Shown here: piece by piece, positions 1-64,000 of the stretch
Position numbering within the stretch: the first letter of the stretch is position 1
How the letters are laid out: the number at the start of each line of letters is the position of its first letter
Origin: Bugula neritina
Lineage: Eukaryota > Animalia > Bryozoa
Assembly (NCBI GenBank): GCA_964035545.1
Contig: OZ037772.1
Span: 8,425,150-8,489,149, forward strand
Reading direction: 5' to 3'
Length of the DNA stretch: 64,000 nucleotides
Notes under the pieces: model-generated
Told to the model about the DNA's origin: nothing
Database searches by the model: none
The model's input: the letters and a program-made list of their open reading frames with translations, nothing else
Translations under genes and position numbers: made by a program

Positions 1-26
1 TATTCAAAGTGATCTCTATTGTACAG

Positions 27-869
27 GTCGTAGGGTTGTTAACAGACCAAGTGCACAGACTAGCAGAGCTCTATGTTCAGTACGAACCTACTGTGTTCAT
101 GCATAGGATACTGGAGGTGGTTTCATACACACTAGAGTTCCTTGATGAGCACCTCTCCTGCTTTATTGAGCAGTCTGGTGGATTTGAGGTATCAACTTAG
201 GGAATTCCCTTCATGTAACCTTGGAGATTCCCTTAATGTGACTTTGGGGATTCCCTTTATGTGAATTTGGGGATTCCCTTCATGTAACTCCGTGGCCTAA
301 GGATTAATAGAGCGTTTGTTTAGTAAACGCAAAGTTGTGGGCTTGAATTTTGGCAAAGGCCATTGGTGATTTTAGGAAGAGCATCCAGTCATAATTACTC
401 CTGTTCTCTATATGAATGAATCTTTAGCCTGATTTAACAAAAAACCCTTTCTATTTAGGGGTTTTTCACAGGGATAGTGATTATAAACTTGTATGAGTTT
501 CTGTTTAAAAGAAAACGTATCTCTAGCTATTATGAATATATTTTTTTTCAAGTATGTTTGAATCAGAATAAATTTAGAAACTATTAAAATTATTGTACTG
601 TTATATACCTGTTTATAATAATAACCTACAAATCACACACACTTAGTTATTCTAGCCATGAATAGCATTTTAGTGATCTATTTATATGTATTGCTATTTT
701 GGTATGACGTATTTTATAGCGCATCATTATACTATGTCATAGCATTTCATATATCGAAACGCAGTCATATATTTAGGGCATAATATAGTAGGCTTGCAAT
801 TTGTAATTCTTAAATGTTTTTTTTTTGTAGAGCCGTTCAAATCAAGCCTGCAACAATCAAGAGACTTGA
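27..869 (+). CDS. 3' end of a putative divergent Bcl-2-family gene (last two coding exons: 27-188 and 831-869); gene begins upstream of the window
   Basis: Acceptor ttgtacag|27 and donor GAG|gtatca at 188 bound a phase-0 54-codon exon, VVGLLTDQVHRLAELYVQYEPTVFMHRILEVVSYTLEFLDEHLSCFIEQSGGFE. Its end resembles the BH2 motif (cf. YLNRHLHTWIQDNGGWD). A strong acceptor ttttttgtag|831 gives terminal SRSNQACNNQET*. Family call is by eye only. Confidence 0.5.
199..290. repeat. ~21-bp minisatellite (gggattcccttcatgtaactt-like), ~4 copies
   Basis: Tandem imperfect copies visible directly. Confidence 0.8.
291..497 (+). mobile_element. tRNA-derived SINE, family 1 (5'-degenerate copy)
   Basis: Shares 'ggccattggtgat.ttaggaagagcatccagtcataatt.ctcctgt' and the 'ggggtttttcacag.gatag..a.tataaa.ttgt.tgag' tail with the copies at 13604-13820 (+) and 10974-11177 (-). 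Confidence 0.75.
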
Positions 870-1149
870 GAAAAGAGCAATTTTCAATTAATTGATTTGT
901 TGAATTGTAATTATATTACTTATAGTTATTGTTATGAAATGCAACTCCCTGTATTGATAAATATATTCAAGTATATGAAACTGTTTTCTTATAAACTACA
1001 TTAAATGGCTTCCATGTGTGTAGCTATGGAAACCAATACACAAAAAAAAGGAAATTAAAATACTGGTTTATAAGCATGCAGTAGTTGAAAGAATTTTCAG
1101 TACATTGAGTAGCTTAGAGTATAGGGCAAGACAGAATAGATAAATATCG

Positions 1150-1345
1150 AGTAGTGCAATACAGTATAGAATGTTGCAATACAATATAAAATAGTACAAT
1201 ACCATATAAAATAGTACAATACCATATAGAGTAGTGCAATACAATACAGAGTGGTGCAATACAATACAGAGTGGTGCAATACAATATAAAATAGTGCAAT
1301 ACAGTATAAAGTAGTGCAATACAATATAGAGTAGTGCAATACAAT
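1150..1345. repeat. 20-bp minisatellite (gtagtgcaatacaatataga), ~10 copies
   Basis: Direct tandem periodicity of 20 nt; explains the three spurious Y/C/I-rich ORFs here. Confidence 0.9.
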
Positions 1346-1953
1346 AATATATAGGACTAGTTTAGAATAGGATAAATGCTTGGATGAGACATTGAAGAAC
1401 CAAATATATATCGGAAATTCTCAATAAGAAAACTGCATCCTTATAAAAGGGTATTTAAAAATTAATTATCATAGTTATAAGTTGAACATGAAAGCATGTC
1501 ACAATGTTTGGTATTTGCGGTAACTCTAAAACACTTTGTTGAAAATATATAAAATCATTGATAACTAATTGTGCAGTAAATAATATACATTCTAATTAAA
1601 GTTTCTGACTATAGACATTTATTTATTATGGTAAAGTCATTGAATATGTAGTTGCTGCTTATTATAACATTACAAAAAATTGAGTGTAAAAACAACAATT
1701 TATTTGATAATGCAAATAAAATTTTATGTTAGTGACAGAATATAAATAAAACTTTTAGTGAAAATATTTTATTAAAATTACAATTTCAAACTTTTTTTAG
1801 TATATAGTGTTATATTTATAATGCAAAATTAAATGCAGCAAGTAATAGAAATTGCAAAACAAATCAAATTTAAAAGAAAATCAAAATTTTTATTAATTCT
1901 ATTCACTAAAGTGCTGCAGCCAAACAGTATTTATATATTTCTGTTTTGTAACT

Positions 1954-4900
1954 TTAAGCAAAGAAGCCCCACATGAAGAAACCAAACCCTACAACTATAA
2001 CAAGGTTCATTTCTACAAACAGTTTTCCCCATTTTGACTCTTTAGTGCTAATCACAACTTTCTCAGCGCTGTTCTCTCCTGCGGCAGCATTTTTCTCTTC
2101 TAGTCCACAGAACCAGGACAGCAGACAAGCTTTTAGTCTGCTCCGCTGCTGAGTTGGCGCCTCCTCAATCTCACTTTGACTCTCTTCCTTTTCCTGATTG
2201 ACCAATAACAAAATATTTTAATAAATTGAAAAATTAATAGGCTATTCATAAAATTGACCATGTAAACCAGTTTATGATTCTTCACATAAAATTTACTTAA
2301 ATTCTATTAACAACTTTTTATCAAATTTATGCTCAAATAAAAACTGAACAATTCTCATGCATGTGACCTTGTGGCTAAATATTGTAAAAGTCCATTATCT
2401 ACTAAACTGCAATTGACTTTTCTACTTTGGAATTCTCGAAATAAGTTCCTTTCAAGCACAAAAAAATTCAAACTACTTAGAAAACTATAAACTAAAAGTT
2501 TAGGCTGATATCATGATTGCTTAACGTAACTTACTTCTCCATCTTTTTTGACTTTCACTTCCCAGTTTTTATTGTACTGATCTTTAGTCCACCACGTTGT
2601 CTTATAAATCTAAGAAAATCAATAGTCATTGTATCAGCTGTGAATAGTGTAGGATACAAAACAAACAACTAAGTTTATGACTATTTAATTAAAATTAAAG
2701 ATGCTTGTGCATATGTATATAAATGTTAATAATAGCAGAAATTATAAACTCATAATTGAGAAAATGATTATAATTTTTAGTGCAGTAAAACCTACATTTT
2801 TGAATGAAATGAAAAGTATTCTTTACTATACACAAATATCCACATAATATTTCAACCATTTTTAAAACTAAAATGGAAAGAAGTAAACACTGCACTAAAA
2901 TGCATGTTTGCAGTATTAAATATATTGTTTGAAGGCATATATAGAGAATTACAACTGAGCTTGTCTTAAACAGCTACATCATAACAATTTTTCTATAATG
3001 ACAACTCCCGTCATTATTTACTCATTGCATTAAAATATTATGCTTAGCAGTTTAGCTATTTGATGAGGTTTTACCAGCTGAGGAGAGGGGGGCTTGGTTA
3101 GGATGCTCACAATCCAAATCACACTGATTGAAAGGGCAAAGAGGAAGATTCCAAAGTGGAGGTAGTGTATTCCATACACTATCCACGGTCTTGTTTCTGG
3201 TTGGCCACAAGTCGGGGCGGTATATGCAAAGTCCGCAATCATTCGTGCCACCCCTACTATAAATCCGACTAGCAATCCAGCGAAGGCACCCTGTTTTAGA
3301 TATTCAATATTCATATCAATCCGTATAAACTTTATCTAAATTAGTTTAGAGATTCAATAAGAAAGAATAAATGTAAATTCAAAATAAAATTAGTTTAACT
3401 TGGCCCATGCATCTGAGTTGCTATTATTATACAATATTATATTCTAATTTTATGTTATGTATAGTGCAGAAATAATCAATCAAAATGCACACTATATAAT
3501 TACACAATATTGGACCGCATAGATTAAAACTTACATATAAATTATAAAGTATACATATAAATTAAACTATAAATTTGTAAACATGCATAATATTGTAAGA
3601 ATTCAAAAAAACCATGTTGATAAGGTACTAATACTGCTGGTGTTTTAAACCATGCAGATATGATCGTAATAATTTTTTTACATTAAGACATAAAATGAAG
3701 ATGTGAGAAGACTTTGCACAATAAAGTGCTACTAACAACAAGCCAAACTTGAATGCATTTCATCACAGTACATGGTTATATATCTTCAATATGCAATATT
3801 GTAATATCAAACCATATATTAAAATTACCAAAACACTTAGTCACAGACCCACCTATTTTAAACTGCATTTTATTAAATTTTGTTCAGTCAAATTCTATAA
3901 AATGTATAAAATAATTTTCCTACATAATATATTTATTTTAGTTTTACACTAAAAAATATTATATTACACTACATATTATATATTTTTTACTCTATATTAT
4001 CTACATGTTATTCGACATAATATATTTTCTATGCTATACTGTATAATCTACATATTTTATTCTATGTTCTATAAAACATAACTTTTTAGGTATGTAATAC
4101 TTACACTTGGATTATAAAATTAACTTATATTTCACCTTTTCATTAGCCCTTGTTGTCATGACACCCATCATATACACAGCACCAACAGGGGGAGACAAAT
4201 ACGATGATATAGATTGTAGGTAGTTGAAGAGTTGTCCTCCCTGACCTCGGTCAATTATGGAAAGCCAAGGAATAGATATTCCAACAAATACTAATGTGAA
4301 AATTCTAAAATAAAAATGTGGGGAAGAGAAACTCCTTATTGAATGTATATATATTAAAATAAAATTTATAAATTAATAAAAATGAAGTTATATAAAATGC
4401 ATCAATATATTTTTTCTTTTTGTGTTTTTGTATATATAGTGCCCTATTTTGAGCATTAAAATTTATTTCACATATTTAAATTAGTGTAAAATTTTCATTG
4501 GATATTTTATAGAAGTTAAAGATATTCAAATGAGCTTAATAATTATTATTACCAAAAAATTCTAATATAAGCTTATATAAGCAAACACCGAATGTTAGAG
4601 TCCGTTCTTTAAATTATTTTCAGAGTGTCAGGGCGTAACGCATTAGATAACATACACATTCCCCTACCTTCCTACCAACATCAACTCTCTATCCGAGGCA
4701 TTCTTTCTGGCAAGTTTCCAAATGTCAAGTGTGAACACCGTGCTGCCGGAATTAAAGATGGAGGTGAGTGAGCTCATCAGAGCAGCCAACATGGCCGCCA
4801 GCATCAAACCTCTCAATCCTGAAAAGGTGTAACAGCTTTATCAACACTATATACACAGCTTTGAAACAAAACAAGTTACTGCTGTAGCCTCCATGAGGTC

Positions 4901-7900
4901 ATCAGTATTTGAATTTGTCTTGCTTGATTTTTGATGACTCTGCAAGTAGTTAATTTTTACCGTAACAAAGCCTCTTATACATGGGCTATGTAGATTAGGA
5001 AATTAATCAGCTAGTCTCAAGGTGTCATAACTCCTACTGATGACTTTAGCAACTCAAGTCAGCAATTTTCAAGTACTTAAATTATCAACTACTTAAATCA
5101 ACAAATTTCATACTTAGGATATTAAGCAAAAATATGTTACTATTGATCATTAAATTTTTTTATTGCCACTTAATTTTTAAAATAATATGGAATTTTTTTC
5201 CAGAACTTGAAATATATTTTCTAGCTTAGGTTTTTGTTATTACTGATTGAATAAAAGATTTTGATAAGTAGCCTCAGTTTTATCTCATTTGAGCTGCTGG
5301 GATTGAAGCCCTTCTATACCTTCCCGTTAAAAAGCTAGGACATGCTTTATAATAATGTGACCCAGGAGCCAATGAATCGTTATCCGAAATTAACTCACCT
5401 ACTGGCATAACCCTGTGCACCATGCTGACGTAGGCAAAGTTAGAGCAGCCCTGCTCTATGCCACATGCTGCTTTACATTCCTCAGCTGTACCACAGGCTA
5501 CGATATCTGTAAGCCAATTAAATTAGTTGCACGCCAAAAGTTAAGAAAGCAAACTTGTGAGCATATTGCACATGTAACATACAGTGTCATATTGAAAATA
5601 ACATCATGTCACTGCATGACATGTGTAACACTATATGACATTGTATGACATTGCATGTCACATTGTTTGACACTGCAGGTTATGTGTGACACTGCATGTC
5701 ACATTGTTTGACACTGCATGTTATGTGTGACACTGCATGTTATGTGTGACACTGCATGTTATGTGTGACATGCATGACATGTATGAGACTGTGTGACACT
5801 ATGTCACATATGTCACTGTATGACATGTATGATACTGTATGACATATGATGCCATAAATAAGGGGGTGAGAGCAAGTTATATTGAATGGCCATAAATTAG
5901 TGAAACCAAAGCAGCTGAAGTCATATATTTGTACTTCACAGAAGAACTTATTGTCAACAATTGACTGGTTTAATGTTGTTGTGAAATTTATCAATTCAAT
6001 TAGCACTTTAAATGTTAACTTATGAATTGAAATAACTTTACTTGCTGTCTTTTAAATGTTAGTGCATGAGCTTACATAATACCTGGATTGAGAATCCTCG
6101 CTATCATTCCAGGCCAAACCATGAGAAAGAGGGGTAGTATCTTCAAGTATCCGGCCAAGATGCTACCCCCTTTAGCATGCAATGTGTTTTTAGCAGAAAG
6201 CAGCCTTTGTACTAAAACCTATAAACAAAGTTGATTAATTGGCAATGCAACTTTTAGGAGCCCAAGCTAAAAATGAATTTAATCTAGAAGCATATTCATT
6301 AACAACTTTTAAAATATTCACAAAAGTTAAAATTAATTATTCTGTATTAGAAACTGTTTGGTAACAAGCAGTGAATGACTGACAAGCTTTTTGCACGTGG
6401 GTAATATTTCGAAAGTTCAACTGCCATAAAAATTTTCAAGAAAACTATTTTTTGTTCACTGCCCAACTCCAGTTTTAGCATGCGTTGGTTGAATTTAAAA
6501 TGAAGACGGATAATATATAATATATTAATCAAAACAACACATATGATATATTAAATAATGCAAACTTTAAAGTTTCAATCTAAATTGAGCAAGAGATTAA
6601 AGCATTTCTAGGAAAAATTAATTACATAAAAACTCAAACAAACAAACATGTATTTATAAAACAATAAAACTTTATACAATACTTTATTTACTGCAGATAA
6701 CATTTCATTCACTGAAGATAACCAATATTTACTGCAGATGCCCTGTTTTCTGTTTTGTAAAACTGTCATATATCAAATCAAAAACTTTTTCACATTATCA
6801 GAGAGCTAATTAATCTAACCAACATAATAATATTATGTTTAACACACTACAAAACAAAGTTGTGTCCAAAAGTAGGTAGTATTTTAATGTCATTCAACCT
6901 TATACAGAATTTGCATCTGCACTCCTATAACATAACATTTTTTCATGCATGTATATTAGTTTCAACCTGTCTAACTTTATATAAACAGTGTCGATTGACT
7001 ATAGCTAAAATATTAGATCTATCTTTCAAACCAAAGGCTATGCAACTTCCAAGTTAATTTGTATCACAGTTTTCAGCCAATCAGAACTGCTGGAAAGTCA
7101 ACCAACCTGATCAGTACAGAAGTACCAGTAACTTAGAATAGTAGCTCCAAACAACACCCCAGGCCATGGATAGTTGGGGTCAGATGCGTCTCGAAATATA
7201 TGGTCAAAGTTGTGTGGGGCCTCACCACACGTATCGTTAGTCAACAGGAACTCAGGCGATGGCGCTGTGGCTAGGTATTCTTGCATCATCTTCTCATAAC
7301 CTCCAACTTTTATGAGACCTGCATAGTTGGCAGAACTATTGTATATCTGCATGTGAAGGAAACGAAACTATAAACATTTAAAATAAACAGTTGCCTGAAA
7401 ATACTTTCCTAAAAAATCTTCAAAAGTTATTTAGCTTCACATCTTGCCATAAAATATTTTCAATTAATATATTCATAAGTTGCTATATGTTATGTCTGAT
7501 TGGCGTAGAAATTACTGGATAGAGAGTGGTTTATGCTAGTTAAAGCATTATTCTAGTATTCAATATTTATGGTTGATAATCATAAAATGAAAGTATGTTG
7601 CATTATGTTATAGTTATGTATTACACTCTATTATACTATAATACGCTAATGCACAATATAATAACATCTATTATGCTACACCAAATTATAACAACATATA
7701 TTATACTAAATCATATTATAGCAACTTATAGTGTAATACACTACATTATATTGCAGTAACATATAATATATATGCTGCAGTATACTATATTATGATGAAA
7801 TATATGTCACATACTGAGAACAGATAAAATTGTTCCACCAATCAGAATGACTGCTGTTTGGAGAGCATCAGTGTAGATAACACTAGCCAAACCTCCGACA

Positions 7901-10406
7901 ATTGTGTAGAGTGCCGTGAAGGCGAGTAGGAGTAACACTGCCAGGTATCGGTCCCATCCGAGAGTGTACTGAATTATCAGAGCTCCTCCGTATATCTCAA
8001 TCTAAATTTAGACATTATGATCCTAACTGTTGGAATTGTCCTATGAGCAGCTCCGATTTGGGGGTGAATGAGTGCAGTAGTTTGGAACTCTCAAGTTTGG
8101 AAGTAGAGGACCCAACTCCAAACTTGAGAATCTCAAACTACTGCACTCAGTCACCCCCAAATCGGAGCTGTTTATAGGGCAATTCAAGGTCTACAGTTAT
8201 AAGATTGTTTACTTGGCCTTATAAGCTTAAAACTTATTGAACAAAATTTGAATACCCTGCACGAAAAAAATGTATAGGATTCATTCCAACATCTAAAATT
8301 TTCTGACACTGTTTTTCTGTCGAAGGAGTTTGCAAAAGCATCTATATACTTGAACTGCTATATTATTTGCTGCTGTCCATGTATGCACCATCCTTTATTG
8401 TGTGGAAATCGCTAGAAGCAGTATTAAATTGGAGGTGACTGAGTAAAGTATTTGTATACATAATATTATAGTTGTGAGAACCCCAAGCTTCTAACTCCAA
8501 GACCCCCAAACCATGCACTGCACCAACTCGGTGCTGTTTCAAACAGTTTTATAAAGCCTTATCTAACCTAAATATTTTATACTCTATGTTGATGTTTTTG
8601 AGGGCGGACGCATGAGCCACTCTCTAAAGTTTAATGTTTTGCTAAGGAACCACTGTGCCGCATAGTTTACACTTACAGAAAGTTTGGTTAGGACAAACAT
8701 GATGAGGTTTTGGACAGCGAGATAAACATTGCATCTCTTCCCACCAAATCTTTTCCGGATATACTCGGGGGTAGTGTAGACGCCCGATGAGAGGTACACA
8801 GGCATGAAAATAAAGCCGAGCAGTTGTATGAGAAATAACCCCTAAAACAACATTGGCAAAATTGTCTATAAGCAGCAACAAGTTGGGGTCACTGAGTGCA
8901 GCTGTTTGAGGTCTTGTGTTTGAAGTTAGACTCCAAACTTGAAAACCCAAACTACTGCACTCAATCACCCTTAACTCTGGGCAGCTTATAGATGATTGCA
9001 ACATATTTCACCATTAAAAGTATAAGTACAAGAATAATACTATCATAATATAGGTAAAGGGTCGCATAAATTAGTTATACACTCTGCTATTGGGCGACAG
9101 ACTCACCGTAAACTCATAGCAGACAACAGCGATGCCGTTCACAGAGGCAGCTCCGCCAATTCCCATAAATGAACTGCTGCCAATGTTACTGACGTACAAA
9201 GAGGCTCCCACCTGCATAAGGTCAATAATAATATTATATTAGTTAGAACTCTGACCTAGTAAATAAAATAACCCATAAAATAGTAATACTCGTGTCACAT
9301 TTAATGAAGAGCTCATAGGACTAGTAGAATATAATAAATTACTTGTATAACACTCAATGAAGAGCACTCATAAGACTAGTAGAATAGGTATAGTAAATTA
9401 CCAAATACCAGGTCATGCTTCTCCCAGCCAAGAAATACCCCTCAGAGGTTCCCCGAGAACTTTTCCTCGCAGCCTAGCAAATAAAATATCCTTAATATAT
9501 AACATATTCTTCAAAAAATATATGTGCGTTCAATCTTTTTTTGCATGAAACCAGAATAAGAGAGGATAACTCTAGAGCTTGTATCAAAATCAACTAATCA
9601 ATTATTCAGTCTGATTCTAAAAATTAAATTAAAATCAGGCCAAAGGAAGATACCCTAAAAATAAATAAAAAATGCACTAAAGAATATCATTAATTTAGAG
9701 TTTAGTATACAAAATTACTGGGTCTGCACTCAGAATAAAACATCAAATGTTATGTAAAGAATATGGGCACAGATTAACATGTAGCTTTCAAGTAACAATA
9801 GTATTCATCAATGTAGCTACAAAATTATACACATGTAGTCGGGTAGTGGCCTATTATAATAATGTAGATGGCAATTAAAGCTGAAAAAAGGAACAAAAAG
9901 TAATATGAAAATGCTACTGTAATATAATGTTACTTTAATATGACATGAGTGTTATTATATAATGACTATAATATAATATGACTGACATAATGAAATGGGG
10001 TGTAATATAATGTTGTGTAATGTTATATGATGCAATATAATGACATCATATGACATCGCTGTAATATAACATAACTGTAATATAATAATATAATGTAATA
10101 TAATGCTACTGTAATATATGTTGTGACAATGTAATGTATTAAAGAGATCAAGACTTTGGATATTGCTAAAAGCAGCATCGTGTTGGAAGTGACGAAGTAC
10201 AGTATTTCTTATATACACATCATTGCCCTAACTCAAAAATCAAGACCCCAAGTAATGAACCCAGTGACTACCAACTCTGTGCTTCCTCAAGCTATTTTTA
10301 AGATTTGTCAGTGACTCACCCAAAGTCCGACAGCAACTGTCAGGGTAAAGTGTAGCCCTATTACCACATAGTCCGGCCACTCAACACGAGGCGCCGAACC
10401 CAACAT
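1954..10406 (-). CDS. Sodium:solute symporter, SLC5A family (SGLT/SMIT-like sodium/glucose or myo-inositol cotransporter), 13 coding exons, ~640 aa
   Basis: Exons, all GT-AG and phase-compatible: 10406-10320, 9473-9402, 9211-9107, 8841-8677, 8001-7815, 7318-7107, 6218-6083, 5506-5399, 4818-4668, 4304-4136, 3290-3075, 2609-2535, 2193-1954 (sum 1923 nt). SLC5A motifs: [111 protein letters not shown]-terminal WFCG...WGFFA*. Exact orthologue not assignable. Confidence 0.93.
5570..5845. repeat. degenerate ~20-bp minisatellite (tgtgacactgcatgttatg) in an SLC5A intron
   Basis: Tandem copies clearest at 5660-5770. Confidence 0.8.
8033..8185. mobile_element. foldback/MITE-like element (~68-bp near-perfect inverted arms)
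   Basis: Left arm gaattgtcctatgagcagctccgatttgggggtgaatgagtgcagtagtttgg...tcaagtttgga matches the reverse complement of right arm tccaaacttgaga...caaactactgcactcagtcacccccaaatcggagctgtttatagggcaattc. Confidence 0.8.
8860..9000. mobile_element. degenerate copy of the same foldback/MITE family
   Basis: Shares 'ctgagtgcag', 'ctccaaacttga', 'caaactactgcactca.tcaccc' with 8033-8185. Weaker relics at ~8405-8550 and ~10235-10300. Confidence 0.6.
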
Positions 10407-10973
10407 CTTTCAAGGTCACAGCTGACTGTATAGAACTATAGCTATAGTTTGCTGACAAACCAGAAATTGGTTCTACAAAACTTCAGGAAAGTCGACTATA
10501 CACCAACCAGCCTGCAGGGGTCACAATCAGTCACGAAGCAGATTGAGTTATAGCTGAACTGTTACTTAACCAGTGAATCTTTTAGCTGTTGTAATGTTCT
10601 ATAAACTGTATACTACTAAATTACTCCATGTCAAAGTAGTCCACGTAATTAAATTAAAACAGCTGGTCTTGTTTATCACAGTTGAATAGCTGATCTTGTC
10701 AACTGACTATAAACTGAAGCTGTGAAAAGTTTGAAATGAATAGCTAATTACCAGTTCACAGTTTATCAGTGAAGGTACTTCAAAGTGAGATAAAATTTCT
10801 TGTATAGATAAAAAGATGTCAAATTAACTAGATTCCAATAAATACCTGATCAGCTAAATTTTTATTGCATCATACATGAGATAGTATAGTTATAGAACTA
10901 CTGATCGCAAGTTTAGTATAACCTAGCGTTTTATAAAGTTGATGATTATGTAATAAGAATCCTTTACAAGAAA

Positions 10974-11177
10974 CTCATGCAAGTTTATAGTCATTATTTG
11001 TGAGAAACCCTGATGTAAAGGGTTTTTGTCAAAGCGGGCTAAAAACTTATTTAGATGAGGCACAGGAGCAATTATGACTAGATGCTCTAACATTACCAGT
11101 GGCTTTTGTCTAGGCTCGAATCCATGACCTCGTGCTTATTAGGCAAATGCTCTAACCCTTAGACCACGGCTGCTCCT
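10974..11177 (-). mobile_element. tRNA-derived SINE, family 1 (full-length)
   Basis: Minus strand begins GGAGCAGCCGTGGTCTAAGGGTTAGAGC...GGATTCGAGCC (Pol III A-box and B-box), followed by the family body. Confidence 0.8.
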
Positions 11178-11869
11178 TTGATAAGAATCCTTTATGTAGG
11201 TTTAATTTTCTAAACAAATTAATTTATATATATTTTAACTGAAATTTTGTATACAGTTACTTAAATTTCATATATTTTCCTTCTATATTATATAGTCTGA
11301 TTTGAAGGCTTTGAAACTTAAAGTTGTATATTTTCTCAATTTCTAAAATTTCATGAATTCATCAATAAACCAATTTTTGTATTTTAATAAAAGTACCAAC
11401 TAGCCTCTACTGACAAAATAAACATTTCAAATGAACCACATCTTTATTGTTTTATTGATTAGTTGATTGATTAACTTTTATTGTTTTCATTAATTATAAT
11501 AGATTGATTCTATAAGAAATGACGCACCAAAAGCAAAGCTTTGTTAAACTCAAAGATGTTGATATATCAAATCAATTACAAGAATTGCTATGCAGATATC
11601 AAATTAGCCTTTCAACATGCAATTTTCAATGAGCGCACAACTCACAAACTGCTATAATTCTTTCATGTCAATAAATTACATTAATTGTTCCTTAGTTTCA
11701 TTTATTACTTCATGCATGTTTTCATAATATACCATGCAACAGATACGACTACAGATAAAACACAGTATTACATAAGAGAAAGTTAATAAAGAATTTACAA
11801 AACTAAACAAAGAATATCGTGTTGAAAATCAGCTAAGATTTGGAATCTCATTAAATATTAAAGTAAATA

Positions 11870-13510
11870 TTAATCGATTTCTTCAGAAGTTGTCTCATCT
11901 ACACTGGGCAATGGGATGTCTATGTTTCCCTGGAAAACACAATTACCAGATTTACAATTACGTAATGACTAGACATGTATAAAATTTTTATCGAGAATAA
12001 TAAAAAAAAAAAAAAAATCAAATTTTGAAGTTACCTTTAGCATAGAAAATAAATATTTTTATAGGCATAATCTTGAAACAAATTGCATTTAGAGTTATAA
12101 TGATATAGTCAATGTTGTCATATTTGAAACAACTGCAGTGAAATATTAATACTATAGCCTATTCTACTCTATTCCATTATACTATATATTACTTTATACT
12201 ATATTAAAACATACATTTTCACTTAAATGCATTACAATTTAATGTTATATTATTTTATATTATGTATTGTATTACATCATATTGTAATATATTGATATAT
12301 ATAAACTATATATATTGCCTACCACACTTTAGCATATTATATTACACTATATACAGCACTATATATCATATTATATCATATATTATGCTACACTAAAATA
12401 TATTATACTGCATTTAACATATTACACAAAATTATATTACAGAAAATAAAACAAATTATGTGTATTGTGATGATGACTGGCTGTTCAATAAAAACATTTA
12501 ACAGAGTTTCTGTGAGACCCATAGGAGTTATACTCCCATGCATACAACCTGATATCATGTGTTCAATTCACCAGTAAAAGCTTTAGTAGGGGGTGTTTAC
12601 TTACCCAGCCTTTCTGCTGAATTATCCATCTACTGAATCTCTCCCTACTCAAATATTCTATGGCTAGATCTAAGGCTTCCCTAGCCTTACAATTCCTCTT
12701 CAGTTTCACCAACACAGAAACTAGTTGTGCTGCAAACACTACAGCCTGTCGAATGACCAATCAGAAAACAGTGTGAGTGCGCTGTATATAGCATTATAGT
12801 GTAATATTATCTATCATTATATAGTGTAGTATATCTGATATATTTGATATCCACCACTAGGGGAGAACATATCCACCACTAGGGGAGAACATATCCACCA
12901 CTACAGAAAGGATATATATACATCACTAAAAAGAGGATATATCCATTACTCTCTCTTTGCAGTTGCACGATTTGACAATAACAATGACCATCACTAGGGG
13001 AGGATATGTTCTCCACTATAGGGGGAGAGGGAGTGGGGGCGATAGACCCACCACTGAGAGAGTGATCCAGTTGACGCAGGACCCAACAAATCTGTCCATA
13101 GTCCTGATAAAAACTTCACTGCAACCTGGGTGGTCTTCCATCGCCCGCACACAGGTCTTCACAGCCAGGGCTAACTTTACCAATGAGTCCTCTCCTTGAA
13201 AAAGCACCATTCCTACCAAAAGTGCCCACATGATATAATTAATGACTGCAGTTGCATGGATTTATAAAAGTTCTAAATTTTTTATGAAACTTAGTTAAGC
13301 ACAAGTTCAATTTTGCTTTACTCAAATAACTGCAATAAACTTGTGCAAACACTTTAGAGACATACACTGTGTACCCACACTCGTGTGCTATAGAGTGCAA
13401 ACACACACGCACAGGTACGTGAGCGCACACGAGAACACAAGCACACAAGTACACGAGCATACACACAAAACAACAAAGATCCACACACACCCACACAATT
13501 AAATATAAGT

Positions 13511-13604
<94 letters not shown>

Positions 13605-14802
13605 GGAAGTAGCCAAGGTCTAGGGGTTAAAGTGTTTGCTTAGTAAACACGAAGTCACGGGTTCAAACCCCAACATAGGCCATTGGTGATGTTAGGAAGA
13701 GCATCCAGTCATAATTGCTCCTGTGCCTTGCCGGAATAAGTCCTTAGCTCGCTTCAATAGAAACCCCTTTCAATCATGCAGGGGTTTTTCACAGAGATAG
13801 CAACTATAAATTTGTGTGAGCTGAGTATAACACCATATTTAAAATAATTAGTATGAAATAATCACTTACTGATGTCTTCTACTCCACACATCACGTCTCT
13901 TATATAAACATCTGACACATTTATGTTGCAAAACAAATCTGCAAACTCTTCAATCTCTGTAGCCTTAAAACCATCTGCGTCCAACCTGCAGAAACAGTGT
14001 GCTAAGTTTACACATTTCCTTTATGAGAGAACACAAATCCTTATTGGTATAAAAACTCGAGCTCAGTGCAGCTGGAATGCTGTTATAATGATATTCAACA
14101 TAGATGAGGGCACAACTCCATATTATGAGTCACACCAATGAGTCATCTTCTAACAGAAGACATGGAATGTACCATGACTGTGACCATGAGTCATTTTATT
14201 AGTTTCTGCAGAGGAGGTTGTTTTGAGTTAAGTGTAGCTTTTATTTAGATAATTTGAAAAGTTATTATTGCATAATTTGCCTTTAATTATAGTGAGAGAA
14301 ACTATATTTATATAATGGTAACATTACTACTTCAAGATGACATGCTGCTATAACACACCTCTTTTTAAGCAATAAGTTACCTTACAAAATCTTTAAAAAA
14401 TTTTGCAAAAAACTCTTGACTAGTTTCAATAAGGATGAGTAAATGTTGCCGTGGCGCTGGCCTATTTCTATTTGATTGTTTTTATATTTTTTTCCAATCA
14501 AGTTCTTAATTTTTGATATTTTTAAACACTTGTTATTTATTACTACTTTAAAGCAAAAAGAGCTTCTGCTGTGTCCTATAAAATCAGACATGTTTCAATT
14601 TCCATCATTGTTTATCTATTCTATTAATTTGTTTCCAATTTTATATCAAAACTTTAGGAAACAAGTATAAAAATTGCTGAATGCTTATAAGTTAAATATT
14701 ACATAACATTTGCAGACGTTACCTGTGCCAGGCGTAACAAGCGACAACATCACGAGTCTTGAGTCGTTCTGTTAAAGAGGCTATCAAACTACGGCCAGCC
14801 AT
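11870..14802 (-). CDS. Divergent Bcl-2-family protein, 5 coding exons, ~179 aa
   Basis: Exons 14802-14723, 13985-13870, 13194-13052, 12745-12605, 11929-11870 (GT-AG; phases 2,1,0,0; 540 nt). Translation: MAGRSLIASLTERLKTRDVVACYAWHRLDADGFKATEIEEFADLFCNINVSDVYIRDVMCGVEDIREDSLVKLALAVKTCVRAMEDHPGCSEVFIRTMDRFVGSCVNWITLSVAVVFAAQLVSVLVKLKRNCKAREALDLAIEYLSRERFSRWIIQQKGWGNIDIPLPSVDETTSEEID*. BH4-like TRDVVACYAWHRL...GF, BH1-like VNWITLSVAVVF, and BH2 WIIQQKGW followed by an intron as in Bcl-2/Bcl-xL. The last exon is the least certain. Confidence 0.7.
12846..13025. repeat. ~22-bp minisatellite (atatccaccactaggggagaac) in an intron of the Bcl-2-like gene
   Basis: Two exact and several degenerate tandem copies. 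Confidence 0.7.
13516..13598. repeat. (TA)n microsatellite
   Basis: Pure TA run. Confidence 0.97.
13604..13820 (+). mobile_element. tRNA-derived SINE, family 1 (full-length)
   Basis: A-box-like aggtctaggggtta, B-box ggttcaaaccc, then the body shared with 291-497 and 10974-11177. Confidence 0.8.
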
Positions 14803-15633
14803 CTTTTGTCTGATAGGCCAAAACGAAAGAATAAATTTAACAAAATTATTTTGTTTATAATAACAAGCAACTAACTATACTGTTGTTTATAAATTTTTTT
14901 CAATAAATGACATCATCACAAAACTATTTCTTTTTGGCTTCAACTGAGAAAATTAAGATATGTTGAATTTTTTTTTTATTTTAAGGAGCAGAGACATTTA
15001 TTTCTGAATTATTGTATGTAAAAAGCTTGTTTTTTGTCCAGAAAATAAATTTATTATAAATTTGATCATTTCATGCATAGATATTCCAAATAAAACTACG
15101 AATTATTATAAAGCGGATAAGTATGTAGGTATGGGAATATTATTATGATACAAATCTAATTGCCTATTTTTAATTATATATTTATATGTAAAAAAGCCAT
15201 GCAATCTTTTACAATAATATATAGTAATCAAACACCTTGCTGGATTACATTGCATGGCATGCACACATATAATGCATATTTTACTCCTTTAAACCCCTGA
15301 ATTAAAACCCATGACACCTGATTTCACTGCTGAACTGGTATTATGAAATGAAACAATATGGCCATGATGTGATTCTTCCCCTTTTTTAAAGAATATGCCT
15401 AAAGTTTGTAATACTGTATGTTTTAGCAAAAATCATTATTACAAATACACATTTCAAATACTATTAGCTTTTCTACTCGATTATATATTAAGCTAAACCG
15501 GTGAATAAGACAGAACTAGAAAATTAGTAAAAGCTGAATAAAAGTTGTAGCAGTAACACTGTTATATATACTCTAAATAGTGACTATTGTTGTCAATGCC
15601 TGCAGTAATATGTATCTAAACTGAAAAAACAGC

Positions 15634-15710
15634 TGCCCCCACCGGGATTCGAACCCAAGACCTCCGGATTACAAGCATGCGGCACACTGCAAGGACTGCT
15701 GGGTAATTAC
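15634..15710 (-). mobile_element. tRNA-like fragment (SINE family 2 head or tRNA pseudogene)
   Basis: Minus strand ...CCGGAGGTCTTGGGTTCGAATCCCGGTGGGGGC has a B-box/T-loop; the 5' half is degenerate. Related to 22377-22460 and 26889-26965. Confidence 0.55.
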
Positions 15711-17003
15711 AGCACTACAACAATGAACGTGCATAGCCTCTTAGAATAACTATAAAGGATTGTTTATTTGATTTATAATAATAAAAAAATATAATAATAT
15801 AGTATGAATATAATAATGCAGCAGACAGCTAAGGAGTTTTTGAAAAGCTAAAAATATGCAAAATAGTAACTTGAAAAGTTTTCTGAAAAACATCAATCCT
15901 TAAATCTTTCCTCAAAAATATGTCTGAGAGATTTGACTTGCATTCAAGCACCTGCTATAAACTGTCACATGACAGGATGACATTGGCAATAAAGGCAATC
16001 ATACTGGTGTTTATATGTTTATTCATATTATTACTTCTGACTGTTCTTATAAAGTTTACACTGAGCAAAGATGAACGTATATAGCATGCAATCAATTTGG
16101 TTTGCCCGAGCAACTATGAAACATTAACTAAAATATAACACAGCTTTATGTCTACAGTTTCGACTTTTTAAAAGGCTGTTGGCTGCCTTAATATGCCTCC
16201 CTCTCTATCTCAAAAATATTCATGCAATTTGAAGACAGCAAACATTTATAAAATTACCAAACCAGCATCAGATTAGCTCTGGTACACATGACTACTATAT
16301 GTGAAAGATACTATATAAGTTTTGTGAAAAAGTGTTTAAAACAATTAATAAATTCTAGACTATGGTCAATGTTTTTGAACTAAATAGTAGCTAGCGCACG
16401 TGTAGGCTACAAACCTATGGATACTTAGACTATGTGTGTAATACCTTTTAAAAATTATGTATATTATCTATTAAACATTAAAAAGTTTTAAAATTATAGG
16501 TATGTAAAGACAAATTTCTAACTGCATCTACAAATACAATTATAGATATTACTTTTATGTGCATGACTAAGCTTTTCTAAGTTTCCTTTATTAGGATAAC
16601 GCATATATGCAATAAATATTATATTTATATTAGCTCTGTGGAGACAGATATCTAAACACCCTTACCATGCATTCATCAGATGTAGTGTTTATATATAATG
16701 TACGTGTTTAATAAAACTGCTTTGTATTACTAGTTATAATGCACATATAAAAAATAAAAAAGGCTCCTCCTAGTTTATCTGCGTAGTGCAATTTAGAATA
16801 ATTCTTAAACATCTGAAACCAGTGAGCTAATTTTTTCTCTGTCTGCACTTTTCCACAAAAGAAAAATTTCCAATTTAATACGCAGCTGATTTGTAGTTAC
16901 TTGAGTTATGGTAGAATAGCTTGGCTTTTAGCATGTCTTTTAGTGTGCCAAAAAGCCCCTTCATTTAGTAAATCACTTTTCGCACACATTGAATGAATAT
17001 GAT

Positions 17004-19047
17004 CTACGCAGTGTGTTTCTTCATATGTGCAAGAAGTTTATCTTTTTGGCTGAATGACTTATTACACACATTGCATAAAAATGGCTTCTCTCCCGTGTGT
17101 GTTCGCATATGTTTGATTAGGGTGCTTTTTCGAGAAAATGACTTATTGCACGTATGGCATAAATATGGTTTCTCTCCGGTATGTGTCTTCATGTGTTGGT
17201 TTAGATTATCCCTGGTACGGAAGTTCTTTGTACAGACATGACATGGAAATGGTTTTTTTTCTGTGTGTGTTTGTAAATGTTGCTGTAAGTTACTTTTCTG
17301 GCTAAAGGATTTTGGACAAATGTGACATGAAAATGGTTTCTCTCCCGTGTGTGTTTTAAAGTGCCGAGTAAGATGTTTCATAATTTTTGTCTTATAGTTA
17401 CACTGAGGACATTTCTTTATACCCTGCTGTTCTTTATTTTTCTCAAGACCAGCTTCTTGCGTTGACTCATAATCACAAACATCATGTAAAGTTGTATTCT
17501 CCTTGATCACTTCTTCTTTCTGATCAAGGACATCTGTAGGTTTGTTGGCAACATTAGGTTCTTTGAGTAGACAGCTGTCATATGGTGTGGCCTCTATTGG
17601 AAAAGAGTTTTGGTTGCTTGTATCAACTTCAAGAACTGAAATGAAAATAAGTTAAGTTTTAAACTAACATGTGGTAATTTTTGTCGTTTTAATAATATCA
17701 TGTGATCTCAGTTTAATTTGCAATTGCAATGAGATAACAAATCTGATGGTCTTTGAGTTATCTATCAAGACACACTCACCTGTTGAAATGACTTTCGTTG
17801 TAGTAGGAAATCCTAAATCTTGATTAACCTGAGAGATAACTTCAGACAGAGAGACATCACATTCTTCTGGTAGAAAACAGTCAAACACTAAATCCTGCTT
17901 TTTGGGATGTTGTGACTCTTGTTGGTAGTTAAAAAGATCTGAATGTCCACTCTCTACCAGTTCTTCCATATAAGTGTCGGATACTGTTGTTGGCATACTA
18001 AGGAAAGTTTGATTGTCTGTATTGACATTAAAACTTTGAGATTCTAAAGTTACAGAATTTCCAGGGGAGCTGCAATTGGTTACTAAAAGATTCCATTCAG
18101 CACCATGCCTTTCTTCGCATGATGACTCCTGTCTGTAATGATTAGGTTCTTTGGATGAATAATCTTCACTTAAAACTTTAAAAGCCACAGAAAAGATTTC
18201 AGACAGAGAATCCTCATGTTCTTCTGGTAGAAAGATCTGAATGTACACTCTTTACAAGTTCTTCTATATAAGAGTCAGATACTGTTTGATTGTATGTATT
18301 GACATTAAAACTTTGAGAGTCTGAAATTACAGAATCTCTCAGAGAATTGTTATTAGTTACTAAAGGATCCCACTCAGCACCACGCCTTTCTTCACACTGT
18401 GGCTCCTGTCTGTAATCATTGTGTTCTTCAGATGGATAATCTTTACCTAAAACTTCAAAAGCTGAAGTAAAGATTTCAGACAGAGAATTATCATGTTCTT
18501 TAGGTGGACAGTGGTTATACACTGAAGTTTCTATGTTAATATAATCCTGAGGGTTTTTATCAACTGTGGAAGTCAGAGGAACTGATTCTGCAGAAAAGCT
18601 GGGAGGTTGAGCAAAGTTGTCCCAGAGAGCAGCAATCTCCCACTCAACATCACTTTCAGAGATCTGGTGAGATTCTTGCATTCTTTTGCTTGAATTTTGC
18701 GGACTCGCTTCTGTTTCTATGACTGAAAGATAATTAAAACGTGTACAAATTTGCATCACAACATATTTTATTAACAAACACAACCACAGACACCAGGCTC
18801 AAATGCTCGCATATTTCGCTCAGCTTGCTCGCTTGCCCACTCACTCACTCCCACGCACACACTCACATACTTAATAACCATAAATGTGCAAAATTAACAC
18901 AAATTTGTACACTCAAACTAAAAAGTTAAAATTTAATCATTCATCTTTCGAAACTGATAAACAATTAGACAGCCGCAAAATATAATCAAGCCAACAACTT
19001 TTTAATTTTTACAGAATGCTATACTTACATGGCTGACGCCCAGACAT
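17004..19047 (-). pseudogene. C2H2 ZNF copy A (5 fingers plus a decayed 6th); frameshifted in exon 2
   Basis: Exon1 19047-19029 (ATGTCTGGGCGTCAGCCAT|gtaagt). Exon2 18722-17780 with a frame break near 18235. Exon3 from 17635 is fused in frame to the finger exon, ending 17004. TGEKPF linkers. Confidence 0.75.
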
Positions 19048-20553
19048 GATGTAAGAACTAAACAGAATTCAGATACGCTTAAAAGAAGAGAAGTTAGTTC
19101 CTAATAAGACTTCGCCGACAAATATCCACTATCAGAATAGTCAGAATCTGATAATTATCTAGCAGCATACCTTCCTGGCTATTTGTTTGTAAATAATCAG
19201 TACAGTTAACTATTGTATATTAAAAAGCTGTTGAAACAATGAGTTAAGTCTATACCTTTGTCCAATGAAAAATTTACCAATAGAGGTCAGCAGTATTCTA
19301 TAGCAAACATCACAGCCACCATCAGTTATGTCAAATTATATCAAATAAAGATGTTGAGATAAAACAGAATTGGCTGACTTATTAATGTGTTTTTCTTGGC
19401 ATACAAATTTGCTGAGTTTATTTCTGAATGCACTCTGCACAAGGTTATTTTGTTTAACAAATTACGATTATTAAAAATGTCATTTATGCACAAATCTGTT
19501 GCTCCAAAGCAGAGTTGCAACAGTATTTTGACTTGACATCAATTATATAAGGTTTTTCTAAAAGTAGGAAATATCATTTCACAAAAAATACTGAATTGCA
19601 GTATGAAAATGAGAAATATATTATAATTATTATATCCGCTGTGAAATAGAAGCTTTCAGAAAACTAAGATTTAAATTCAATGAAATAAAAAATTTTGTTT
19701 CATAACTGGAAACTACTATATTAAAACTATTCCTAGGTACTATATGTGAAAAAAAACATTAATTATAGATAAAATAATACTGAGATATAATGTTTTATAT
19801 AGCATCCTATACATTAGTAAAAAAGAGATAACAACAAATTGCCAAATGTAGATACAAGTACAATTATAGATACTATCCTGCTAATGCTGAGACTTTTCCA
19901 ATTTTCTAGTATTAGCATAACATACAATAAATATTATATTTATATTAGCTATATGCAGACAGATATCTAAACACCCTTACCATTCACCAGATATACAGTC
20001 TATGTACATAATGTCTTTAATAAAACTTCTCGGTATTCTCCACTAACAATTTACATTTAGGTCTATATGGCGTCTATATGATCTTTGTAATGCATAGAAC
20101 GTTTGAGAAAAACAGTTTTCCCAAAACATTTTACTGAAACTTCATAAACGTTGCATTGTATAACATTGCATATATGTTTTTTTATGCAAATTTGGTGAAA
20201 GGTTGTGATCTAACATTATTTAAATGTTTAAATTTAAATGTATTTCTTTGTCTCACACACAACATTTAGACAAAACATTTTTTGCAAACTATTTTACCGT
20301 TTCATAAACTAGTCATACAAACGCTGCCATAACATTACTTTAATAACTTTTTTATTATGTTGTAAACCAATATCATCTAGATGTTGAAATTTAGGCGTTA
20401 TTTAACTTTTTTTATTTAAAACGTTCCATAAACAACTCTCCATAAATGTTATTATAATGTTGTATAAACTCTATGCATCATTGCATTGTTATTATAACCA
20501 TCTGGCAAGGATTTACAAAACCGTTGCTATATGAAAGTATCTATAGCAGTATA

Positions 20554-20673
<120 letters not shown>

Positions 20674-21028
20674 AGTGAGAGTTTTATATTGTGTGTTGAT
20701 ATCTTTATTATTTAAAGGTGAAGAGCAATAATTACGAAAAATGATTGTTACTAAAAAGAATTTGTAACCCGATGTGAAGATATATTTGTCAAATTAAATG
20801 ACTTAAAATAAATTACATATAAAATAAATGTGGCTACTGAGCAGATAAATAAATTTATATTGAAGCTAACGCAACAATTTTTATAGATTGCAACAGGTCA
20901 TATAAAGTAGTAGAGCACAAATTTAGGAAGCCAAAAAACTAAAGCTAATTTTGAAATGTTTATTCAAAACATGGCTATTTAGTAAAGTTAAAAAAATACT
21001 TTTCTGTATATAAGCAAGTAAACAGACA

Positions 21029-21107
21029 TGCAATGTGTGTATGAAATTCTTTAATCAAAAAAACAAGTATTCTATATCACACTAAAATACATACTAGAAA
21101 TTATTAA
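21029..21107 (+). pseudogene. relic terminal C2H2 finger of a deleted ZNF copy
   Basis: TGC AAT GTG TGT ATG AAA TTC TTT AAT CAA AAA (+1 A) ACA AGT ATT CTA TAT CAC ACT AAA ATA CAT ACT AGA AAT TAT TAA = CNVC...YHTKIHTRNY*, followed by the same 3' flank as copies B-D. Confidence 0.75.
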
Positions 21108-22267
21108 TATACTCTTATATAATCTTAGTGAGCGCAAATAAGCTCTCTAAAAACTTCCTGTTAAGTTTTTATAAAAAAACTCTTCATATAAAAAACTAGC
21201 TTACACGTTTCAAATTATTTTAAATTGTACTTGCAATATCACATGCATGCAGATGAAATAGAGAGGAAACTTCTTTATTTCCATGCACATGCACATATGT
21301 TATAAATAGTATGTCTGATAAATGGTTAGGATGTTTAGATATCTATCTACTTATATCTAAGATTGATATTATAATAATTGTAAGTTATGTTAATACAAGA
21401 AAAGTAAAAATAAAACTCAGCAGACATGCTTATATAATCAAAATCTATAATTGTATTTGTCTTAGTTTTCTTATATGCTATTTTTAGAAGAGCTTACACT
21501 TAATCAAGGATTTTATATCTCAACTTAGTTTAGTTTATCAACGTTTATGTTATAGTAATCAGAGATAGTTTCAATAGTTTTATATCCGTGTAGGGTTATG
21601 GTATTTTTGAGTTGTAAAACAAAACTTTTGATCTTGTTCTATTAAATTTCTTGTTTTATTTTACAGCAAATGTGCTCACTCAGTTAATTCTAAACACTTT
21701 CCTAATTCTGTCTTACTAGTGCAACAATATGTTTTGTGAAATATATTTAAATGAAAGTTATATAATTACTCTCAAGTTAAAATACTATTCCAACTTTACT
21801 TTATTGAAATAGATTTATAGCTAGATAATTGTTCTAATGTTTAGTGCCTTAACAAAGATATAGTTTACTACACAATGTAGACTCAGAACTAGGGCATACA
21901 AGTTTGTGGACAGATGAAATAATTATTTGAATCAGTATACCAGTTTTATCTCAATGAATTTACTCGGTATTATACTTTGAAGCAACTGATTATATTTTTT
22001 CTCAAGCCAAATTTTTCTTATGAGTTTTTCTTTACGCAAGCAAACAGAACATATAGCACTATTATTTGGTGGTGAAGGATGTAGTTCTAACACATTAAGT
22101 TCCTTCAGCTTTTTTACCATAAAATAGCCTATATAGCTCTGTAAGAATTAATTATAAGTAAATAGCCATGATCATTACGCTGTTAGATTACTCTGATATA
22201 ATGAATATCTATTCAGAACAAGTTACTTACCTTCCATTGCCTATCAGTTATGTTCAGTTCATCTACC

Positions 22268-25224
22268 ATGTCTCTGACTCAACCATGTAAGTATAATATA
22301 CTATGGAAACTATTATTTGTTTGGTTTGCCATTATTTTACAGTGGCTTTATTTATGCATCACATGTAAAACACTTTCCCCGCATCAGGATTCGAACCACA
22401 GACCTCCAGTTTGCAAGCAGGCCTGCTAGCCAGTTACACCACAGGGGCCACTGGGTCAACTAATCACTGTGATATTTATTAATAAGATGATGAATAAAAG
22501 TAATCTGTATAACTTTGATGTAGACATTTTGTGTAGCAAATCAACTCGTGGGTATTTTGCTCCCATATTAAGCTTATTGGGCATTATTGACGGAATGTGT
22601 GTATGTTGGTGTGAGTGAGTGAGTGAGTGAGTGAGTGAGTGAGTGAGTGAGTGAGTGGGTGAGTGAGTGAGTGAGTGATTGAGTGGGTGAGTGAGTGAGT
22701 GAGTGAGTGAGTGAGTGAGTAAAGAAGTAGTGGGTGAGTGAGTGGATGGGTGAGTGAGTGAGTGAGTAAGTGGGTGAGTGAGTGAGTGAAGGAAGGAGTG
22801 GATGAGTAAAGGAAGAAGTGAGTGACTGAACTTTGAGTAAATATATCAATGTAAACTGGTCAAGGCTTTTTTTACTTTGCAGATGTAGAACCACATGCAC
22901 TATCTCAAACACCAAACAACCGAATGCAAGAACCTCTTCAGATATCTAAAAAGGATGTTGAGTGGACAGTTCCTGCTCTCTGTAAGACTTTTATTCCATG
23001 TAATAACTTTCCCCTAAACTCAGTTCCTCTGACTTCCACAGTTGTTACAAATACTCAAGACTATGCAAACATAGAAACTTCAGTGTGTAATAGCTGCTTA
23101 CCACAAGAACCTGATGTTCCTTTATCTGAAGTTATTTCTGAGGCTTTTGGAGTTTTATCTGAAGACTATTCATCTGTAGATCCTGATCTTTACAGACAGG
23201 ATTCATATTGTAGAGATGAGTATAGTGCTGAGTGGGATCCTTTAGTAACCAATAACAGTTCTGAGAGACACTCAGTGAATTTAGACTCTCTAAGTTCTAA
23301 TACCAATGCAGGCAATCAAACTTTTCTTAATATGCTAACAGCAGTACCCAACACTTACATAGGAGAAGGTGTGGAAAACGAAGTTTTAGATATTTTTAGC
23401 AACCACCAACAATTACAATTTCTCAGGAAACAAAGTTCAGTCCATGACAACTATCTACCAGAAGAAACTGATGTCCCTCCGTCTGAATGTATTTCTGAGG
23501 CTTTCCCAGTTTTTGGACAGAATACTACAACAGAAGTCATCGCAACTGGTGAGTATGAATATTAGACAGAGAAAAGTAAAACTACCAAAGCGTTTCTTCT
23601 AAATGCAATTGCCAATTAAATTGAATTATATTAAAGAAATATATTGAAAAAACAAAGATTATATATTTATGAAGAATTATATTATAGCTTTACTTATTTA
23701 CATTTCAGTTCCCACAGTTGATGCAACCAACCAAGACTCTTTTTTTAGTATGTCAAAATCTTACACAGTCTTAAACCTGGCAAGATTTTTTACTTAATTT
23801 AATAATCTTCATAAACTTATCACAATTCCTAAACTGGTCATTCCTGTGAAAACCGTGATAGTACAATTTTTAAGCAGCTAGGCTGAGGAATTATTTCTTA
23901 AAGCATATTTTATACCAGATTCAATGATCTCTACAAGCTCTGATTACTTTAAACTTTCCATCTCCATGAGACGTTCTGATAGTAAAGTTTTTAGACAAAC
24001 TTATCACTTGTTTGTAGTCTAGACACAGGAGAAGTGATGGCTAGATGTATTTCTTGACATCATTAACAACCTTTACCAATGGTCAACCCATGACCTTGTT
24101 TTAACTAATGTATACTGGTTTTAACCACAAGTCCGCTACTTGTTTCTGGAATTAATTAATTTAATAAATCTTTGAATTGATTTATTTAGTTATGGTTTCT
24201 TGATTAGTGGCACATGGGTAACTGATTGAAATGCTTGCATGTTTTTCAAAAAAAAGTATTAGAATGTGATAAGAAACTTAAATAATTTATCATTAATGAA
24301 TTTTGAATGTCAACATAATATCATTAGTACTGCTGTTTTACAGGTGAAATACCAGTGCATTTAAACAAAGGAGACACTTCTGAGAAGCTACCAGATCTAG
24401 TGTACAAAGAAGCACATGAATTTAAGTGGAGAGATTGTTTTAGAGAAATAAACAAAGATATACAAACTCACACTGATCAAAAAGTGAATAACAGTGTCAA
24501 CAAATCCGTAGATGTCACTGGTCAAAGTGAAAAAGTGATTAAAGAGAAGACAACTTTACATGATGTTTGTGAGAATGAGTCAACACAAGAAGCTGGTGTT
24601 GAAAAAAGTGAAGAGCAGCAGAGCAAAAGGAAATGTTTTCAATGTTCAATATGTAGCTACAAGGCAAGATACAAGTGTTATCTCAACAGACACATGAGAA
24701 TACATACTGGAGAGAAACCATTTTTATGTCATATTTGTAAAAGTGCATTCAGTCTCAAATATACCCTACAACAACATATGAGGACACACACTAGAGAAAA
24801 ACCATTTTCATGCAATATCTGTAATAAATCATTCACTCAAAAATGTAGTCTTCCTTTACATATGAGGACACACACTGGAGAGAAGCCATTTTCATGTCAT
24901 ATTTGCAAAAGTGTATTCAGTCAACGAGCTACCCTGCAACAACATGTCAGGACACATACTGGAGAGAAACCATTTTTATGTCATATTTGTAAAAGTGCAT
25001 TCAGTCTTAAATACAATCTACAGCAACACTTGAAGACACATACTGGAGAGAAACCATTTTCATGCAATGTCTGTAATAAATCATTCACTCAAAAATGTGG
25101 TCTTCGTGTACATATGAGAACTCACACTGGAGAGAAGCCATTCTCATGCGATGTGTGTAAGAAATCATTTACTCAAAAACCAAGTCTTCTATATCACACT
25201 AAAATGCATACTAAAAATAAATGA
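22268..25224 (+). CDS. C2H2 ZNF copy B, 7 fingers, intact, ~534 aa
   Basis: Exons 22268-22286 (ATGTCTCTGACTCAACCAT|gtaagt), 22883-23548, 23709-23747 (shortened, possibly skipped) and 24344-25224. All introns are phase 1 and the ORF is open. Seven Cx2Cx12Hx3H fingers with TGEKPF linkers. Confidence 0.85.
22377..22460 (-). mobile_element. tRNA-like SINE head (family 2) in intron 1 of ZNF B; paralogous copy at 26889-26965 in ZNF C
   Basis: Minus strand GGCCCCTGTGGTGTAACTGGCTAGC...GGTTCGAATCC has A and B boxes, but the anticodon stem does not pair. Confidence 0.6.
22610..22826 (+). repeat. (GTGA)n microsatellite in intron 1 of ZNF B
   Basis: Direct; equivalent tracts occur in every copy that retains intron 1. 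Confidence 0.95.
23965..24140 (-). mobile_element. old SINE family 1 copy in the last intron of ZNF B (positionally equivalent copies ~28505-28690, ~42298-42450, ~50578-50760, ~55435-55625)
   Basis: 'cacaggagaagtgatggctagatg' and 'acccatgaccttg' match 'cacaggagcaattatgactagatg' and 'tccatgacctcg' of the copy at 10974-11177. Confidence 0.65.
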
Positions 25225-26780
25225 TGTACTCTTTTATAATCCTAGTTAGTGCAAATCAGCTCTCTGAACCTTCCTGTTACCTTCCTTATGAAAAAATATT
25301 CACGTAGAAAAATTAGCTTACACTTGGTTTCAAATTATTTCAACTTGTCCTTGACAGATAAATTAGGAAGAAAACTCCTTTATATTATTTTCATGAACAT
25401 GCACATTACATACATATGTTATAGACAGTATGTCTGACAAATGGTTAGGGTGTTTAGATATCTGTATACTTAGATCTAAGATGAATATTATAATAATTGT
25501 AAGTTATGTTAATACAAGAAAATTATAAATTAAACTCAGACATGATTACATAATCAATATCTATAACTTTATTTGTGTGGAAATTGACAATTTGTCTTAG
25601 TTTTCTTACAACTAATTTTAGAAGATCTTATACTTAGTAAATATGTTTTATCTCAACTGTTTTTAGTTAATCATAGTTTTATGCCATAGTTGTTTAGGAA
25701 TCATTTTGATGTTTAATGTTAGTAAGATTTTAGATTTTTTGAGTTATAGTCAACCAAAAATCTTTATCTTGTTCAATTTAAATGTTTGTTTTAATTTGTA
25801 ACTAATGTGTTTACACACAAGAGTCTCAGTTCTGCTTTTTGTTCTACTGTGACATTAGTTTTTGTGAAATATAAATTAAACCATATAATTACTAGCTCGA
25901 TCAAGATGAAATACTATTCCAAATTTACTTCACTGCAGCAGATATATCTAAGTTGACAATTTGTCTTAGATTTTGTACTTTACCTATATTTTTAATAGAT
26001 CTTATTCATAATTAAATATGTTATATCTTAGATTTCTTTGGTTTATTAAAGTTTTACGTCATAGCAATTAGGGATAGTTTTAATAGTTTTATATTCGTGT
26101 ATAGGGTTATGGTACTTTTGAGTTGTAAAACAAAACTTTTGATCTTGTTCAATTCAAATTTTTGTTTTATTTTACAGCAAATGTGCTCACACAGTTGATT
26201 CTAAACATTTTCCTTATTCTGTCTTACTACTGCAACAATATGTTTTGTGAAATATATTTAAATGAACATTATAATAATTACTCTCAAGTTAAAATACTCT
26301 TCCAACTTTGCTTTATTGAAATAGACTTATAGTTAAATACTTGTTCTAAAGTTTAGTTCCTTGACAAAGTTATAGTTTACTACACAATGTAGACTCAGAA
26401 CTAGGGCATACAAGTTTGTGGACAGATGAAATAATTATTTAAATCAGTATACCAGTTTTATCTCAATAAATTTACTCGGTATTATACTTTGAAGCAACTG
26501 ATTATATTTTTTCTCAAGCCAAATTTTTCTTATGAGGTTTTTTTTACACAAGCAAACAGAACATATAGCACTATTATTTGGTGGTGAAGGATGTAGTTCT
26601 AACACATTAAGCTCCTTTAGCTTTTTTACCATAAAATAGCCTATATAGCTCTGTAAGAATTAACTAGAGGTAAATAGCCATGATTATTACGCTGTTAGAT
26701 TAACCTGATATAATGAATATCTAATAAGAACAAGTTACTTTCAGTTCCATTGCCTCTCGGTTATATTCAATTTATCTGCC

Positions 26781-29629
26781 ATGTCTCTGACTCCACCATG
26801 TAAGTATAATATACTATGAAAACTACTAATTGTTTGGTTTGCCATTATTTTGTGGTGGCTTTATTTATGCATCAATTGTAAAACACTTTCCCTCAACAGA
26901 ATTTGAACGACAGACCTCCAGTTTGTAAGCAGGCCTGCTAGCCAGTTACACCACAGGGGCCACTAGGTCAACTAATCACTATGATATTTATTAATAAGAT
27001 AATGAATAAAAATAATCTGTATAACTTAGGTGTAAACATTTTGTGTAGCAAATCAACTCGTGGGTATTTTGCTCCCATTAAGCTTATTGGGCATTATTGA
27101 CGGAATGTGTGTATGTTGGTGTGAGTGAGTGAGTGAGTGAGTGAGTGAGTGAGTGGGTGAGTGAGTGAGTGAGTGAGTGAGTGAGTGAGTGAGTGAGTGA
27201 GTGAGTGAGTGATTGAGTGGGTGAGTGAGTGAGTGAGTGAGTGAGTAAAGGAAATAGTGGGTGAGTGAGTGAATGGGTGAGTGAGTGAGTGAGTATGTGG
27301 GTGAGTGAGTGAGTGAAGGAAGGAGTGGATGAGTAAAGGAAGGAGTGAGAAAGTGAACTTTGAGTAAATATATCAATGTAAACTGGTCAAGGCTTTTTTT
27401 ACTTTGCAGATGTAGAACCACATGCACTATCTCAAACACCAAACAACCGAATGCAAGAACCTCTTCAGATATCTAAAAAGGATGTTGAGTGGACAGTTCC
27501 TGCTCTCTGTAAGACTTTTATTCAATGTAATAACTTTACCCTAAACTCAGTTCCTCTGACTTCCACAGTTGTTACAAATACTCAAGACTATGCAAACATA
27601 GAAACTTCAGTGTGTAATAGCTGCTTACCACAAGAACCTGATGTTCCTTTATCTGAAGTTATTTCTGAGGCTTTTGGAGTTTTATCTGAAGACTATTTAT
27701 CTGAAGATCCTGACCTTTACAGACAGGATCCATATTGTAGAGATAAGTATGGTGCTGAGTCGGATCCTTTTCTAACCAATAACAGTTCTGCGAGACATTT
27801 AGTGATTTTAGACTCTCAAAGTTTTAATACCAATGCAGGCAATCAAACTTTCCTTAATATGCTAACAGCAGTACCCAACACTTACATAGGAGAAGGTGTA
27901 GAAAATGAAGTTTTAGATACTTTTAGCTACCACCAACAATTAGAACTTCTCAGGAAACAAAGTTCAGTCCATGACAACTATCTACCAGAAGAAACTGATG
28001 TCCCTTCGTCTGAATTTATCTCTGAGGCTTTCACAGTTTTAGGACAGAATACTACAACAGAAGTCATCGCAACTGGTGAGTATGAATAGCCTATTATATA
28101 GATAGATAAAAATAAAATCACCAAAGCGTTTCCTCTAAATGCAATTGCTAATTAAATTGAATTATATTAAAGAAATATATTAAAGAAAAACAAAGATTGT
28201 ATATATTATACCAATAATTAGATTATAGCTTTACTTATTTACATTTCAGTTCCCACAGTTGATGCAACCAACCAAAACTCTTTTTTTAGTATGTCAAAAT
28301 CTTACACAGTCTTAAACCTGGCAAGATTTTTTACCTTATTTAATAATCTTCATAAACTTATCACAATTCCTAAACTGGTCATCTCTGTAAAAAAAACCCT
28401 GGTAGTACGATTTTTAAGCAGCTAGGCTGAGGACTTATTTCTTAAAGCACATTTTGTACAAGATTCAATGATCTCTACAAGCTCTGACTACTTTGAAATT
28501 TCTATCTCCATGAGAAGTTCTGATAGTAAAGTTTTTAGACAAACTTATCACCTGTTTGTAGTCTAGACACAGGAGAAATGATGGCTAGATGTACTTCTTG
28601 ACATCACTAACAGCTTTTACCAATGGTCAAACCCATGACCTTGTTTTAACTAATGTATACTGGTTTTAACCACAAGTGCACTAATTGTTTCTGGAGTTAA
28701 TTAATTTAATAAATCTTTCAATTGATTTAATTAGGCATGGTTTCTTAATTAGTGACATGCACATGGGTAACTGATTGAAATGCTTGCATGTTTTTCAAAA
28801 AAAAGTATTAGAATGTAATAAGAAACTTAAATAATTTATTAATGAATTTTGAATGTCAACATAATATCATTAGTACTGCTGTTTTACAGGTGAAATACCA
28901 GCGCATTTAAACAAAGGAGACACTTCTGAGAAGCTACCAGATCTAGTGTACAAAGAAGCACATGAATTTAAGTGGAGAGACAGTTCTAGAGAAATAAACA
29001 GAGATATACAAACTCAGGTTGTTCAAAAAGTGAATAACACTACCAACAAATATATAGATGCCATTGGTCAGAAAGAAAAAGTGATTAAAACGAAGACAAC
29101 TTTACATAATATTTGTGAGAATGAGTCAACACAAGAAGCTGGTCTTGAGAAGAACAAAGAGCAGCAGAGCAAAAAGAAACGTTTTCAATGTTCTCAGTGT
29201 AGCTACAAGGCAAGATACAAGTGTTTTCTCAACAGGCACATGAGAATACATACTGGAGAGAAGCCATTTATATGTGAAATATGTGGGTCTGCTTTTACCT
29301 GGAAAGATGCTCTTATTAAACATATAAGAACACACACCAGAGAAAAGCCATTTCCATGTCATATTTGTACAAGTGCATTTAGTCAAAGATTTACCCTGCA
29401 ACAACATCTCAAGACACATACTGGAGAGAAACCATTTTCATGTCATATTTGTAAAAATGCATTTAGTCTAAAATTTACGCTACAACAACATATGAAGACA
29501 CACACTGGAGAGAAACCATTTTCATGCAATGTCTGTAAGAAATCATTCACTCAAAAATGTGGTCTTCGTGTACATATGAGAACTCACACAGAAGAGAAGC
29601 CATTCTCATGCGATGTGTGTAAGAAATAA
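26781..29629 (+). CDS. C2H2 ZNF copy C, 5 complete fingers, 6th truncated by a premature TAA
   Basis: Exons 26781-26799, 27410-28075, 28250-28288, 28890-29629; near-identical to B outside the finger array. A TCA>TAA change stops the last finger; its remainder still reads to TAA at ~29686. Confidence 0.75.
27120..27350 (+). repeat. (GTGA)n microsatellite in intron 1 of ZNF C
   Basis: Direct. Confidence 0.95.
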
Positions 29630-30347
29630 TTCAATCAAAAAACAAGTCTTCTAAATCACACTAAAATGCATACTAGAAATTATTAATATGTTCTTCTATA
29701 ATCCTAGTTAGTGCAAATCAGCTGTCTGAACCTTCCTGTTACCTTCCTTATGAAAAAATATTCACGTAGAAAAATTAGCTTACACTTGGTTTCAAATTAT
29801 TTTAACTTGTACTTGACAGATAAATTAGGAAGAAAACTCCTTTATATTATTTTCATGAACATGCACATTACATACATATGTTAAAGACAGTATGTCTGAC
29901 AAATGGTTAGGGTGTTTAGATATCTGTATACTTAGATCTAAGATGAATATTATAATAATTGTAAGTTATGTTAATACAAGAAAATTATAAATTAAACTCA
30001 GACATGATTACATAATCAATATCTATAACTTTATTTGTGTGGAAATTGACAATTTGTCTTAGTTTTCTTACAACTAATTTTAGAAGATCTTATACTTAGT
30101 AAATATGTTTTATCTCAACTGTTTTTAGTTAATCATAGTTTTATGCCATAGTTGTTTAGGAATCATTTTGATGTTTAATGTTAGTAAGATTTTAGATTTT
30201 TTGAGTTATAGTTAACCAAAAATCTTTATCTTGTTCAATTTAAATGTTTGTTTTAATTTGTAACTAATGTGTTTACACACGGGAGTCTCAGTTCTGCTTT
30301 TTGTTCTACTGCGACATTAGTTTTTGTGAAATATAAATTAAATAAAA

Positions 30348-31129
30348 TAGAAATAAACAAAGATATACAAACTCACACTGATCAAAAAGTGAATAACACT
30401 ACCAACAAATCTATAGATACCATTGGTCAGAAAGGAAAAGTGATTAAATCGAAGACAACTTTACATAATATTTGTGAGAATGAGTTAACACAAGAAGCTG
30501 GTCTTGAGAAGAACAAAGAGCAGCAGAGCAAAAAGAAACGTTTTCAATGTTCTCAGTGTAGCTACAAGGCAAGATACAAGTGTTATTTCAACAGACACAT
30601 GAGAATACATACTGGAGAGAAGCCATTTATATGTGAAATATGCGGGTCTGCTTTCACCTGGAAAGATGCTCTTATTAAACATATAAGAACACACACCAGA
30701 GAAAAGCCATTTCCATGTCATATTTGTACAAGTGCATTTAGTCAAAGATTTACCCTGCAACAACATCTCAGGACACATACTAAAGAGAAACCATTTTCAT
30801 GTCATATTTGTAAAAATGCATTTCGTACCAGATGCAACCTACAGCGACATTTGAAGACACATACCGGAGAGAGACTATTTTCATGTCATATTTGTAAAAA
30901 TGCATTTAGTCTAAAATTTACCCTACAACAACATATGAAGACACACACTGGAGAGAAACCATTTTCATGCAATGTCTGTAAGAAATCATTCACTCAAAAA
31001 TGTGGTCTTCGTGTACATATGAGAACTCACACTGGAGAGAAGCCATTCTCATGCGATGTGTGTAATAAATCATTTACTCAAAAACCAAGTCTTCTAAATC
31101 ACACTAAAATGCATACTAGAAATTATTAA
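30348..31129 (+). pseudogene. ZNF copy D: orphan finger exon (7 intact fingers) lacking exons 1-3 and the normal acceptor
   Basis: The 3' flank of C runs directly into mid-exon sequence 'agaaataaacaaagatatacaaactcacactgatc' at ~30348. The ORF start at 30269 lies in non-coding flank. Confidence 0.7.
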
Positions 31130-32292
31130 TATGTTCTTCTATAATTTTAGTGAGTGCAAATCAGCTGTCTGAAACTTTCTGTTAACTTTCCTTGTGAAAA
31201 AAAGAAGTAGCTATTCACGTAGAAAAATAAGCTTACACTTGGTTTTAAATTATTTTAAATTATAATTGGCAGATAAAATAGGAAGAAAACGATTTCATAT
31301 TTTCATGAACATGTGCATTACATACATATGTTATAGACAGTATGTCTGATGATTAGTTAGTTAGGGGGTTTAGATATCTGCCTTTTTAAATCCAATATGA
31401 ATATTATAATAATTGTAAGTTATGTTAATACAAGAAAAGTAGAAAATGAACTTAGACATGCTCATATAATCAATATCTATAATTGTATTAGTATATCTAA
31501 GTTGACAATTTTTCTTAGTTTTCTTATATACTATTTTCAGAAGATCTTATAATAATAAAATATTTCTTGTCTGAGCTTTTTTTAGTCAATCAAAGTTTTA
31601 TGCCATAGTACTTATAAGAATAATTTTGATGTTTTATGTTAGTAAGATTATAGACTGTTTGAATTGTAAACCAAAAGTCTTTTTCTTGGTCAATTTAAAT
31701 CGTTGTTATATTTCACAGCCAATGTGTTTGCACAGTTTTGTTTTACTGCAACATTAGTTTTTGTGAAATATAAATTAAAGCATATAATTACTCTCAAGTT
31801 GAAATATTATATTCCAATTTTACTTTATTGAAATAAATTTACAGTTGGATAATTGTTTTAAAGTCTAGTGCCCTAACAAAGTTATAGTATACTATACAAT
31901 GTAGCCGTAGAACTAAGGCATACAAGGTTGTAGCTAGATGAAATAATCATTTGAATCAGCATATCAGTTTTATCTCGATAAGTTTATTGGTATACTTTAA
32001 AACTACTGATTATATTTTTGTCATGCCAAATTAAATTTCCCTCATAAGTTTGTCTTTACACAAGCAAACAGAGCATATAGCAATATTATTTGATTGCCAA
32101 AGATGCAGTTCTAACACATGGTTCCATTAGAGCTTTATTCACATACAATAGCCTACATAGTTCTGTAAGAATTAACTAGAGGTAAATAGCCATGATCATT
32201 CCGCTGTTAGATTACCCTGATGGCGAATATCTATTCAGAACAAGTTACTTACCTTCCATTGCCTCTCAGTTATATTCAGTTCATCTGCCATG

Positions 32293-32683
32293 TGTGGTAA
32301 ATTTATGTTGTGTGTGTGTGTCCTTTGTTGCCGAGATCGGTACTTCGGTCCTCCAAAACACCGATATGCCGATTCTCGGCATATCGGAATACCGAAGTAC
32401 CGAAATGCCGGATTCGGCATTTCGGATTCCCGAAGTGCCGATATTCGGTATTTCGGGCCTCCGATCTCGGCAAACAAAAGAATGTCTTTGTCCTGCATGT
32501 ATATAAAAGCCAGCGAGTTCCAGTATAGTTTAGTCTACTACTGGAGCTCGCTGGATAAAGACCATTGATTCACTCGGACTATACTACAATAAAGCTATCT
32601 ACTTTCTACCTTATTTCTCGCCTTGTTTCTCATAACAAGCATGTAAAGCACTAGTTTCATTCACAACCCACAAAACTATCACA
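32293..32683 (+). repeat. 5' LTR (TGTGGTA...TATCACA), 391 bp
   Basis: TG...CA ends with an imperfect 7-bp inverted repeat; TATA box 32500-32508; AATAAA 32588-32593; three substitutions versus the 3' LTR by eye. Confidence 0.95.
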
Positions 32684-32684
32684 T

Positions 32685-32702
32685 TGGTGGCAGCAGTGGG
32701 AT
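32685..32702 (+). promoter_or_regulatory. primer binding site, tRNA-Leu-type
   Basis: TGGTGGCAGCAGTGGGAT begins 1 nt after the LTR and is complementary to a tRNA 3' end ATCCCAC(T/C)GCTGCCA-CCA, typical of eukaryotic tRNA-Leu. Confidence 0.85.
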
Positions 32703-32734
32703 TCTACGAATAGCTAGTTGCTGAGAGGAATAGG

Positions 32735-33635
32735 ATGGCCCCAGGGGAGTCAGCCCCTGAGGCAACAGCAGCACCAGCCCTCACTGTTGAGGCGCTGGTA
32801 ACAGCCCTCCAAGGATTGCGGGGGCAAGGACAGGCATCACCTGGTAACAGGTATCGCCTCCAGCCCCCGACTTTCGGAGGAGATGGAGACGTGGAACAGT
32901 TCATCAAGGAGTTCGAGGACGTGGCCACCACCGCTGAATGGCCAGTACGGGTGCGCGTCCTCCAACTCCAGGGCCTGTCTAACAGGCCGGGCCAGGAACT
33001 TCGCACTGGGACCCGACGAAGCCCACATCATGCGGGCTCTTAGGGCCCGGTTCGGCCTGACCACGGAAGAGGCGTCAGACCAGCTACAAGTGATGAGGAG
33101 AGACCGAAGGACACCTCTGGAAGATCACGCTAACGAGGTAGAGCGCCTGGCTCAGGCTGCTTTCGGTCACGCCACTGGCGAAGATCGGAAGCGCCTCGTT
33201 TTTAACGCGTTCTTCCGGAGCGTGAACCACCCGGACCTCCAGCGGTACTGGCTGGCCACGAAGGTCAAGAGCCTGGACGAGGCACTAGAGATGGGGAAGG
33301 CCTACTTCCAAGTAGAAGAACCACGGAGGGCGAACTACGCAGCTCGCCAGGTGGCCGGAGATACAGAAGAGGTACCCCCAACCCCACAAGTGGCAGCAGC
33401 AGCTACTCCGTCGCCCGAGCAGACGCAGCTCAACATGCTGATGGGCATGATGAAAGGCCTGCAGGCTACGGTGGCGGAGTTGCAGCGCAACCAGACGGAC
33501 AGGCGGGCTCCCCGCTCGCGGGACGACCCTGTCCGCCCCCCTCTGCCCACTTGTTGGGAGTGCGGGATGCCAGGACATGTGAGAAGGCACTGCCCTAAGG
33601 GACAGAAGTCTTTAAACACCCGAGGCTCACGGTGA
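32735..33635 (+). CDS. gag: Gag (1-nt frameshift near 32968), C-terminal CCHC knuckle
   Basis: PPTFGG...EQFIKEFE...W capsid-like N-terminus in ORF 32735; ORF 32883 carries CWECGMPGHVRRHC. Confidence 0.88.
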
Positions 33636-33655
33636 ATTCCGCCACCCGTGGGCCC
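33611..33655 (+). promoter_or_regulatory. programmed -1 ribosomal frameshift signal (T TTA AAC plus downstream hairpin)
   Basis: The heptamer at 33611-33617 is in gag phase (TCT TTA AAC); the -1 frame is open into the protease ORF at 33632. Stem gctcacggtg...cacccgtgggc starts ~8 nt downstream. Confidence 0.85.
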
Positions 33656-36600
33656 CACGCCAATCCGGTCCGGGATAGGACTCGGAAAACAACAGAAGAA
33701 ACCTCTCCAGAGTCGACCTACATCGAGTGGCACGCAAACCGGAGATCTCGGAGACCGAAAGGCCTACCCGATCCTCCTGCCCTGCCACTCGATACCCGGA
33801 TGCAGCTAGAAGAAACCGGATGGCAGGCACCTCGGAGATCTCGGAGACCGCAAGGTCTACCCGATCCTCCAGCCTGGCCACTCCGTAACCGGTTCGCGGG
33901 GTTGCCCGAGGAGGTTGTGGAGGAAGATTCAGCTTACTCGCAAGAGTACCCCAAGCTACCCTCCCGACCTCAGAAAACCCCCGTTGTCTCTAAGACGAAG
34001 AGGAGGCCCGCTGTGCGGACCCAAGTTGTGTCTCCCCCAAGGACTGACCACTCCAGGAGCACCCAGCCATATGGAAGCAGCTACTTCCTGCCCGGAAAGA
34101 TTGCGGGTAAAGCTGCCACATTCCTACTGGATACTGGGTGCACTACCAACCTGCTGAGTAGGCGTATCTTTGACACTCTTGGTGCACGAGAGCGGGCGAG
34201 CCTCGAGCCGTATGAAGGTGCGCATGGTACGTTGGCGGACGGATCATGCATTCCTTTCTACGGCGTCATTTCACTACCTGGACGCGTCCGTGATCAAGCA
34301 ATTCACGAGACGTTCATAGTCAGCCAGCTGAAAGAGGACGCCATCTTGGGAATGCACTTCCTGGAGAAACACCAGTGTCACATGGATTTCCAGAAGTCAG
34401 TGGTGATGATGGCTGGGAAGGAACTTGTCTGTGTTGACAAGTTTGGCAGGCCCTTGGTGGGCGGAGTCCAGGTAGTGCGGGACTGCACAGTTCGGGGAGG
34501 TCCCAGGCGACTCTTCGATGCAGAGTCAACTGCAAGGGGATCGCCGGCCTGGGGATGGTTGAAGGAACGCACGGAGCCATCCGACTAGCAAACAGCCTGA
34601 ATTGGCTAGATTGTCGGCAAGAGCTCCTCGTGCAGTGCATCAACCCCTTCACGGAACCTGTCCGATTATCGGCCGGAGCGCTGGTGGGGAAGTACCACTC
34701 CATCCAGGAAGCGGATGTGGGTCCGGCACTGGAGACAGTGGCTGACACCCAGGGGAACCCCCCTCACACCAGACGAGGAGCAGTCCCGGAGCACCTGGCT
34801 GACCTGTATGGCGGAGCATGCGGGAACTGTACGAGTAGTACTGAACGCCAAGTACTGGCTCAACTATTCGCGGAGTACAGTGATGTCTTCAGTCGTGGCG
34901 ATGGAGACATGGGGCTGACTAAGGTTATCTCCGACGAGATACCCCTGGCAGCCGGCACCACTCCCATCAGGCAGCCTACCCGACGTCTAGGCCTGGAGAA
35001 GGAGAAGGAGGTGAGCCGACAGGTACAGGATCTTCTGGACCGGGATCTGATTGAGCCTGCCCACGGTGCGTGGAGCTCCCCAGTGGTTCTGATCAAGAAG
35101 AAGGATGGTAGCTGGAGATTCTGTGTGGACTACCGCAGACTCAACAGCGTTACCATCCAGGACGCCTACCCTCTCCCACGGATAGATGAGTCTCTAGATG
35201 CCCTCGCGGGTAGCAAGTACTTCAGTACTTTGGATCTGCTTAGCGGGTACTGGCAAGTGCCCCTCAGTCCTGATGCCCAGGACAAAGCAGCATTCATTAC
35301 TCGCGGCGGGCTCTGGAAATGGAAAGTACTGCCATTCGGACTAACGTCCGCTCCGGCAACATTCCAACGACTCATGGAGCAAGTCCTCAGTGGGTTACAC
35401 TGGAAGACCCTCCTCATCTATCTGGACGATTTCATTGTCATCTCCCCAGACTTCTCGACTCATGTCAGTCGTCTGCGGGAGGTCTTTGACCGCCTCCGGG
35501 CTGCTGGACTAAAGCTGAAGCCCTCCAAGTGTGCACTCCTGCAGCCAGAAGTCACGTACCTGGGCCATGTGGTTGGCCGTGATGGGGTCGCTACCGATCC
35601 AGAGAAGGTACAAGCTGTGAAGGAGTGGACTGTCCCCCGTGACCTCCCTGAGTTGCGTGCCTTCCTGGGCCTAGTAGGGTACTACCGGCAGTACATACCT
35701 GGGTTCGCAGGAGTGGCTCAGCCATTAAATTGGCTGACCGCAAAGGGAGTCCGGTGGCAGTGGACACAGGAGGAGCAGCAGGCATTCAACCACCTCAAGC
35801 AACGGCTAATGGAAGCGCCAATCCTGGCGTATCCTGATCCAGCCAAGGAGTACATCCTGGACACTGACGCCAGTGACCACAGCGTGGGAGCCGTCTTGTC
35901 TCAAGTCCAGGGTGGAAGTGAGGTGGTCGTGGCTTACTACAGCAAGACTCTCGCGGCCGCCGAGAAGAACTACTGCACCACTAGGAAGGAACTCCTAGCA
36001 GTAGTCAAGGCGGTCAAGCACTTTCGGCCATATCTGTATGGGAAATCGTTCCGTCTGCGAACAGATCATGCATCACTGATATGGCTGTGTAAACGTGCAG
36101 AGCCCTCGAGCCAGGTGGCTCGTTGGCTAGAGATTCTTGCCGAGTTCTCTTACCGGATAAAGCACCGTGCAGGCCGGAAGCATGGGAACGCCGACGGCAT
36201 GAGCCGCCGGCCGGTAGAGGACTGTAAGCAATGCCTGCACATTGAACAGCGGGACGGGGGACCCGCTCGCCTTGACGTGAAAGCAGAACTAGTGGAGGGC
36301 ACCACCTACTAGTGGGAGCACGGCCATCTTCGGACCGAAACCCACCAGGACGGTGTCCAGGCGCTCCACGCCAACCCTACTCTGCACCAGAATGTCAAGG
36401 AGCTGTGCCGACTCCAGGAGACGCTACCCGGCGCGGTAGCGGACATCTTCCGGGCCAAGAAGGAGGGCCGACGGCCTAGCGAGGAACAGCAGCGGCAGGG
36501 AGACGTTGAGTTCCAACTCCTCTGTCGTCGCTGGGATGCCCTCAAGGTCAGTCCTGATGGCCTCCTGATGATAACGTTAGCAGCAGACAACCGCCAGCAG

Positions 36601-38030
36601 AAGAGGGACCGCGTCATCTGTCCACGCGCCCTCCGGCGGGAACTGATCTGGGACACCCATAAGCAGGCTCATGCTGGAGTCAGTCGGGTTATCAGGTGTC
36701 TGCGGCTGCGTTGGTATTGGCCCGGAATGACTCGGGACGTACGACTGCGGGTACGGCAATGCGAGGTCTGCCAAGCTAGCAAGCATGGCCGCCCCACGGA
36801 AACCACTGGTCGACGCCGGCTGTACGCTGGTCGACCGTGGCAAGTAGTGGCGGTAGACCTCGTCGGGCCTATGCCGTTATCCGCCAGAGGGAACACCTGG
36901 ATACTGGTGCTCACGACCACTTTACCCGGTGGGTGGATGCTCTGGCTATTCCAGACGCCACCGCCCCCACGGTGGCCCGGACCCTGGACCAACATGTGTT
37001 CTTTTACCTCGGTTTGCCCGAGCAGATACATACGGACCAGGGTGCCCAGTTCCAGTCCCAGCTCATGGGACACCTCTGCCGGATATGGGGGGTGAACCAG
37101 AGTCGGACCACCCCATATCACCCGCAAGGGAACGGAGTCGTAGAGCGGAACAACAGGATGTTGGGTGACGCGCTCCGGAGCCTGCTACTTGGTCGAGGTC
37201 AGGAAGAATGGGACGTGGTGCTGCCGCAGATCATGCGGGCTTACCGCAGCATACCACACTTCAGCACGCAGGAGACCCCAAACTTCCTGATGCTAGGCCG
37301 AGAGACGCGGGTCCCGGAACACCTGACGTACCATGTTCCTGCCCCCGAGTCACCGGTACACGAATATGTGGAGGGTCTGATGGACATCATGGGCAAAGCT
37401 CATCCGCTCGTGCAAAACTCATGCGCTGCGCACCCAGCAGTGGCAGACCCGCACAGAGGACTCGGAGGAGCCCCCGTTGTACCAAGTGGGAGACTGGGTC
37501 TGGATGGTGAGCTACCGTAGGCGACGCGGACAGTCGGCTAAGCTTCAGCCCAACTTCGTCGGCCCCTACTGCGTAGTGGAGGTGCTGCCCAACCACACGT
37601 ACCGTGTGGAGCGCTCTGGACAGATCTCTGTCCAGAGCGAGCAGCGCCTCAAACCTTACCATGCCAGCCCAGACGCGGTGGGTCAGGCTCCACCCCTCCT
37701 GGAGCCCCACCGTCAGCCCAACCGTCGAGGACGGGCCACCCAGCCCCGAGAGGTGGAGATTATGGTCCCCAGGGAGACGGACCAGGAGCAGGCCGCCTTG
37801 ATAGAGCAGCTGGAGCGGCAGCAGAGAGCGGAGCGGGAACAGGAACAGCGGCAAGCCCTTGGATCACAACCCTTCCCGGGGGAGGACACCCCCACCCCCG
37901 TACGGGGTGAAGACGGGGACCCCCCTACTAGGGCAGCCCAGGAGCCACCAACACCACCAGTGCCTGTTCCACTTGAGAGGAGCCAGCGGCCAAGAAGACC
38001 TCCCAGGTACCTGGCAGACTATGCTGTAGG
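33611..38030 (+). pseudogene. pol: Pol (aspartic protease, RT, RNase H, integrase), disrupted
   Basis: LLDTGC protease; WRFCVDYR, LPFGL and YLDD RT; DTDAS/ELLAV/TDH/NADGMS RNase H; HHCC, VDLVGP/HTDQG/VERNN and GPY integrase, ending RSQRPRRPPRYLADY. Lesions: frameshifts near 34493, 36916 and 37400-37430, and a TAG at 36310. Confidence 0.93.
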
Positions 38031-39612
38031 GCACCTGGAGTGGCCCCCTCCTGAGGACGACCCCCCCCACACTGACTACCACCCCATCTTGGTTGGAAAT
38101 TCCCTCCATCATCCCGGAGGATTCCACCAAGAAGAAGAAATGGCTGACCGAATTTCGGAAGACACTCGATCACGCGAGTTGTCTTTCCGAAATGCGGGGG
38201 AAATTCCCACGAGCCACGCAACTCGGGCTTCAGCAGGTAAAACTTCTGAAGCACGAGGTTCGGCCATTTCTCATTCTGATTTCACACAGCTCGCACGGCA
38301 GTTACAGCTCAAGCTAAATTCTGATTCTAATACTCATTTTGATTTTAACACTGTTCTCCAGACGCTATCAGCAGCTATGGGAATTACTTTACCAGACAGG
38401 CAATCAGGTATTTCTTCTAGATTAGATCCTCCAGTTGCGGAGTCTAGTCAAACTAAAGTAGACTGGTCTTTACTAGACTTACTTGGTTCTGATTTCTTAG
38501 AACCGGAGGCCGAGATGGATCTTGGAGATGACTCTGCCATTGATACTTTGTTAAATCACGACGTAGGCTCAGTCAATTTCTGCGATACACCTCGGCCCTC
38601 GGTTTTTAATTTAACTCCATACACACCTGTGCCGAATTTCGGCGATAGTGAGACCGGCTTATCACAGCCTCTACTATCTATTCTAGAGGAGCGTATGGAC
38701 ATTGAGGAGGCCAGTCGGTCCGACTCCCCTCTCCCACCGGCCCTTGCTTCGGCTTCTACCAGCCAGCAGGCCGCCACCTCCTCCACAGAGGTGTGTTCCG
38801 CCATCGCTAGTGGCCCTGACCCCAAACCGGTCGAGCTCCAGCTCACGGCCGGGGAGGAGCAGGGCATCCTACACGGCGACCACCTGCCAACAGAAGAAGA
38901 TAACTCCCCAATACTGGCCCTGCCTCGGGCCCTGGTCGCCCGCCAGTATTGGGTGACTGGACCCACCAATCTTAAGATTGGTGAAGCTTGCGGTGAGCCG
39001 GGCAACCGCATCTGCCATGAGTGTAAGAGGAAGTTCTCCTCTGCACGGCGGTTGCGTGTACACACCCCACAGCACTACATCAATGTGTTTTGCCCGTGTG
39101 GGGAGTTCTCCTACCAGAGAGACTATGTGTTGAGACATCAACGCATAGCTCACTGCCACACGGGCTACACGTTTGCTGTAGACCAGGCCTCCTTTCCCGA
39201 GTTTCGGGACCTGGTGCTGCCACACGTGGCGGATCCCCATAAATGGGCTGCTCTCGCCCTGGGATTCCCCGCATGTAGGCCTGTTCGGGAAGAAGAAGGG
39301 GAGCCCGCCGCGACACCCCAACCGGCAGCCACCCAGCCACTTCGGGTCATGCTGGCACGGGTCGGACCAGGCGCCAGGACCGATTCATCGGACCTGGGCC
39401 CCCGGCCCTCGGCGGCGGGCGAGAAGCAGACGCACCGCCAGCGACGTCCTACCCATGGTACCACCGACCGCCCCAGACACCAGACGTCGGCCCAGTTGGC
39501 AGAGGAGGTACAGCATCTCCGCCGGCAGCTCCGCAGGTATGAGGAGGAGCTGGGGCAACTCAGGAGACGTGTTAGCCGCCTGGAGCGGGGCCGATCTGGA
39601 GACTGCCGCTGA
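37477..39612 (+). CDS. integrase C-terminus continuing in frame into a ~530-aa accessory region: acidic segment, two C2H2-type fingers, coiled coil
   Basis: 711-aa ORF. CHECKRKFSSARRLRVHTPQH (Cx2Cx12Hx3H) and CPCGEFSYQRDYVLRHQRIAH (Cx1Cx12Hx4H) at 39013-39153; heptad LAEEVQHLRRQLRRYEEELGQLRRRVSRLE at ~39495-39585; in-frame aaaATGG at 38140. Confidence 0.8.
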   Translation: MYQVGDWVWMVSYRRRRGQSAKLQPNFVGPYCVVEVLPNHTYRVERSGQISVQSEQRLKPYHASPDAVGQAPPLLEPHRQPNRRGRATQPREVEIMVPRETDQEQAALIEQLERQQRAEREQEQRQALGSQPFPGEDTPTPVRGEDGDPPTRAAQEPPTPPVPVPLERSQRPRRPPRYLADYAVGHLEWPPPEDDPPHTDYHPILVGNSLHHPGGFHQEEEMADRISEDTRSRELSFRNAGEIPTSHATRASAGKTSEARGSAISHSDFTQLARQLQLKLNSDSNTHFDFNTVLQTLSAAMGITLPDRQSGISSRLDPPVAESSQTKVDWSLLDLLGSDFLEPEAEMDLGDDSAIDTLLNHDVGSVNFCDTPRPSVFNLTPYTPVPNFGDSETGLSQPLLSILEERMDIEEASRSDSPLPPALASASTSQQAATSSTEVCSAIASGPDPKPVELQLTAGEEQGILHGDHLPTEEDNSPILALPRALVARQYWVTGPTNLKIGEACGEPGNRICHECKRKFSSARRLRVHTPQHYINVFCPCGEFSYQRDYVLRHQRIAHCHTGYTFAVDQASFPEFRDLVLPHVADPHKWAALALGFPACRPVREEEGEPAATPQPAATQPLRVMLARVGPGARTDSSDLGPRPSAAGEKQTHRQRRPTHGTTDRPRHQTSAQLAEEVQHLRRQLRRYEEELGQLRRRVSRLERGRSGDCR

Positions 39613-39900
39613 GACTATTTGTTTAGTATTTTCTTTCCTATTCTTATTTCCTTGTTTTTTTATATATATATATATGTGTGTAAGTTCTTCATGTAATGTA
39701 TGTACCTATTCATGCTCTGTTTTCTTGTGTGTGCATAATTTTCCCTGTTTTTTTTGTATTATTAATGTCACTACATGTTTGCCGTATTTGTTTTTGTGTG
39801 TTACTTATCAACTGTGTGTTTTATTGTCGTGTCTTTTCCTGTTGCGTGTTTGTGTTGTGTACGCCTCTTTATCGGAAAGCATGCTTTCCGATGGGGGATG

Positions 39901-40290
39901 TGTGGTAAATTTATGTTGTGTGTGTGTGTCCTTTGTTGCCGAGATCGGTACTTCGGTCCTCCGAAACACCGATATGCCGATTCTCGGCATATCGGAATAC
40001 CGAAGTACCGAAATGCCGGATTCGGCATTTCGGATTCCCGAAGTGCCGATATTCGGTATTTCGGGCCTCCGATCTCGGCAAACAAAGGAATGTCCTTGTC
40101 CTGCATGTATATAAAAGCCAGCGAGTTCCAGTATAGTTTAGTCTACTACTGGAGCTCGCTGGATAAAGACCATTGATTCACTCGGACTATACTACAATAA
40201 AGCTATCTACTTTCTACCTTATTTCTCGCCTTGTTTCTCATAACAAGCATGTAAAGCACTAGTTTCATTCACAACCCACAAAACTATCAC
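39901..40290 (+). repeat. 3' LTR (terminal A missing), preceded by a short purine tract GGGGGA (39893-39898)
   Basis: Direct repeat of 32293-32682. Confidence 0.95.
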
Positions 40291-40454
40291 TGACTCAACC
40301 ATGTAAGTTTAGTGTTCTGTGAAAGCTATTATTTGTTTGGTTTGCCATTATTTGTATAACTTTGATGTAAACATTTTGTGTAGCAAATCAACTCGTGGGT
40401 GTTTTACTCCCATTGAGCTTATTGGGTATTATTGAGGGAATATGTGTATGTTGG

Positions 40455-40980
40455 TGTGAGTGAGTGAGTGAGTGAGTGAGTGAGTGAGTGAGTGAGTGAG
40501 TGAGAGAGTGAGTGAGTGAGTGAGTGAGTGAGTGAGTGAATGAGTGAGTGAGTGAATAAAGGAAGGAGTTAGTGAGTGAGTAAAGAAAGGAGTGAGTTAG
40601 TGAGTAAAGGGAAAGAGTGAGTGAGTGAGTAAAAGAAGGAGTGAGTGAGTGAGTAAAGGAAGAAGTGAGTGAGTGAGTGAGTGAGTGAGTGAGTGAGTGA
40701 GTGAGTGAGTGAGAGAGTGAGTGAGTGAGTGAGTGAGTGAGTGAGTGAGTGAGTGAATGAGTGAGTGAGTGAATAAAGGAAGGAGTTAGTGAGTGAGTAA
40801 AGAAAGGAGTGAGTTAGTGAGTAAAGGGAAAGTGTGAGTGAGTGAGTAAAAGAAGGAGTGAGTGAGTGAGTAAAGGAAGAAGTGAGTGAGTGAGTGAGTG
40901 AGTGAGTGAGTGAGTAAAAGAAGGGATGAGTGAGTGTGTAAAGGAAGGAGTGAGTGAGTGTGTAAGGGAAGGAGGGAGTG
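40455..40980 (+). repeat. expanded compound (GTGA)n/purine-rich tract in intron 1 of ZNF E
   Basis: Direct; includes an internal ~220-bp higher-order duplication. Confidence 0.95.
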
Positions 40981-43900
40981 ACAGAACTTTGAGTAAATAT
41001 TTTAATGCAAACTGGTAAAGGCTTTCTTTACTTTGCAGATTTAGAACCACATGAACTATCTCAAACGCCAAGCAACCAGATGCAAGAACCTCTTCAGATG
41101 TCTAAAAAGGATGTTGAGTGGACGATTCCTGCTCTCTATAAGACTTTTATTCCATGTAATAACCTACCTTACCCTAAACTCAGTTCCTCTGACTTCCACA
41201 GTTGATACAAACACTCAAGACTATGAAAACATAGAAACTTCAGTGTATAACAGCTGCCTACCTGAGGAACCTGATGTTCCTTTATCTGAAGTTATCTCTG
41301 AGGCTTTTGCAGTTTTATCTAAAGACTATTCATTCAAAGATCTTGATCCTTACAGACAGGAGCCATATTGTAGAGATGAGTATAATGCTGAGTGGAATCC
41401 TTTAGTAACCAATAACACCTCTTTAAGACATTCAGTGAATTTAGACTCTCAAAGTTTTAATACCAATGCAGGCAATCAAACTTTTCTTAATATGCTAACA
41501 GCAGTACCCAACACTTATATAGAAGAAGGTGTAGAAAATGAAGTTTTAGATACTTTTAACACCCACCAACAATTAGAACCTCACAGGACACAAAATTCAA
41601 TACATGACAACTATCTACTAGAAGAATCTAATGTTCCTCAGTCTGAAGCTATCTCTGAAGCTTTTACAGCCTTAGAACAGAACACTACAAGAGAAGTCAT
41701 ATCAACTGCATGGTGAGTATGATTAGATAGATAAAAATAAAACCACTAAAGCTTTTCCTCTAAATGCAATTGCTAATTAAATTGACTTATATTTAAGAAA
41801 TATATTTAAAAAAAACAAAGAATATATATTTACCAAGAACTAGATTATAGCTTTACTTACTTACATTTCAATTCCCTCAGTTGATGCAACAATGCAACTA
41901 AGACTTTTTTCTAGAAGCTTCAGTATAAGGCAACTATGTACCAAAAGAATCTGATGTTCTTTCATCTGATTTTTTTTCTGAGGAACTTGGAGCTTTAGGC
42001 GGGCTAAAGAGTGCACAAAATTACAAATCATTGGGTTAGTATGTCAAAATGTTATACGGTTTTAAACCTGATAACATTTTTTAGCTAATTTAATGATCTC
42101 CATAAACTTATCACAATTCTTAAACTAGCCATCTCTGTGAGAACCCTGGTAGTACACTTTTCTAAGGTGGCAACAGATTATTTATTGTCAAAAAACTATT
42201 TTATTGCAAAACCAATAAAAACTGAGTTAAGTTTTATCCTTTTTTTGCAAAACTAATAATGCCCATGAACTCATAACTGTTTGTAAAGACACAGTCTCTG
42301 TGAGAATCTGTGGTGGTAAAATTTTAACGGCTCAATTTCTATTGTAAAGAAGGAGAAATTATGACTGGATGCTCTTAACATGACATCATCAAGGAGAATT
42401 ATCAATACTTAAACCTTTGTCTTCTTCTAAGGACTATTCATGGTTCCTCCCAAGTTTATTTATTTTATTAAAGCTTTGCATAAACAAAGTGAAAATGTTT
42501 TAAACATTAAACTGTGTGCATTTTGTTTAAAGAAGAAATAAGAATTTAAGGAAGCATTCTAATGCGGTCATATTTTAATTTGGGTTGTGTTAATAAAGTT
42601 CAAAGCAATGAATAAAGCTTGAATCGTAAAATTATTGTTCGTACTGTTGTTTTACAGATAGAATGCAAGAGGGTGAAAATACAGGAGACCCTTCTGAACT
42701 TTTATCTGATGTACTATACAGAGGAACCCTCGAATACAAGTGTAGAAACTATCCTAGAGCAATAAGCAATGATATGAAAAATTACACTAATCTAAAGGTA
42801 TGTGACATTGCCCACAAATTTATCAATGCTACTGGTCAGAAAGAGGTAAATAAAGAGAAAACAACTTTACATAATATTTTTGAGAATGGGTGGACACATG
42901 AGGCTAGTCTCAAAAAGAATAAGGAACAGCAGAGAAAAGACAAATGTTTTCAATCTTCACTGTGTAGCTACAATGCAAGACACATGAGTCATCTCAACCA
43001 GCATATGAAAAAACACACTGGAGAGAAACCATTTTCATGTCAGATTTGTAAAAGTGCATTTACTCACAAAACTACCCTAAAACGACATATGAAGACACAC
43101 ACTGGAGAGAAACCATTTTCATGTCAGATTTGTAAAAACCCATTTAGTCAGAGAAGTGCCCTACAGCAACATATGGGAACACACACTAAAGACAAGCCGT
43201 TTTCATGTGATGTGTGTGGGAAATTATTCAGTCGGAAATATACCCTTGTGACACACATGAGAACTCACACTGCAGAGAAACCATTTTCATGTCATGTTTG
43301 TAAACATTCATTTGGTTTCAAACAAATCCTACAGCTACATATGAGGACACATACTAAAGACAAGCCTTTGTCATGCAATGTCTGTAATAAATCATTCAAT
43401 TGAAAGGGTAACCTTGTGACACACATGAGAACTCACACTAGGGAGAAACCATTTCTATGCCATGTGTGTAAGAAATCATTCACTCACAAAGAGAGTCTTC
43501 ATTCACACACTAAAATACCTACTAAGAATCAATCTGTTCTTTCAAAATATAAGTGACTATAACAAATTAGCTGTATTAGACTGCAACTTTTCATAAAAAG
43601 TCTTGCACAGGAAAATTACCTCACAAGTGGTGATGTTTGAAAATTGTTCTAAATTTTACTTGAAAGGTGGAATGAGAAGGAAACTTATTTATTTCCATGT
43701 TTAGAAACATTCAAATTAACCAACCACATAAGTTATATTTATTCTAATTACAGTTGAAAGTTTATCTTTATTTTTTATTAAAATTGTATTTACGAGATTC
43801 AATATAAAACGTAGTCTAAAACAGGATGTGATCTTAAAAAGTATTTTCTAGTTTAATTGTTGAAGTTTCATGTCATAAGTACACTTAGGTTTTGTTTTAT

Positions 43901-45153
43901 TAGTCTTATGTTACTGAAGTTATAGTATTTTTGGAAAACATATTATATATAAAACAAATCTTCCTTTATCTTGTTCACTTTACTTCTTTGTTTAATAAAA
44001 ATTTTTATTTCACAGCCAAAATGTATCAACACTTTAGTATCAGTTCTTTCTTATTCTCTCACTGTAAAATTATATTTTTGTGATGTATCTCTATTATTTT
44101 GTACATTTTCAAAAAGACAAAATATATGTATTTACTATCAAGTTGAAATATTGTTATTATAACTAGATGTCCTTGACAGCAATAGCTTGCTTAGTAATAT
44201 TTCTGATGTTCATTTTGGTATAGAAAAATGAACAATACCTTTATATTGAAACATGCAACTCTGTGGTCAAGTAAAATAACTAAATTAAATAATTTCAGAT
44301 TGTATGACGAGGCTAGCTTATGTTTATGGCATGCATATAACAAGGAAAAGTTGGCATACGAGGATTGTACATTGATGCTCCATTTTCAAACCCTCCCTCC
44401 ATTCTCCCCCAAACCCCCAAAAACCCAAACTTCCTATAACTCAAATCCAAAACCCCCTATAGCCCAAACCACAGAGCCCAAACTCAAATATTCACACTGC
44501 CACTTTTCCAATCATTACCTGTGCCATTATCACCTAAGCCAGTTATACCCAACACCAAATTTTATGTTTGTTTTCATCTACAGCTTTTTGATAACATCAA
44601 AAATAACTATACAATTACTCTCAAGTTAAAATGCTATCGCACCTCTATTTCTGGATGAGTTAGTTAAATAATATTTCTAATACTTATTCTGGGAAAGTGC
44701 AAAACTTATCTTATGGTGCTATATCTTCAAAATTAAAACAACTAAAATTTTGGCCAGATGAATTAACTCTGTATACCAACCTACCAGTTTTATCTCAACA
44801 ATTTATTTAATATAATTTGAAACAGCTGATTATGGTTATGATGCTCTTTATCAGAAATAACTGGCCATCCTTTTTGAATATTCTGTTAAACATGCTAAAA
44901 ATGTATAACACTATTTCTTCATGAACAAAGGTACCGGTTTTACACATTGTTTTATCAGCTTTACAATATACAATATAGCTAGCTGCAATGATTAATTATA
45001 AACAAATATAGCCAAAAAATTAACCATATAATACAATACAAGTCATTGTTTAACCTCAGTCTCATAGTTTACAGTGAATGTCTCACAGTTTTTATATTCA
45101 AAACTTGCTAGCTCTCTTTCCAGAGTCTTCCAATGGTGTTCAGCTCATCTGCC

Positions 45154-48121
45154 ATGTCTGTGATTAAACCATGTAAGTATAAAATAATATAGAAGTAATT
45201 AGTTGATTAGCTTAAGCCACTATTTTATGATGGCTTTCTTTATCTATTATTCATCAGAAAGAAGATTGATTAAAATCAATTGTATAACTTAAGTGTAAAC
45301 ATGCTGAGTGCCAGTAAATAAATTTGTGCATATTTTACTTTCATTGGCTTTTTGGTATTATTGTGCAAATATGTGTATGTTGGTGTGAGTGAGTGAGTGA
45401 GTAAGTGAGTGAGTGAGTGAGTGAGTGAGTGAGTGAGTGAGTGAGTGAGTGAGTGAGTGAGTGAGTGAGTGAGTGAGTGAGTGAGTGAGTGAGTGAGTGA
45501 GTGAGTGAGTGAGTGAGTGAGTGAGTGATTGAGTGAGTGAGTAAATGAGTAAGTGCATGCGTGCTTGAGTGTGTGAGTGTTTGAAATCATCATGTATAGG
45601 AATTCTTGAATCTTGAGTAGATGTTTTTATGTAAACTTATAAAGGCTGTCTTTTATTCACAGTAATAGAACCACAGGCAGCTCTCCAAACACCAAGCAAA
45701 CAGATGCAAGAGCCATATCAGATCTCTAAAAATTATGTCTGGTGGAAGAGTCCTGCTCTCTGTGAAAACTTTGTTCAAAATCATGGCTTCTCTGTAAGCT
45801 CAGTTGCTATGACGTCTACAGTTGATACAAACCTTCCCTGTTTTGTGAACATGGATACTTCGCTATATAATTATAATAACTGTCGACCAGAAGAACCTGA
45901 TGTTCCTCTGTCTGAAGTTATTCCTGAAGCTTTTAGCATTTTAAGTGGAAAGTCTTCATTTGAAAATTGTGATACTTACAGGCTGGATCCATATTGTAGA
46001 GATGGGTATAGTCCTGAGTCGGATTCTTTAGTAACCAACTTCACTCCTGTCAGACATTCTGTGATTTTAGACTCTCAAAGTTTTAATGTCAATACAGACA
46101 ATCACACTTTCTTTAACGTTCCAACAGCAGCATTTGATATTTACGTAGAAGATAATGTTAAGAGTGGGTCTTCAGATACTTTTAGTTACAACCAACAACT
46201 AGAACTTCTCAGGAAACAAAATACAGTACAAAAAAACTGTCTACCAGAAGAGACTGATGTTCCTCTGTCTGAAGTTATCTCTGAGGCTTTTCAAGTTTTA
46301 GGACTGAATACTACAACAGAAGTCATCTCAACAGGTAAGTGTGTTTAGATAGACAAAACGAAAACCATCAAATGTCTCTTTCACTGCAATTGATGATTTA
46401 AATTAACATCACATGTTATTGAAGAAACAACAAAAGAAATTTATTTTGCTAAAGATCAGTTTACAACTTTACTCATGTACATTTCAGTCCTCACGGTTGA
46501 TACACTCAACAATGCCTCTTTTCCCGTGGAAGCCACAGTATATGAAAAATACCTATCAGAAAAATCAAATGTTCCTCTGTATGAAATTATCTCTGACACT
46601 CTTAAAGTTCTAGGGTTGAATGCCACAGGGGACTGCAAATCATCAAGTAAATATATGTATAACACATGTTAAAATCTGTTCAGCAACCTGAAAGATCAAT
46701 TTAAATTGAATTTAACTGGTGACTGATTTAACTATGAAAGCCTGAATGGTAAAGTTTTTCAGCAGGCTGACAACATATTTTCTATTGTGACAATGGAAAA
46801 CTTGTAGCTGAATGCTCCCCCTAACACCAAAAATGACCGTTACCAATAATAAACACCATGACTTTATAGTTCTCATTAAGTTATATATAGCCATCATCTT
46901 CTCCAGTAGTGCACTAGCTGCTTTCAAAAGTAGTTGATTAAATAACTCGTTTAATTTATCTAGCTAATTGTGCTTTCATCATTGGTGGCATATTGGTAGC
47001 TGATTAAATTGGATTCATGTTTTTTTTAAAAAAGTCCAAATATATGTATTTGAATGTATTAGTAACGTTAAATAAACTATGAATGCAAATTGAATGCAAT
47101 CATACTATTTGTAATTTACTGTTTATAACATTGTTTTACAGGTAAAATACAATCGTGTTTTCATACAGGAGATACTTCTGAAAATCTACCAGATGTTCTA
47201 TACAAAGAAACTCATGGATATAAACTGAGAGACCATTCTAGAAATATAAACAAAAATATGGAGGCTGATCACAAAGTGCATAACAATACAAACATATCTA
47301 TGGATGTTGTTGAGCAGACAAAAGAAGTGATCAAAGAGAATACAACTATACAAGATGTTTGTGAGTATGGGTTAACACAAGAAGCTGCTCTTAAGAAGAA
47401 TACAGAAAAGAATGGTGCAAGAAACTGTTTTCAATGTTCACAATGTAGCTACAAGGCAAAACGCAGGAGTCATCTCAACCAGCACATGAGAATACATACT
47501 GGGAAAAAGTCATTTATATGTGAAATATGCGGGTCTGCTTTTACCTGGAAAGATGTGCTCATTAACCATATGAGGACACACACTGGTGAGAAACCATTTT
47601 TATGTCATATTTGTAAAAGTGCATTCAGTCAAAGATGTACCCTACAGCAACATATTAGGACACACACTGGGGAGAAGCCATTTGCATGTCATATTTGTAG
47701 AAGTGCATTCAATCGTAAGACTACATTAAGGCAACACATGAGGACTCACACTGGAGAGAAACCATTTACATGTCCTTTTTGTAACCATGCATTCAGTCAA
47801 AGAATTACCCTGCAAAGACATATGAGGACACATACTGGAGAGAAACCATTTTCATGCAAAGTGTGTAAGAATTCATTCACTCAAAAGAGTAACCTTGTTT
47901 CACATATGAGGACTCACACTGGAGAAAAACCATTTTCATGTCATTTTTGTAAAAGTGCATTCAGTCAAAGAACTACCCTGCAACGACATATGAGGACTCA
48001 CACTGGAGAGAAGCCATTTCCATGTCATGTGTGTAATGAGTCATTTACTCGTAATCAGGCCCTTCAGTCACATGCTAAAATACATTCTAAGAATCAGTCG
48101 GTTCCACAGTATTCTAAGTGA
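45154..48121 (+). CDS. C2H2 ZNF copy F, 8 fingers, intact, ~609 aa
   Basis: Exons 45154-45172, 45663-46334, 46488-46646, 47142-48121; phase-1 GT-AG introns; ORF open (1830 nt). Confidence 0.88.
45385..45555 (+). repeat. (GTGA)n microsatellite in intron 1 of ZNF F
   Basis: Direct. Confidence 0.95.
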
Positions 48122-49241
48122 CTACATACGTAGCTTCCTTGAGTTTCAAGTTGCTTCTTTAAATAACAAGCACACAAAGAAACATCAGCTAGCAAGTGGT
48201 AATGTTTAAAAATTACTTTAAAGTGTGTTTGTCAAAGAAAATGAGAAAAGACCTGCTGTCAAGATCAATGTATACCTGCATCTATAACATTCGTATGCAA
48301 ATAGTACATCTAATAAATGATTAGGGTTTTTATATATCTATGCACTTAGACCTAATATGAGTATAATATTTTTTGCATGTTATACTATTAACTTTAATTG
48401 TCTATAATGGTATTTGTATATGCAGTTGGCAATTTGTCTTAATTATCTTTTTTTAAATTTTTAAAAGATGTCATGCGTTATCAAAGACATATCTCAGTAT
48501 TCCTTAGTTATTAACGTTTTATGTCATATAGTACCTACAGATAATTCTAATAGTTATATATTAGTGAGGTTCTAGTATTTTTAAGTTATAAAACAAAACT
48601 TTTTCATCTTGTTTATTCAATTCAAATCTTAGTTTTATAGTTAAACTTCTAATTTAAAGCCAATGTCCTCACACAGTTGAGTCTAAGTTTTTTCTTTTTG
48701 TTTTACTGCAGCATTACTTTTTGTGAAATAAATAATGAACCATATAATTTCTCTCAAGTTAAAGTATTATATTGCAACTTTACTTTACTGCAGTAGATTT
48801 ATGCTTAGATAATTTTTTTAAAAGTAAGTGTCGTGTATAAGTTAGTTACTACAATGTAGACTCAAAACTTATAGGGCATACAAATTTGTGGACAGATCTA
48901 ATAATTTTTTGAATCAGCCTATCAGCTTTATCTAAATATGTTTACTTAATATACTTTGAAGCAAGTTGATTTTCCCTTAGTTATGAATTCTTTATTCAAA
49001 ATGCCAACAGTGCATATAACACTAATGCTTGATGGACAAAGATGCAGATCTAACCCAATGTTCTACCAGCTTTTTAATATACAATAGCTAGCTCTGTAAA
49101 AGTTAATTATAAGCAAATAGCCATGATAATTCCGTTGTTAGACTAACCTTGCTGATATAGTGAATATCTGACACTGTATATATTTAGAACAAGTTACTCT
49201 TCTATCCATAGTGTCTCTCAGTTATGTTCAGTTTTTCCACC

Positions 49242-51672
49242 ATGTCTGTGATTCAGCCATGTAAGTATACTTGCTCTGTAGAACCAATAAATTGGTTAAT
49301 GTGTTATTATTATTTTATATTGACCTTATATATTTAAACTCATCCCTACATTAATTGTTAGAAAGATGATTGATTAAAATAAACTGTATAATTTAAATGC
49401 AAACACGATGTGTGGCAAATGAATTTTTGGGTATTTCACCGTCGTTAAGCTTTTTTGGGTATTATGGTGTAAAAGTGTGAATATGTTGGTATGAATAAGA
49501 GAGTGAGTGAGTGAGTGCATGAGTAAGTAAGTGAGTAAGTCAGTGAGCGAGTGGGTGAGCGGGCAAGTGGGCGGACGGCGGGTTGGCGGGCTGGCAAGCA
49601 GACGGACGAGCGAGCGGGCAAATGAGCGAGCGGACAAGTGAGCTATGCGGCAACTGAGTGAGTGAGTGAGTGAGTGAGTGAGTGAGTGAGTGAGTGAGTG
49701 AGTGAGTGAGTGAGTGAGTGAGTGAGTGAGTGAGTGAGTGAGTGAGTGAGTGAGTGAGTGAATAAGCAAGAGAGGGAAAGATTGAGTGACAGTTGAGTAG
49801 ATATTTTAATCTAATATTGTAAAGGTTTTCTTTATTTTGCAGTTATAGAACCACATCAGATATCTCAAACACCAGTTAGCAACCAGATGCAAGAATCACA
49901 TCAGATATTTAATAATGATGTTGAGTGGACAATTCCTTTTCTCTGTGAGAATTTTATTCAAAGTCCTAGCTTTTTTATAAATGCAGTCCCGTGGATTTCC
50001 ACAGTTGATACAAACCCTCAGGATAATGTTAACACAGAAGCTAGAGTGTATTATAACAGCTGTTTAACAGAAGAACCTGATGTTCCTCTCTCTGAAGTTA
50101 TCTCTGGGGCTTTTCAAGTTTTAGGATTGATTACTACAACGGAAGTCATCTCAATTGGTGAGTATGTTTGAATAGATAAAACTAAAACCATCAAATCTTC
50201 TCTCTTATTGAAATTGCAAATTATATCAAATTCACATGACATTAAAAAGATCACAAAATAATACTATCAGTATTATTTTATAACTACTTATTTACATTCC
50301 ATGCAGTTCCTGAATTTCATCCAAACAACCAAAACTCTATTCCCATAGATTCCACAGCATATCACAGCAATCTACACCATGAAGAGTCTGATGTCCCTCT
50401 GTCTGAAGTTATATTTGGAGCTTTTGAAGTTCCAGGACTGAATCTCTTTGCAGATTACAATTTATCAAGTTAGTACTTGTTTACCACATGTCAAAAAAAA
50501 TTAACAACCTTAAAGCAAATTTTATAGCATGGTCAATTATCCTTATAAAATCTTGAATGCTTTAAAATGTCCATCTCCATGAGAAGTTCTGATAGTAAAG
50601 TGTTTTTTAACAAGCTGAGTTCTTGTTTTTGGTTGAGACAGAGGAGCAATGATGGTTAGATGCTCTTCTTGACATCACTAACAGCTTTTGCCAATGGTCA
50701 AACCCATGACCTTGATTTACCTAATGTACTGGCCTTAGCCACGAGTCCACTATAGCTGCTTCTAGATTTCCATAGTTTATTAAATATTTTATGGTTTCAT
50801 TATTAGTGACCCATGGGTAACCGATTGAAATCCACACATGTTTGTTTTTTTTTCAAAAAAAGAAGTGTATACATATAGACATTAGGATGTATTAATAACG
50901 TTAGACTAACTATGAATGAGTTTTAAATGCTACCATACCATTTATAATATTGTTTTACAGGTGAAATACAAACATGTTTGAATACAGGAGATACTTCTAA
51001 AAATCTACCAGATGTACTATACAAAAAAACTTATAATGAAAATAAGTGCAGAGATTATTCTAGAGATATAAAAAGAGATATGGAGACTTACACTGATGAA
51101 AAAGTGTATAAAATTACAAACATATCTATGGAAGTTGCTGGGCAAACAGAAAAAAATATTAAAGAGAATACAACTTTACATGATGTTTGTGAGTATGAGT
51201 CAGCACAAGAAGCTGGTGTTGAGAAGAATAAAGAAGAGCAGAACAAAAGGAAATGTTTTCAAGGTTCAACATGTAGCTACAAAACAAGACACATGAGTAA
51301 TCTCAACAATCACATGAGAAAACATACTGGAGAGAAGCCATTTCTATGTCATATATTTGTAAGAATGCATTCAGTCTCAAAAACAACCTAAAGCAACATA
51401 TGAGGACACATACTGAAGAGAAACCATTTTCATGCAATGCGTGTAATAAATCATTCACTCAAAAGGGTAACCTCATTTCACATATGAGGACACACACTAG
51501 AGAGAAGCCATATCAGTGCAATGTGTGCGAAAAATCATTTGCTCATAAAAGTGATCTAACTAGACATATGAGAACACATAGTGGAGAGAAGCCATTTCTA
51601 TGTAATGTGTGTAATAAATCGTTCACTCAAATATATAACCTAACCAGACATATGAGGACACACACTGTTTAA
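49242..51672 (+). pseudogene. C2H2 ZNF copy G, frameshifted in finger 2
   Basis: Exons 49242-49260, 49843-50157 (internally shortened), 50307-50468 and 50961 onward. A 2-nt AT duplication near 51352 (tgtcatatatttgt), Cys>Gly in the first finger, TAA at 51670 and a decayed last finger after it. Confidence 0.8.
49500..49762 (+). repeat. (GTGA)n / (GCGA,GCGG)n tract in intron 1 of ZNF G
   Basis: Direct. Confidence 0.92.
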
Positions 51673-53031
51673 AAGCCATTTCTATGTCATGTGTATAAGG
51701 AGTTATTCACTCGTAAAGCTAGCCTTTTATAATCTCACACTAAAATACATTCTAAGAATCAGTCTGGTCTACCATAGTCTCAGTATAGCTGCAAAGCTGC
51801 TGTATTAAAAATTCAAATTGTTTCTCTTATGAAAAACACTCGGATAAACAAGTAGCTCACCATCGGGGTGATGTTTGAAAATTATTCTAATTTGTATTTG
51901 ACAGATATAAAATAGGAAGGAACCATTGTTAATCCAATAAATATATCTGGAAATACAAAGCAGTTTTACTGCATAAATGTGTATATATAGTTGATGGATG
52001 GTAAGGATATTTTAACACACATCTGTCTATTTGAATTTAACATGAATACAATATAAACTTTAGACACTGGACTAGTACAAGAAAGCTGGATAAACCTAGA
52101 CATTATATGAACAGAAGTATTATATGTGAAGTCTCTTTAAGTATTATTTGTTACTTTTAAGCAATTTTATACACATAGTCTAAGACAAAAGATCTCAGTA
52201 TTCTTTAGTTTATTAAAGTTTCATGTCATGTAGTACACTTAGGTTTTGCTTTATTAGTTTTATGTTACAGAAGTTATAGTATTCTTGGTGAAAACATGAT
52301 ATATAAAACAAATGTCGTTTTTATTTGTTCACTAATTAACTTTGTTTAATAAAGCTTCTATTTTACAGCCAATATATTCACACAGTTTAGTATCAGTTCT
52401 TACTCATTTTATTACTGTAAAAGTATATTTTTTGTGACACGTCTCTGCTGTTTTTTTAAATTGTCCAAAAAACATATATGTGGTTAGTCTCAAGTTGAGA
52501 TACTGTTGTTATAACTATGACGTTCTTGACAGCATTAGCTTTTTTGGTAATACTTTTAATGTTTATTTTGGTATAGTAAAATATAGATTTTGTGCAATGC
52601 CTTCAAAATTGAAACATTGATACTGAAAAATTAGGTTTTTTTGTGACATATATCTACAGCATATACGTTATCATGCATCAGGAATAACGAAGCAATGCTT
52701 TCATGTTGAAATACTATTGCAACTCTGCTTCCCAAACAGCTTTGCATGGTAGTGATGAAATAATATTATTTGTATAATGCTTATTTTGGTTTAGCACAAA
52801 AAATCTTTTTCTGTGTTACATCTTCAAGATTGAAACAAGCAAAACCACTTTATATATACCAGCTTATCAGCTTTATCTCAAAAACTCAATTTAATATAAT
52901 TTGAGACAACTAATGGAATTTGTCATGAATTTTTATCAGAAAGAATTGACCTTCCTTTTTAAATAGACCCTTTTGCAATACTCCTGGTAATCAATTTTAC
53001 AAATAAGAGTTACTTCCACCTAATATAGAAT

Positions 53032-53977
53032 CTACTTATAGTTATTACAGCTGCCACATCGTCATTGCTCAAAAATTAAAATCACGGAAGTGCTTTGTGC
53101 AGCTTTTTTTTTATAAATTTTTCAAGAAAAGGTGCTTTCAACAATTTTTTCAAAACTACTAATATGTGTGCTTATACCAAACGAAACTATTCTATAGCAT
53201 AGTTGGGAGTTCATGTAGCAGTCAGACTTTCATTGTCTATAGTGAGTTTGCTATTTATATTTTGGTTGAAATATTTTCCTGGTAAGAGGAATTAAACAAT
53301 TTTCTTAAAGTGGGTAACAGAGGTATTGTAAAAGAATCTATTCTTCATCAACAGCGCAAAACTGCATTATATAACTGGGAGGCAATGAAAGGAAAAGTAA
53401 CATGTTCTGGGTCTAAACAATGTAAGATTTCTATACTGTACTGTACCAGGAAGGTAGAACAATGATTTTTACTGTATCATAAAATTATCATAGTAGTCTA
53501 TAGCAGCATAATGTTTTGGCTTTTTTTATAATTATTCATTGCAGTTATAGCTATTGCATATTAAAAGCTGATATAACAATGGTTCCTGTATTTAAGGATA
53601 GAGTTCTTTTGTGCATCAAGCAACAGTGTAATGCAAGTTTAGCACTGTTATTAAACAATAGACTCTTTTTCAATACTTCTGGTACTCACTTTACAAAGGC
53701 TGTTTTTTGCTACCTCAGGTATTTAGTTCAACCATAATATAGAAAGCAACCTCACTATAGAAACTTAGTCTGATTGCTATACATAAAATCTCAACTATGC
53801 TATCGAATAGTTTTTTATGAACTAAATATTTTGGTATAAGCACACATTTTAAGGTTGCTTTAAAAACATTTTGAAAAATATTTGTTCTTGAAAATTTTAT
53901 GAAGAAGGCTTCAAAGCACTTTAGTAGTTTTAATTATTGATCATTGCTGAAGAGACAGCTGTGATAACTATAACTAG
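53032..53977. repeat. old ~340-bp-arm inverted repeat (foldback element) between convergent ZNF G and H
   Basis: 53032-53370 aligns to the reverse complement of 53629-53977 (e.g. atgtgtgcttataccaaa / tttggtataagcacacat; tctatagtgag / ctcactataga; atagcatagttg / caactatgctat). Confidence 0.75.
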
Positions 53978-54530
53978 TTATAGCAAAAGTATCCCAACTC
54001 GAGAGCAATTATGTACGGTTTTTCTGACAATGTAAAGATTTGGTAATGTACGTATAACAGACCATATAATTTTACTAAAATGAGAAGGAACTGATACTAA
54101 ACTGTGTAAACATATTGGCTGTTAAATAGAAGCTTTCATTAAACAAAGATGTGAATTAAACAAGATAAAGAAACTTTTGTTTTATATCTCATGTTTTCAC
54201 CAAGAATACAATAGCTTCAGTAACATAAAATCATTAAAATAAGACCTAAGTACTATATGCAGCATAAAATTTGAATAAACTAAAAAACACTGAGTAAATA
54301 TTATGTTGATATGTTCTAGAAAATGTTTTATATTAAATCTCTTAAAAATAATAATAAAAATGAAGACAAATTCTCAACTCTGGATACAAAAAGTATTACT
54401 TCTGCACATGTCTAGTTTTTTGTTATCATAGAAAATACAAAAAATACATGAAAATGCAAAAAAATTCCTTCCCATTTTATCTGGCAAATGAAGGATAGAA
54501 GAATAGTCACTTGATTTATGGTAGAACAAA

Positions 54531-57130
54531 TTAATGTTTAGTATGTATTTTAGTGTGTGAATGAAGGTTAGATTTTTGATTGAACGATTTATTACAAACA
54601 TTACATAGAAATGGCTTCTCTCCACTATGTGTTCTCATATGTCTAGTTAGGTCACCTTTATAAGCAAATGCTTTTTTGCACACATTGCACTGATATGGCT
54701 TCTCTCTAGTGTGTGTCCTCATATGTGAAATGAGGTTGCTTTTTTGAATGAATGATTTTTTACATGCATTGCATGAAAATGGTTTCTCTCCAGTATGTGT
54801 CCTCATATGTTGCTTTAGGTTGAATTTGAGACTGAATGCATTCTTACAAATATGACATAGAAATGGCTTCTCTCCAGTATGTTTTCTCATGTGATTGTTG
54901 AGATTACCCATGTGTCTTGTCTTGTAGCTACATATTGAACATTGAAAACATTTCCTTTTGTTCTGCAGTTCTTTATCTTTCTCAAGATCAGCTCCTTGTG
55001 TTGACCTGTAGGCAGAAACGTCATGTCCAGTTGTCTTCTCTTTGAACATTTTTCCTGTCGCCCCAACAACATCCATAGGTATGTTTGTAATTTTATACAC
55101 TTTTTCATCACTGTAAGTATCTATATTTCTTTTTATATTTCTAGAATAATCTCTGCACTTATTTTCATTATAAGTTTCTACATCTGGTAGGTTTTTAAAA
55201 GTATCTCCTGTATCTGAACGCGTTTGTAATTCACCTGTAAGACAATATTATATAAATGGTATGGTAGCATTCAAAACTCATTCATAGTTAGCTTACCATT
55301 ATTAATACATCCTATAATGTCTATATGTATACTTCTTTTTTGGAAAGAAAAACATCCGTGGATTTCAATCGGTTACCCATGGGTGACTAATAATGAAACC
55401 ATAAAATATTCAATAAACTATGGAAATTTAAAAGCAGTTATAGTGAACTCTGGATAAGATCAGTGCAAAGTACTTAAAAAAAGGTCATGGGTTTGACCAT
55501 TGGTAACAGATGTTAGTGATGTCAAGAAGAGCATCTAGCCATCATTGCTCCTGTGTTTCAACCAAAAACAAGTGCTCAGCTTGTTAAAAAAAACTTTACT
55601 ATATCAGAACTTCTCATGGAGATGGACATTTTAAAGCAGTCAAGAGTTTATAAGGATCATTGACCCTGCTATAAAATGTTCTTTAAGGTTGTTAATTTTT
55701 TTGACATGTGCAGTAAACAAGTACTAACTCGGTAAATTGTAATCTGCAGAGATATTCAGTACTGGAACTTCAAAAGCTCCAAATATAACTTCAGACAAAG
55801 GAACATCAGGCTCTTCATGTGGATTGCCGTCATATGCTGTAGCATCTATGGGAATAGCGTTTCGGTTGTTTGGATGAACTTCATGATCTATTGTAAATAA
55901 GTAATTCTATAAATAATTATTTGATAGTATTATTGTTTCATTTTTTAATATCGTGTATTTTGATAAAATTTGCACTTTTAATGAGAGAGAAGATTTGATG
56001 GTTTAAGTTTGATCTATCTAATCATACTCACCAGTTGAGATGAATTCCATTGTAGTAGTCAATCCTAAAACTTGAAAAGCCTCAGAGATAACTTTAGACA
56101 GAGGAGCTTCAGGTTCCTTTGATGGTAGATAGTTTTCTTGTACTGCATTTTGTTTTCTGAGAAGTTCTAACTGTTGGTGGTATCTAAATTTGTCTGCAAA
56201 TCCATTTTCTACACTTTCTTCTACATATTTGTTAGACACTGTTGTTAGCATATTGAGGAAAGTTTGATTGTCTGTATTGGCATTAAAACTTTGAGAGTCT
56301 AAAATCACTGAGTGTCTCTCAGTGCTGTTATTGGTTACCAAAGGATTCCACTCAGCATTATACTCATCTCTACAATATGGTTCTTGTCTGTAAGGATCAG
56401 GATCCTTGAATGAATAGTTTCCACCTATAATTCTGAAAGCCCCAGAAATAACTTCAGACAGAGGATTTTCAAATATTTTTGGTAGACTGCAGTTGCTATA
56501 TGGTGAAGTATCCATGTTCATAAAACAGTCAGTTTTTGTATTAACTGTAGAAGTCATAGCAACTGAGCTTACAGAGAAGCTATGACTTTGAACAAGGTTT
56601 TCACAGAAAGCAGGACTCTTCCACCAGACATCATTTTCAAAGATCTGATATGGCTCTTGCATCTGTTTGCTTAGTGTTTGAAGAGCTGCCTGTGGTTCCA
56701 TTACTGCAAAATAAAGGCAGCCTTAACAAACTTACATTAAAACATCTATATACTCAAAACTCAAGAATTCCTATAAATGGTGTGTGTGTTTTTTTTAAAT
56801 TGTGCACAATTTAAAGAAAACACACACACACTCACTCACTCACTCACTCATTCACTCACTCATTCACTCACTCATTCACTCACTCATGAACTCACTCACT
56901 CCAGCATACACACATTTACACAGTAATTAAGACCGAAAACCAAATAACAGTGAAATATGCACAAGTTCATTTACCACCCAGCATGTTTACACCTAAGTTA
57001 TACAAATTATTTTAATCAATCATCTTGTTAATAAATAGTGGATAAAGAAGGCCATCATGAAATAGTAGCTTAAACTAACCAATTAATTATTTCCACAGTG
57101 TTTATACTTACATGGTTTCATCACAGGCAT
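54531..57130 (-). CDS. C2H2 ZNF copy H, 5 fingers, intact, ~517 aa
   Basis: Exons 57130-57112, 56703-56032, 55887-55729, 55234-54531; phase-1 GT-AG introns; ORF open (1554 nt). Confidence 0.85.
56821..56901 (-). repeat. (GTGA)n tract in intron 1 of ZNF H (reads TCAC on +)
   Basis: Direct. Confidence 0.9.
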
Positions 57131-57988
57131 GGCAGATGATCTGAACACTTCCAGAGAACACTGGAAAGAGAACTAGCAAGTTTTGGATATAAAAACTGTG
57201 AGACATTCACTGTAAACTATGAGGCTAAGGTTAAACAATGATTTGTACTGTAACACAGTCATCTAACAGCATAATGTCTTGGCTATATTTGTTTATAATT
57301 AATCATTGCAGCTAGCTATTACACATTGGAAAGCTGATGAAACAATGTGTTAGACCTGTCCCTTTGTCCTTCAAGTATTAGTGGTATACATTTTGTGCAT
57401 GGTTAACAAAATATTCAAAAAGGATGGCCAAGTATTTTTGATAAAAAACATCACAACCCCAATCTGCTGTTTCAAATTAAATTGAATAAACAGTGGAGAT
57501 AAAACTGATAGATAGAAGAAAATGTTTTTATTAAATGAAGATGTGAATAGAACAAGATAGAGAAAATTTTGTTTTATATCTCATGTTTTCACTAAGAATA
57601 CTACAACTTCAGTAACATAAAAATATTAGAGCAAGACCTAAGTACTGTACGACATAAAATTTCAATAAACTAAAAAATACAGAGATTTTATGCCCTAGAC
57701 TATATATTGTGTTATAGCAAGTATCTTAAAAAACAATTTCAATAAAAGATAAAAACAAACTGTCAGCTGTAGATAGAATAAATATTACTTCTGCGCCTTG
57801 CATGTCTAGGTTTTTGTTACTACAGAAATGTACATAGAAATAAAGATGCTTCCTTCTTATTTTATCGGTGAAGTTCAATTTAGAATAATTTTCAACTATC
57901 ACCATCAGAGAGGCAACGTTCCTGTGCGTGCCTTTCTATAAAAAAAACTTGCAGTTCAATATATATAGCCAATTTGTAGTAGTTTATA

Positions 57989-59235
57989 TTATGGTAGCGT
58001 AGATTGATTTTTAGTGTGTATTTTATTGTGTAAATAAAGGTTAGCTTTTTGGTTGAATGATTTATTACACACATTGCATAGAAATGGTTTCTCTCCTGTA
58101 TGTGTCCTCATATGTTGTTGTAGAAGAGCATTGCGACTGAATGCACTTTTACAAATATGACATGGAAATGGTTTTTCTCCAGTGTGTGTTCTCAAATGTA
58201 CAACAAGATTCGATTTTTGAGTAAATGACTTATTACACACATTGCATAGAAATGGTTTCTCTCCATTGTGAGTTCGCATATGTAAAACTAGACCACATTT
58301 TCGAGTGAATGATTTCTTACACACATTGCATAGGAATGGTTTCTCTCCATTGTGAGTTCGCATATGTAAAACTAGACTACATTTTCGAGTGAATGATTTC
58401 TTACACACATTGCATACAAAGAGTTTCTCTCCTGTATGTATCCTCATATGCCGTTTCAGGGTAGTTCTGTGACTGAATGAATTTTTACAAAAATGACATG
58501 GATATGGTTTCTCTCCGGTGTGCGTCCTGATATGACTGATGAGAGCATTTCTCCAGGCAAAAGCAGCTCGGCATATTTCACATATAAATGACTTTGTTCC
58601 AGTATGCTTTATCATGTGCCGGTTGAGATTACCCATGTGTCTTGTCTTGTAGCTACATAGCGAACATTTAAAACATTTCCTCTCAATCTGCTGCTCTGTA
58701 TTCTTCTCAACACCAGCCTCTTGTGTTGATCTACACTCACACACATCATAGACAGTTGTCTTCTCTTTGATCACTTTTTCTTTATGATCAAAGAGCTCTA
58801 TAGATTTTTTGGCAAAGTTATACACTTCTTGATCAGTCTGAGTTTCTTTTTTATATGCACTGCTGCTTCTAATATTGCCTTAAACATGCATAATTTTTGT
58901 TGAAAAAAAAACACATGCTTTTAATTCTGCTACCCATGTGTGCCTAATTCTTTACAGAATTTTACACAATTTTAAAAACAGTCATGATTTGATGGAGCCG
59001 GATTATTACATTCGCTTCAAAACGTGCATATCAGGTTGTTGAACATTATTTTGACATGTGTTAAACAAATACTAACCTGATGATTTGTAGTCCACTGAAA
59101 GATTCCATCCTAAAACTTTAAAAACCGCAGAAACGGTTTCAGACAATGGATTATCAGGTTCTTCAGGTAGAGAGTGGTCATATGTTGAAGCTTCTCTAAG
59201 ATGAGAGTGTTGGTTGCTTGCATCAACTGTGGGAA
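57989..59235 (-). pseudogene. ZNF copy I: exon 3 (59235-59077) plus an 8-finger exon (ORF 58825-57989); exons 1-2 not found
   Basis: Eight intact fingers; exon 3 is open, with motif LPEEPDNPLSETVSAVFKVLG. Homology to the family stops near 59375 and the normal finger-exon acceptor is missing. Could still be expressed. Confidence 0.65.
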
Positions 59236-62200
59236 CTGAAATATAAAGAAGTAAAATTAAAAACTAAATCTTGGCAAATCTATAATTTTTTTATCCTTTA
59301 ATATTATGTGATTTCAATTTAATTAGCAATTTCAATTAGAGAAAAACTTTGATAGCTTTAGTTTTATCTATTTAATCCAGTATATATTTTCCTAGAATGT
59401 TGTTTAGAGACATAAAAAAACTGCCTATGCACAACATACTTTGCATCTGTTTAGTATTTCGTAATTAGACATAAAAAAATCAAAGCCAATTATAAGGCAA
59501 AAGACCATAATACTGTACTATCATTGGATAGTTCTTCATCAATAAACAGGTAGTCGCCAGTGGTGGATATGAACCCCTCCTAGATGTTTCTTGTACTTCT
59601 TCCTCAAAAAACATTTTCATTAAGCCAAAAAGAAATAACAATACACCTTTTTAGTAGACACTTTTTAATTTCTGACTGATATTTCACCTTATTTCCAATT
59701 ATAATTAACTTTTAACCAGCACTTTTCTTTGTAGTAATTCCTACCCTTTAGACTGTGTACTTTGAAATGAGTCTGTTTTACTTGTTACATAAAGTATAGT
59801 TGCACTGGCTACAGGTTGACACAAAAGCAAGCCTATCTTGATAAAATCATGCGCAAATGTAGAAACTACCGGGGAGTTTGTTCCTCATAATTAGAAATTG
59901 ACAAATTATTTTTAATCCGTTTAAAAGCATCTGGTTAGGGAAGCATATGCCGCGTTCAATTTGTTATTCTAGCATTAACAATAACAGAATGCAATAATTA
60001 TAAGTTTATGAAAGTAATTTGTTTTCTTTCTAATTACAAATATAATATTTTAGTATATATTGTAAATTTATAAGGCTTGCATTAGGAATAACGCAGCTAA
60101 AACATCATTTTCCTTAAAGTCTTAAAAATATATAAGTATAACATAATACACTATGCCAATAAACTTATTAAAGTACCAAGCAAGCTTAGCTAGTTTAAGA
60201 AAAATTACACTAGGTAAATTCCCATTATTTATAGAATGCTTGCTGATATTAGCTTTTGATGTAATTAAAGTAAATTATTATTTATCTTTCTAGCTAAGGA
60301 TTTCTTGCCGTAAGTTTTGCTTTTATGCATGGAGAAATGTCGTAACAAACGAGTTAAATTTTTATAGCACATAAAAATGTAATCTATAAGTCGAAGATAT
60401 TTAAACTTAGCCATTAACTCATTTTAATTAGCAATGTAGCCTAAATCTAATACAATACAAAATATATACCAGTATATATAATATATTTTTACCATGCTGT
60501 TAATTACAGTATTTGTAAAACAAATTTTATGCTCATTAATTAAATGCAACAAATATTTATAAAATAATAATAATGTTAAATAAATAAATTCAATAATTCC
60601 TTTTCTATTTAAATGGCTGCATAATTTCTTGCAAGGTTGTATAAAGGAGTTGTGGCCCACAACTTATTATGTGTTCAATTGCCACATATGTCTTAGGAAG
60701 AAGAAAACTCCCCAAAAATTCTTGGTTTGAAAATTCTAGTATAATTAAAATCACTTAATATATGTCTTTGAAATGCATTTTGCCACTCTGCAAAATTGCA
60801 GGAACAAATATTGCATGAAGTAATAAATGATTTATGAAGTAATTAACAAACCAATGTAAAAACTGTTGTTGTATATAGAACACAACATATTGATTTTCTT
60901 CAATTTCCACATCAAATCTATATATTCAATTATATCTAACCAATGCTAATAAACTAAACATGCATGCATACAAATATTTGCATCATATGCAAGTAATATT
61001 AGCTAATTAGCAACTATAGCATTTTTTTCATTATCTTTATTGCTTGCACATGTCTAAGTATTATTAAAATAAGGTTTTTATTTGCAACTTTGCACCACAA
61101 ATTACATAAAATCTAAAAACTTGAGTTGTGACATGCATTAGGGCTACCTATACACAAATAGACCTTCATAAAACTCTCAATGATTTTATTCAACTCATGT
61201 ATGCAAAAGTTTTGCATTAAAACAATTCTTCTAAATCACCCTAGAGCAGGAAATTATTACAAAAACAGCTTCTCATATATAATCTTTCTCCAGATTAATT
61301 TTTTTTCCTGTATTTAAACTAACTTAGCAAGTGAAGATTGTGATATCACTCAGGTAATCACATATATATTATTCATAGCTGTAATACTTTAGCAATGAAT
61401 AGATCATGTTTAATTTCCACTCTACCTAGCAGTTTTTCAGAATTATAGAGCTATGTATATCGTGAAATTGGAATAGCCTAATAGTTTTACATGTGTTTAT
61501 AGTTAGACAAATTAACTTAAAAAGCTTACAATAATTAGATGATATTTGCATTCTTTTGAAGGTTATGGTGAAGCTACTGCAAAACTGGCCATTAGTTTAG
61601 CATAATATGCAATGCCACGCAAAAGCATGCCAAACAAGCAATGTTTATTTACCTTACCAGTGCAATTTTATCACCTTAAACACAAAAGCAAGTATAAAAT
61701 ACACATCCATATTAGATTAACTGTCAAGTTAAAAAAAGACAACATATATTCATGAGCTGGTTCTGTTTGCACAAGTACAATTTAGACCAGCTTATTATTT
61801 AGATTGCCACAAAAATATGACGTAAAATATGTCTTTAATCATTATTTTGATATTCACTGGTTGAAGATATTTTTTATATCCTAATATGTAAATATTGTAC
61901 ATAAATCTTAAAAATTAACTAGGTGAATAAGGAAAACTGCTAATTTTATGAAACTGTTATGTTAATAAAGACAATGGCTATCAACAAATCCCACCAGACC
62001 ACAAACTAATTGTAAATACTAAAGCAATTATATAGTGCTATGTGTTGATCTAGCCTAGTCAATACACCACAAATATGTATTATGACATACCACATTTTAA
62101 GTACTGGGTTACCATTTATTCTAATGGGTATTTGTTTAAACTGTTATATACAGCTTTTTGCACTACTAATATACAAGCCAGTTGTTATTCTGTCACTTTT

Positions 62201-64000
62201 TATCTACATCTCTTTTTAATGCCAGTTACTTGTTAGCTTCAGTACAAACAGCTAAACATTCTACTCTACAGCCAATCTTACTGTTAACTCTTGTTTAACA
62301 ATATTACAAGAATCTAAAAATTTGAGTGCGTTTTAAGTATAATATTCTATCATTATAACTTTTAAATGAAACAATAATATGATAAATGCATTATAACTTT
62401 CTGAAAAGTTTTTTTGCAAAGTATATGTTTTTGGAAAATAGTTTTACAACATTTGCTAGGAGCGTTATATTTATTTCTATCTAAAATAATTTTGTTTGAA
62501 CTGCTATGTTTGTAATCATGTAATCAGAAGTAAAGCATCAGTAAAATGAGTATAAGTAGAAGCTTGACAGCTACATTAGGCATTGCTACATAGTACATAA
62601 ATATATGGCCGTATTAAATACTTAGCTGCATTCACAGATAAATGCATGGCTTGGAATTACAATACCATGAATACATTATTTATTTAGCTGGGTAACTATA
62701 CAATTATGCCAAAGTGAAAAGCTTTTGGTTATTAATGCCTGAAATGTCTAACAATCTACTTGGGAGACCACCTTGTTGTTACAGAGTGAATGAGTTATTT
62801 GTTTGGCATTTGGATGATGGCACAAAGAAAGGCTATTTGGTTTGTTACTTGAGACTAGTAGCAAACTGCTACAGTCATAGCATCTTAGAAGATTTTGCAT
62901 CACTTGCTAGAATTGTACATTATTTTAATGTAGCTATTGAAATTAATATCGCACTGAAAACACAGTATTGCAAAATCTTAAGCTGTACATAATTATATTA
63001 TGCATCAAAAAGTACTTCTGCTATTCGACTATCCCAGGTTTATTTTAAACTAGCACTGCCAAAGTGCCTTGACTCTATTACAGTGTTTACTAGCTAATTT
63101 TGTTCTTCTCAATAGTGAAATAGATCTATTGCAAGAAATTGATAACTAGATATAACAATAATGATTTTTAGGCAAGACTTTCGCATCTATATTGCTCATC
63201 TGCTAGCTTGAAATACCCCTCTCCTTGGACTAATCTCAGGCTTTTCATTGTTGTTTAAACAGTTTTTAAACTCCTATTTCAATAAATCATTACCAACACT
63301 GCATGCCTGCATGTATTAATATTCATTAGTGCCATCAATGCACTGTGGGGACAGCACCTGATGTTCTGTATATTACATTATAGTACAGAGATACTAAATC
63401 CAAAACATCTAAAATAATTGATGCTTCTACCAGATTTTTAGCACACCTATAATATGTATTCCTGTAGTAAATATTAATAAGATGTTTTAACTGATAGTTT
63501 TTATGCCATTATAATAGTTTGATACTATAACTACAACTTGAAACTCTTTAACCAGCACATTGGTTAGTAATATTGCTTCTTGATATTTAATTGCTGGTTC
63601 ACAAACTATCAATAATAGGGATGCATATCAAAACTTGACTGCATTCATAATATGATTTTAATGCTAGGTAATGACTAAGCATGTCTGGCTGATATGAGGT
63701 GACTATTTTGTACACTGTTTAACAACATCAGCTTTTTGGGTTCATTTAAAGCATCTGCAAATCTGTATTATACATAATTACTGTTAGGGCCAATTAATTA
63801 AATTGTTAACCCTGAAATGCTTTTTACACTGTAATACTAAGTAGTAAAAGATATGTATATATATATAAACTGATTGTAATTTATACATAACATTGTACAT
63901 TTAAAAAAAATCACAAAATACATAATTTATTAGCTAAATTTCAAGGCGTTTTGTAGGTAGTGGGTTAATGTCAATAAAGTAGAATCCGGGAAGTTGAGTA

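Follow-up and report, generated by a model that had tools for sequence, protein, structure and literature searches.

A 24-residue motif in clustered C2H2 zinc-finger genes of the bryozoan Bugula neritina appears to be conserved as DNA letters as well as peptide

Introduction

The KRAB-ZNFs of tetrapods, the ZAD-ZNFs of insects, and the FiNZ-ZNFs of fish are tandem clusters of fast-turnover C2H2 genes, and lineage-private zinc-finger families of this kind are a recurrent route to new animal gene regulators. To our knowledge, almost nothing is known about such families in bryozoans. The family described here resembles the three above in that a lineage-private N-terminus is encoded on separate exons before one large finger exon, and in that broken copies are frequent. 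It is a minimal case, with a front end reduced to one 24-residue module that goes from one copy to three. The DNA studied is a 64,000-nt stretch of Bugula neritina (GCA_964035545.1, contig OZ037772.1, positions 8,425,150 to 8,489,149, forward strand), referred to as the window; all coordinates are window positions, with position 1 being its first letter.

Number and placement of the motif

Motif copies were located with a regex scan and a 24-position HMM. The motif, [Y/C]LPEExDVPLSEVISEAFxVLGxN (24 residues), was found at the positions given in an earlier sequence-only reading of this DNA, and there are 65 copies in the 174-kb cluster. Genome-wide, at least 99 copies were counted by HMM (E ≤ 0.01, 216 Mb), all of them within five to seven zinc-finger clusters and every one near a same-strand C2H2 zinc-finger exon. 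The 27-nt core of the motif has 79 matches at three or fewer mismatches, versus none for a reversed control. Overall, the recurrence of the motif far exceeds chance.

A typical gene of the 174-kb cluster carries two copies in exon 2 (M1 and M2, 357 nt apart) and a third (M3) in exon 3, which is small and, like exon 2, frame-symmetric. Across this cluster, and in a remote locus (L045), the motif exons are followed by zinc-finger exons. The features of gene B are as follows.

22883-23548, plus strand: gene B exon 2, read from the sequence; likely start codon at 22924, acceptor AG ending at 22882, donor GT at 23549-23550
23095-23166, plus strand: gene B M1 (CLPQEPDVPLSEVISEAFGVLSED), HMM 52.3 bits
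23452-23523, plus strand: gene B M2 (YLPEETDVPPSECISEAFPVFGQN), HMM 49.6 bits, 25 nt 5' of the exon-2 donor
24355-25224, plus strand: gene B zinc-finger exon with seven C2H2 fingers; C2H2 membership from Pfam zf-C2H2 (PF00096, E 4e-31) and zf-H2C2_2 (PF13465, E 8e-55) on 24355-25221

Exon 2 of gene B holds a 213-aa ORF and is in phase 1 at both ends, provided that coding begins upstream. Its two motifs form an 82-nt direct DNA repeat that is 74% identical at a spacing of 357 nt. The M1 core (23113-23139) has three changes relative to the family core, all synonymous, and the same count (three synonymous, no non-synonymous) holds for the B/C-type M1 core. The copies in the other genes of the window are listed below.

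27622-27693 and 27979-28050: gene C motifs (regex and HMM)
41255-41326 and 41612-41683: gene E motifs (regex and HMM)
45881-45949, plus strand: gene F M1 (regex and HMM)
46238-46309, plus strand: gene F M2, HMM 60.1 bits, nearest to the family consensus, with the exact 27-nt core at 46256-46282
46533-46646, plus strand: gene F exon 3 in its 114-nt short form, from splice-site reading with a putative choice of acceptor
Start at 46488, plus strand: gene F exon 3, long-form alternative of 159 nt
46550-46621, plus strand: gene F M3, in exon 3
50061-50132, plus strand: gene G single exon-2 motif (50061-50129 in the regex and HMM scans), an M1/M2 hybrid that arose when the 357 nt between M1 and M2 were lost in frame
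50375-50443, plus strand: gene G M3, in exon 3 (regex and HMM)
56417-56488 and 56057-56125, minus strand: gene H exon-2 motifs (regex and HMM)
55754-55825, minus strand: gene H M3, in exon 3, HMM 47.4 bits
59102-59173, minus strand: gene I M3, in exon 3, HMM 49.0 bits
18439-18510, 18162-18230, and 17832-17873, minus strand: gene A motifs, the third truncated C-terminally (regex and HMM)
18007-18511, minus strand: gene A tandem duplication, units 18007-18234 and 18284-18511, spaced 277 nt and out of frame

The copy listing of the sequence-only reading (two in exon 2 of B, C, E, F, and H, one in G, and exon-3 copies in F, G, H, and I) was recovered in full. The three copies that it assigned to gene A are also present, but the third is the truncated one and the copies do not share one reading frame. 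Only exon 3 of gene I is seen, because its exon 2 is displaced by about 26.9 kb and lies outside the window. Both lengths of gene F exon 3 are multiples of 3, and the transcript-like contig L042, which comes from a related sample, joins exon 2 in frame to 116 nt of a paralogue's exon 3, for which the reading frame implies a length of about 117 nt.

The remote clusters lie at C1:26.74 Mb, C4:16.6 Mb, C8:4.62 Mb, and C8:10.73 Mb. Their genes have about one motif copy each, which closes the N-terminal coding exon directly before the splice donor (three readable remote-type exons and the remote DNA-search alignments). These copies score 50 to 63 bits, equal to the home copies, and their flanks are undetectable with BLASTN. 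Every gene retains at least one recognisable copy, with M1, M2, or M3 degraded in different subclades.

Tentatively, and with confidence slightly short of even, we read the motif as an ancestral, family-wide module that reached its three positions by duplication, may act as a helical docking peptide, and is also subject to a second constraint, or gene conversion, on DNA or RNA. There would at first have been one copy per gene throughout the C2H2 family. M1 and M2 would have arisen by an old internal duplication within exon 2, and M3, in the small frame-symmetric exon 3, by duplication of an exon, both predating expansion of the cluster. With three copies per gene, single copies could then decay as long as at least one recognisable copy was kept.

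Copy number and recombination

The proposal that motif dose is tuned by recombination between copies was not supported. M1, M2, and M3 are fixed ancestral positions that keep their own signatures, intragenic homogenisation is absent, and the copy-number variants A and G both have broken reading frames. DNA identity between M1 and M2 is no higher within a gene (0.654) than between genes (0.658), so intragenic gene conversion between the copies is unsupported.

Recombination between copies does occur, since the motif of gene G is a clean in-frame M1/M2 hybrid. The 150 nt upstream of it are 63 to 85% identical to the sequence upstream of M1 in paralogues, versus 54 to 59% for that upstream of M2, and the 60 nt downstream are 73 to 85% identical to M2-downstream sequence, versus 50 to 58% for M1-downstream sequence. 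The zinc-finger exon of gene G is frameshifted near 51300-51390. The extra copy in gene A comes from the out-of-frame duplication and not from motif-to-motif exchange: a repeat search found an additional repeat pair spaced 298 nt (the pairs are 82% and 88% identical), and three-frame translation shows exon 2 split by the 277/298-nt duplication into two overlapping frames, and the first unit is followed by a stop. Copies rarely recombine unequally, the one case being G, an otherwise broken gene. The differences in copy number mostly reflect decay of redundant copies.

Acidic context, predicted helix, and searches beyond the genome

Exon 2 encodes an acidic sequence (pI 4.05 to 4.34; 28 to 33 D+E versus 8 to 12 K+R), and its AlphaFold2 model, built on a 20-sequence alignment, has a mean pLDDT of 39.8 (about 40 throughout) and a pTM of 0.11. 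In every exon 2 tested, the LSEVISEAFxVL core ranks first or second for helical hydrophobic moment (0.45 to 0.65, versus exon means of 0.21 to 0.24); the consensus core reaches 0.56, a value attained by only 0.17% of shuffles. When a 42-residue piece was modelled alone, the core was helical with a pLDDT of about 87, but no helix is present at the core in the whole-exon model. Of the amphipathic helix in an acidic, disordered region proposed from sequence, the amphipathicity, acidity, and predicted disorder stand, while the helix is limited to the isolated peptide model. Substitutions at the hydrophobic positions do not preferentially keep hydrophobicity (16/28 seen versus 28/48 expected), which leaves selective retention of hydrophobic character unsupported.

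Exons were used one by one as homology-search queries. A Pfam-A scan at E ≤ 1 covered the products of one zinc-finger exon and of exon 2 from three genes, four proteins in all; the exon-2 translations matched no family at its cut-off, and KRAB, SCAN, BTB, and ZAD were not matched in them. The LTI65/LTI78 PGEED repeat (PF23399) scored at best 20.5 bits over 15 motif residues against a cut-off of 27.3, and we regard this as compositional resemblance. A sequence search of solved structures gave nothing above chance level, its matches being to a helix of a myosin light chain (E about 0.6), and a search of the ESM Atlas gave no usable match.

The layout upstream of the finger array, in a tandemly expanding family, recalls that of KRAB and ZAD and could point to a folded effector domain, encoded by the N-terminal exon and including the motif as a helix. 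The Pfam result, the AlphaFold2 scores, the chance-level and unusable structure matches, and flanks that cannot be aligned between clusters all argue against such a domain, which we consider most improbable.

A word-based protein search returned one match, and an exhaustive search of 1.84 billion representatives returned 11. Seven of the 11 are short fragments clearly similar to exon 2, two are very short with borderline E values (7e-4 and 1e-3), and two are long repetitive proteins aligned to a Ser/Thr-rich stretch, which were taken as spurious. Three exon-2-like fragments were traced to samples labelled Bugula neritina mitochondrial accession AY690838, or to run SRR4020081. Metagenome scans with the 27-nt core and the M2 region gave no match, and no description of the zinc-finger family was found in the literature. 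The motif-bearing C2H2 family has so far been seen, judging from these sequence matches, in Bugula-type bryozoans only.

Conservation within the 174-kb cluster

Within the 174-kb cluster, the motif is no better conserved at the codon level than the flanking exon, a result that the sequence-only reading had itself named as counting against its proposal. Rough estimates of omega, obtained by an identical method, are 1.4 for M1 and 0.85 for M2, while the exon comes to 0.83 and the zinc-finger exon to 0.49; by this measure, purifying selection on the motif at the protein level is not apparent within this cluster. Among 192 windows of 21 codons ranked by fewest non-synonymous changes, M1 is 129th and M2 is 27th. 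The best-conserved stretch of exon 2 is a YRQxPYCRDEYSAEWDPLVTN block between the motifs.

These values bear on the possibility that the motif has no specific function and is a relic, kept alike by gene conversion or recent spread and drifting neutrally. Consistent with it, identity across exon 2 in the cluster does not depend on codon position (0.74, 0.77, and 0.78 at first, second, and third positions), omega is about 0.83, motif variants look neutral, and several copies are visibly decaying. However, conversion is not evident where it should be easiest, between copies 357 nt apart, and no gene has lost all of its copies. Nor would conversion tracts of varying extent, or drift, be expected to leave clusters on three contigs with one invariant core that has sharp edges and flanks that cannot be aligned, and we consider a functionless relic improbable.

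Conservation between clusters

Between-cluster codon tests drew on three contigs (L043 to L045) and on coordinate and identity tables for the remote clusters. Between subfamilies, identity reaches 69% in the motif columns and 28% in the remaining columns that can be aligned (Mann-Whitney p 7e-7), and the non-synonymous p-distance is 0.17 for the motif versus 0.45. The description of the motif as the conserved core of the zinc-finger N-termini is thus accurate between clusters, although not within the 174-kb cluster. Second codon positions are the best conserved (0.87 versus 0.71 for flank blocks, p 0.012). As would be expected of a short docking motif, it is 24 residues long, lies in a region with pLDDT of about 40, and is kept better than its flanks among distant relatives; the dN/dS well below 1 that purifying selection on the amino acids would give is not seen, with rough omega of 0.85 to 1.4 within the cluster and pN/pS of about 0.5 to 0.65 between subfamilies.

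The DNA letters are conserved to a similar degree. The exact 27-nt core occurs in 24 copies in five clusters on three contigs, and each of its leucines holds its own non-preferred codon (CTA, CTG, and TTA); under synonymous saturation, about 3e-4 of copies would retain all nine core codons. Where the amino acid is the same, codon identity between subfamilies is 0.78 to 0.80, versus about 0.39 expected, whereas a positionally matched control, the first zinc finger, is near saturation (0.57 versus 0.49 expected), although the fingers compared are perhaps not true orthologues. The motif has diverged equally between subfamilies and within the cluster, whichever codon position is considered, while neighbouring blocks diverge more between subfamilies. 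Third-position identity is 0.785 for the motif versus 0.636 for flank blocks, from three remote loci only (p 0.06). Variation left in the 27-nt core comprises 8 synonymous and 19 non-synonymous variants (8, 11, and 8 by codon position), near the neutral expectation of 28% synonymous. Core changes in the remote clusters, tallied by hand, number 10 synonymous and 18 non-synonymous, which rejects an omega of 0.2 or less (p 8e-4). Many remote copies are recent duplicates of each other, which inflates copy counts such as the 24 exact cores.

On these comparisons, the motif appears to be conserved equally as DNA letters and as protein, and selection on the peptide alone would be insufficient. Since conservation of the core is equally strong at synonymous positions and in its amino acids, a second constraint or gene conversion probably acts on the DNA or RNA.

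The conserved unit might even be mainly nucleic acid, a 27-nt core in an island of about 120 nt at the exon 3' end, with the peptide a by-product or second layer; we take this seriously but place it on the unlikely side. It could serve in exonic splicing control (of the small, cassette-like exon 3 and of the exon-2 donor), as a family-wide small-RNA target, or as a DNA site for a multi-finger protein. The exact core copies, the individually kept leucine codons, the codon identity relative to the first finger, the equal divergence between and within, and the near-neutral ratio of leftover variants all fit this reading, as do the end points of most remote DNA alignments, which fall only a few bases from the splice donor. 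Against it, M1 lies mid-exon, distant from splice sites, and the third-position excess, the finger control, and the inflated counts carry the limits given above. A stable RNA fold is rejected as the cause of letter conservation, as eight copies folded no better than shuffles (z −0.6 to +1.2). A genome search found no copy or near-complement of the core beyond the zinc-finger clusters, and therefore no obvious small-RNA gene. In its strong form, with GATGTTCCTCTGTCTGAAGTTATCTCT a family-wide nucleic-acid signal inside coding sequence and the peptide secondary, we regard the idea as rather unlikely. If it were true, a family member with many fingers might recognise GATGTTCCTCTGTCTGAAGTTATCTCT, so that the clusters would regulate themselves or one another, or GATGTTCCTCTGTCTGAAGTTATCTCT could be a splicing or small-RNA control element governing all of the approximately 70 genes together.

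Returning to the ancestral module that we prefer, the most likely function, as we infer it, is that of a putative docking or effector peptide: a short helix-forming segment in a disordered acidic tail that would link the fingers to a transcriptional cofactor. The conserved synonymous sites pose the question of whether selection is on peptide, RNA, or DNA.

Comparison with known systems

If the motif is merely a private acidic docking motif, the family is an ordinary addition to the KRAB, ZAD, and FiNZ list. It differs from KRAB in that the N-terminus is a disordered acidic tail and not a folded domain of 40 to 75 residues, and in that its only family-wide piece is the 24-residue motif, in one to three copies and with no Pfam match.

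Among candidate partners, the CtBP-binding PxDLS-type pentapeptide does not occur in the consensus YLPEExDVPLSEVISxAFxVLGxN. The Mad1-type Sin3-interaction helix is amphipathic with paired small residues (A-A) on its hydrophobic face; the bryozoan motif carries E-A-F in place of the A-A pair, which we treat as a lead only. In composition, the motif appears to resemble acidic activation domains more closely than any named corepressor motif. Like activation-domain motifs that become helical on binding, it is short, lies in a disordered acidic region, presents an L/V/I/F face, and is predicted to be helical only in isolation. Unlike them, its variants show no bias towards retaining hydrophobic residues, and its better-conserved half is DVPLSEVIS and not the bulkier EAFxVL.

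Human ZNF repeats with nucleic-acid roles include microRNA sites in finger-coding repeats and the binding of ZNF274 at ZNF 3' ends. The bryozoan motif is similar in being a repeated coding stretch common to a whole ZNF family with its exact letters conserved, but it lies in the N-terminal exons and not in the finger linkers.

Genomic extent of the motif-bearing family

The window (C8:8425150-8489149), part of the 216-Mb genome of B. neritina (~30% G+C), contains a tandem array of nine C2H2 zinc-finger genes, named A to I; for a whole-cluster study it was joined to the next 110 kb (L031-L041), giving a 174-kb home cluster. The sequence-only reading had described a recurrent motif, here taken as 24 residues around the core D-V-P-L-S-E-V-I-S, in the acidic N-terminal exons of these genes. 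This observation as a whole was confirmed: the two copies in gene B lie at 23095-23166 and 23452-23523 as claimed, and the per-gene copy numbers are correct. The profile, which has 24 positions and was built from motif copies, gave 65 matches in the home cluster and at least 99 genome-wide (E<=0.01), all within five to seven clusters.

Motif clusters found by profile search
C8, 8.44-8.59 Mb
C8, 10.73 Mb
C8, 4.62 Mb
C1, 26.74 Mb
C4, 16.6 Mb
Singletons

In the remote clusters the motif is directly followed, on the same strand, by zinc-finger exons whose leader is related, and the arrangement recurs in L045, a remote genomic contig. Outside relatives occur only in a few samples (two JGI samples and two sequencing runs), and contigs of both JGI samples are labeled AY690838, the accession of the B. 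neritina mitochondrial genome.

Repeats lying among the genes of the window
32300-40200: G+C-rich Ty3/gypsy-like insertion between genes C/D and E (53-62% G+C versus ~30% around it)
22574-22915, 27053-27442, and 49374-49769: tetranucleotide microsatellites read as minus-strand (T-H-S-L)n ORFs, two directly upstream of exon 2 in B and C and the third upstream of G

The ORFs of the insertion comprise a gag-like protein (250 aa), a protease region, a reverse transcriptase/RNase H (585 aa), an integrase across two frames, and an extra 711-aa ORF with a C2H2-like finger.

Gene anatomy and origin of the three positions

A typical home-cluster gene has three fixed motif positions.

Motif positions
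M1: mid-exon 2, followed by S-E-D-Y
M2: 357 nt past M1 and ~25 nt before the exon-2 donor, followed by N-T-T-T-E-V-I-S-T
M3: in exon 3

Exon 2 ends in phase 1, and exon 3 of gene F is 114 or 159 nt, each divisible by three. L042, a transcript-like contig from a related sample that matches cluster members at 81-92% identity, is missing the 480-580 bp between an upstream noncoding exon and exon 2 and has exon 2 joined in frame to an exon 3 of ~117 nt, 24 of whose 39 codons are motif. This contig (L042:1-1310, a Logan contig of run SRR4020085) carries four motif copies. It runs from exons 1-3 of one gene type into the neighboring type, represented by the latter half of its exon 2 plus its exon 3, and on into sequence located just past the gene H zinc-finger exon in the window, both finger exons being skipped. 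Read-through, a chimeric transcript, or an assembly artifact among paralogues could each account for this structure.

The remote clusters have approximately one motif per gene of ~4 kb. The context upstream of this single copy is M1- or M3-like (N-T-E-x-T-V-Y-x-N-Y), and the downstream context is M2-like (G-L-N ... S-T-G-E, then the donor). Because M1/M3-like upstream and M2-like downstream contexts are paired in the remote copy, the three-copy layout is derived from a one-copy ancestor via internal duplication and exon duplication.

Conservation of the motif at the protein and nucleotide levels

Within the home cluster, rough omega values were obtained from parsimony counts on a tree of 24 exon-2 paralogues, with parsimony counts for the zinc-finger exon made in the same way.

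Rough omega within the home cluster
Whole exon 2: 0.83
M1: 1.43
M2: 0.85
Zinc-finger exon: 0.49

Of 192 windows, each 21 codons long, M1 ranked 129th and M2 27th for fewest nonsynonymous changes; the best-conserved exon-2 windows belong to a Y-R-Q ... W-D-P-L-V-T-N block between the motifs. At this depth, the codon-level check thus found the motif no better conserved than the flanking exon, an outcome that the sequence-only reading had itself named as refuting its proposal, and the description of it as a conserved core fails within the home cluster but holds between subfamilies. When four remote-type proteins were compared with nine cluster members, the motif columns were 69% identical versus 28% for other alignable columns (p 7e-7), with much of the sequence outside the motif unalignable, and the nonsynonymous p-distance was 0.17 in the motif versus 0.45 elsewhere. 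When 198 nt around the M2 of gene F were used as a DNA query, the remote clusters matched solely over a ~120-nt island that begins ~15-30 nt before the motif, most alignments breaking off no more than a few bases from the donor; identity in the island (81-87%) is as high as in distant home-cluster paralogues. Cluster-wide parsimony counts of synonymous changes per site were lower for exon 2 (1.98) and M1 (1.25) than for the zinc-finger exon (3.40), which may reflect either general synonymous constraint on exon 2 or a finger-exon count inflated by finger shuffling.

At positions with the same amino acid in different subfamilies, 78-80% of codons are identical versus ~39% expected from local codon usage; the codon comparisons between subfamilies cover three remote loci with DNA. 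The control, a positionally matched first zinc finger that may not be strictly orthologous, is close to saturation (57% versus 49% expected). Every leucine position holds its own codon, mostly nonpreferred (CTA, CTG, or TTA). The 27-nt core, which encodes D-V-P-L-S-E-V-I-S, is letter-identical at 24 sites in five clusters on three contigs and is found at 79 sites with up to three mismatches (reversed control, 0), many remote copies being recent duplicates of each other; codon usage predicts retention of all nine core codons in ~3e-4 of copies at synonymous saturation. Motif conservation is not confined to the protein level, and it is possible, if on balance unlikely, that the motif is mainly a nucleic acid element. 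The excess of third-position conservation over flank blocks is suggestive only (0.785 versus 0.636, p 0.06). Conservation is highest at second codon positions (0.87 versus 0.71 in flank blocks, p 0.012), and the three changes separating the B/C-type M1 core from the family core are all synonymous; both observations favor the peptide.

The home-cluster core variant types comprise 8 synonymous and 19 nonsynonymous changes (8/11/8 over the codon positions), and a hand count in the remote clusters gave 10 and 18, respectively, with omega <= 0.2 rejected (p 8e-4). Existing core variation is thus neutral-like, and hydrophobicity was not preferentially retained at hydrophobic positions (16/28 versus 28/48 for random single-base changes). 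A functionless, homogenized relic nevertheless seems improbable; no ongoing homogenization between motif copies was seen in DNA identity, which is 0.654 between M1 and M2 within genes and 0.658 between genes, with M3 behaving likewise. We tentatively prefer a private docking peptide that becomes helical on binding, triplicated in the home cluster and now partly redundant, with additional nucleotide-level constraint or conversion. The earlier interpretation of the motif is partly supported overall.

Copy number, decay, and damaged genes

Recombination between copies can be seen in gene G, whose single exon-2 motif is a true M1/M2 hybrid. Its flanks match those of M1 upstream (63-85% versus 54-59%) and those of M2 downstream (73-85% versus 50-58%), the switch point falling inside the shared D-V-P-L-S-E-V-I-S tract; the 357-nt interval has thus dropped out in frame, as expected from unequal recombination or slippage between copies. 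The proposal that motif dose is tuned in this way is not supported. Most copy variation is single-copy decay, and the extra copy in gene A comes from an old tandem duplication (277/298-nt unit, 82-88% identical) with one junction outside the motif. Reading of A from the start codon halts after the first unit because the repeat length is indivisible by three. The decaying copy differs by subclade.

Decay by gene type
95172, 103788, and 86314 types: M1 degraded or partly deleted
A/107517 type: M2 and M3 truncated
B/C/E type: M3 lost

Every gene retains at least one motif copy of 36 bits or more. Exact or one-mismatch cores make up ~31/42 copies in one-copy clusters versus 12/~62 in the home cluster, an excess that would fit relaxed constraint on redundant copies, with the remote count inflated by recent duplication.

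Damaged and rearranged genes
50978-51669: gene G zinc-finger exon, with a frameshift in finger 2 that divides it between two frames
17510-17700 (minus strand): gene A, exon-3 start fused directly to the zinc-finger exon leader
57992-59377, continuing at L033:2309 onward (cluster coordinate 86309): gene I, exons 2 and 3 ~26.9 kb apart
28874-29626 and 30257-31126: gene C, two zinc-finger exons after a single exon 2

Finger 1 of G also lacks the usual CX2C cysteine pair, and G is probably a pseudogene unless the assembly is in error. In A, a deletion has taken out the bulk of M3 together with the intron and the first part of the finger exon. Displacement in gene I was judged against a duplicate in L037 (cluster coordinates 127265-130000) that is 96-99.6% identical but has itself lost 814 bp of its zinc-finger exon; the stretch inserted in gene I contains a 457-aa ORF at cluster coordinate 72073. 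The first finger exon of C has five fingers and then a stop, the usual family C-terminus being absent; the pair looks like a finger exon duplicated in tandem on its own.

Character of the peptide and comparison with known families

Exon 2 encodes an acidic sequence (pI 4.05-4.34), one-third of it S/T/N/Q, and AlphaFold2 with 20 paralogues gave a mean pLDDT of 39.8 with no helix in the motif. For a 42-residue piece, modeled with 45 aligned copies, a helix was predicted from the L of P-L-S-E onward (core pLDDT, ~87). The helical hydrophobic moment of the core is the highest or second highest in each exon tested, and that of the consensus core is reached by 0.17% of shuffles. The models thus support an amphipathic, helix-prone segment in a disordered acidic tail, as had been proposed, but not a stable helix.

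Exons were searched individually against databases. No Pfam family reached its cutoff, nothing resembling exon 2 was found among solved structures and Atlas clusters, and it is very improbable that the N-terminus is a folded KRAB-like domain. An exhaustive search of 1.84 billion representatives returned 11 matches. Seven are short fragments clearly similar to exon 2, three of which were traced to Bugula-linked samples, and two are very short and marginal; the remaining two, long repetitive proteins, were taken as spurious without inspection. The motif consensus lacks the CtBP pentapeptide; it may resemble acidic activation motifs or the Sin3-binding helix of Mad1. No description of this family was found in literature searches. 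The Bugula family shares its gene layout and turnover with the KRAB, ZAD, and FiNZ zinc-finger families; it is placed outside all three because, unlike theirs, its N-terminus is not a folded domain.

Follow-up and report, generated by a model that had tools for sequence, protein, structure and literature searches.

Arrays of inverted CCGA/TCGG tetramers upstream of the TATA box in the LTRs of Ty3/gypsy retrotransposons of the bryozoan Bugula neritina

A Ty3/gypsy element in the Bugula neritina genome

The window analyzed here, a stretch of 64,000 nucleotides from contig OZ037772.1 of the bryozoan Bugula neritina, contains a GC-rich insert (positions 32293-40290) with a GC content of 53-62% compared to ~31% in the surrounding DNA. 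The insert is delimited by two copies of a 391-bp direct repeat that differ in 3 of 391 positions. The boundaries of these long terminal repeats (LTRs) were set from 30 copies, and the element has the following layout (window coordinates).

32293..32683 (start at 32291 or 32293), forward strand: 5' LTR (TGTGG...ATCACA), direct repeat of 39901-40290
32500..32509, forward strand: putative TATA box TATATAAAAG, recognized by reading the sequence
32510..32554, forward strand: 16-bp inverted repeat around the expected transcription start, 94% complementary, present in families A-D (see below)
32588..32593, forward strand: putative poly(A) signal AATAAA in R
32685..32704, forward strand: primer-binding site TGGTGGCAGCAGTGGGATTC, present after every 5' LTR copy
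32735..33635, forward strand: gag, frame-shifted in the window copy
33632..37520, forward strand: pol (protease, RT, RNase H, integrase), in several frames in the window copy
38914..39609, forward strand: C-terminal tail domain of Pol, with two C2H2-like fingers, a disordered linker and a 40-residue helix
39901..40290, forward strand: 3' LTR, repeat of the 5' LTR

In uninterrupted relatives, the gag product consists of 306 amino acids and contains one CCHC knuckle. The domains of pol are arranged in the order PR-RT-RNaseH-IN, with matches to the Pfam families RT_RNaseH_2, Integrase_H2C2 and SH3_Tf2-1. The LTR pair, primer-binding site, polypurine tract, CCHC-containing gag and PR-RT-RH-IN pol are all present and, given the domain order and the Pfam matches, the sequence identifies this element as a Ty3/gypsy LTR retrotransposon of Bugula neritina rather than a member of Ty1/copia. 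The genome contains at least 40 LTR copies that are 96-100% identical to one another, which indicates that the family is young. The window copy is defective, with gag and pol split across frames (32735-39612) despite the few differences between its LTRs.

Insertion sites are marked by AT-rich target duplications of 4 bp, mostly ATAN, and the window copy is without a clean one (CATG versus TGAC). Two full-length copies near 11.47 and 11.53 Mb of another contig (L010/L026 and L018/L027, G000:C6) have identical flanks on both sides and are one insertion that was copied within a segmental duplication. The arms of the inverted repeat at 32510-32554 both contain an insertion in family D, such that the pairing is preserved; because the 5' arm of this repeat lies in U3, the 3' end is the only part of the transcript where the hairpin could arise.

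The tetramer array in U3

The U3 region of both LTRs contains a dense array of short palindromes with the following components.

32324..32478, forward strand: U3 palindrome array of the 5' LTR, 19 tetramers on an 8-bp lattice, with a long-range outer stem
32328-32340 / 32461-32473, forward strand: outer stem, 13 of 13 positions paired and 4 more pairs beyond a 1-nt bulge; kept in families A, B and C
32338-32349 / 32391-32402, forward strand: alternative pair that contains the long-range stem S2 (32338-32348 / 32392-32402)
32361-32372 / 32376-32387, forward strand: hairpin 1, 12 perfect pairs, loop TTC
32400-32410 / 32415-32425, forward strand: hairpin 2, which together with hairpin 3 forms one long hairpin in the minimum free energy (MFE) fold
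32429-32441 / 32445-32457, forward strand: hairpin 3, two G·T pairs among the arms
39932..40086, forward strand: array copy of the 3' LTR, within the 3' untranslated region of the transcript, immediately before R

An initial annotation of this sequence had described the array as a cloverleaf that is built from about eight copies of a 12-bp motif in alternating orientation, with S2 as an alternative pair. All the stems that it listed exist at the stated coordinates and, allowing at most one mismatch, the 5' LTR contains 8 occurrences of the 12-mer CCGAWRTRCCGA and the 3' LTR contains 9 (17 in the window against 0.27 expected; the maximum in 100 shuffles was 2). The 12-mer, however, corresponds to two lattice points, and the elementary unit is the tetramer CCGA or TCGG (CCGG once), of which there are 19 copies in 140 bp, with start-to-start distances of 6, 7 or 8 bp and the orientation pattern >< < > > > < < > > > < < > > < < ><. 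The density of CCGA/TCGG reaches 106 per kb in the array, compared to 10.4 per kb in the GC-rich interior of the element and 0.79 per kb in the host DNA of the window.

The distance to TATATAAAAG is 21 nt from the end of the outer stem and 29 nt from the end of the last tetramer. The same array was annotated, and is indeed found, in the 3' LTR (39929-40088); within hairpins 1-3 and the intervening spacers, the only difference between the two copies is G at 39963 for A at 32355 (CCGA to CCAA). Given the TATA box at 32500 and the AATAAA signal at 32588, only the 3' LTR array would be included in the transcript.

The array is predicted to fold into very stable structures. For positions 32321-32480, the MFE is -98.0 kcal/mol with RNA parameters (z-score of -13.0) and -60.7 kcal/mol with DNA parameters (z-score of -12.6), and none of the 200 shuffled sequences folded as well in either case; the MFE for the array of the 3' LTR is -103 kcal/mol. 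The cloverleaf is a legitimate fold with an energy of -86.1 kcal/mol, but not the best one: in the MFE structure, the supposedly alternative stem S2 encloses hairpin 1, and hairpins 2 and 3 pair with each other. The repetition of the motif allows several folds with a similar extent of pairing. A scan of the 3' LTR against Rfam yielded at best 24-25 bits, for generic miRNA-precursor models with gathering thresholds of 86-95.

Related families and the spread of the array

We searched the genome with the Pol tail, read representatives of each family and named the families A to I. The identity of the tail grades across the families (94-100, 75-78, 68, 59, 48, 45 and 36-38%), and their U3 regions can be described as follows.

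Families A, B and C: array just before the TATA box, one common lattice type, longer in C
Family D: six strictly alternating CCGA-N3-TCGG units, spacing 7/9
Family E: one long inverted repeat, 11 tetramers including CCGAGATCGG
Family F: local palindromes of CGA/TCG words
Families G, H and I: tail present, no array of this kind

The start-to-start distances are 6-8 bp in A, B and C. Although the array length varies from 90 to 160 bp among the families, a spacing of 28-30 nt separates the last tetramer from the TATA box in A, B, C and E (46 nt in D). The four families with the 28-30-nt spacing are hard to align with one another; in A to C, the conserved distance to the TATA box partly reflects shared ancestry because that spacer is alignable. 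A long-range stem closes the whole array in families A to E, with D and E being nearly single hairpins of 45-55 bp, and in family E, the sequence outside of the tetramers is complementary as well. The fold z-scores are -13.5 for A, -11.7 for B, -14.9 for C, -8.8 for D, -13.9 for E and -3.6 for F. The CpG observed/expected ratio of the LTRs in families A-E is 1.0-1.4, in a genome of ~31% GC. The 27-bp arrangement CCGA-N4-CCGA-N2-3-TCGG-N4-TCGG occurs 276 times in the genome, whereas the reversed control does not occur at all. Considering the 11-tetramer inverted repeat of family E and the CGA/TCG words and weak fold of family F, the property that is common to the clade appears to be the presence of CpG palindromes before the TATA box rather than one fixed site.

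The search of public data with the tail profile also identified two JGI contigs that belong to the Bugula families F and H. In the family F contig L049 (4560-5320), which comes from a public metagenome, the 3' LTR is directly followed by a primer-binding site and a new gag, that is, these are tandem elements with one common LTR. Directly 3' of the 3' LTR of a family G element (L043:9360-9700, oriented), there is a tandem array with a 20-bp unit. In three tail-bearing contigs of another organism (GC ~48%), the CCGA lattice is absent, and different palindromes are found in U3. The first 30 nt of the LTR in these contigs form a small hairpin (L050:2555-2585, L051:2510-2540 and L052:2545-2575), the stem of which varies by paired change, GGCGG/CCGCC versus GCCGG/CCGGC, and L050 contains further U3 palindromes, for example, CCCCGGTATAGACCGGGG.

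Conservation of the tetramers

In the gap-free alignment of the arrays from families A and B, 4 of the 76 tetramer columns are changed compared to 23 of the 64 spacer columns (p=7e-6), and the difference is even sharper between A and C (3 of 76 and 28 of 64, respectively; p=7e-9). The tetramers are better conserved than the spacers although it is the tetramers that contain the CpGs. A similar trend is seen within family A: among the variants that passed through transposition, that is, those found in more than one element or in both LTRs of the same element, the ratio of spacer to tetramer changes is 9:1, whereas among those private to a single LTR it is 2:3, with all three tetramer changes being G>A at a CpG (Fisher's p=0.08 for the split between transposed and private variants). 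The spacer bias of the variants in transposed lineages indicates that, to judge from these substitution patterns, the tetramer appears to be subject to purifying selection in the lineages that keep moving, a feature that a purely structural model does not predict. In principle, the conservation of the tetramer could reflect recognition of an RNA or single-stranded DNA hairpin instead of duplex DNA.

The greater conservation of the tetramers compared to the spacers, the fixed 8-bp lattice and the maintained distance to the TATA box all support the array of inverted binding sites that was suggested in the initial annotation. We favor, at about an even chance, the interpretation that the array is a promoter-proximal lattice of binding sites, probably for a dimeric factor, and that the inverted layout also causes the 3' copy to fold, with the pairing being mildly maintained. 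Among the sites of known factors, those of HSF, STAT, E2F, NFI, ETS, DREF/BEAF, THAP and Grainyhead are not known to match the spacing or the core of such a lattice.

A different way to read the conserved CpGs is that the array is a target of host control, namely a CpG-dense landing pad for the methylation machinery or for host zinc-finger repressors, such as those encoded in nearby ZNF clusters. The 8-bp spacing of the CpGs and the CpG ratios of the LTRs in this AT-rich genome are compatible with such a role. A target of repression, however, should be lost rather than conserved in lineages that are still transposing, and we assign only a slim chance to this possibility.

Conservation of the base pairing

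To characterize the covariation, nine distinct arrays (variants of family A, the element L035, and families B and C), representing 3-4 families, were aligned. Under the cloverleaf model, 94.2% of the alignment cells are paired and 4 pairs are changed on both sides, a result that was reached in 5 of 500 shuffles; under the MFE model, the respective values are 93.8% and 7 pairs, which was reached in none of the 500 shuffles. With the motif being repeated, the two models fit the nine-sequence alignment equally. The clearest example of a paired change is the long-range pair 32341/32399 (alignment columns 44-102), which is T-A in most of the family A copies but C-G in one family A element, in L035 and in family B, the overall count being CG in five sequences and UA in four. 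Among the spacer pairs that are changed relative to family A, 6 of 9 in family B and 10 of 11 in family C are still paired, with half of these pairs being G·U.

In families B, C, D and E, the better-folding strand is the sense strand, whereas in families A (L031) and F the antisense strand folds as well or better. Using a fold that is blind to G·U pairs, we counted isolated transition mismatches within stems and found 11-12 G·T mismatches on the sense strand compared to 2-3 A·C mismatches. The background of transitions in the 2.9-kb interior of family A leans in the other direction (80 A>G and C>T changes versus 99 G>A and T>C changes), against which the G·T excess has a p of ~0.004-0.011, a value that is based on ~14 events and on predicted pairings. 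This excess suggests that the pairing takes place in the sense strand, as RNA or plus-strand DNA, and the wobble bias could result either from selection or from RNA editing of the folded transcript.

The structured RNA that was envisaged in the initial annotation, for packaging, export or as a dsRNA trigger, is partly supported, as far as the structure itself is concerned, by the maintenance of pairing via compensatory changes and by the G·T bias.

The same patterns bear on the alternative that it is the folded nucleic acid itself that is selected. The 3' U3 hairpin of the genomic RNA or of the plus-strand strong-stop DNA would then have a task of its own, which might be to aid the export, stability or packaging of the RNA, to aid strand transfer or to serve as a small-RNA precursor, with the tetramers contacting an RNA-binding or ssDNA-binding protein. 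Such a role would account for the global inverted symmetry, beyond the local dyads, that is kept in five families, for the compensatory double changes on a long-range stem with arms 50 nt apart, for the superior folding of the sense strand in four families, and for the prevalence of sense-strand G·T over A·C mismatches. Furthermore, small RNAs from hairpins have been proposed for the palindromes of Sirevirus LTRs (PMC4728375). A purely structural role, however, does not account for the drift of the spacers around a tetramer that is kept at each point of the lattice, and leaves the constant place of the array beside the TATA box unexplained. Moreover, the structure is not unique given the equal fit of the cloverleaf and the MFE fold, the antisense strand folds as well or better in families A (L031) and F, no Rfam family is matched (25 bits at best against thresholds of 86-95), and template switching within a hairpin can also yield paired changes without selection. 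Altogether, we consider it unlikely that the fold is the primary object of selection.

Modes of change of the array

The arms of hairpin 1 are identical in different subfamilies while the loop, read on the sense strand, varies: TTC in family A, TTT in the 89% subfamily, AAA in the 84% subfamily, and GAA in L035 and its kin. These four loops comprise two pairs of reverse complements, indicating that the loop is flipped. In L035, 22 nt were lost between two TCGG repeats, and the B-type subfamilies differ by a block of ~30 bp. Template switching within quasi-palindromes is a known mutational mechanism of the Ripley type, and the loop flips and unit indels fit template switching within the hairpins. 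This mechanism would account for the loop flips, the paired changes and the unit indels; it describes a mode of change rather than a function, however, and does not explain the conservation of the tetramers.

Taken to its limit, this line of reasoning leads to the proposal that the palindromes have no function at all but grow and become homogenized by template switching during reverse transcription or replication, as a tolerated by-product. The flipped loops on identical arms in four subfamilies, the unit-sized indels that separate subfamilies and the different array lengths among the families are what one would expect in this case. Yet homogenization should equalize the spacers along with the tetramers, whereas the spacers differ between units and drift between families and the tetramers do not. 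Furthermore, the transposed variants avoid the tetramers, and the position and the kind of the array are kept across six families with tails that are 48-78% identical. In view of these observations, a complete lack of function seems very unlikely to us.

The zinc finger-like tail of Pol

In uninterrupted copies, the Pol frame is ~1,990-2,000 amino acids long and ends with the tail, which is fused to Pol in families A-F. The AlphaFold model of the tail (mean pLDDT of 84.6) consists of a compact domain of ~125 residues with two beta-beta-alpha fingers, followed by a disordered linker and a single helix of 40 residues that, in this model, could mediate dimerization. The tail has no Pfam family of its own, with at most a weak match to zf-C2H2, and its profile matches SALL and consensus C2H2 zinc fingers. 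A Foldseek search produced weak matches (E above 1), the top ones being mostly tandem DNA-binding fingers, and with VIA-align, only the long helix was matched. Comparison of the profile with public proteins yielded 327 representatives, including an "uncharacterized protein" of the bryozoan Watersipora subatra.

We also considered the possibility that the tail steers integration to CCGA-rich DNA and rejected it: the density of CCGA/TCGG in 32 flanks (6.4 kb) is 0.78 per kb, equal to the background.

The initial annotation proposed a dimeric finger protein, such as the one encoded by the element itself, as the reader of the array. Under this scenario, the array would be the operator for the two-finger/coiled-coil tail, forming a circuit of factor and response element, and the lattice would be read by the tail in one of two forms, the duplex DNA of the 5' LTR or the hairpin that forms in plus-strand DNA or at the 3' end of genomic RNA. 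The confidently predicted compact domain with its tandem C2H2-like fingers and potentially dimerizing helix, the similarity of the tail to SALL and consensus fingers, with the weak structural matches being mostly to tandem DNA-binding fingers, the dyad sites with a conserved half-site, and the co-occurrence of tail and array in families A-F are all compatible with such a circuit.

The variation of the two components, however, does not follow the expected course. The putative contact residues of the fingers (positions -1, 2, 3 and 6; S/T-R-R-V/I and Q/N/C-D-Y/T-R/K) are nearly invariant from family A to family I, whereas the array motif changes in E and F and is absent in G, H and I, so that no co-variation of the fingers with the motif was found in this set of families. 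Conversely, the elements of ~6.6 kb that carry array-bearing, B-like LTRs yielded no match to the tail in two genome searches, although the protein could be supplied in trans. These elements, which include G000:C1:1909869-1916805 and about ten similar LTR pairs (family A elements span 7.6 kb), may be tail-less or non-autonomous relatives. In addition, there is no enrichment of CCGA at insertion sites. Because the array occurs without the tail and the tail occurs without the array, the proposed pairing of the two is left unsupported, and we deem it quite unlikely that the tail reads the lattice. Should this nevertheless prove to be the case, such a private circuit of factor and site would be a transcription switch made by the element itself, or else a Pol that recognizes its own RNA, and the tail-less, array-bearing elements would be parasites of the circuit.

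A proposed role of the array

From the observations described above, we infer binding of a protein, activation of the promoter and whatever role the RNA fold might have. Under the interpretation that we prefer, the array would be a promoter-proximal cis-regulatory module of a young Ty3/gypsy lineage in Bugula neritina, in which CCGA/TCGG half-sites are placed 8 bp apart in convergent, divergent and tandem pairs. In the duplex DNA of the 5' LTR, this arrangement would present many overlapping dyads, CCGA-N2-3-TCGG and CCGA-N4-CCGA along with its inverse, that could be read, just upstream of the TATA box, by a sequence-specific, probably dimeric factor. A host protein is a likelier candidate for this putative factor than the tail encoded by the element itself.

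Owing to the alternating orientation of the sites, the array of the 3' LTR is predicted to form a branched hairpin of very high stability, both in genomic RNA and in plus-strand DNA. This pairing seems to be tolerated or mildly maintained, and would in turn drive the evolution of the array via loop flips, gain and loss of units, and paired changes.

Comparison with known systems

Several retroviruses encode transactivators that act through response elements in U3, in particular, the Tas protein of foamy viruses with its target sites and the Tax protein of HTLV with its 21-bp repeats. The Bugula elements resemble these viruses in having repeats in U3, upstream of the TATA box, and in encoding an extra protein of a nucleic acid-binding type. 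However, unlike Tas and Tax, the tail is a merely putative transcription factor, and in families A-F it is fused to Pol. The contact residues of a transactivator would be expected to track the response element, and the two would be expected to be always present together; in the families compared here, the tail does not co-vary with the array, and each occurs alone.

Structured RNA elements in the 3' portion of the genome are represented by the constitutive transport element of simian type D retroviruses and by the bipartite primer site of yeast Ty3, which employs the 3' U3. Like these, the Bugula array would form a long stem-loop with internal symmetry within the 3' untranslated region of the genomic RNA, and this would be a case with a precedent for the involvement of 3' U3 RNA in replication. 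In contrast to both, the array adjoins the TATA box and is built from a repeated tetramer, and no similarity to them was detected at the level of sequence or Rfam models.

The closest analogy is with the Sireviruses, a group of plant Ty1/copia elements, the LTRs of which contain high-copy palindromic motifs ("RM boxes") with a CGG-CCG core that together constitute a CpG island, with a conserved TATA box ~37 bp beyond its end (Bousios et al. 2010, PMC2829016). The palindrome region of the Sireviruses folds into hairpins, is an indel hot spot and a target of siRNAs, and retains the palindromic organization but not the sequence (Bousios et al. 2016, PMC4728375). The Bugula array, likewise, consists of a high-copy, short, dyad-symmetric motif with a CG-containing core in U3, comprises the CpG island of the LTR, stops a few tens of base pairs upstream of a conserved TATA box, has a predicted hairpin fold (z-scores of -9 to -15 in families A-E), and is rich in indels, with the palindromic organization kept across families as the sequence drifts.

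There are also clear differences. The Bugula arrays are found in animal, bryozoan Ty3/gypsy elements; their core is CCGA/TCGG rather than CGG-CCG; the units follow a strict 8-bp lattice within an array that, as a whole, forms a single global inverted repeat; and the LTRs are ~390 bp long compared to ~1.3 kb in Sireviruses. Furthermore, the maize Sirevirus case is defined by siRNA targeting, whereas the likeness of the Bugula arrays is one of sequence features. Given the different superfamily, as indicated by the Pfam matches and the domain order, and the bryozoan host, the Bugula arrays are, by analogy of design, a counterpart of the Sirevirus palindromes and not a member of that group.

The arrays mark many young, nearly identical copies, which could be useful for genome annotation, although this practical value is modest. 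The Bugula families also constitute a natural series, in which the arrays vary in length, motif and loop orientation and the elements do or do not encode the zinc-finger tail, that could help to separate DNA-level from RNA-level roles of such palindromes. Clusters of CpG palindromes next to the TATA box have been described as a hallmark of plant Sireviruses; the same design in unrelated Ty3/gypsy elements of a marine invertebrate suggests that LTR promoters have arrived at it repeatedly and that it is not a peculiarity of plants.

Follow-up and report, generated by a model that had tools for sequence, protein, structure and literature searches.

A conserved two-zinc-finger accessory protein encoded behind integrase in a bryozoan Gypsy lineage

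The 64,000-nucleotide stretch of Bugula neritina DNA analysed here (the window) contains a Ty3/Gypsy element at 32291-40289 in which the reading frame of integrase does not end where integrase ends. What does this additional coding region, which we call the module, encode, does it belong to the element, and what might it do there? Accessory genes separate 'simple' from 'complex' retroelements, and those outside the retroviruses are, to our knowledge, very few: env, chromodomains, Cer1 CERV and a small number of captured enzymes. Our analysis shows that this region, the last 1.6 kb internal to the LTRs apart from an untranslated stretch, codes for an accessory protein that is conserved in a Gypsy lineage of bryozoans. 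The protein has the build of a transcription factor in the position of env, in a barely studied phylum, and is found either fused to integrase or as an ORF3, with paralogues in the host.

The element and its interrupted pol

The element is young, with LTRs that are 99.2% identical; blastn aligned its two ends over 393 nt with 3 mismatches, the repeats lying 7608 nt apart. Paired LTRs, a protease-RT-RNase H-integrase order and a gag with a CCHC knuckle place it in Ty3/Gypsy. The pieces of pol match, in order, the Pfam families Asp_protease_2, RVT_1, RT_RNaseH_2, Integrase_H2C2, rve and SH3_Tf2-1, so that the H2C2 zinc domain, the core and the SH3-like domain of integrase are all represented. 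A possible 5-bp target duplication (32285-32289 and 40290-40294) matches at 4 of 5 bases. The features of the element outside the module are as follows.

32291-32681, + strand: 5' LTR (TG...CA), from blastn of both ends and direct reading
32328-32473, unstranded: U3 array of palindromic 8-nt units (TTCGG/CCGAA), lying immediately 5' of the TATA-like box
32500-32507: TATA-like box of the 5' LTR, direct reading
32588-32593: AATAAA of the 5' LTR, direct reading
32685-32702, + strand: putative primer-binding site (TGG..., 3 nt past the LTR), direct reading only
32883-33635, + strand: gag, unbroken as seen (ORF list; 277 open codons)
33552-33593: CCHC knuckle of gag, pattern match
33632-38022, + strand: pol, broken (Pfam on the pieces as they stand)
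37978-38022, + strand: integrase tail motif, end of pol
39613-39898, + strand: AT/T-rich untranslated stretch after the module stop, direct reading
39893-39898, + strand: purine run (putative polypurine tract) abutting the 3' LTR, direct reading only
39899-40289, + strand: 3' LTR, from blastn and direct reading
39936-40081: U3 palindromic array in the 3' LTR

A first-pass annotation of this DNA, made from the letters alone, had counted five lesions in gag and pol. Five discontinuities are indeed present (one stop and four frame changes), but the one at the gag/pol junction, a -1 frame change where a slippery heptamer lies in register, may be a natural programmed frameshift. Pol is then damaged by a single in-frame stop and by three other frame changes, integrase being hit by two of these, and because pol is broken the window copy is unable to make a full Pol. 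The annotation had also pointed to the intactness of the module beside the lesions in gag and pol. We do not retain this as an argument: at that lesion rate the chance of 1.6 kb escaping is 0.21-0.40, hence the contrast is no evidence by itself.

The open frame behind integrase

The frame of the C-terminal SH3-like domain of integrase runs on uninterrupted to a stop codon at 39610-39612. It had been described as open for about 530 residues, which agrees with the 528 stop-free codons that we count past the tail motif (38026-39612), the other two forward frames carrying 14 and 32 stops. A chance open frame with accidental finger-like spacing would be favoured by the GC content of the element (54-62%), which lowers stop frequency, and long antisense ORFs are also present in the module region. 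However, the probability of no stop by composition is about 9e-9, none of 5000 shuffles was stop-free, and the region has 171 homologues, conserved zinc ligands and a confidently predicted fold; we consider this explanation refuted. The parts of the module are listed below.

38026-38889, + strand: bridge and N-terminal part of the module, predicted disordered
38461-38562, + strand: conserved acidic/hydrophobic motif (34 residues, 11 D/E, no K/R)
38920-39279, + strand: compact two-zinc-finger domain (AlphaFold, about 120 residues, pLDDT 95-98)
39013-39075, + strand: finger 1, C2H2, Cx2Cx12Hx3H
39091-39156, + strand: finger 2, C2HC, CxCx12Hx5C
39280-39486, + strand: Pro-rich basic linker, predicted disordered (16% K/R; pLDDT 51-76)
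39487-39597, + strand: C-terminal helix with heptad (coiled-coil) repeat (AlphaFold residues 200-236, pLDDT about 90)

The acidic stretch, the two fingers and the heptad repeat lie where the first-pass annotation had placed them, and structure prediction, which it had proposed as a check, gave a compact finger domain, a disordered linker and a long terminal helix. The N-terminal part (38026-38889) is 16% D/E and rich in Ser/Thr and Pro; AlphaFold on 37960-38889 returned a mean pLDDT of 54.8 and no helices outside residues 106-121, 129-140 and 170-178. GC3 drops to 0.35-0.39 at 38077-38676. Within this region the acidic motif, which is short and amphipathic, contains a brief predicted helix (38467-38493) and is conserved in relatives, where it is seen near the N-terminus, including in the ORF3 proteins P0039 and P0135. 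An ATG at 38140 had been suggested as a separate start. It is present, in the context gaaATGG rather than aaaATGG as first given, but the Met is not conserved in relatives and we rejected it as a conserved start.

In the finger domain conserved helices flank both fingers, and the model predicts that fingers and helices pack together as one globular domain. Finger 2 had been given as Cx1Cx12Hx4H. The Cys at 39154-39156 is common to 89% of the family whereas the His one codon before it is common to only 8%; the fourth ligand is therefore this Cys and the finger is CxCx12Hx5C. The linker (39280-39486) has a basic cluster that, by its sequence, looks like a nuclear localisation signal, and basic clusters occur at the equivalent place in relatives. 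The heptad segment (39496-39591) has a hydrophobic spacing of 4,3,4,3,4,3,4,3.

Pfam gave only sub-threshold zf-C2H2 and weak coiled-coil matches in the extra region; zf-C2H2 scored 18.8 bits and missed the gathering threshold of 25.2, and at E<=0.01 it was found in only 8-11 of 96 members. Searched singly against PDB sequences, the protein had no match, and Foldseek gave nothing at E<=1e-3 against either the PDB (best E 0.38) or predicted viral structures. The family profile did match solved C2H2 proteins over profile positions 66-119 (Aart 4.9e-8, HIC2 5.4e-8, SALL3 8.7e-7), the matches to DNA-binding C2H2 fingers (Aart, HIC2, SALL3/4) ranging from E 5e-8 to 1e-4, and it matched GCN4-type coiled coils at about 1e-3. 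The module thus resembles Krueppel-type C2H2 proteins in the spacing of finger 1 and in its profile likeness to tandem fingers (E 5e-8). It differs from them in the 5-residue gap between the fingers with no TGEKP, in a finger 2 that starts with CxC and ends in Cys, and in the predicted packing of fingers and helices in one globular domain without a structural neighbour.

The region had also been said to be neither a chromodomain nor an env, and this holds: no Chromo family match appeared even at E<=10, no transmembrane segment was found (maximum 19-residue hydropathy 0.83), and no glycoprotein occurred among the fold matches to the PDB or predicted viral structures. A bZIP reading was rejected. 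Pfam gave no bZIP match in the extra region, and the predicted helix begins after the disordered basic cluster, so that the basic region is not continuous with the zipper.

Relatives, selection and origin

A protein search with the module returned 171 matches, 33 of them at E<=1e-30, none of which carries a Pfam family or functional name. All named family members are bryozoan (Bugula neritina and Watersipora subatra). An alignment-based protein search for further relatives gave nothing new, and 104 pattern matches to the family alignment in metagenome contigs yielded 0 confirmed members. The two-finger domain family is one that no library names.

The homologue search and the selection analysis that the first-pass annotation had called for both came out in favour of a conserved, element-encoded region. 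The Cys/His spacing is kept: across 96 relatives each of the eight zinc ligands is conserved at 89-98%, with the ligands of finger 1 at 94-98%, and all eight are retained in 55 of 77 complete members. Values of dN/dS rose from 0.13-0.19 in the finger core through 0.23-0.37 in the tail to 0.40-0.56 in the N-terminal part, and these codon comparisons show that the module is under purifying selection, which is strongest on the fingers. Ratios well below 1 between subfamilies, together with the fixed place of the module beside pol in lineages that are 25-75% identical, argue for selection within the element lineage. The sister loci were picked via predicted proteins and the sample is hence biased towards open modules. 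Several sister copies are degraded, with a fragmented pol, and have a module frame that is open over 244-572 codons.

Module and integrase tail are read in one frame in the window's subfamily. The tail motif also stands in the module's frame in P0157 (locus L006), in L015 and in the clusters P0101, P0122, P0095 and P0059; P0014 spans the integrase-module junction directly past the tail motif, and L002 and L003-5 carry the SH3 domain of integrase and the module colinearly within one frame. A search for fusions of integrase and module, restricted to lengths of 391-1244 aa, gave only P0156 and P0157, and the best 150 of the 171 matches include no long Pol-module protein. In two distant relatives with an uninterrupted pol, L013 and L014, the module is instead a separate ORF3 in another frame, which starts 34-107 nt past the pol stop. 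The reported fusion behind integrase is therefore shared by several sister lineages but is a trait of the subfamily, and the module needs no covalent link to integrase. A programmed frameshift between integrase and module was rejected, since the direction of the frame relation varies from one sister copy to another.

The core of the module also occurs in multi-exon host genes of bryozoans, and in Watersipora one such locus additionally produces isoforms that bear arrays of classical C2H2 fingers. Identity between the cores of module and host paralogues is 33-39% and their coiled coils are not alignable; the host paralogue P0170 also bears a C-terminal helical repeat. In a rough neighbour-joining tree of the cores, element-linked and host-annotated members interleave, but because the tree is without support values it does not give the direction of transfer. 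The module is likely to have come from the host, from genes other than the neighbouring ZNFs. Capture from those neighbours, already discounted in the first-pass annotation by the missing TGEKP linker, was rejected on that ground and on the lack of similarity to them (best E 0.69). The locus offers a natural case for asking by what route regulatory or targeting proteins pass from hosts to retroelements, or the other way, and whether self-encoded DNA-binding factors in LTR retrotransposons are commoner than annotation shows.

Possible roles in the element

Several known systems offer comparisons. The chromodomain of chromoviruses sits directly after integrase and steers the integration complex. 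The module would similarly be a chromatin- or DNA-reading addition right after a Ty3/Gypsy integrase, but it exceeds the chromodomain 4-5 times in size, carries a predicted multimerisation helix of its own and, in distant relatives, forms an ORF by itself. Complex retroviruses encode the transactivators Tax, Tas/Bel1 and Tat as separate accessory genes 3' of pol that are expressed from spliced mRNAs; a separate ORF3 is seen in L013 and L014 but not in the window. With its acidic segment, a putative part for binding nucleic acid and the predicted ability to self-associate, the module would be a plausible parallel in logic, by analogy; PDB sequences, PDB folds and predicted viral folds gave no sequence or fold likeness to retroviral transactivators.

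Errantiviruses, including bryozoan ones, have an env-type third ORF 3' of pol (PMC13524379), and the term 'zinc finger' is absent from that paper. The module shares with this env a position 3' of pol that is known from some invertebrate Ty3/Gypsy lineages, but has neither its transmembrane segment nor its glycoprotein fold. In the portion of PMC10309623 available to us, CERV of the C. elegans Ty3/Gypsy element Cer1 is numbered as part of the Cer1 polyprotein and is not an envelope; it is made from a spliced mRNA and works in the nucleus for the element. The module is like CERV in its 3' position and in-frame arrangement and unlike it in its fingers, no zinc-finger domain figuring in that portion's description of CERV, by which the two were compared. 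Captured extra ORFs in LTR retrotransposons of bdelloid rotifers and a captured demethylase domain in an orchid Ty3/Gypsy element, as excerpts of PMC5408684 and PMC9289625 describe them, are likewise conserved host-like coding modules added to an element, although of a different domain kind.

From its architecture we infer, tentatively, a nuclear, multimeric, nucleic-acid-binding accessory protein, which most likely regulates (activates) the LTR of its own element; among the readings considered this is the one that we favour, while giving it somewhat less than an even chance. The protein would enter the nucleus, multimerise via its coiled coil, bind nucleic acid with its finger domain and act in trans for the element, most likely by activating its LTR. 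In the fused subfamily the product would need to be released from Pol, whether by the element's protease or via a spliced mRNA as in Cer1.

A candidate target in the window's subfamily is the U3 array, whose dense 8-nt palindromes before the TATA box would suit a dimeric binder. It reaches 17 TCGG/CCGA in 150 nt, where the median over the window is 0, is made of inverted repeats (fold z-score -13.4), aligns with arrays in the sister loci L001, L007 and L009, and persists between sister subfamilies that show 26-45% difference in their module proteins. In the stretches examined for the distant ORF3-type relatives L012-L014 no comparable density was found downstream of ORF3; array and module may hence not be co-distributed, and we rejected the array as a universal partner of the module. 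That the element encodes a sequence-specific transcription factor of its own, which descends from a host zinc-finger gene family and binds the U3 array as a dimer, is a doubtful proposition. If true, a self-encoded factor on U3 would form a positive-feedback circuit like those of complex retroviruses, independently arisen in an invertebrate LTR retrotransposon.

Counted against regulation of the LTR are the in-frame fusion in the window's clade, which agrees no less well with a role attached to integrase, the missing likeness to viral transactivators, the array unseen for L012-L014 and the unconserved Met at 38140; C2H2-like fingers are, moreover, also able to bind RNA or protein. The main rival, unlikely though to be taken seriously, is that fingers and coiled coil, attached to or binding integrase, guide the integration complex towards particular DNA or chromatin. 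Module and integrase tail share one frame in the window and many relatives, the module occupies the position of the chromodomain, and the long linker, predicted to be disordered, would suit a tether. Against such steering stands the separate ORF3, in another frame behind an uninterrupted pol, in L013 and L014, and the single insertion observed here shows no clear target motif and an imperfect target duplication. A factor of the Cer1 CERV or Rev/Rex kind, which would bind unspliced element RNA for export or packaging, seems improbable to us. Zinc fingers accompanied by a basic cluster and a helix for multimerisation are able to bind RNA. The position and in-frame arrangement are those of CERV in the available portion of PMC10309623, but no homology to such proteins was found in PDB sequences, PDB folds or predicted viral folds, and the best profile matches are DNA-binding fingers.

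Two further explanations draw on the host paralogues, and to both we give lower standing than to regulation of the LTR. A copied host zinc-finger protein might act as a decoy that competes or pairs with its paralogues and so blunts host control; the shared core, the C-terminal helical repeat of P0170 and the interleaving of element and host members in the rough tree would agree with this, but with so low a core identity and with coiled coils that cannot be aligned we hold it to be rather improbable. Finally, the module could be a captured host exon that is idle for the element, or could be open because the host uses it. The open modules of degraded sister copies and the existence of host paralogues point that way, whereas these loci form a sample biased by their choice via predicted proteins, and intactness in the window has P 0.21-0.40 under neutrality. 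We regard an idle or domesticated module as very improbable given the low dN/dS between subfamilies and its constant position beside pol.

The element and the open frame behind its integrase

The LTR retrotransposon occupies window positions 32291-40289 and is bounded by two LTRs of 393 nt each that differ at 3 positions (99.2%). Its GC content is 54-62% (window 32001-40000) against ~30% in host sequence, and sister copies repeat this contrast. The pol domains were searched piece by piece, as they stand, and the open pieces gave the Ty3/Gypsy order in Pfam: protease, RVT_1, RT_RNaseH_2, Integrase_H2C2, rve and SH3_Tf2-1. A CCHC knuckle is present in gag. Gag-pol lies in six pieces and hence has five discontinuities. 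The -1 change at the gag/pol junction coincides with an in-register slippery heptamer and may be the natural programmed frameshift; pol itself is broken by an in-frame stop and by three frame changes, two of them in the integrase.

After the integrase tail motif (37978-38022) the frame, which is also that of the integrase SH3-like domain, stays open for 528 codons with a stop at 39610-39612, in agreement with the ~530 aa proposed in the first-pass annotation. The other two forward frames contain 14 and 32 stops across this extra module, and the probability of a stop-free frame by composition alone is ~9e-9. The intactness of the module had also been set against five lesions in gag and pol; the five discontinuities are there, but the contrast is not significant (P 0.21-0.40). 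The parts of the module, on the forward strand, lie where they had been placed:

38461-38562, acidic stretch
39013-39075, finger 1
39091-39156, finger 2
39496-39591, heptad segment

As claimed, Pfam found no chromodomain in the module, and it contains no transmembrane segment. GC3 falls to 0.35-0.39 at 38077-38676 (the bridge and acidic part of the extra frame), a compositional drop that hints at a mosaic origin.

The element is flanked by host tandem C2H2 ZNF genes, a cluster with 84-nt finger periodicity:

24355-25224, C2H2 ZNF genes
28946-31129, C2H2 ZNF genes
42663-43403, C2H2 ZNF genes
47258-48121, C2H2 ZNF genes
57989-58825, C2H2 ZNF genes

The flanks on the two sides are paralogous (28099-28393 and 41724-42143, 85-92%), and therefore the element is located within a tandemly duplicated ZNF array, in which 28990-29380 and 30349-30739 form a further paralogous pair (95-98%). 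The view that the fingers were not captured from these neighbours holds, as likeness between module and ZNFs is absent (best E 0.69). A (GTGA)n microsatellite of ~126 copies lies at 40456-40960, 170 nt 3' of the 3' LTR.

A zinc-finger family and its predicted fold

Of 1.84 billion representative proteins, scanned in full, 171 matched the module at E<=1e-3 and 33 of these at E<=1e-30, with a best identity of 74%; none of the 171 carries a Pfam family or functional name. The closest come from two JGI samples, on contigs tagged AY690838 (the Bugula neritina mitochondrial genome accession), and the named members are all bryozoan (KAF6040922.1 and KAF6040923.1 from B. neritina, XP_067940964.1 and XP_067944745.1 from Watersipora subatra). 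A cheilostome bryozoan is thus the probable source of the window. The domain is present twice per protein in P0011 from Watersipora and in the Logan protein P0044.

The core common to the relatives is the finger region. In a 96-member alignment the Cys/His spacing of finger 1 is conserved as expected (C 94%, C 98%, H 98%, H 96%), and the finger 2 ligands are C 96%, C 96%, H 90% and C 89%. Finger 2, annotated as Cx1Cx12Hx4H, is thus indeed a finger, but of C2HC type, because the His taken as fourth ligand is common to only 8% of relatives and the Cys to 89%. All eight zinc ligands are retained in 55 of the 77 complete members. Among solved structures, the DNA-binding C2H2 fingers of Aart (4.9e-8), HIC2 (5.4e-8) and SALL3/4 match the profile built from the family, and GCN4-type coiled coils match the tail of that profile at ~1e-3.

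AlphaFold, run with the family alignment, predicted a compact domain at module residues 11-130 (38920-39279, pLDDT 95-98), a disordered Pro-rich and basic linker, and a helix spanning residues 200-236. Predicted disorder extends over the N-terminal 290 residues, broken by short helices, the acidic motif among them. Foldseek returned no structural neighbour from the PDB or from predicted structures of viral proteins (best E 0.38), its weak matches being tandem C2H2 fingers.

Genomic position and selection

Sister loci were examined as host contigs with flanks of up to 3.5 kb (4-5 kb around host-annotated proteins). Wherever an element-type locus has upstream sequence visible, the module sits on the 3' side of integrase or RNase H, and these loci place it in a GC-rich block with AT-rich flanks around. 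Tail motif and module share a frame, within the window's clade, in P0157 at locus L006 (41% identical), in locus L015 and in protein clusters P0101, P0122, P0095 and P0059, and the protein P0014 covers the integrase-module junction directly after the motif. The SH3 domain and module share one frame at L002 and L003-5 and are in different frames at L001, L006, L007/8 and L009. The direction of shift varies by copy, which argues for indels; a programmed frameshift between integrase and module was rejected on this inconsistency. L001 and L002 are the same locus in two JGI samples and disagree on the shared frame of tail and module. Either the low-complexity tail region is polymorphic for indels or it invites assembly error, and any reading of single frame changes there is the weaker for it. 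The in-frame ATG at 38140, suggested as a separate start, fared poorly, its Met not being conserved among relatives.

Two distant relatives have an uninterrupted pol (1088 codons at L013, at least 1155 at L014) that stops 14-18 residues past the tail motif, and the module begins as ORF3 107 or 34 nt later in a different frame. It is thus an accessory gene of the lineage, with fusion to integrase a subfamily state.

NG86 dN/dS, taken over the open module frames in the window and in five sister loci, was 0.13-0.19 for the finger core, as expected under purifying selection, 0.23-0.37 for the linker and coiled coil and 0.40-0.56 for the N-terminal part, all values being rough since dS is high (0.5-2) and saturated for some pairs. 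Collectively our data show that at the env position the element encodes a zinc-finger and coiled-coil protein that is conserved and under selection.

Two neighbouring features were seen. On the minus strand just 3' of the sister element, L007 (5979-6464) and L008 (4282-4767) carry a 161-aa RVT_1 fragment from an older retroelement that is adjacent or nested. L003 (5139-6131) and L004 (3752-4744) each have a further gene call in AT-rich DNA, 1.6 kb downstream of the module gene and, at exactly 330 aa, of the same length; tblastn of the window's frame did not match it.

The U3 array, candidate functions and host paralogues

Both LTRs carry an array directly upstream of the TATA box:

32328-32473 (5' LTR U3) and 39936-40081 (3' LTR), palindromic array of 8-nt TTCGG/CCGAA units, 146 nt

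Its fold z-score is -13.4. Alignable arrays of variable copy number occur in sister subfamilies L001/2, L007/8 and L009, and no comparable array density was found downstream of ORF3 in the available stretches of L012-L014, the distant ORF3-type loci.

The module protein would enter the nucleus, multimerise, bind nucleic acid and act in trans. Regulation of the element's own LTR is, tentatively, the leading candidate role. Searches made only with the module protein as query returned no likeness to Tax, Tas/Bel1, Tat or Rev. Tethering of integrase is a rather unlikely role, and handling of RNA, as by the Cer1 accessory protein CERV (PMC10309623), is distinctly improbable. We regard a decoy against host paralogues as the least probable of these functions.

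Such paralogues do exist. Locus L010 of B. neritina (VXIV02000093.1, 5001-16169) contains P0170 (EB796_000763), a multi-exon gene, and after it a second gene call. In P0170 the core and C-terminal helix share a single large final exon, and the 5 kb around the gene contain no pol. P0173 (EB796_000764, the next locus tag) is a paralogue on that contig and has the two-finger core. In Watersipora a 52-kb locus has, among its products, isoforms with classical C2H2 arrays. Core identity between the window and host paralogues is 33-39%, and in a rough NJ tree host-annotated and element-linked members are interleaved.
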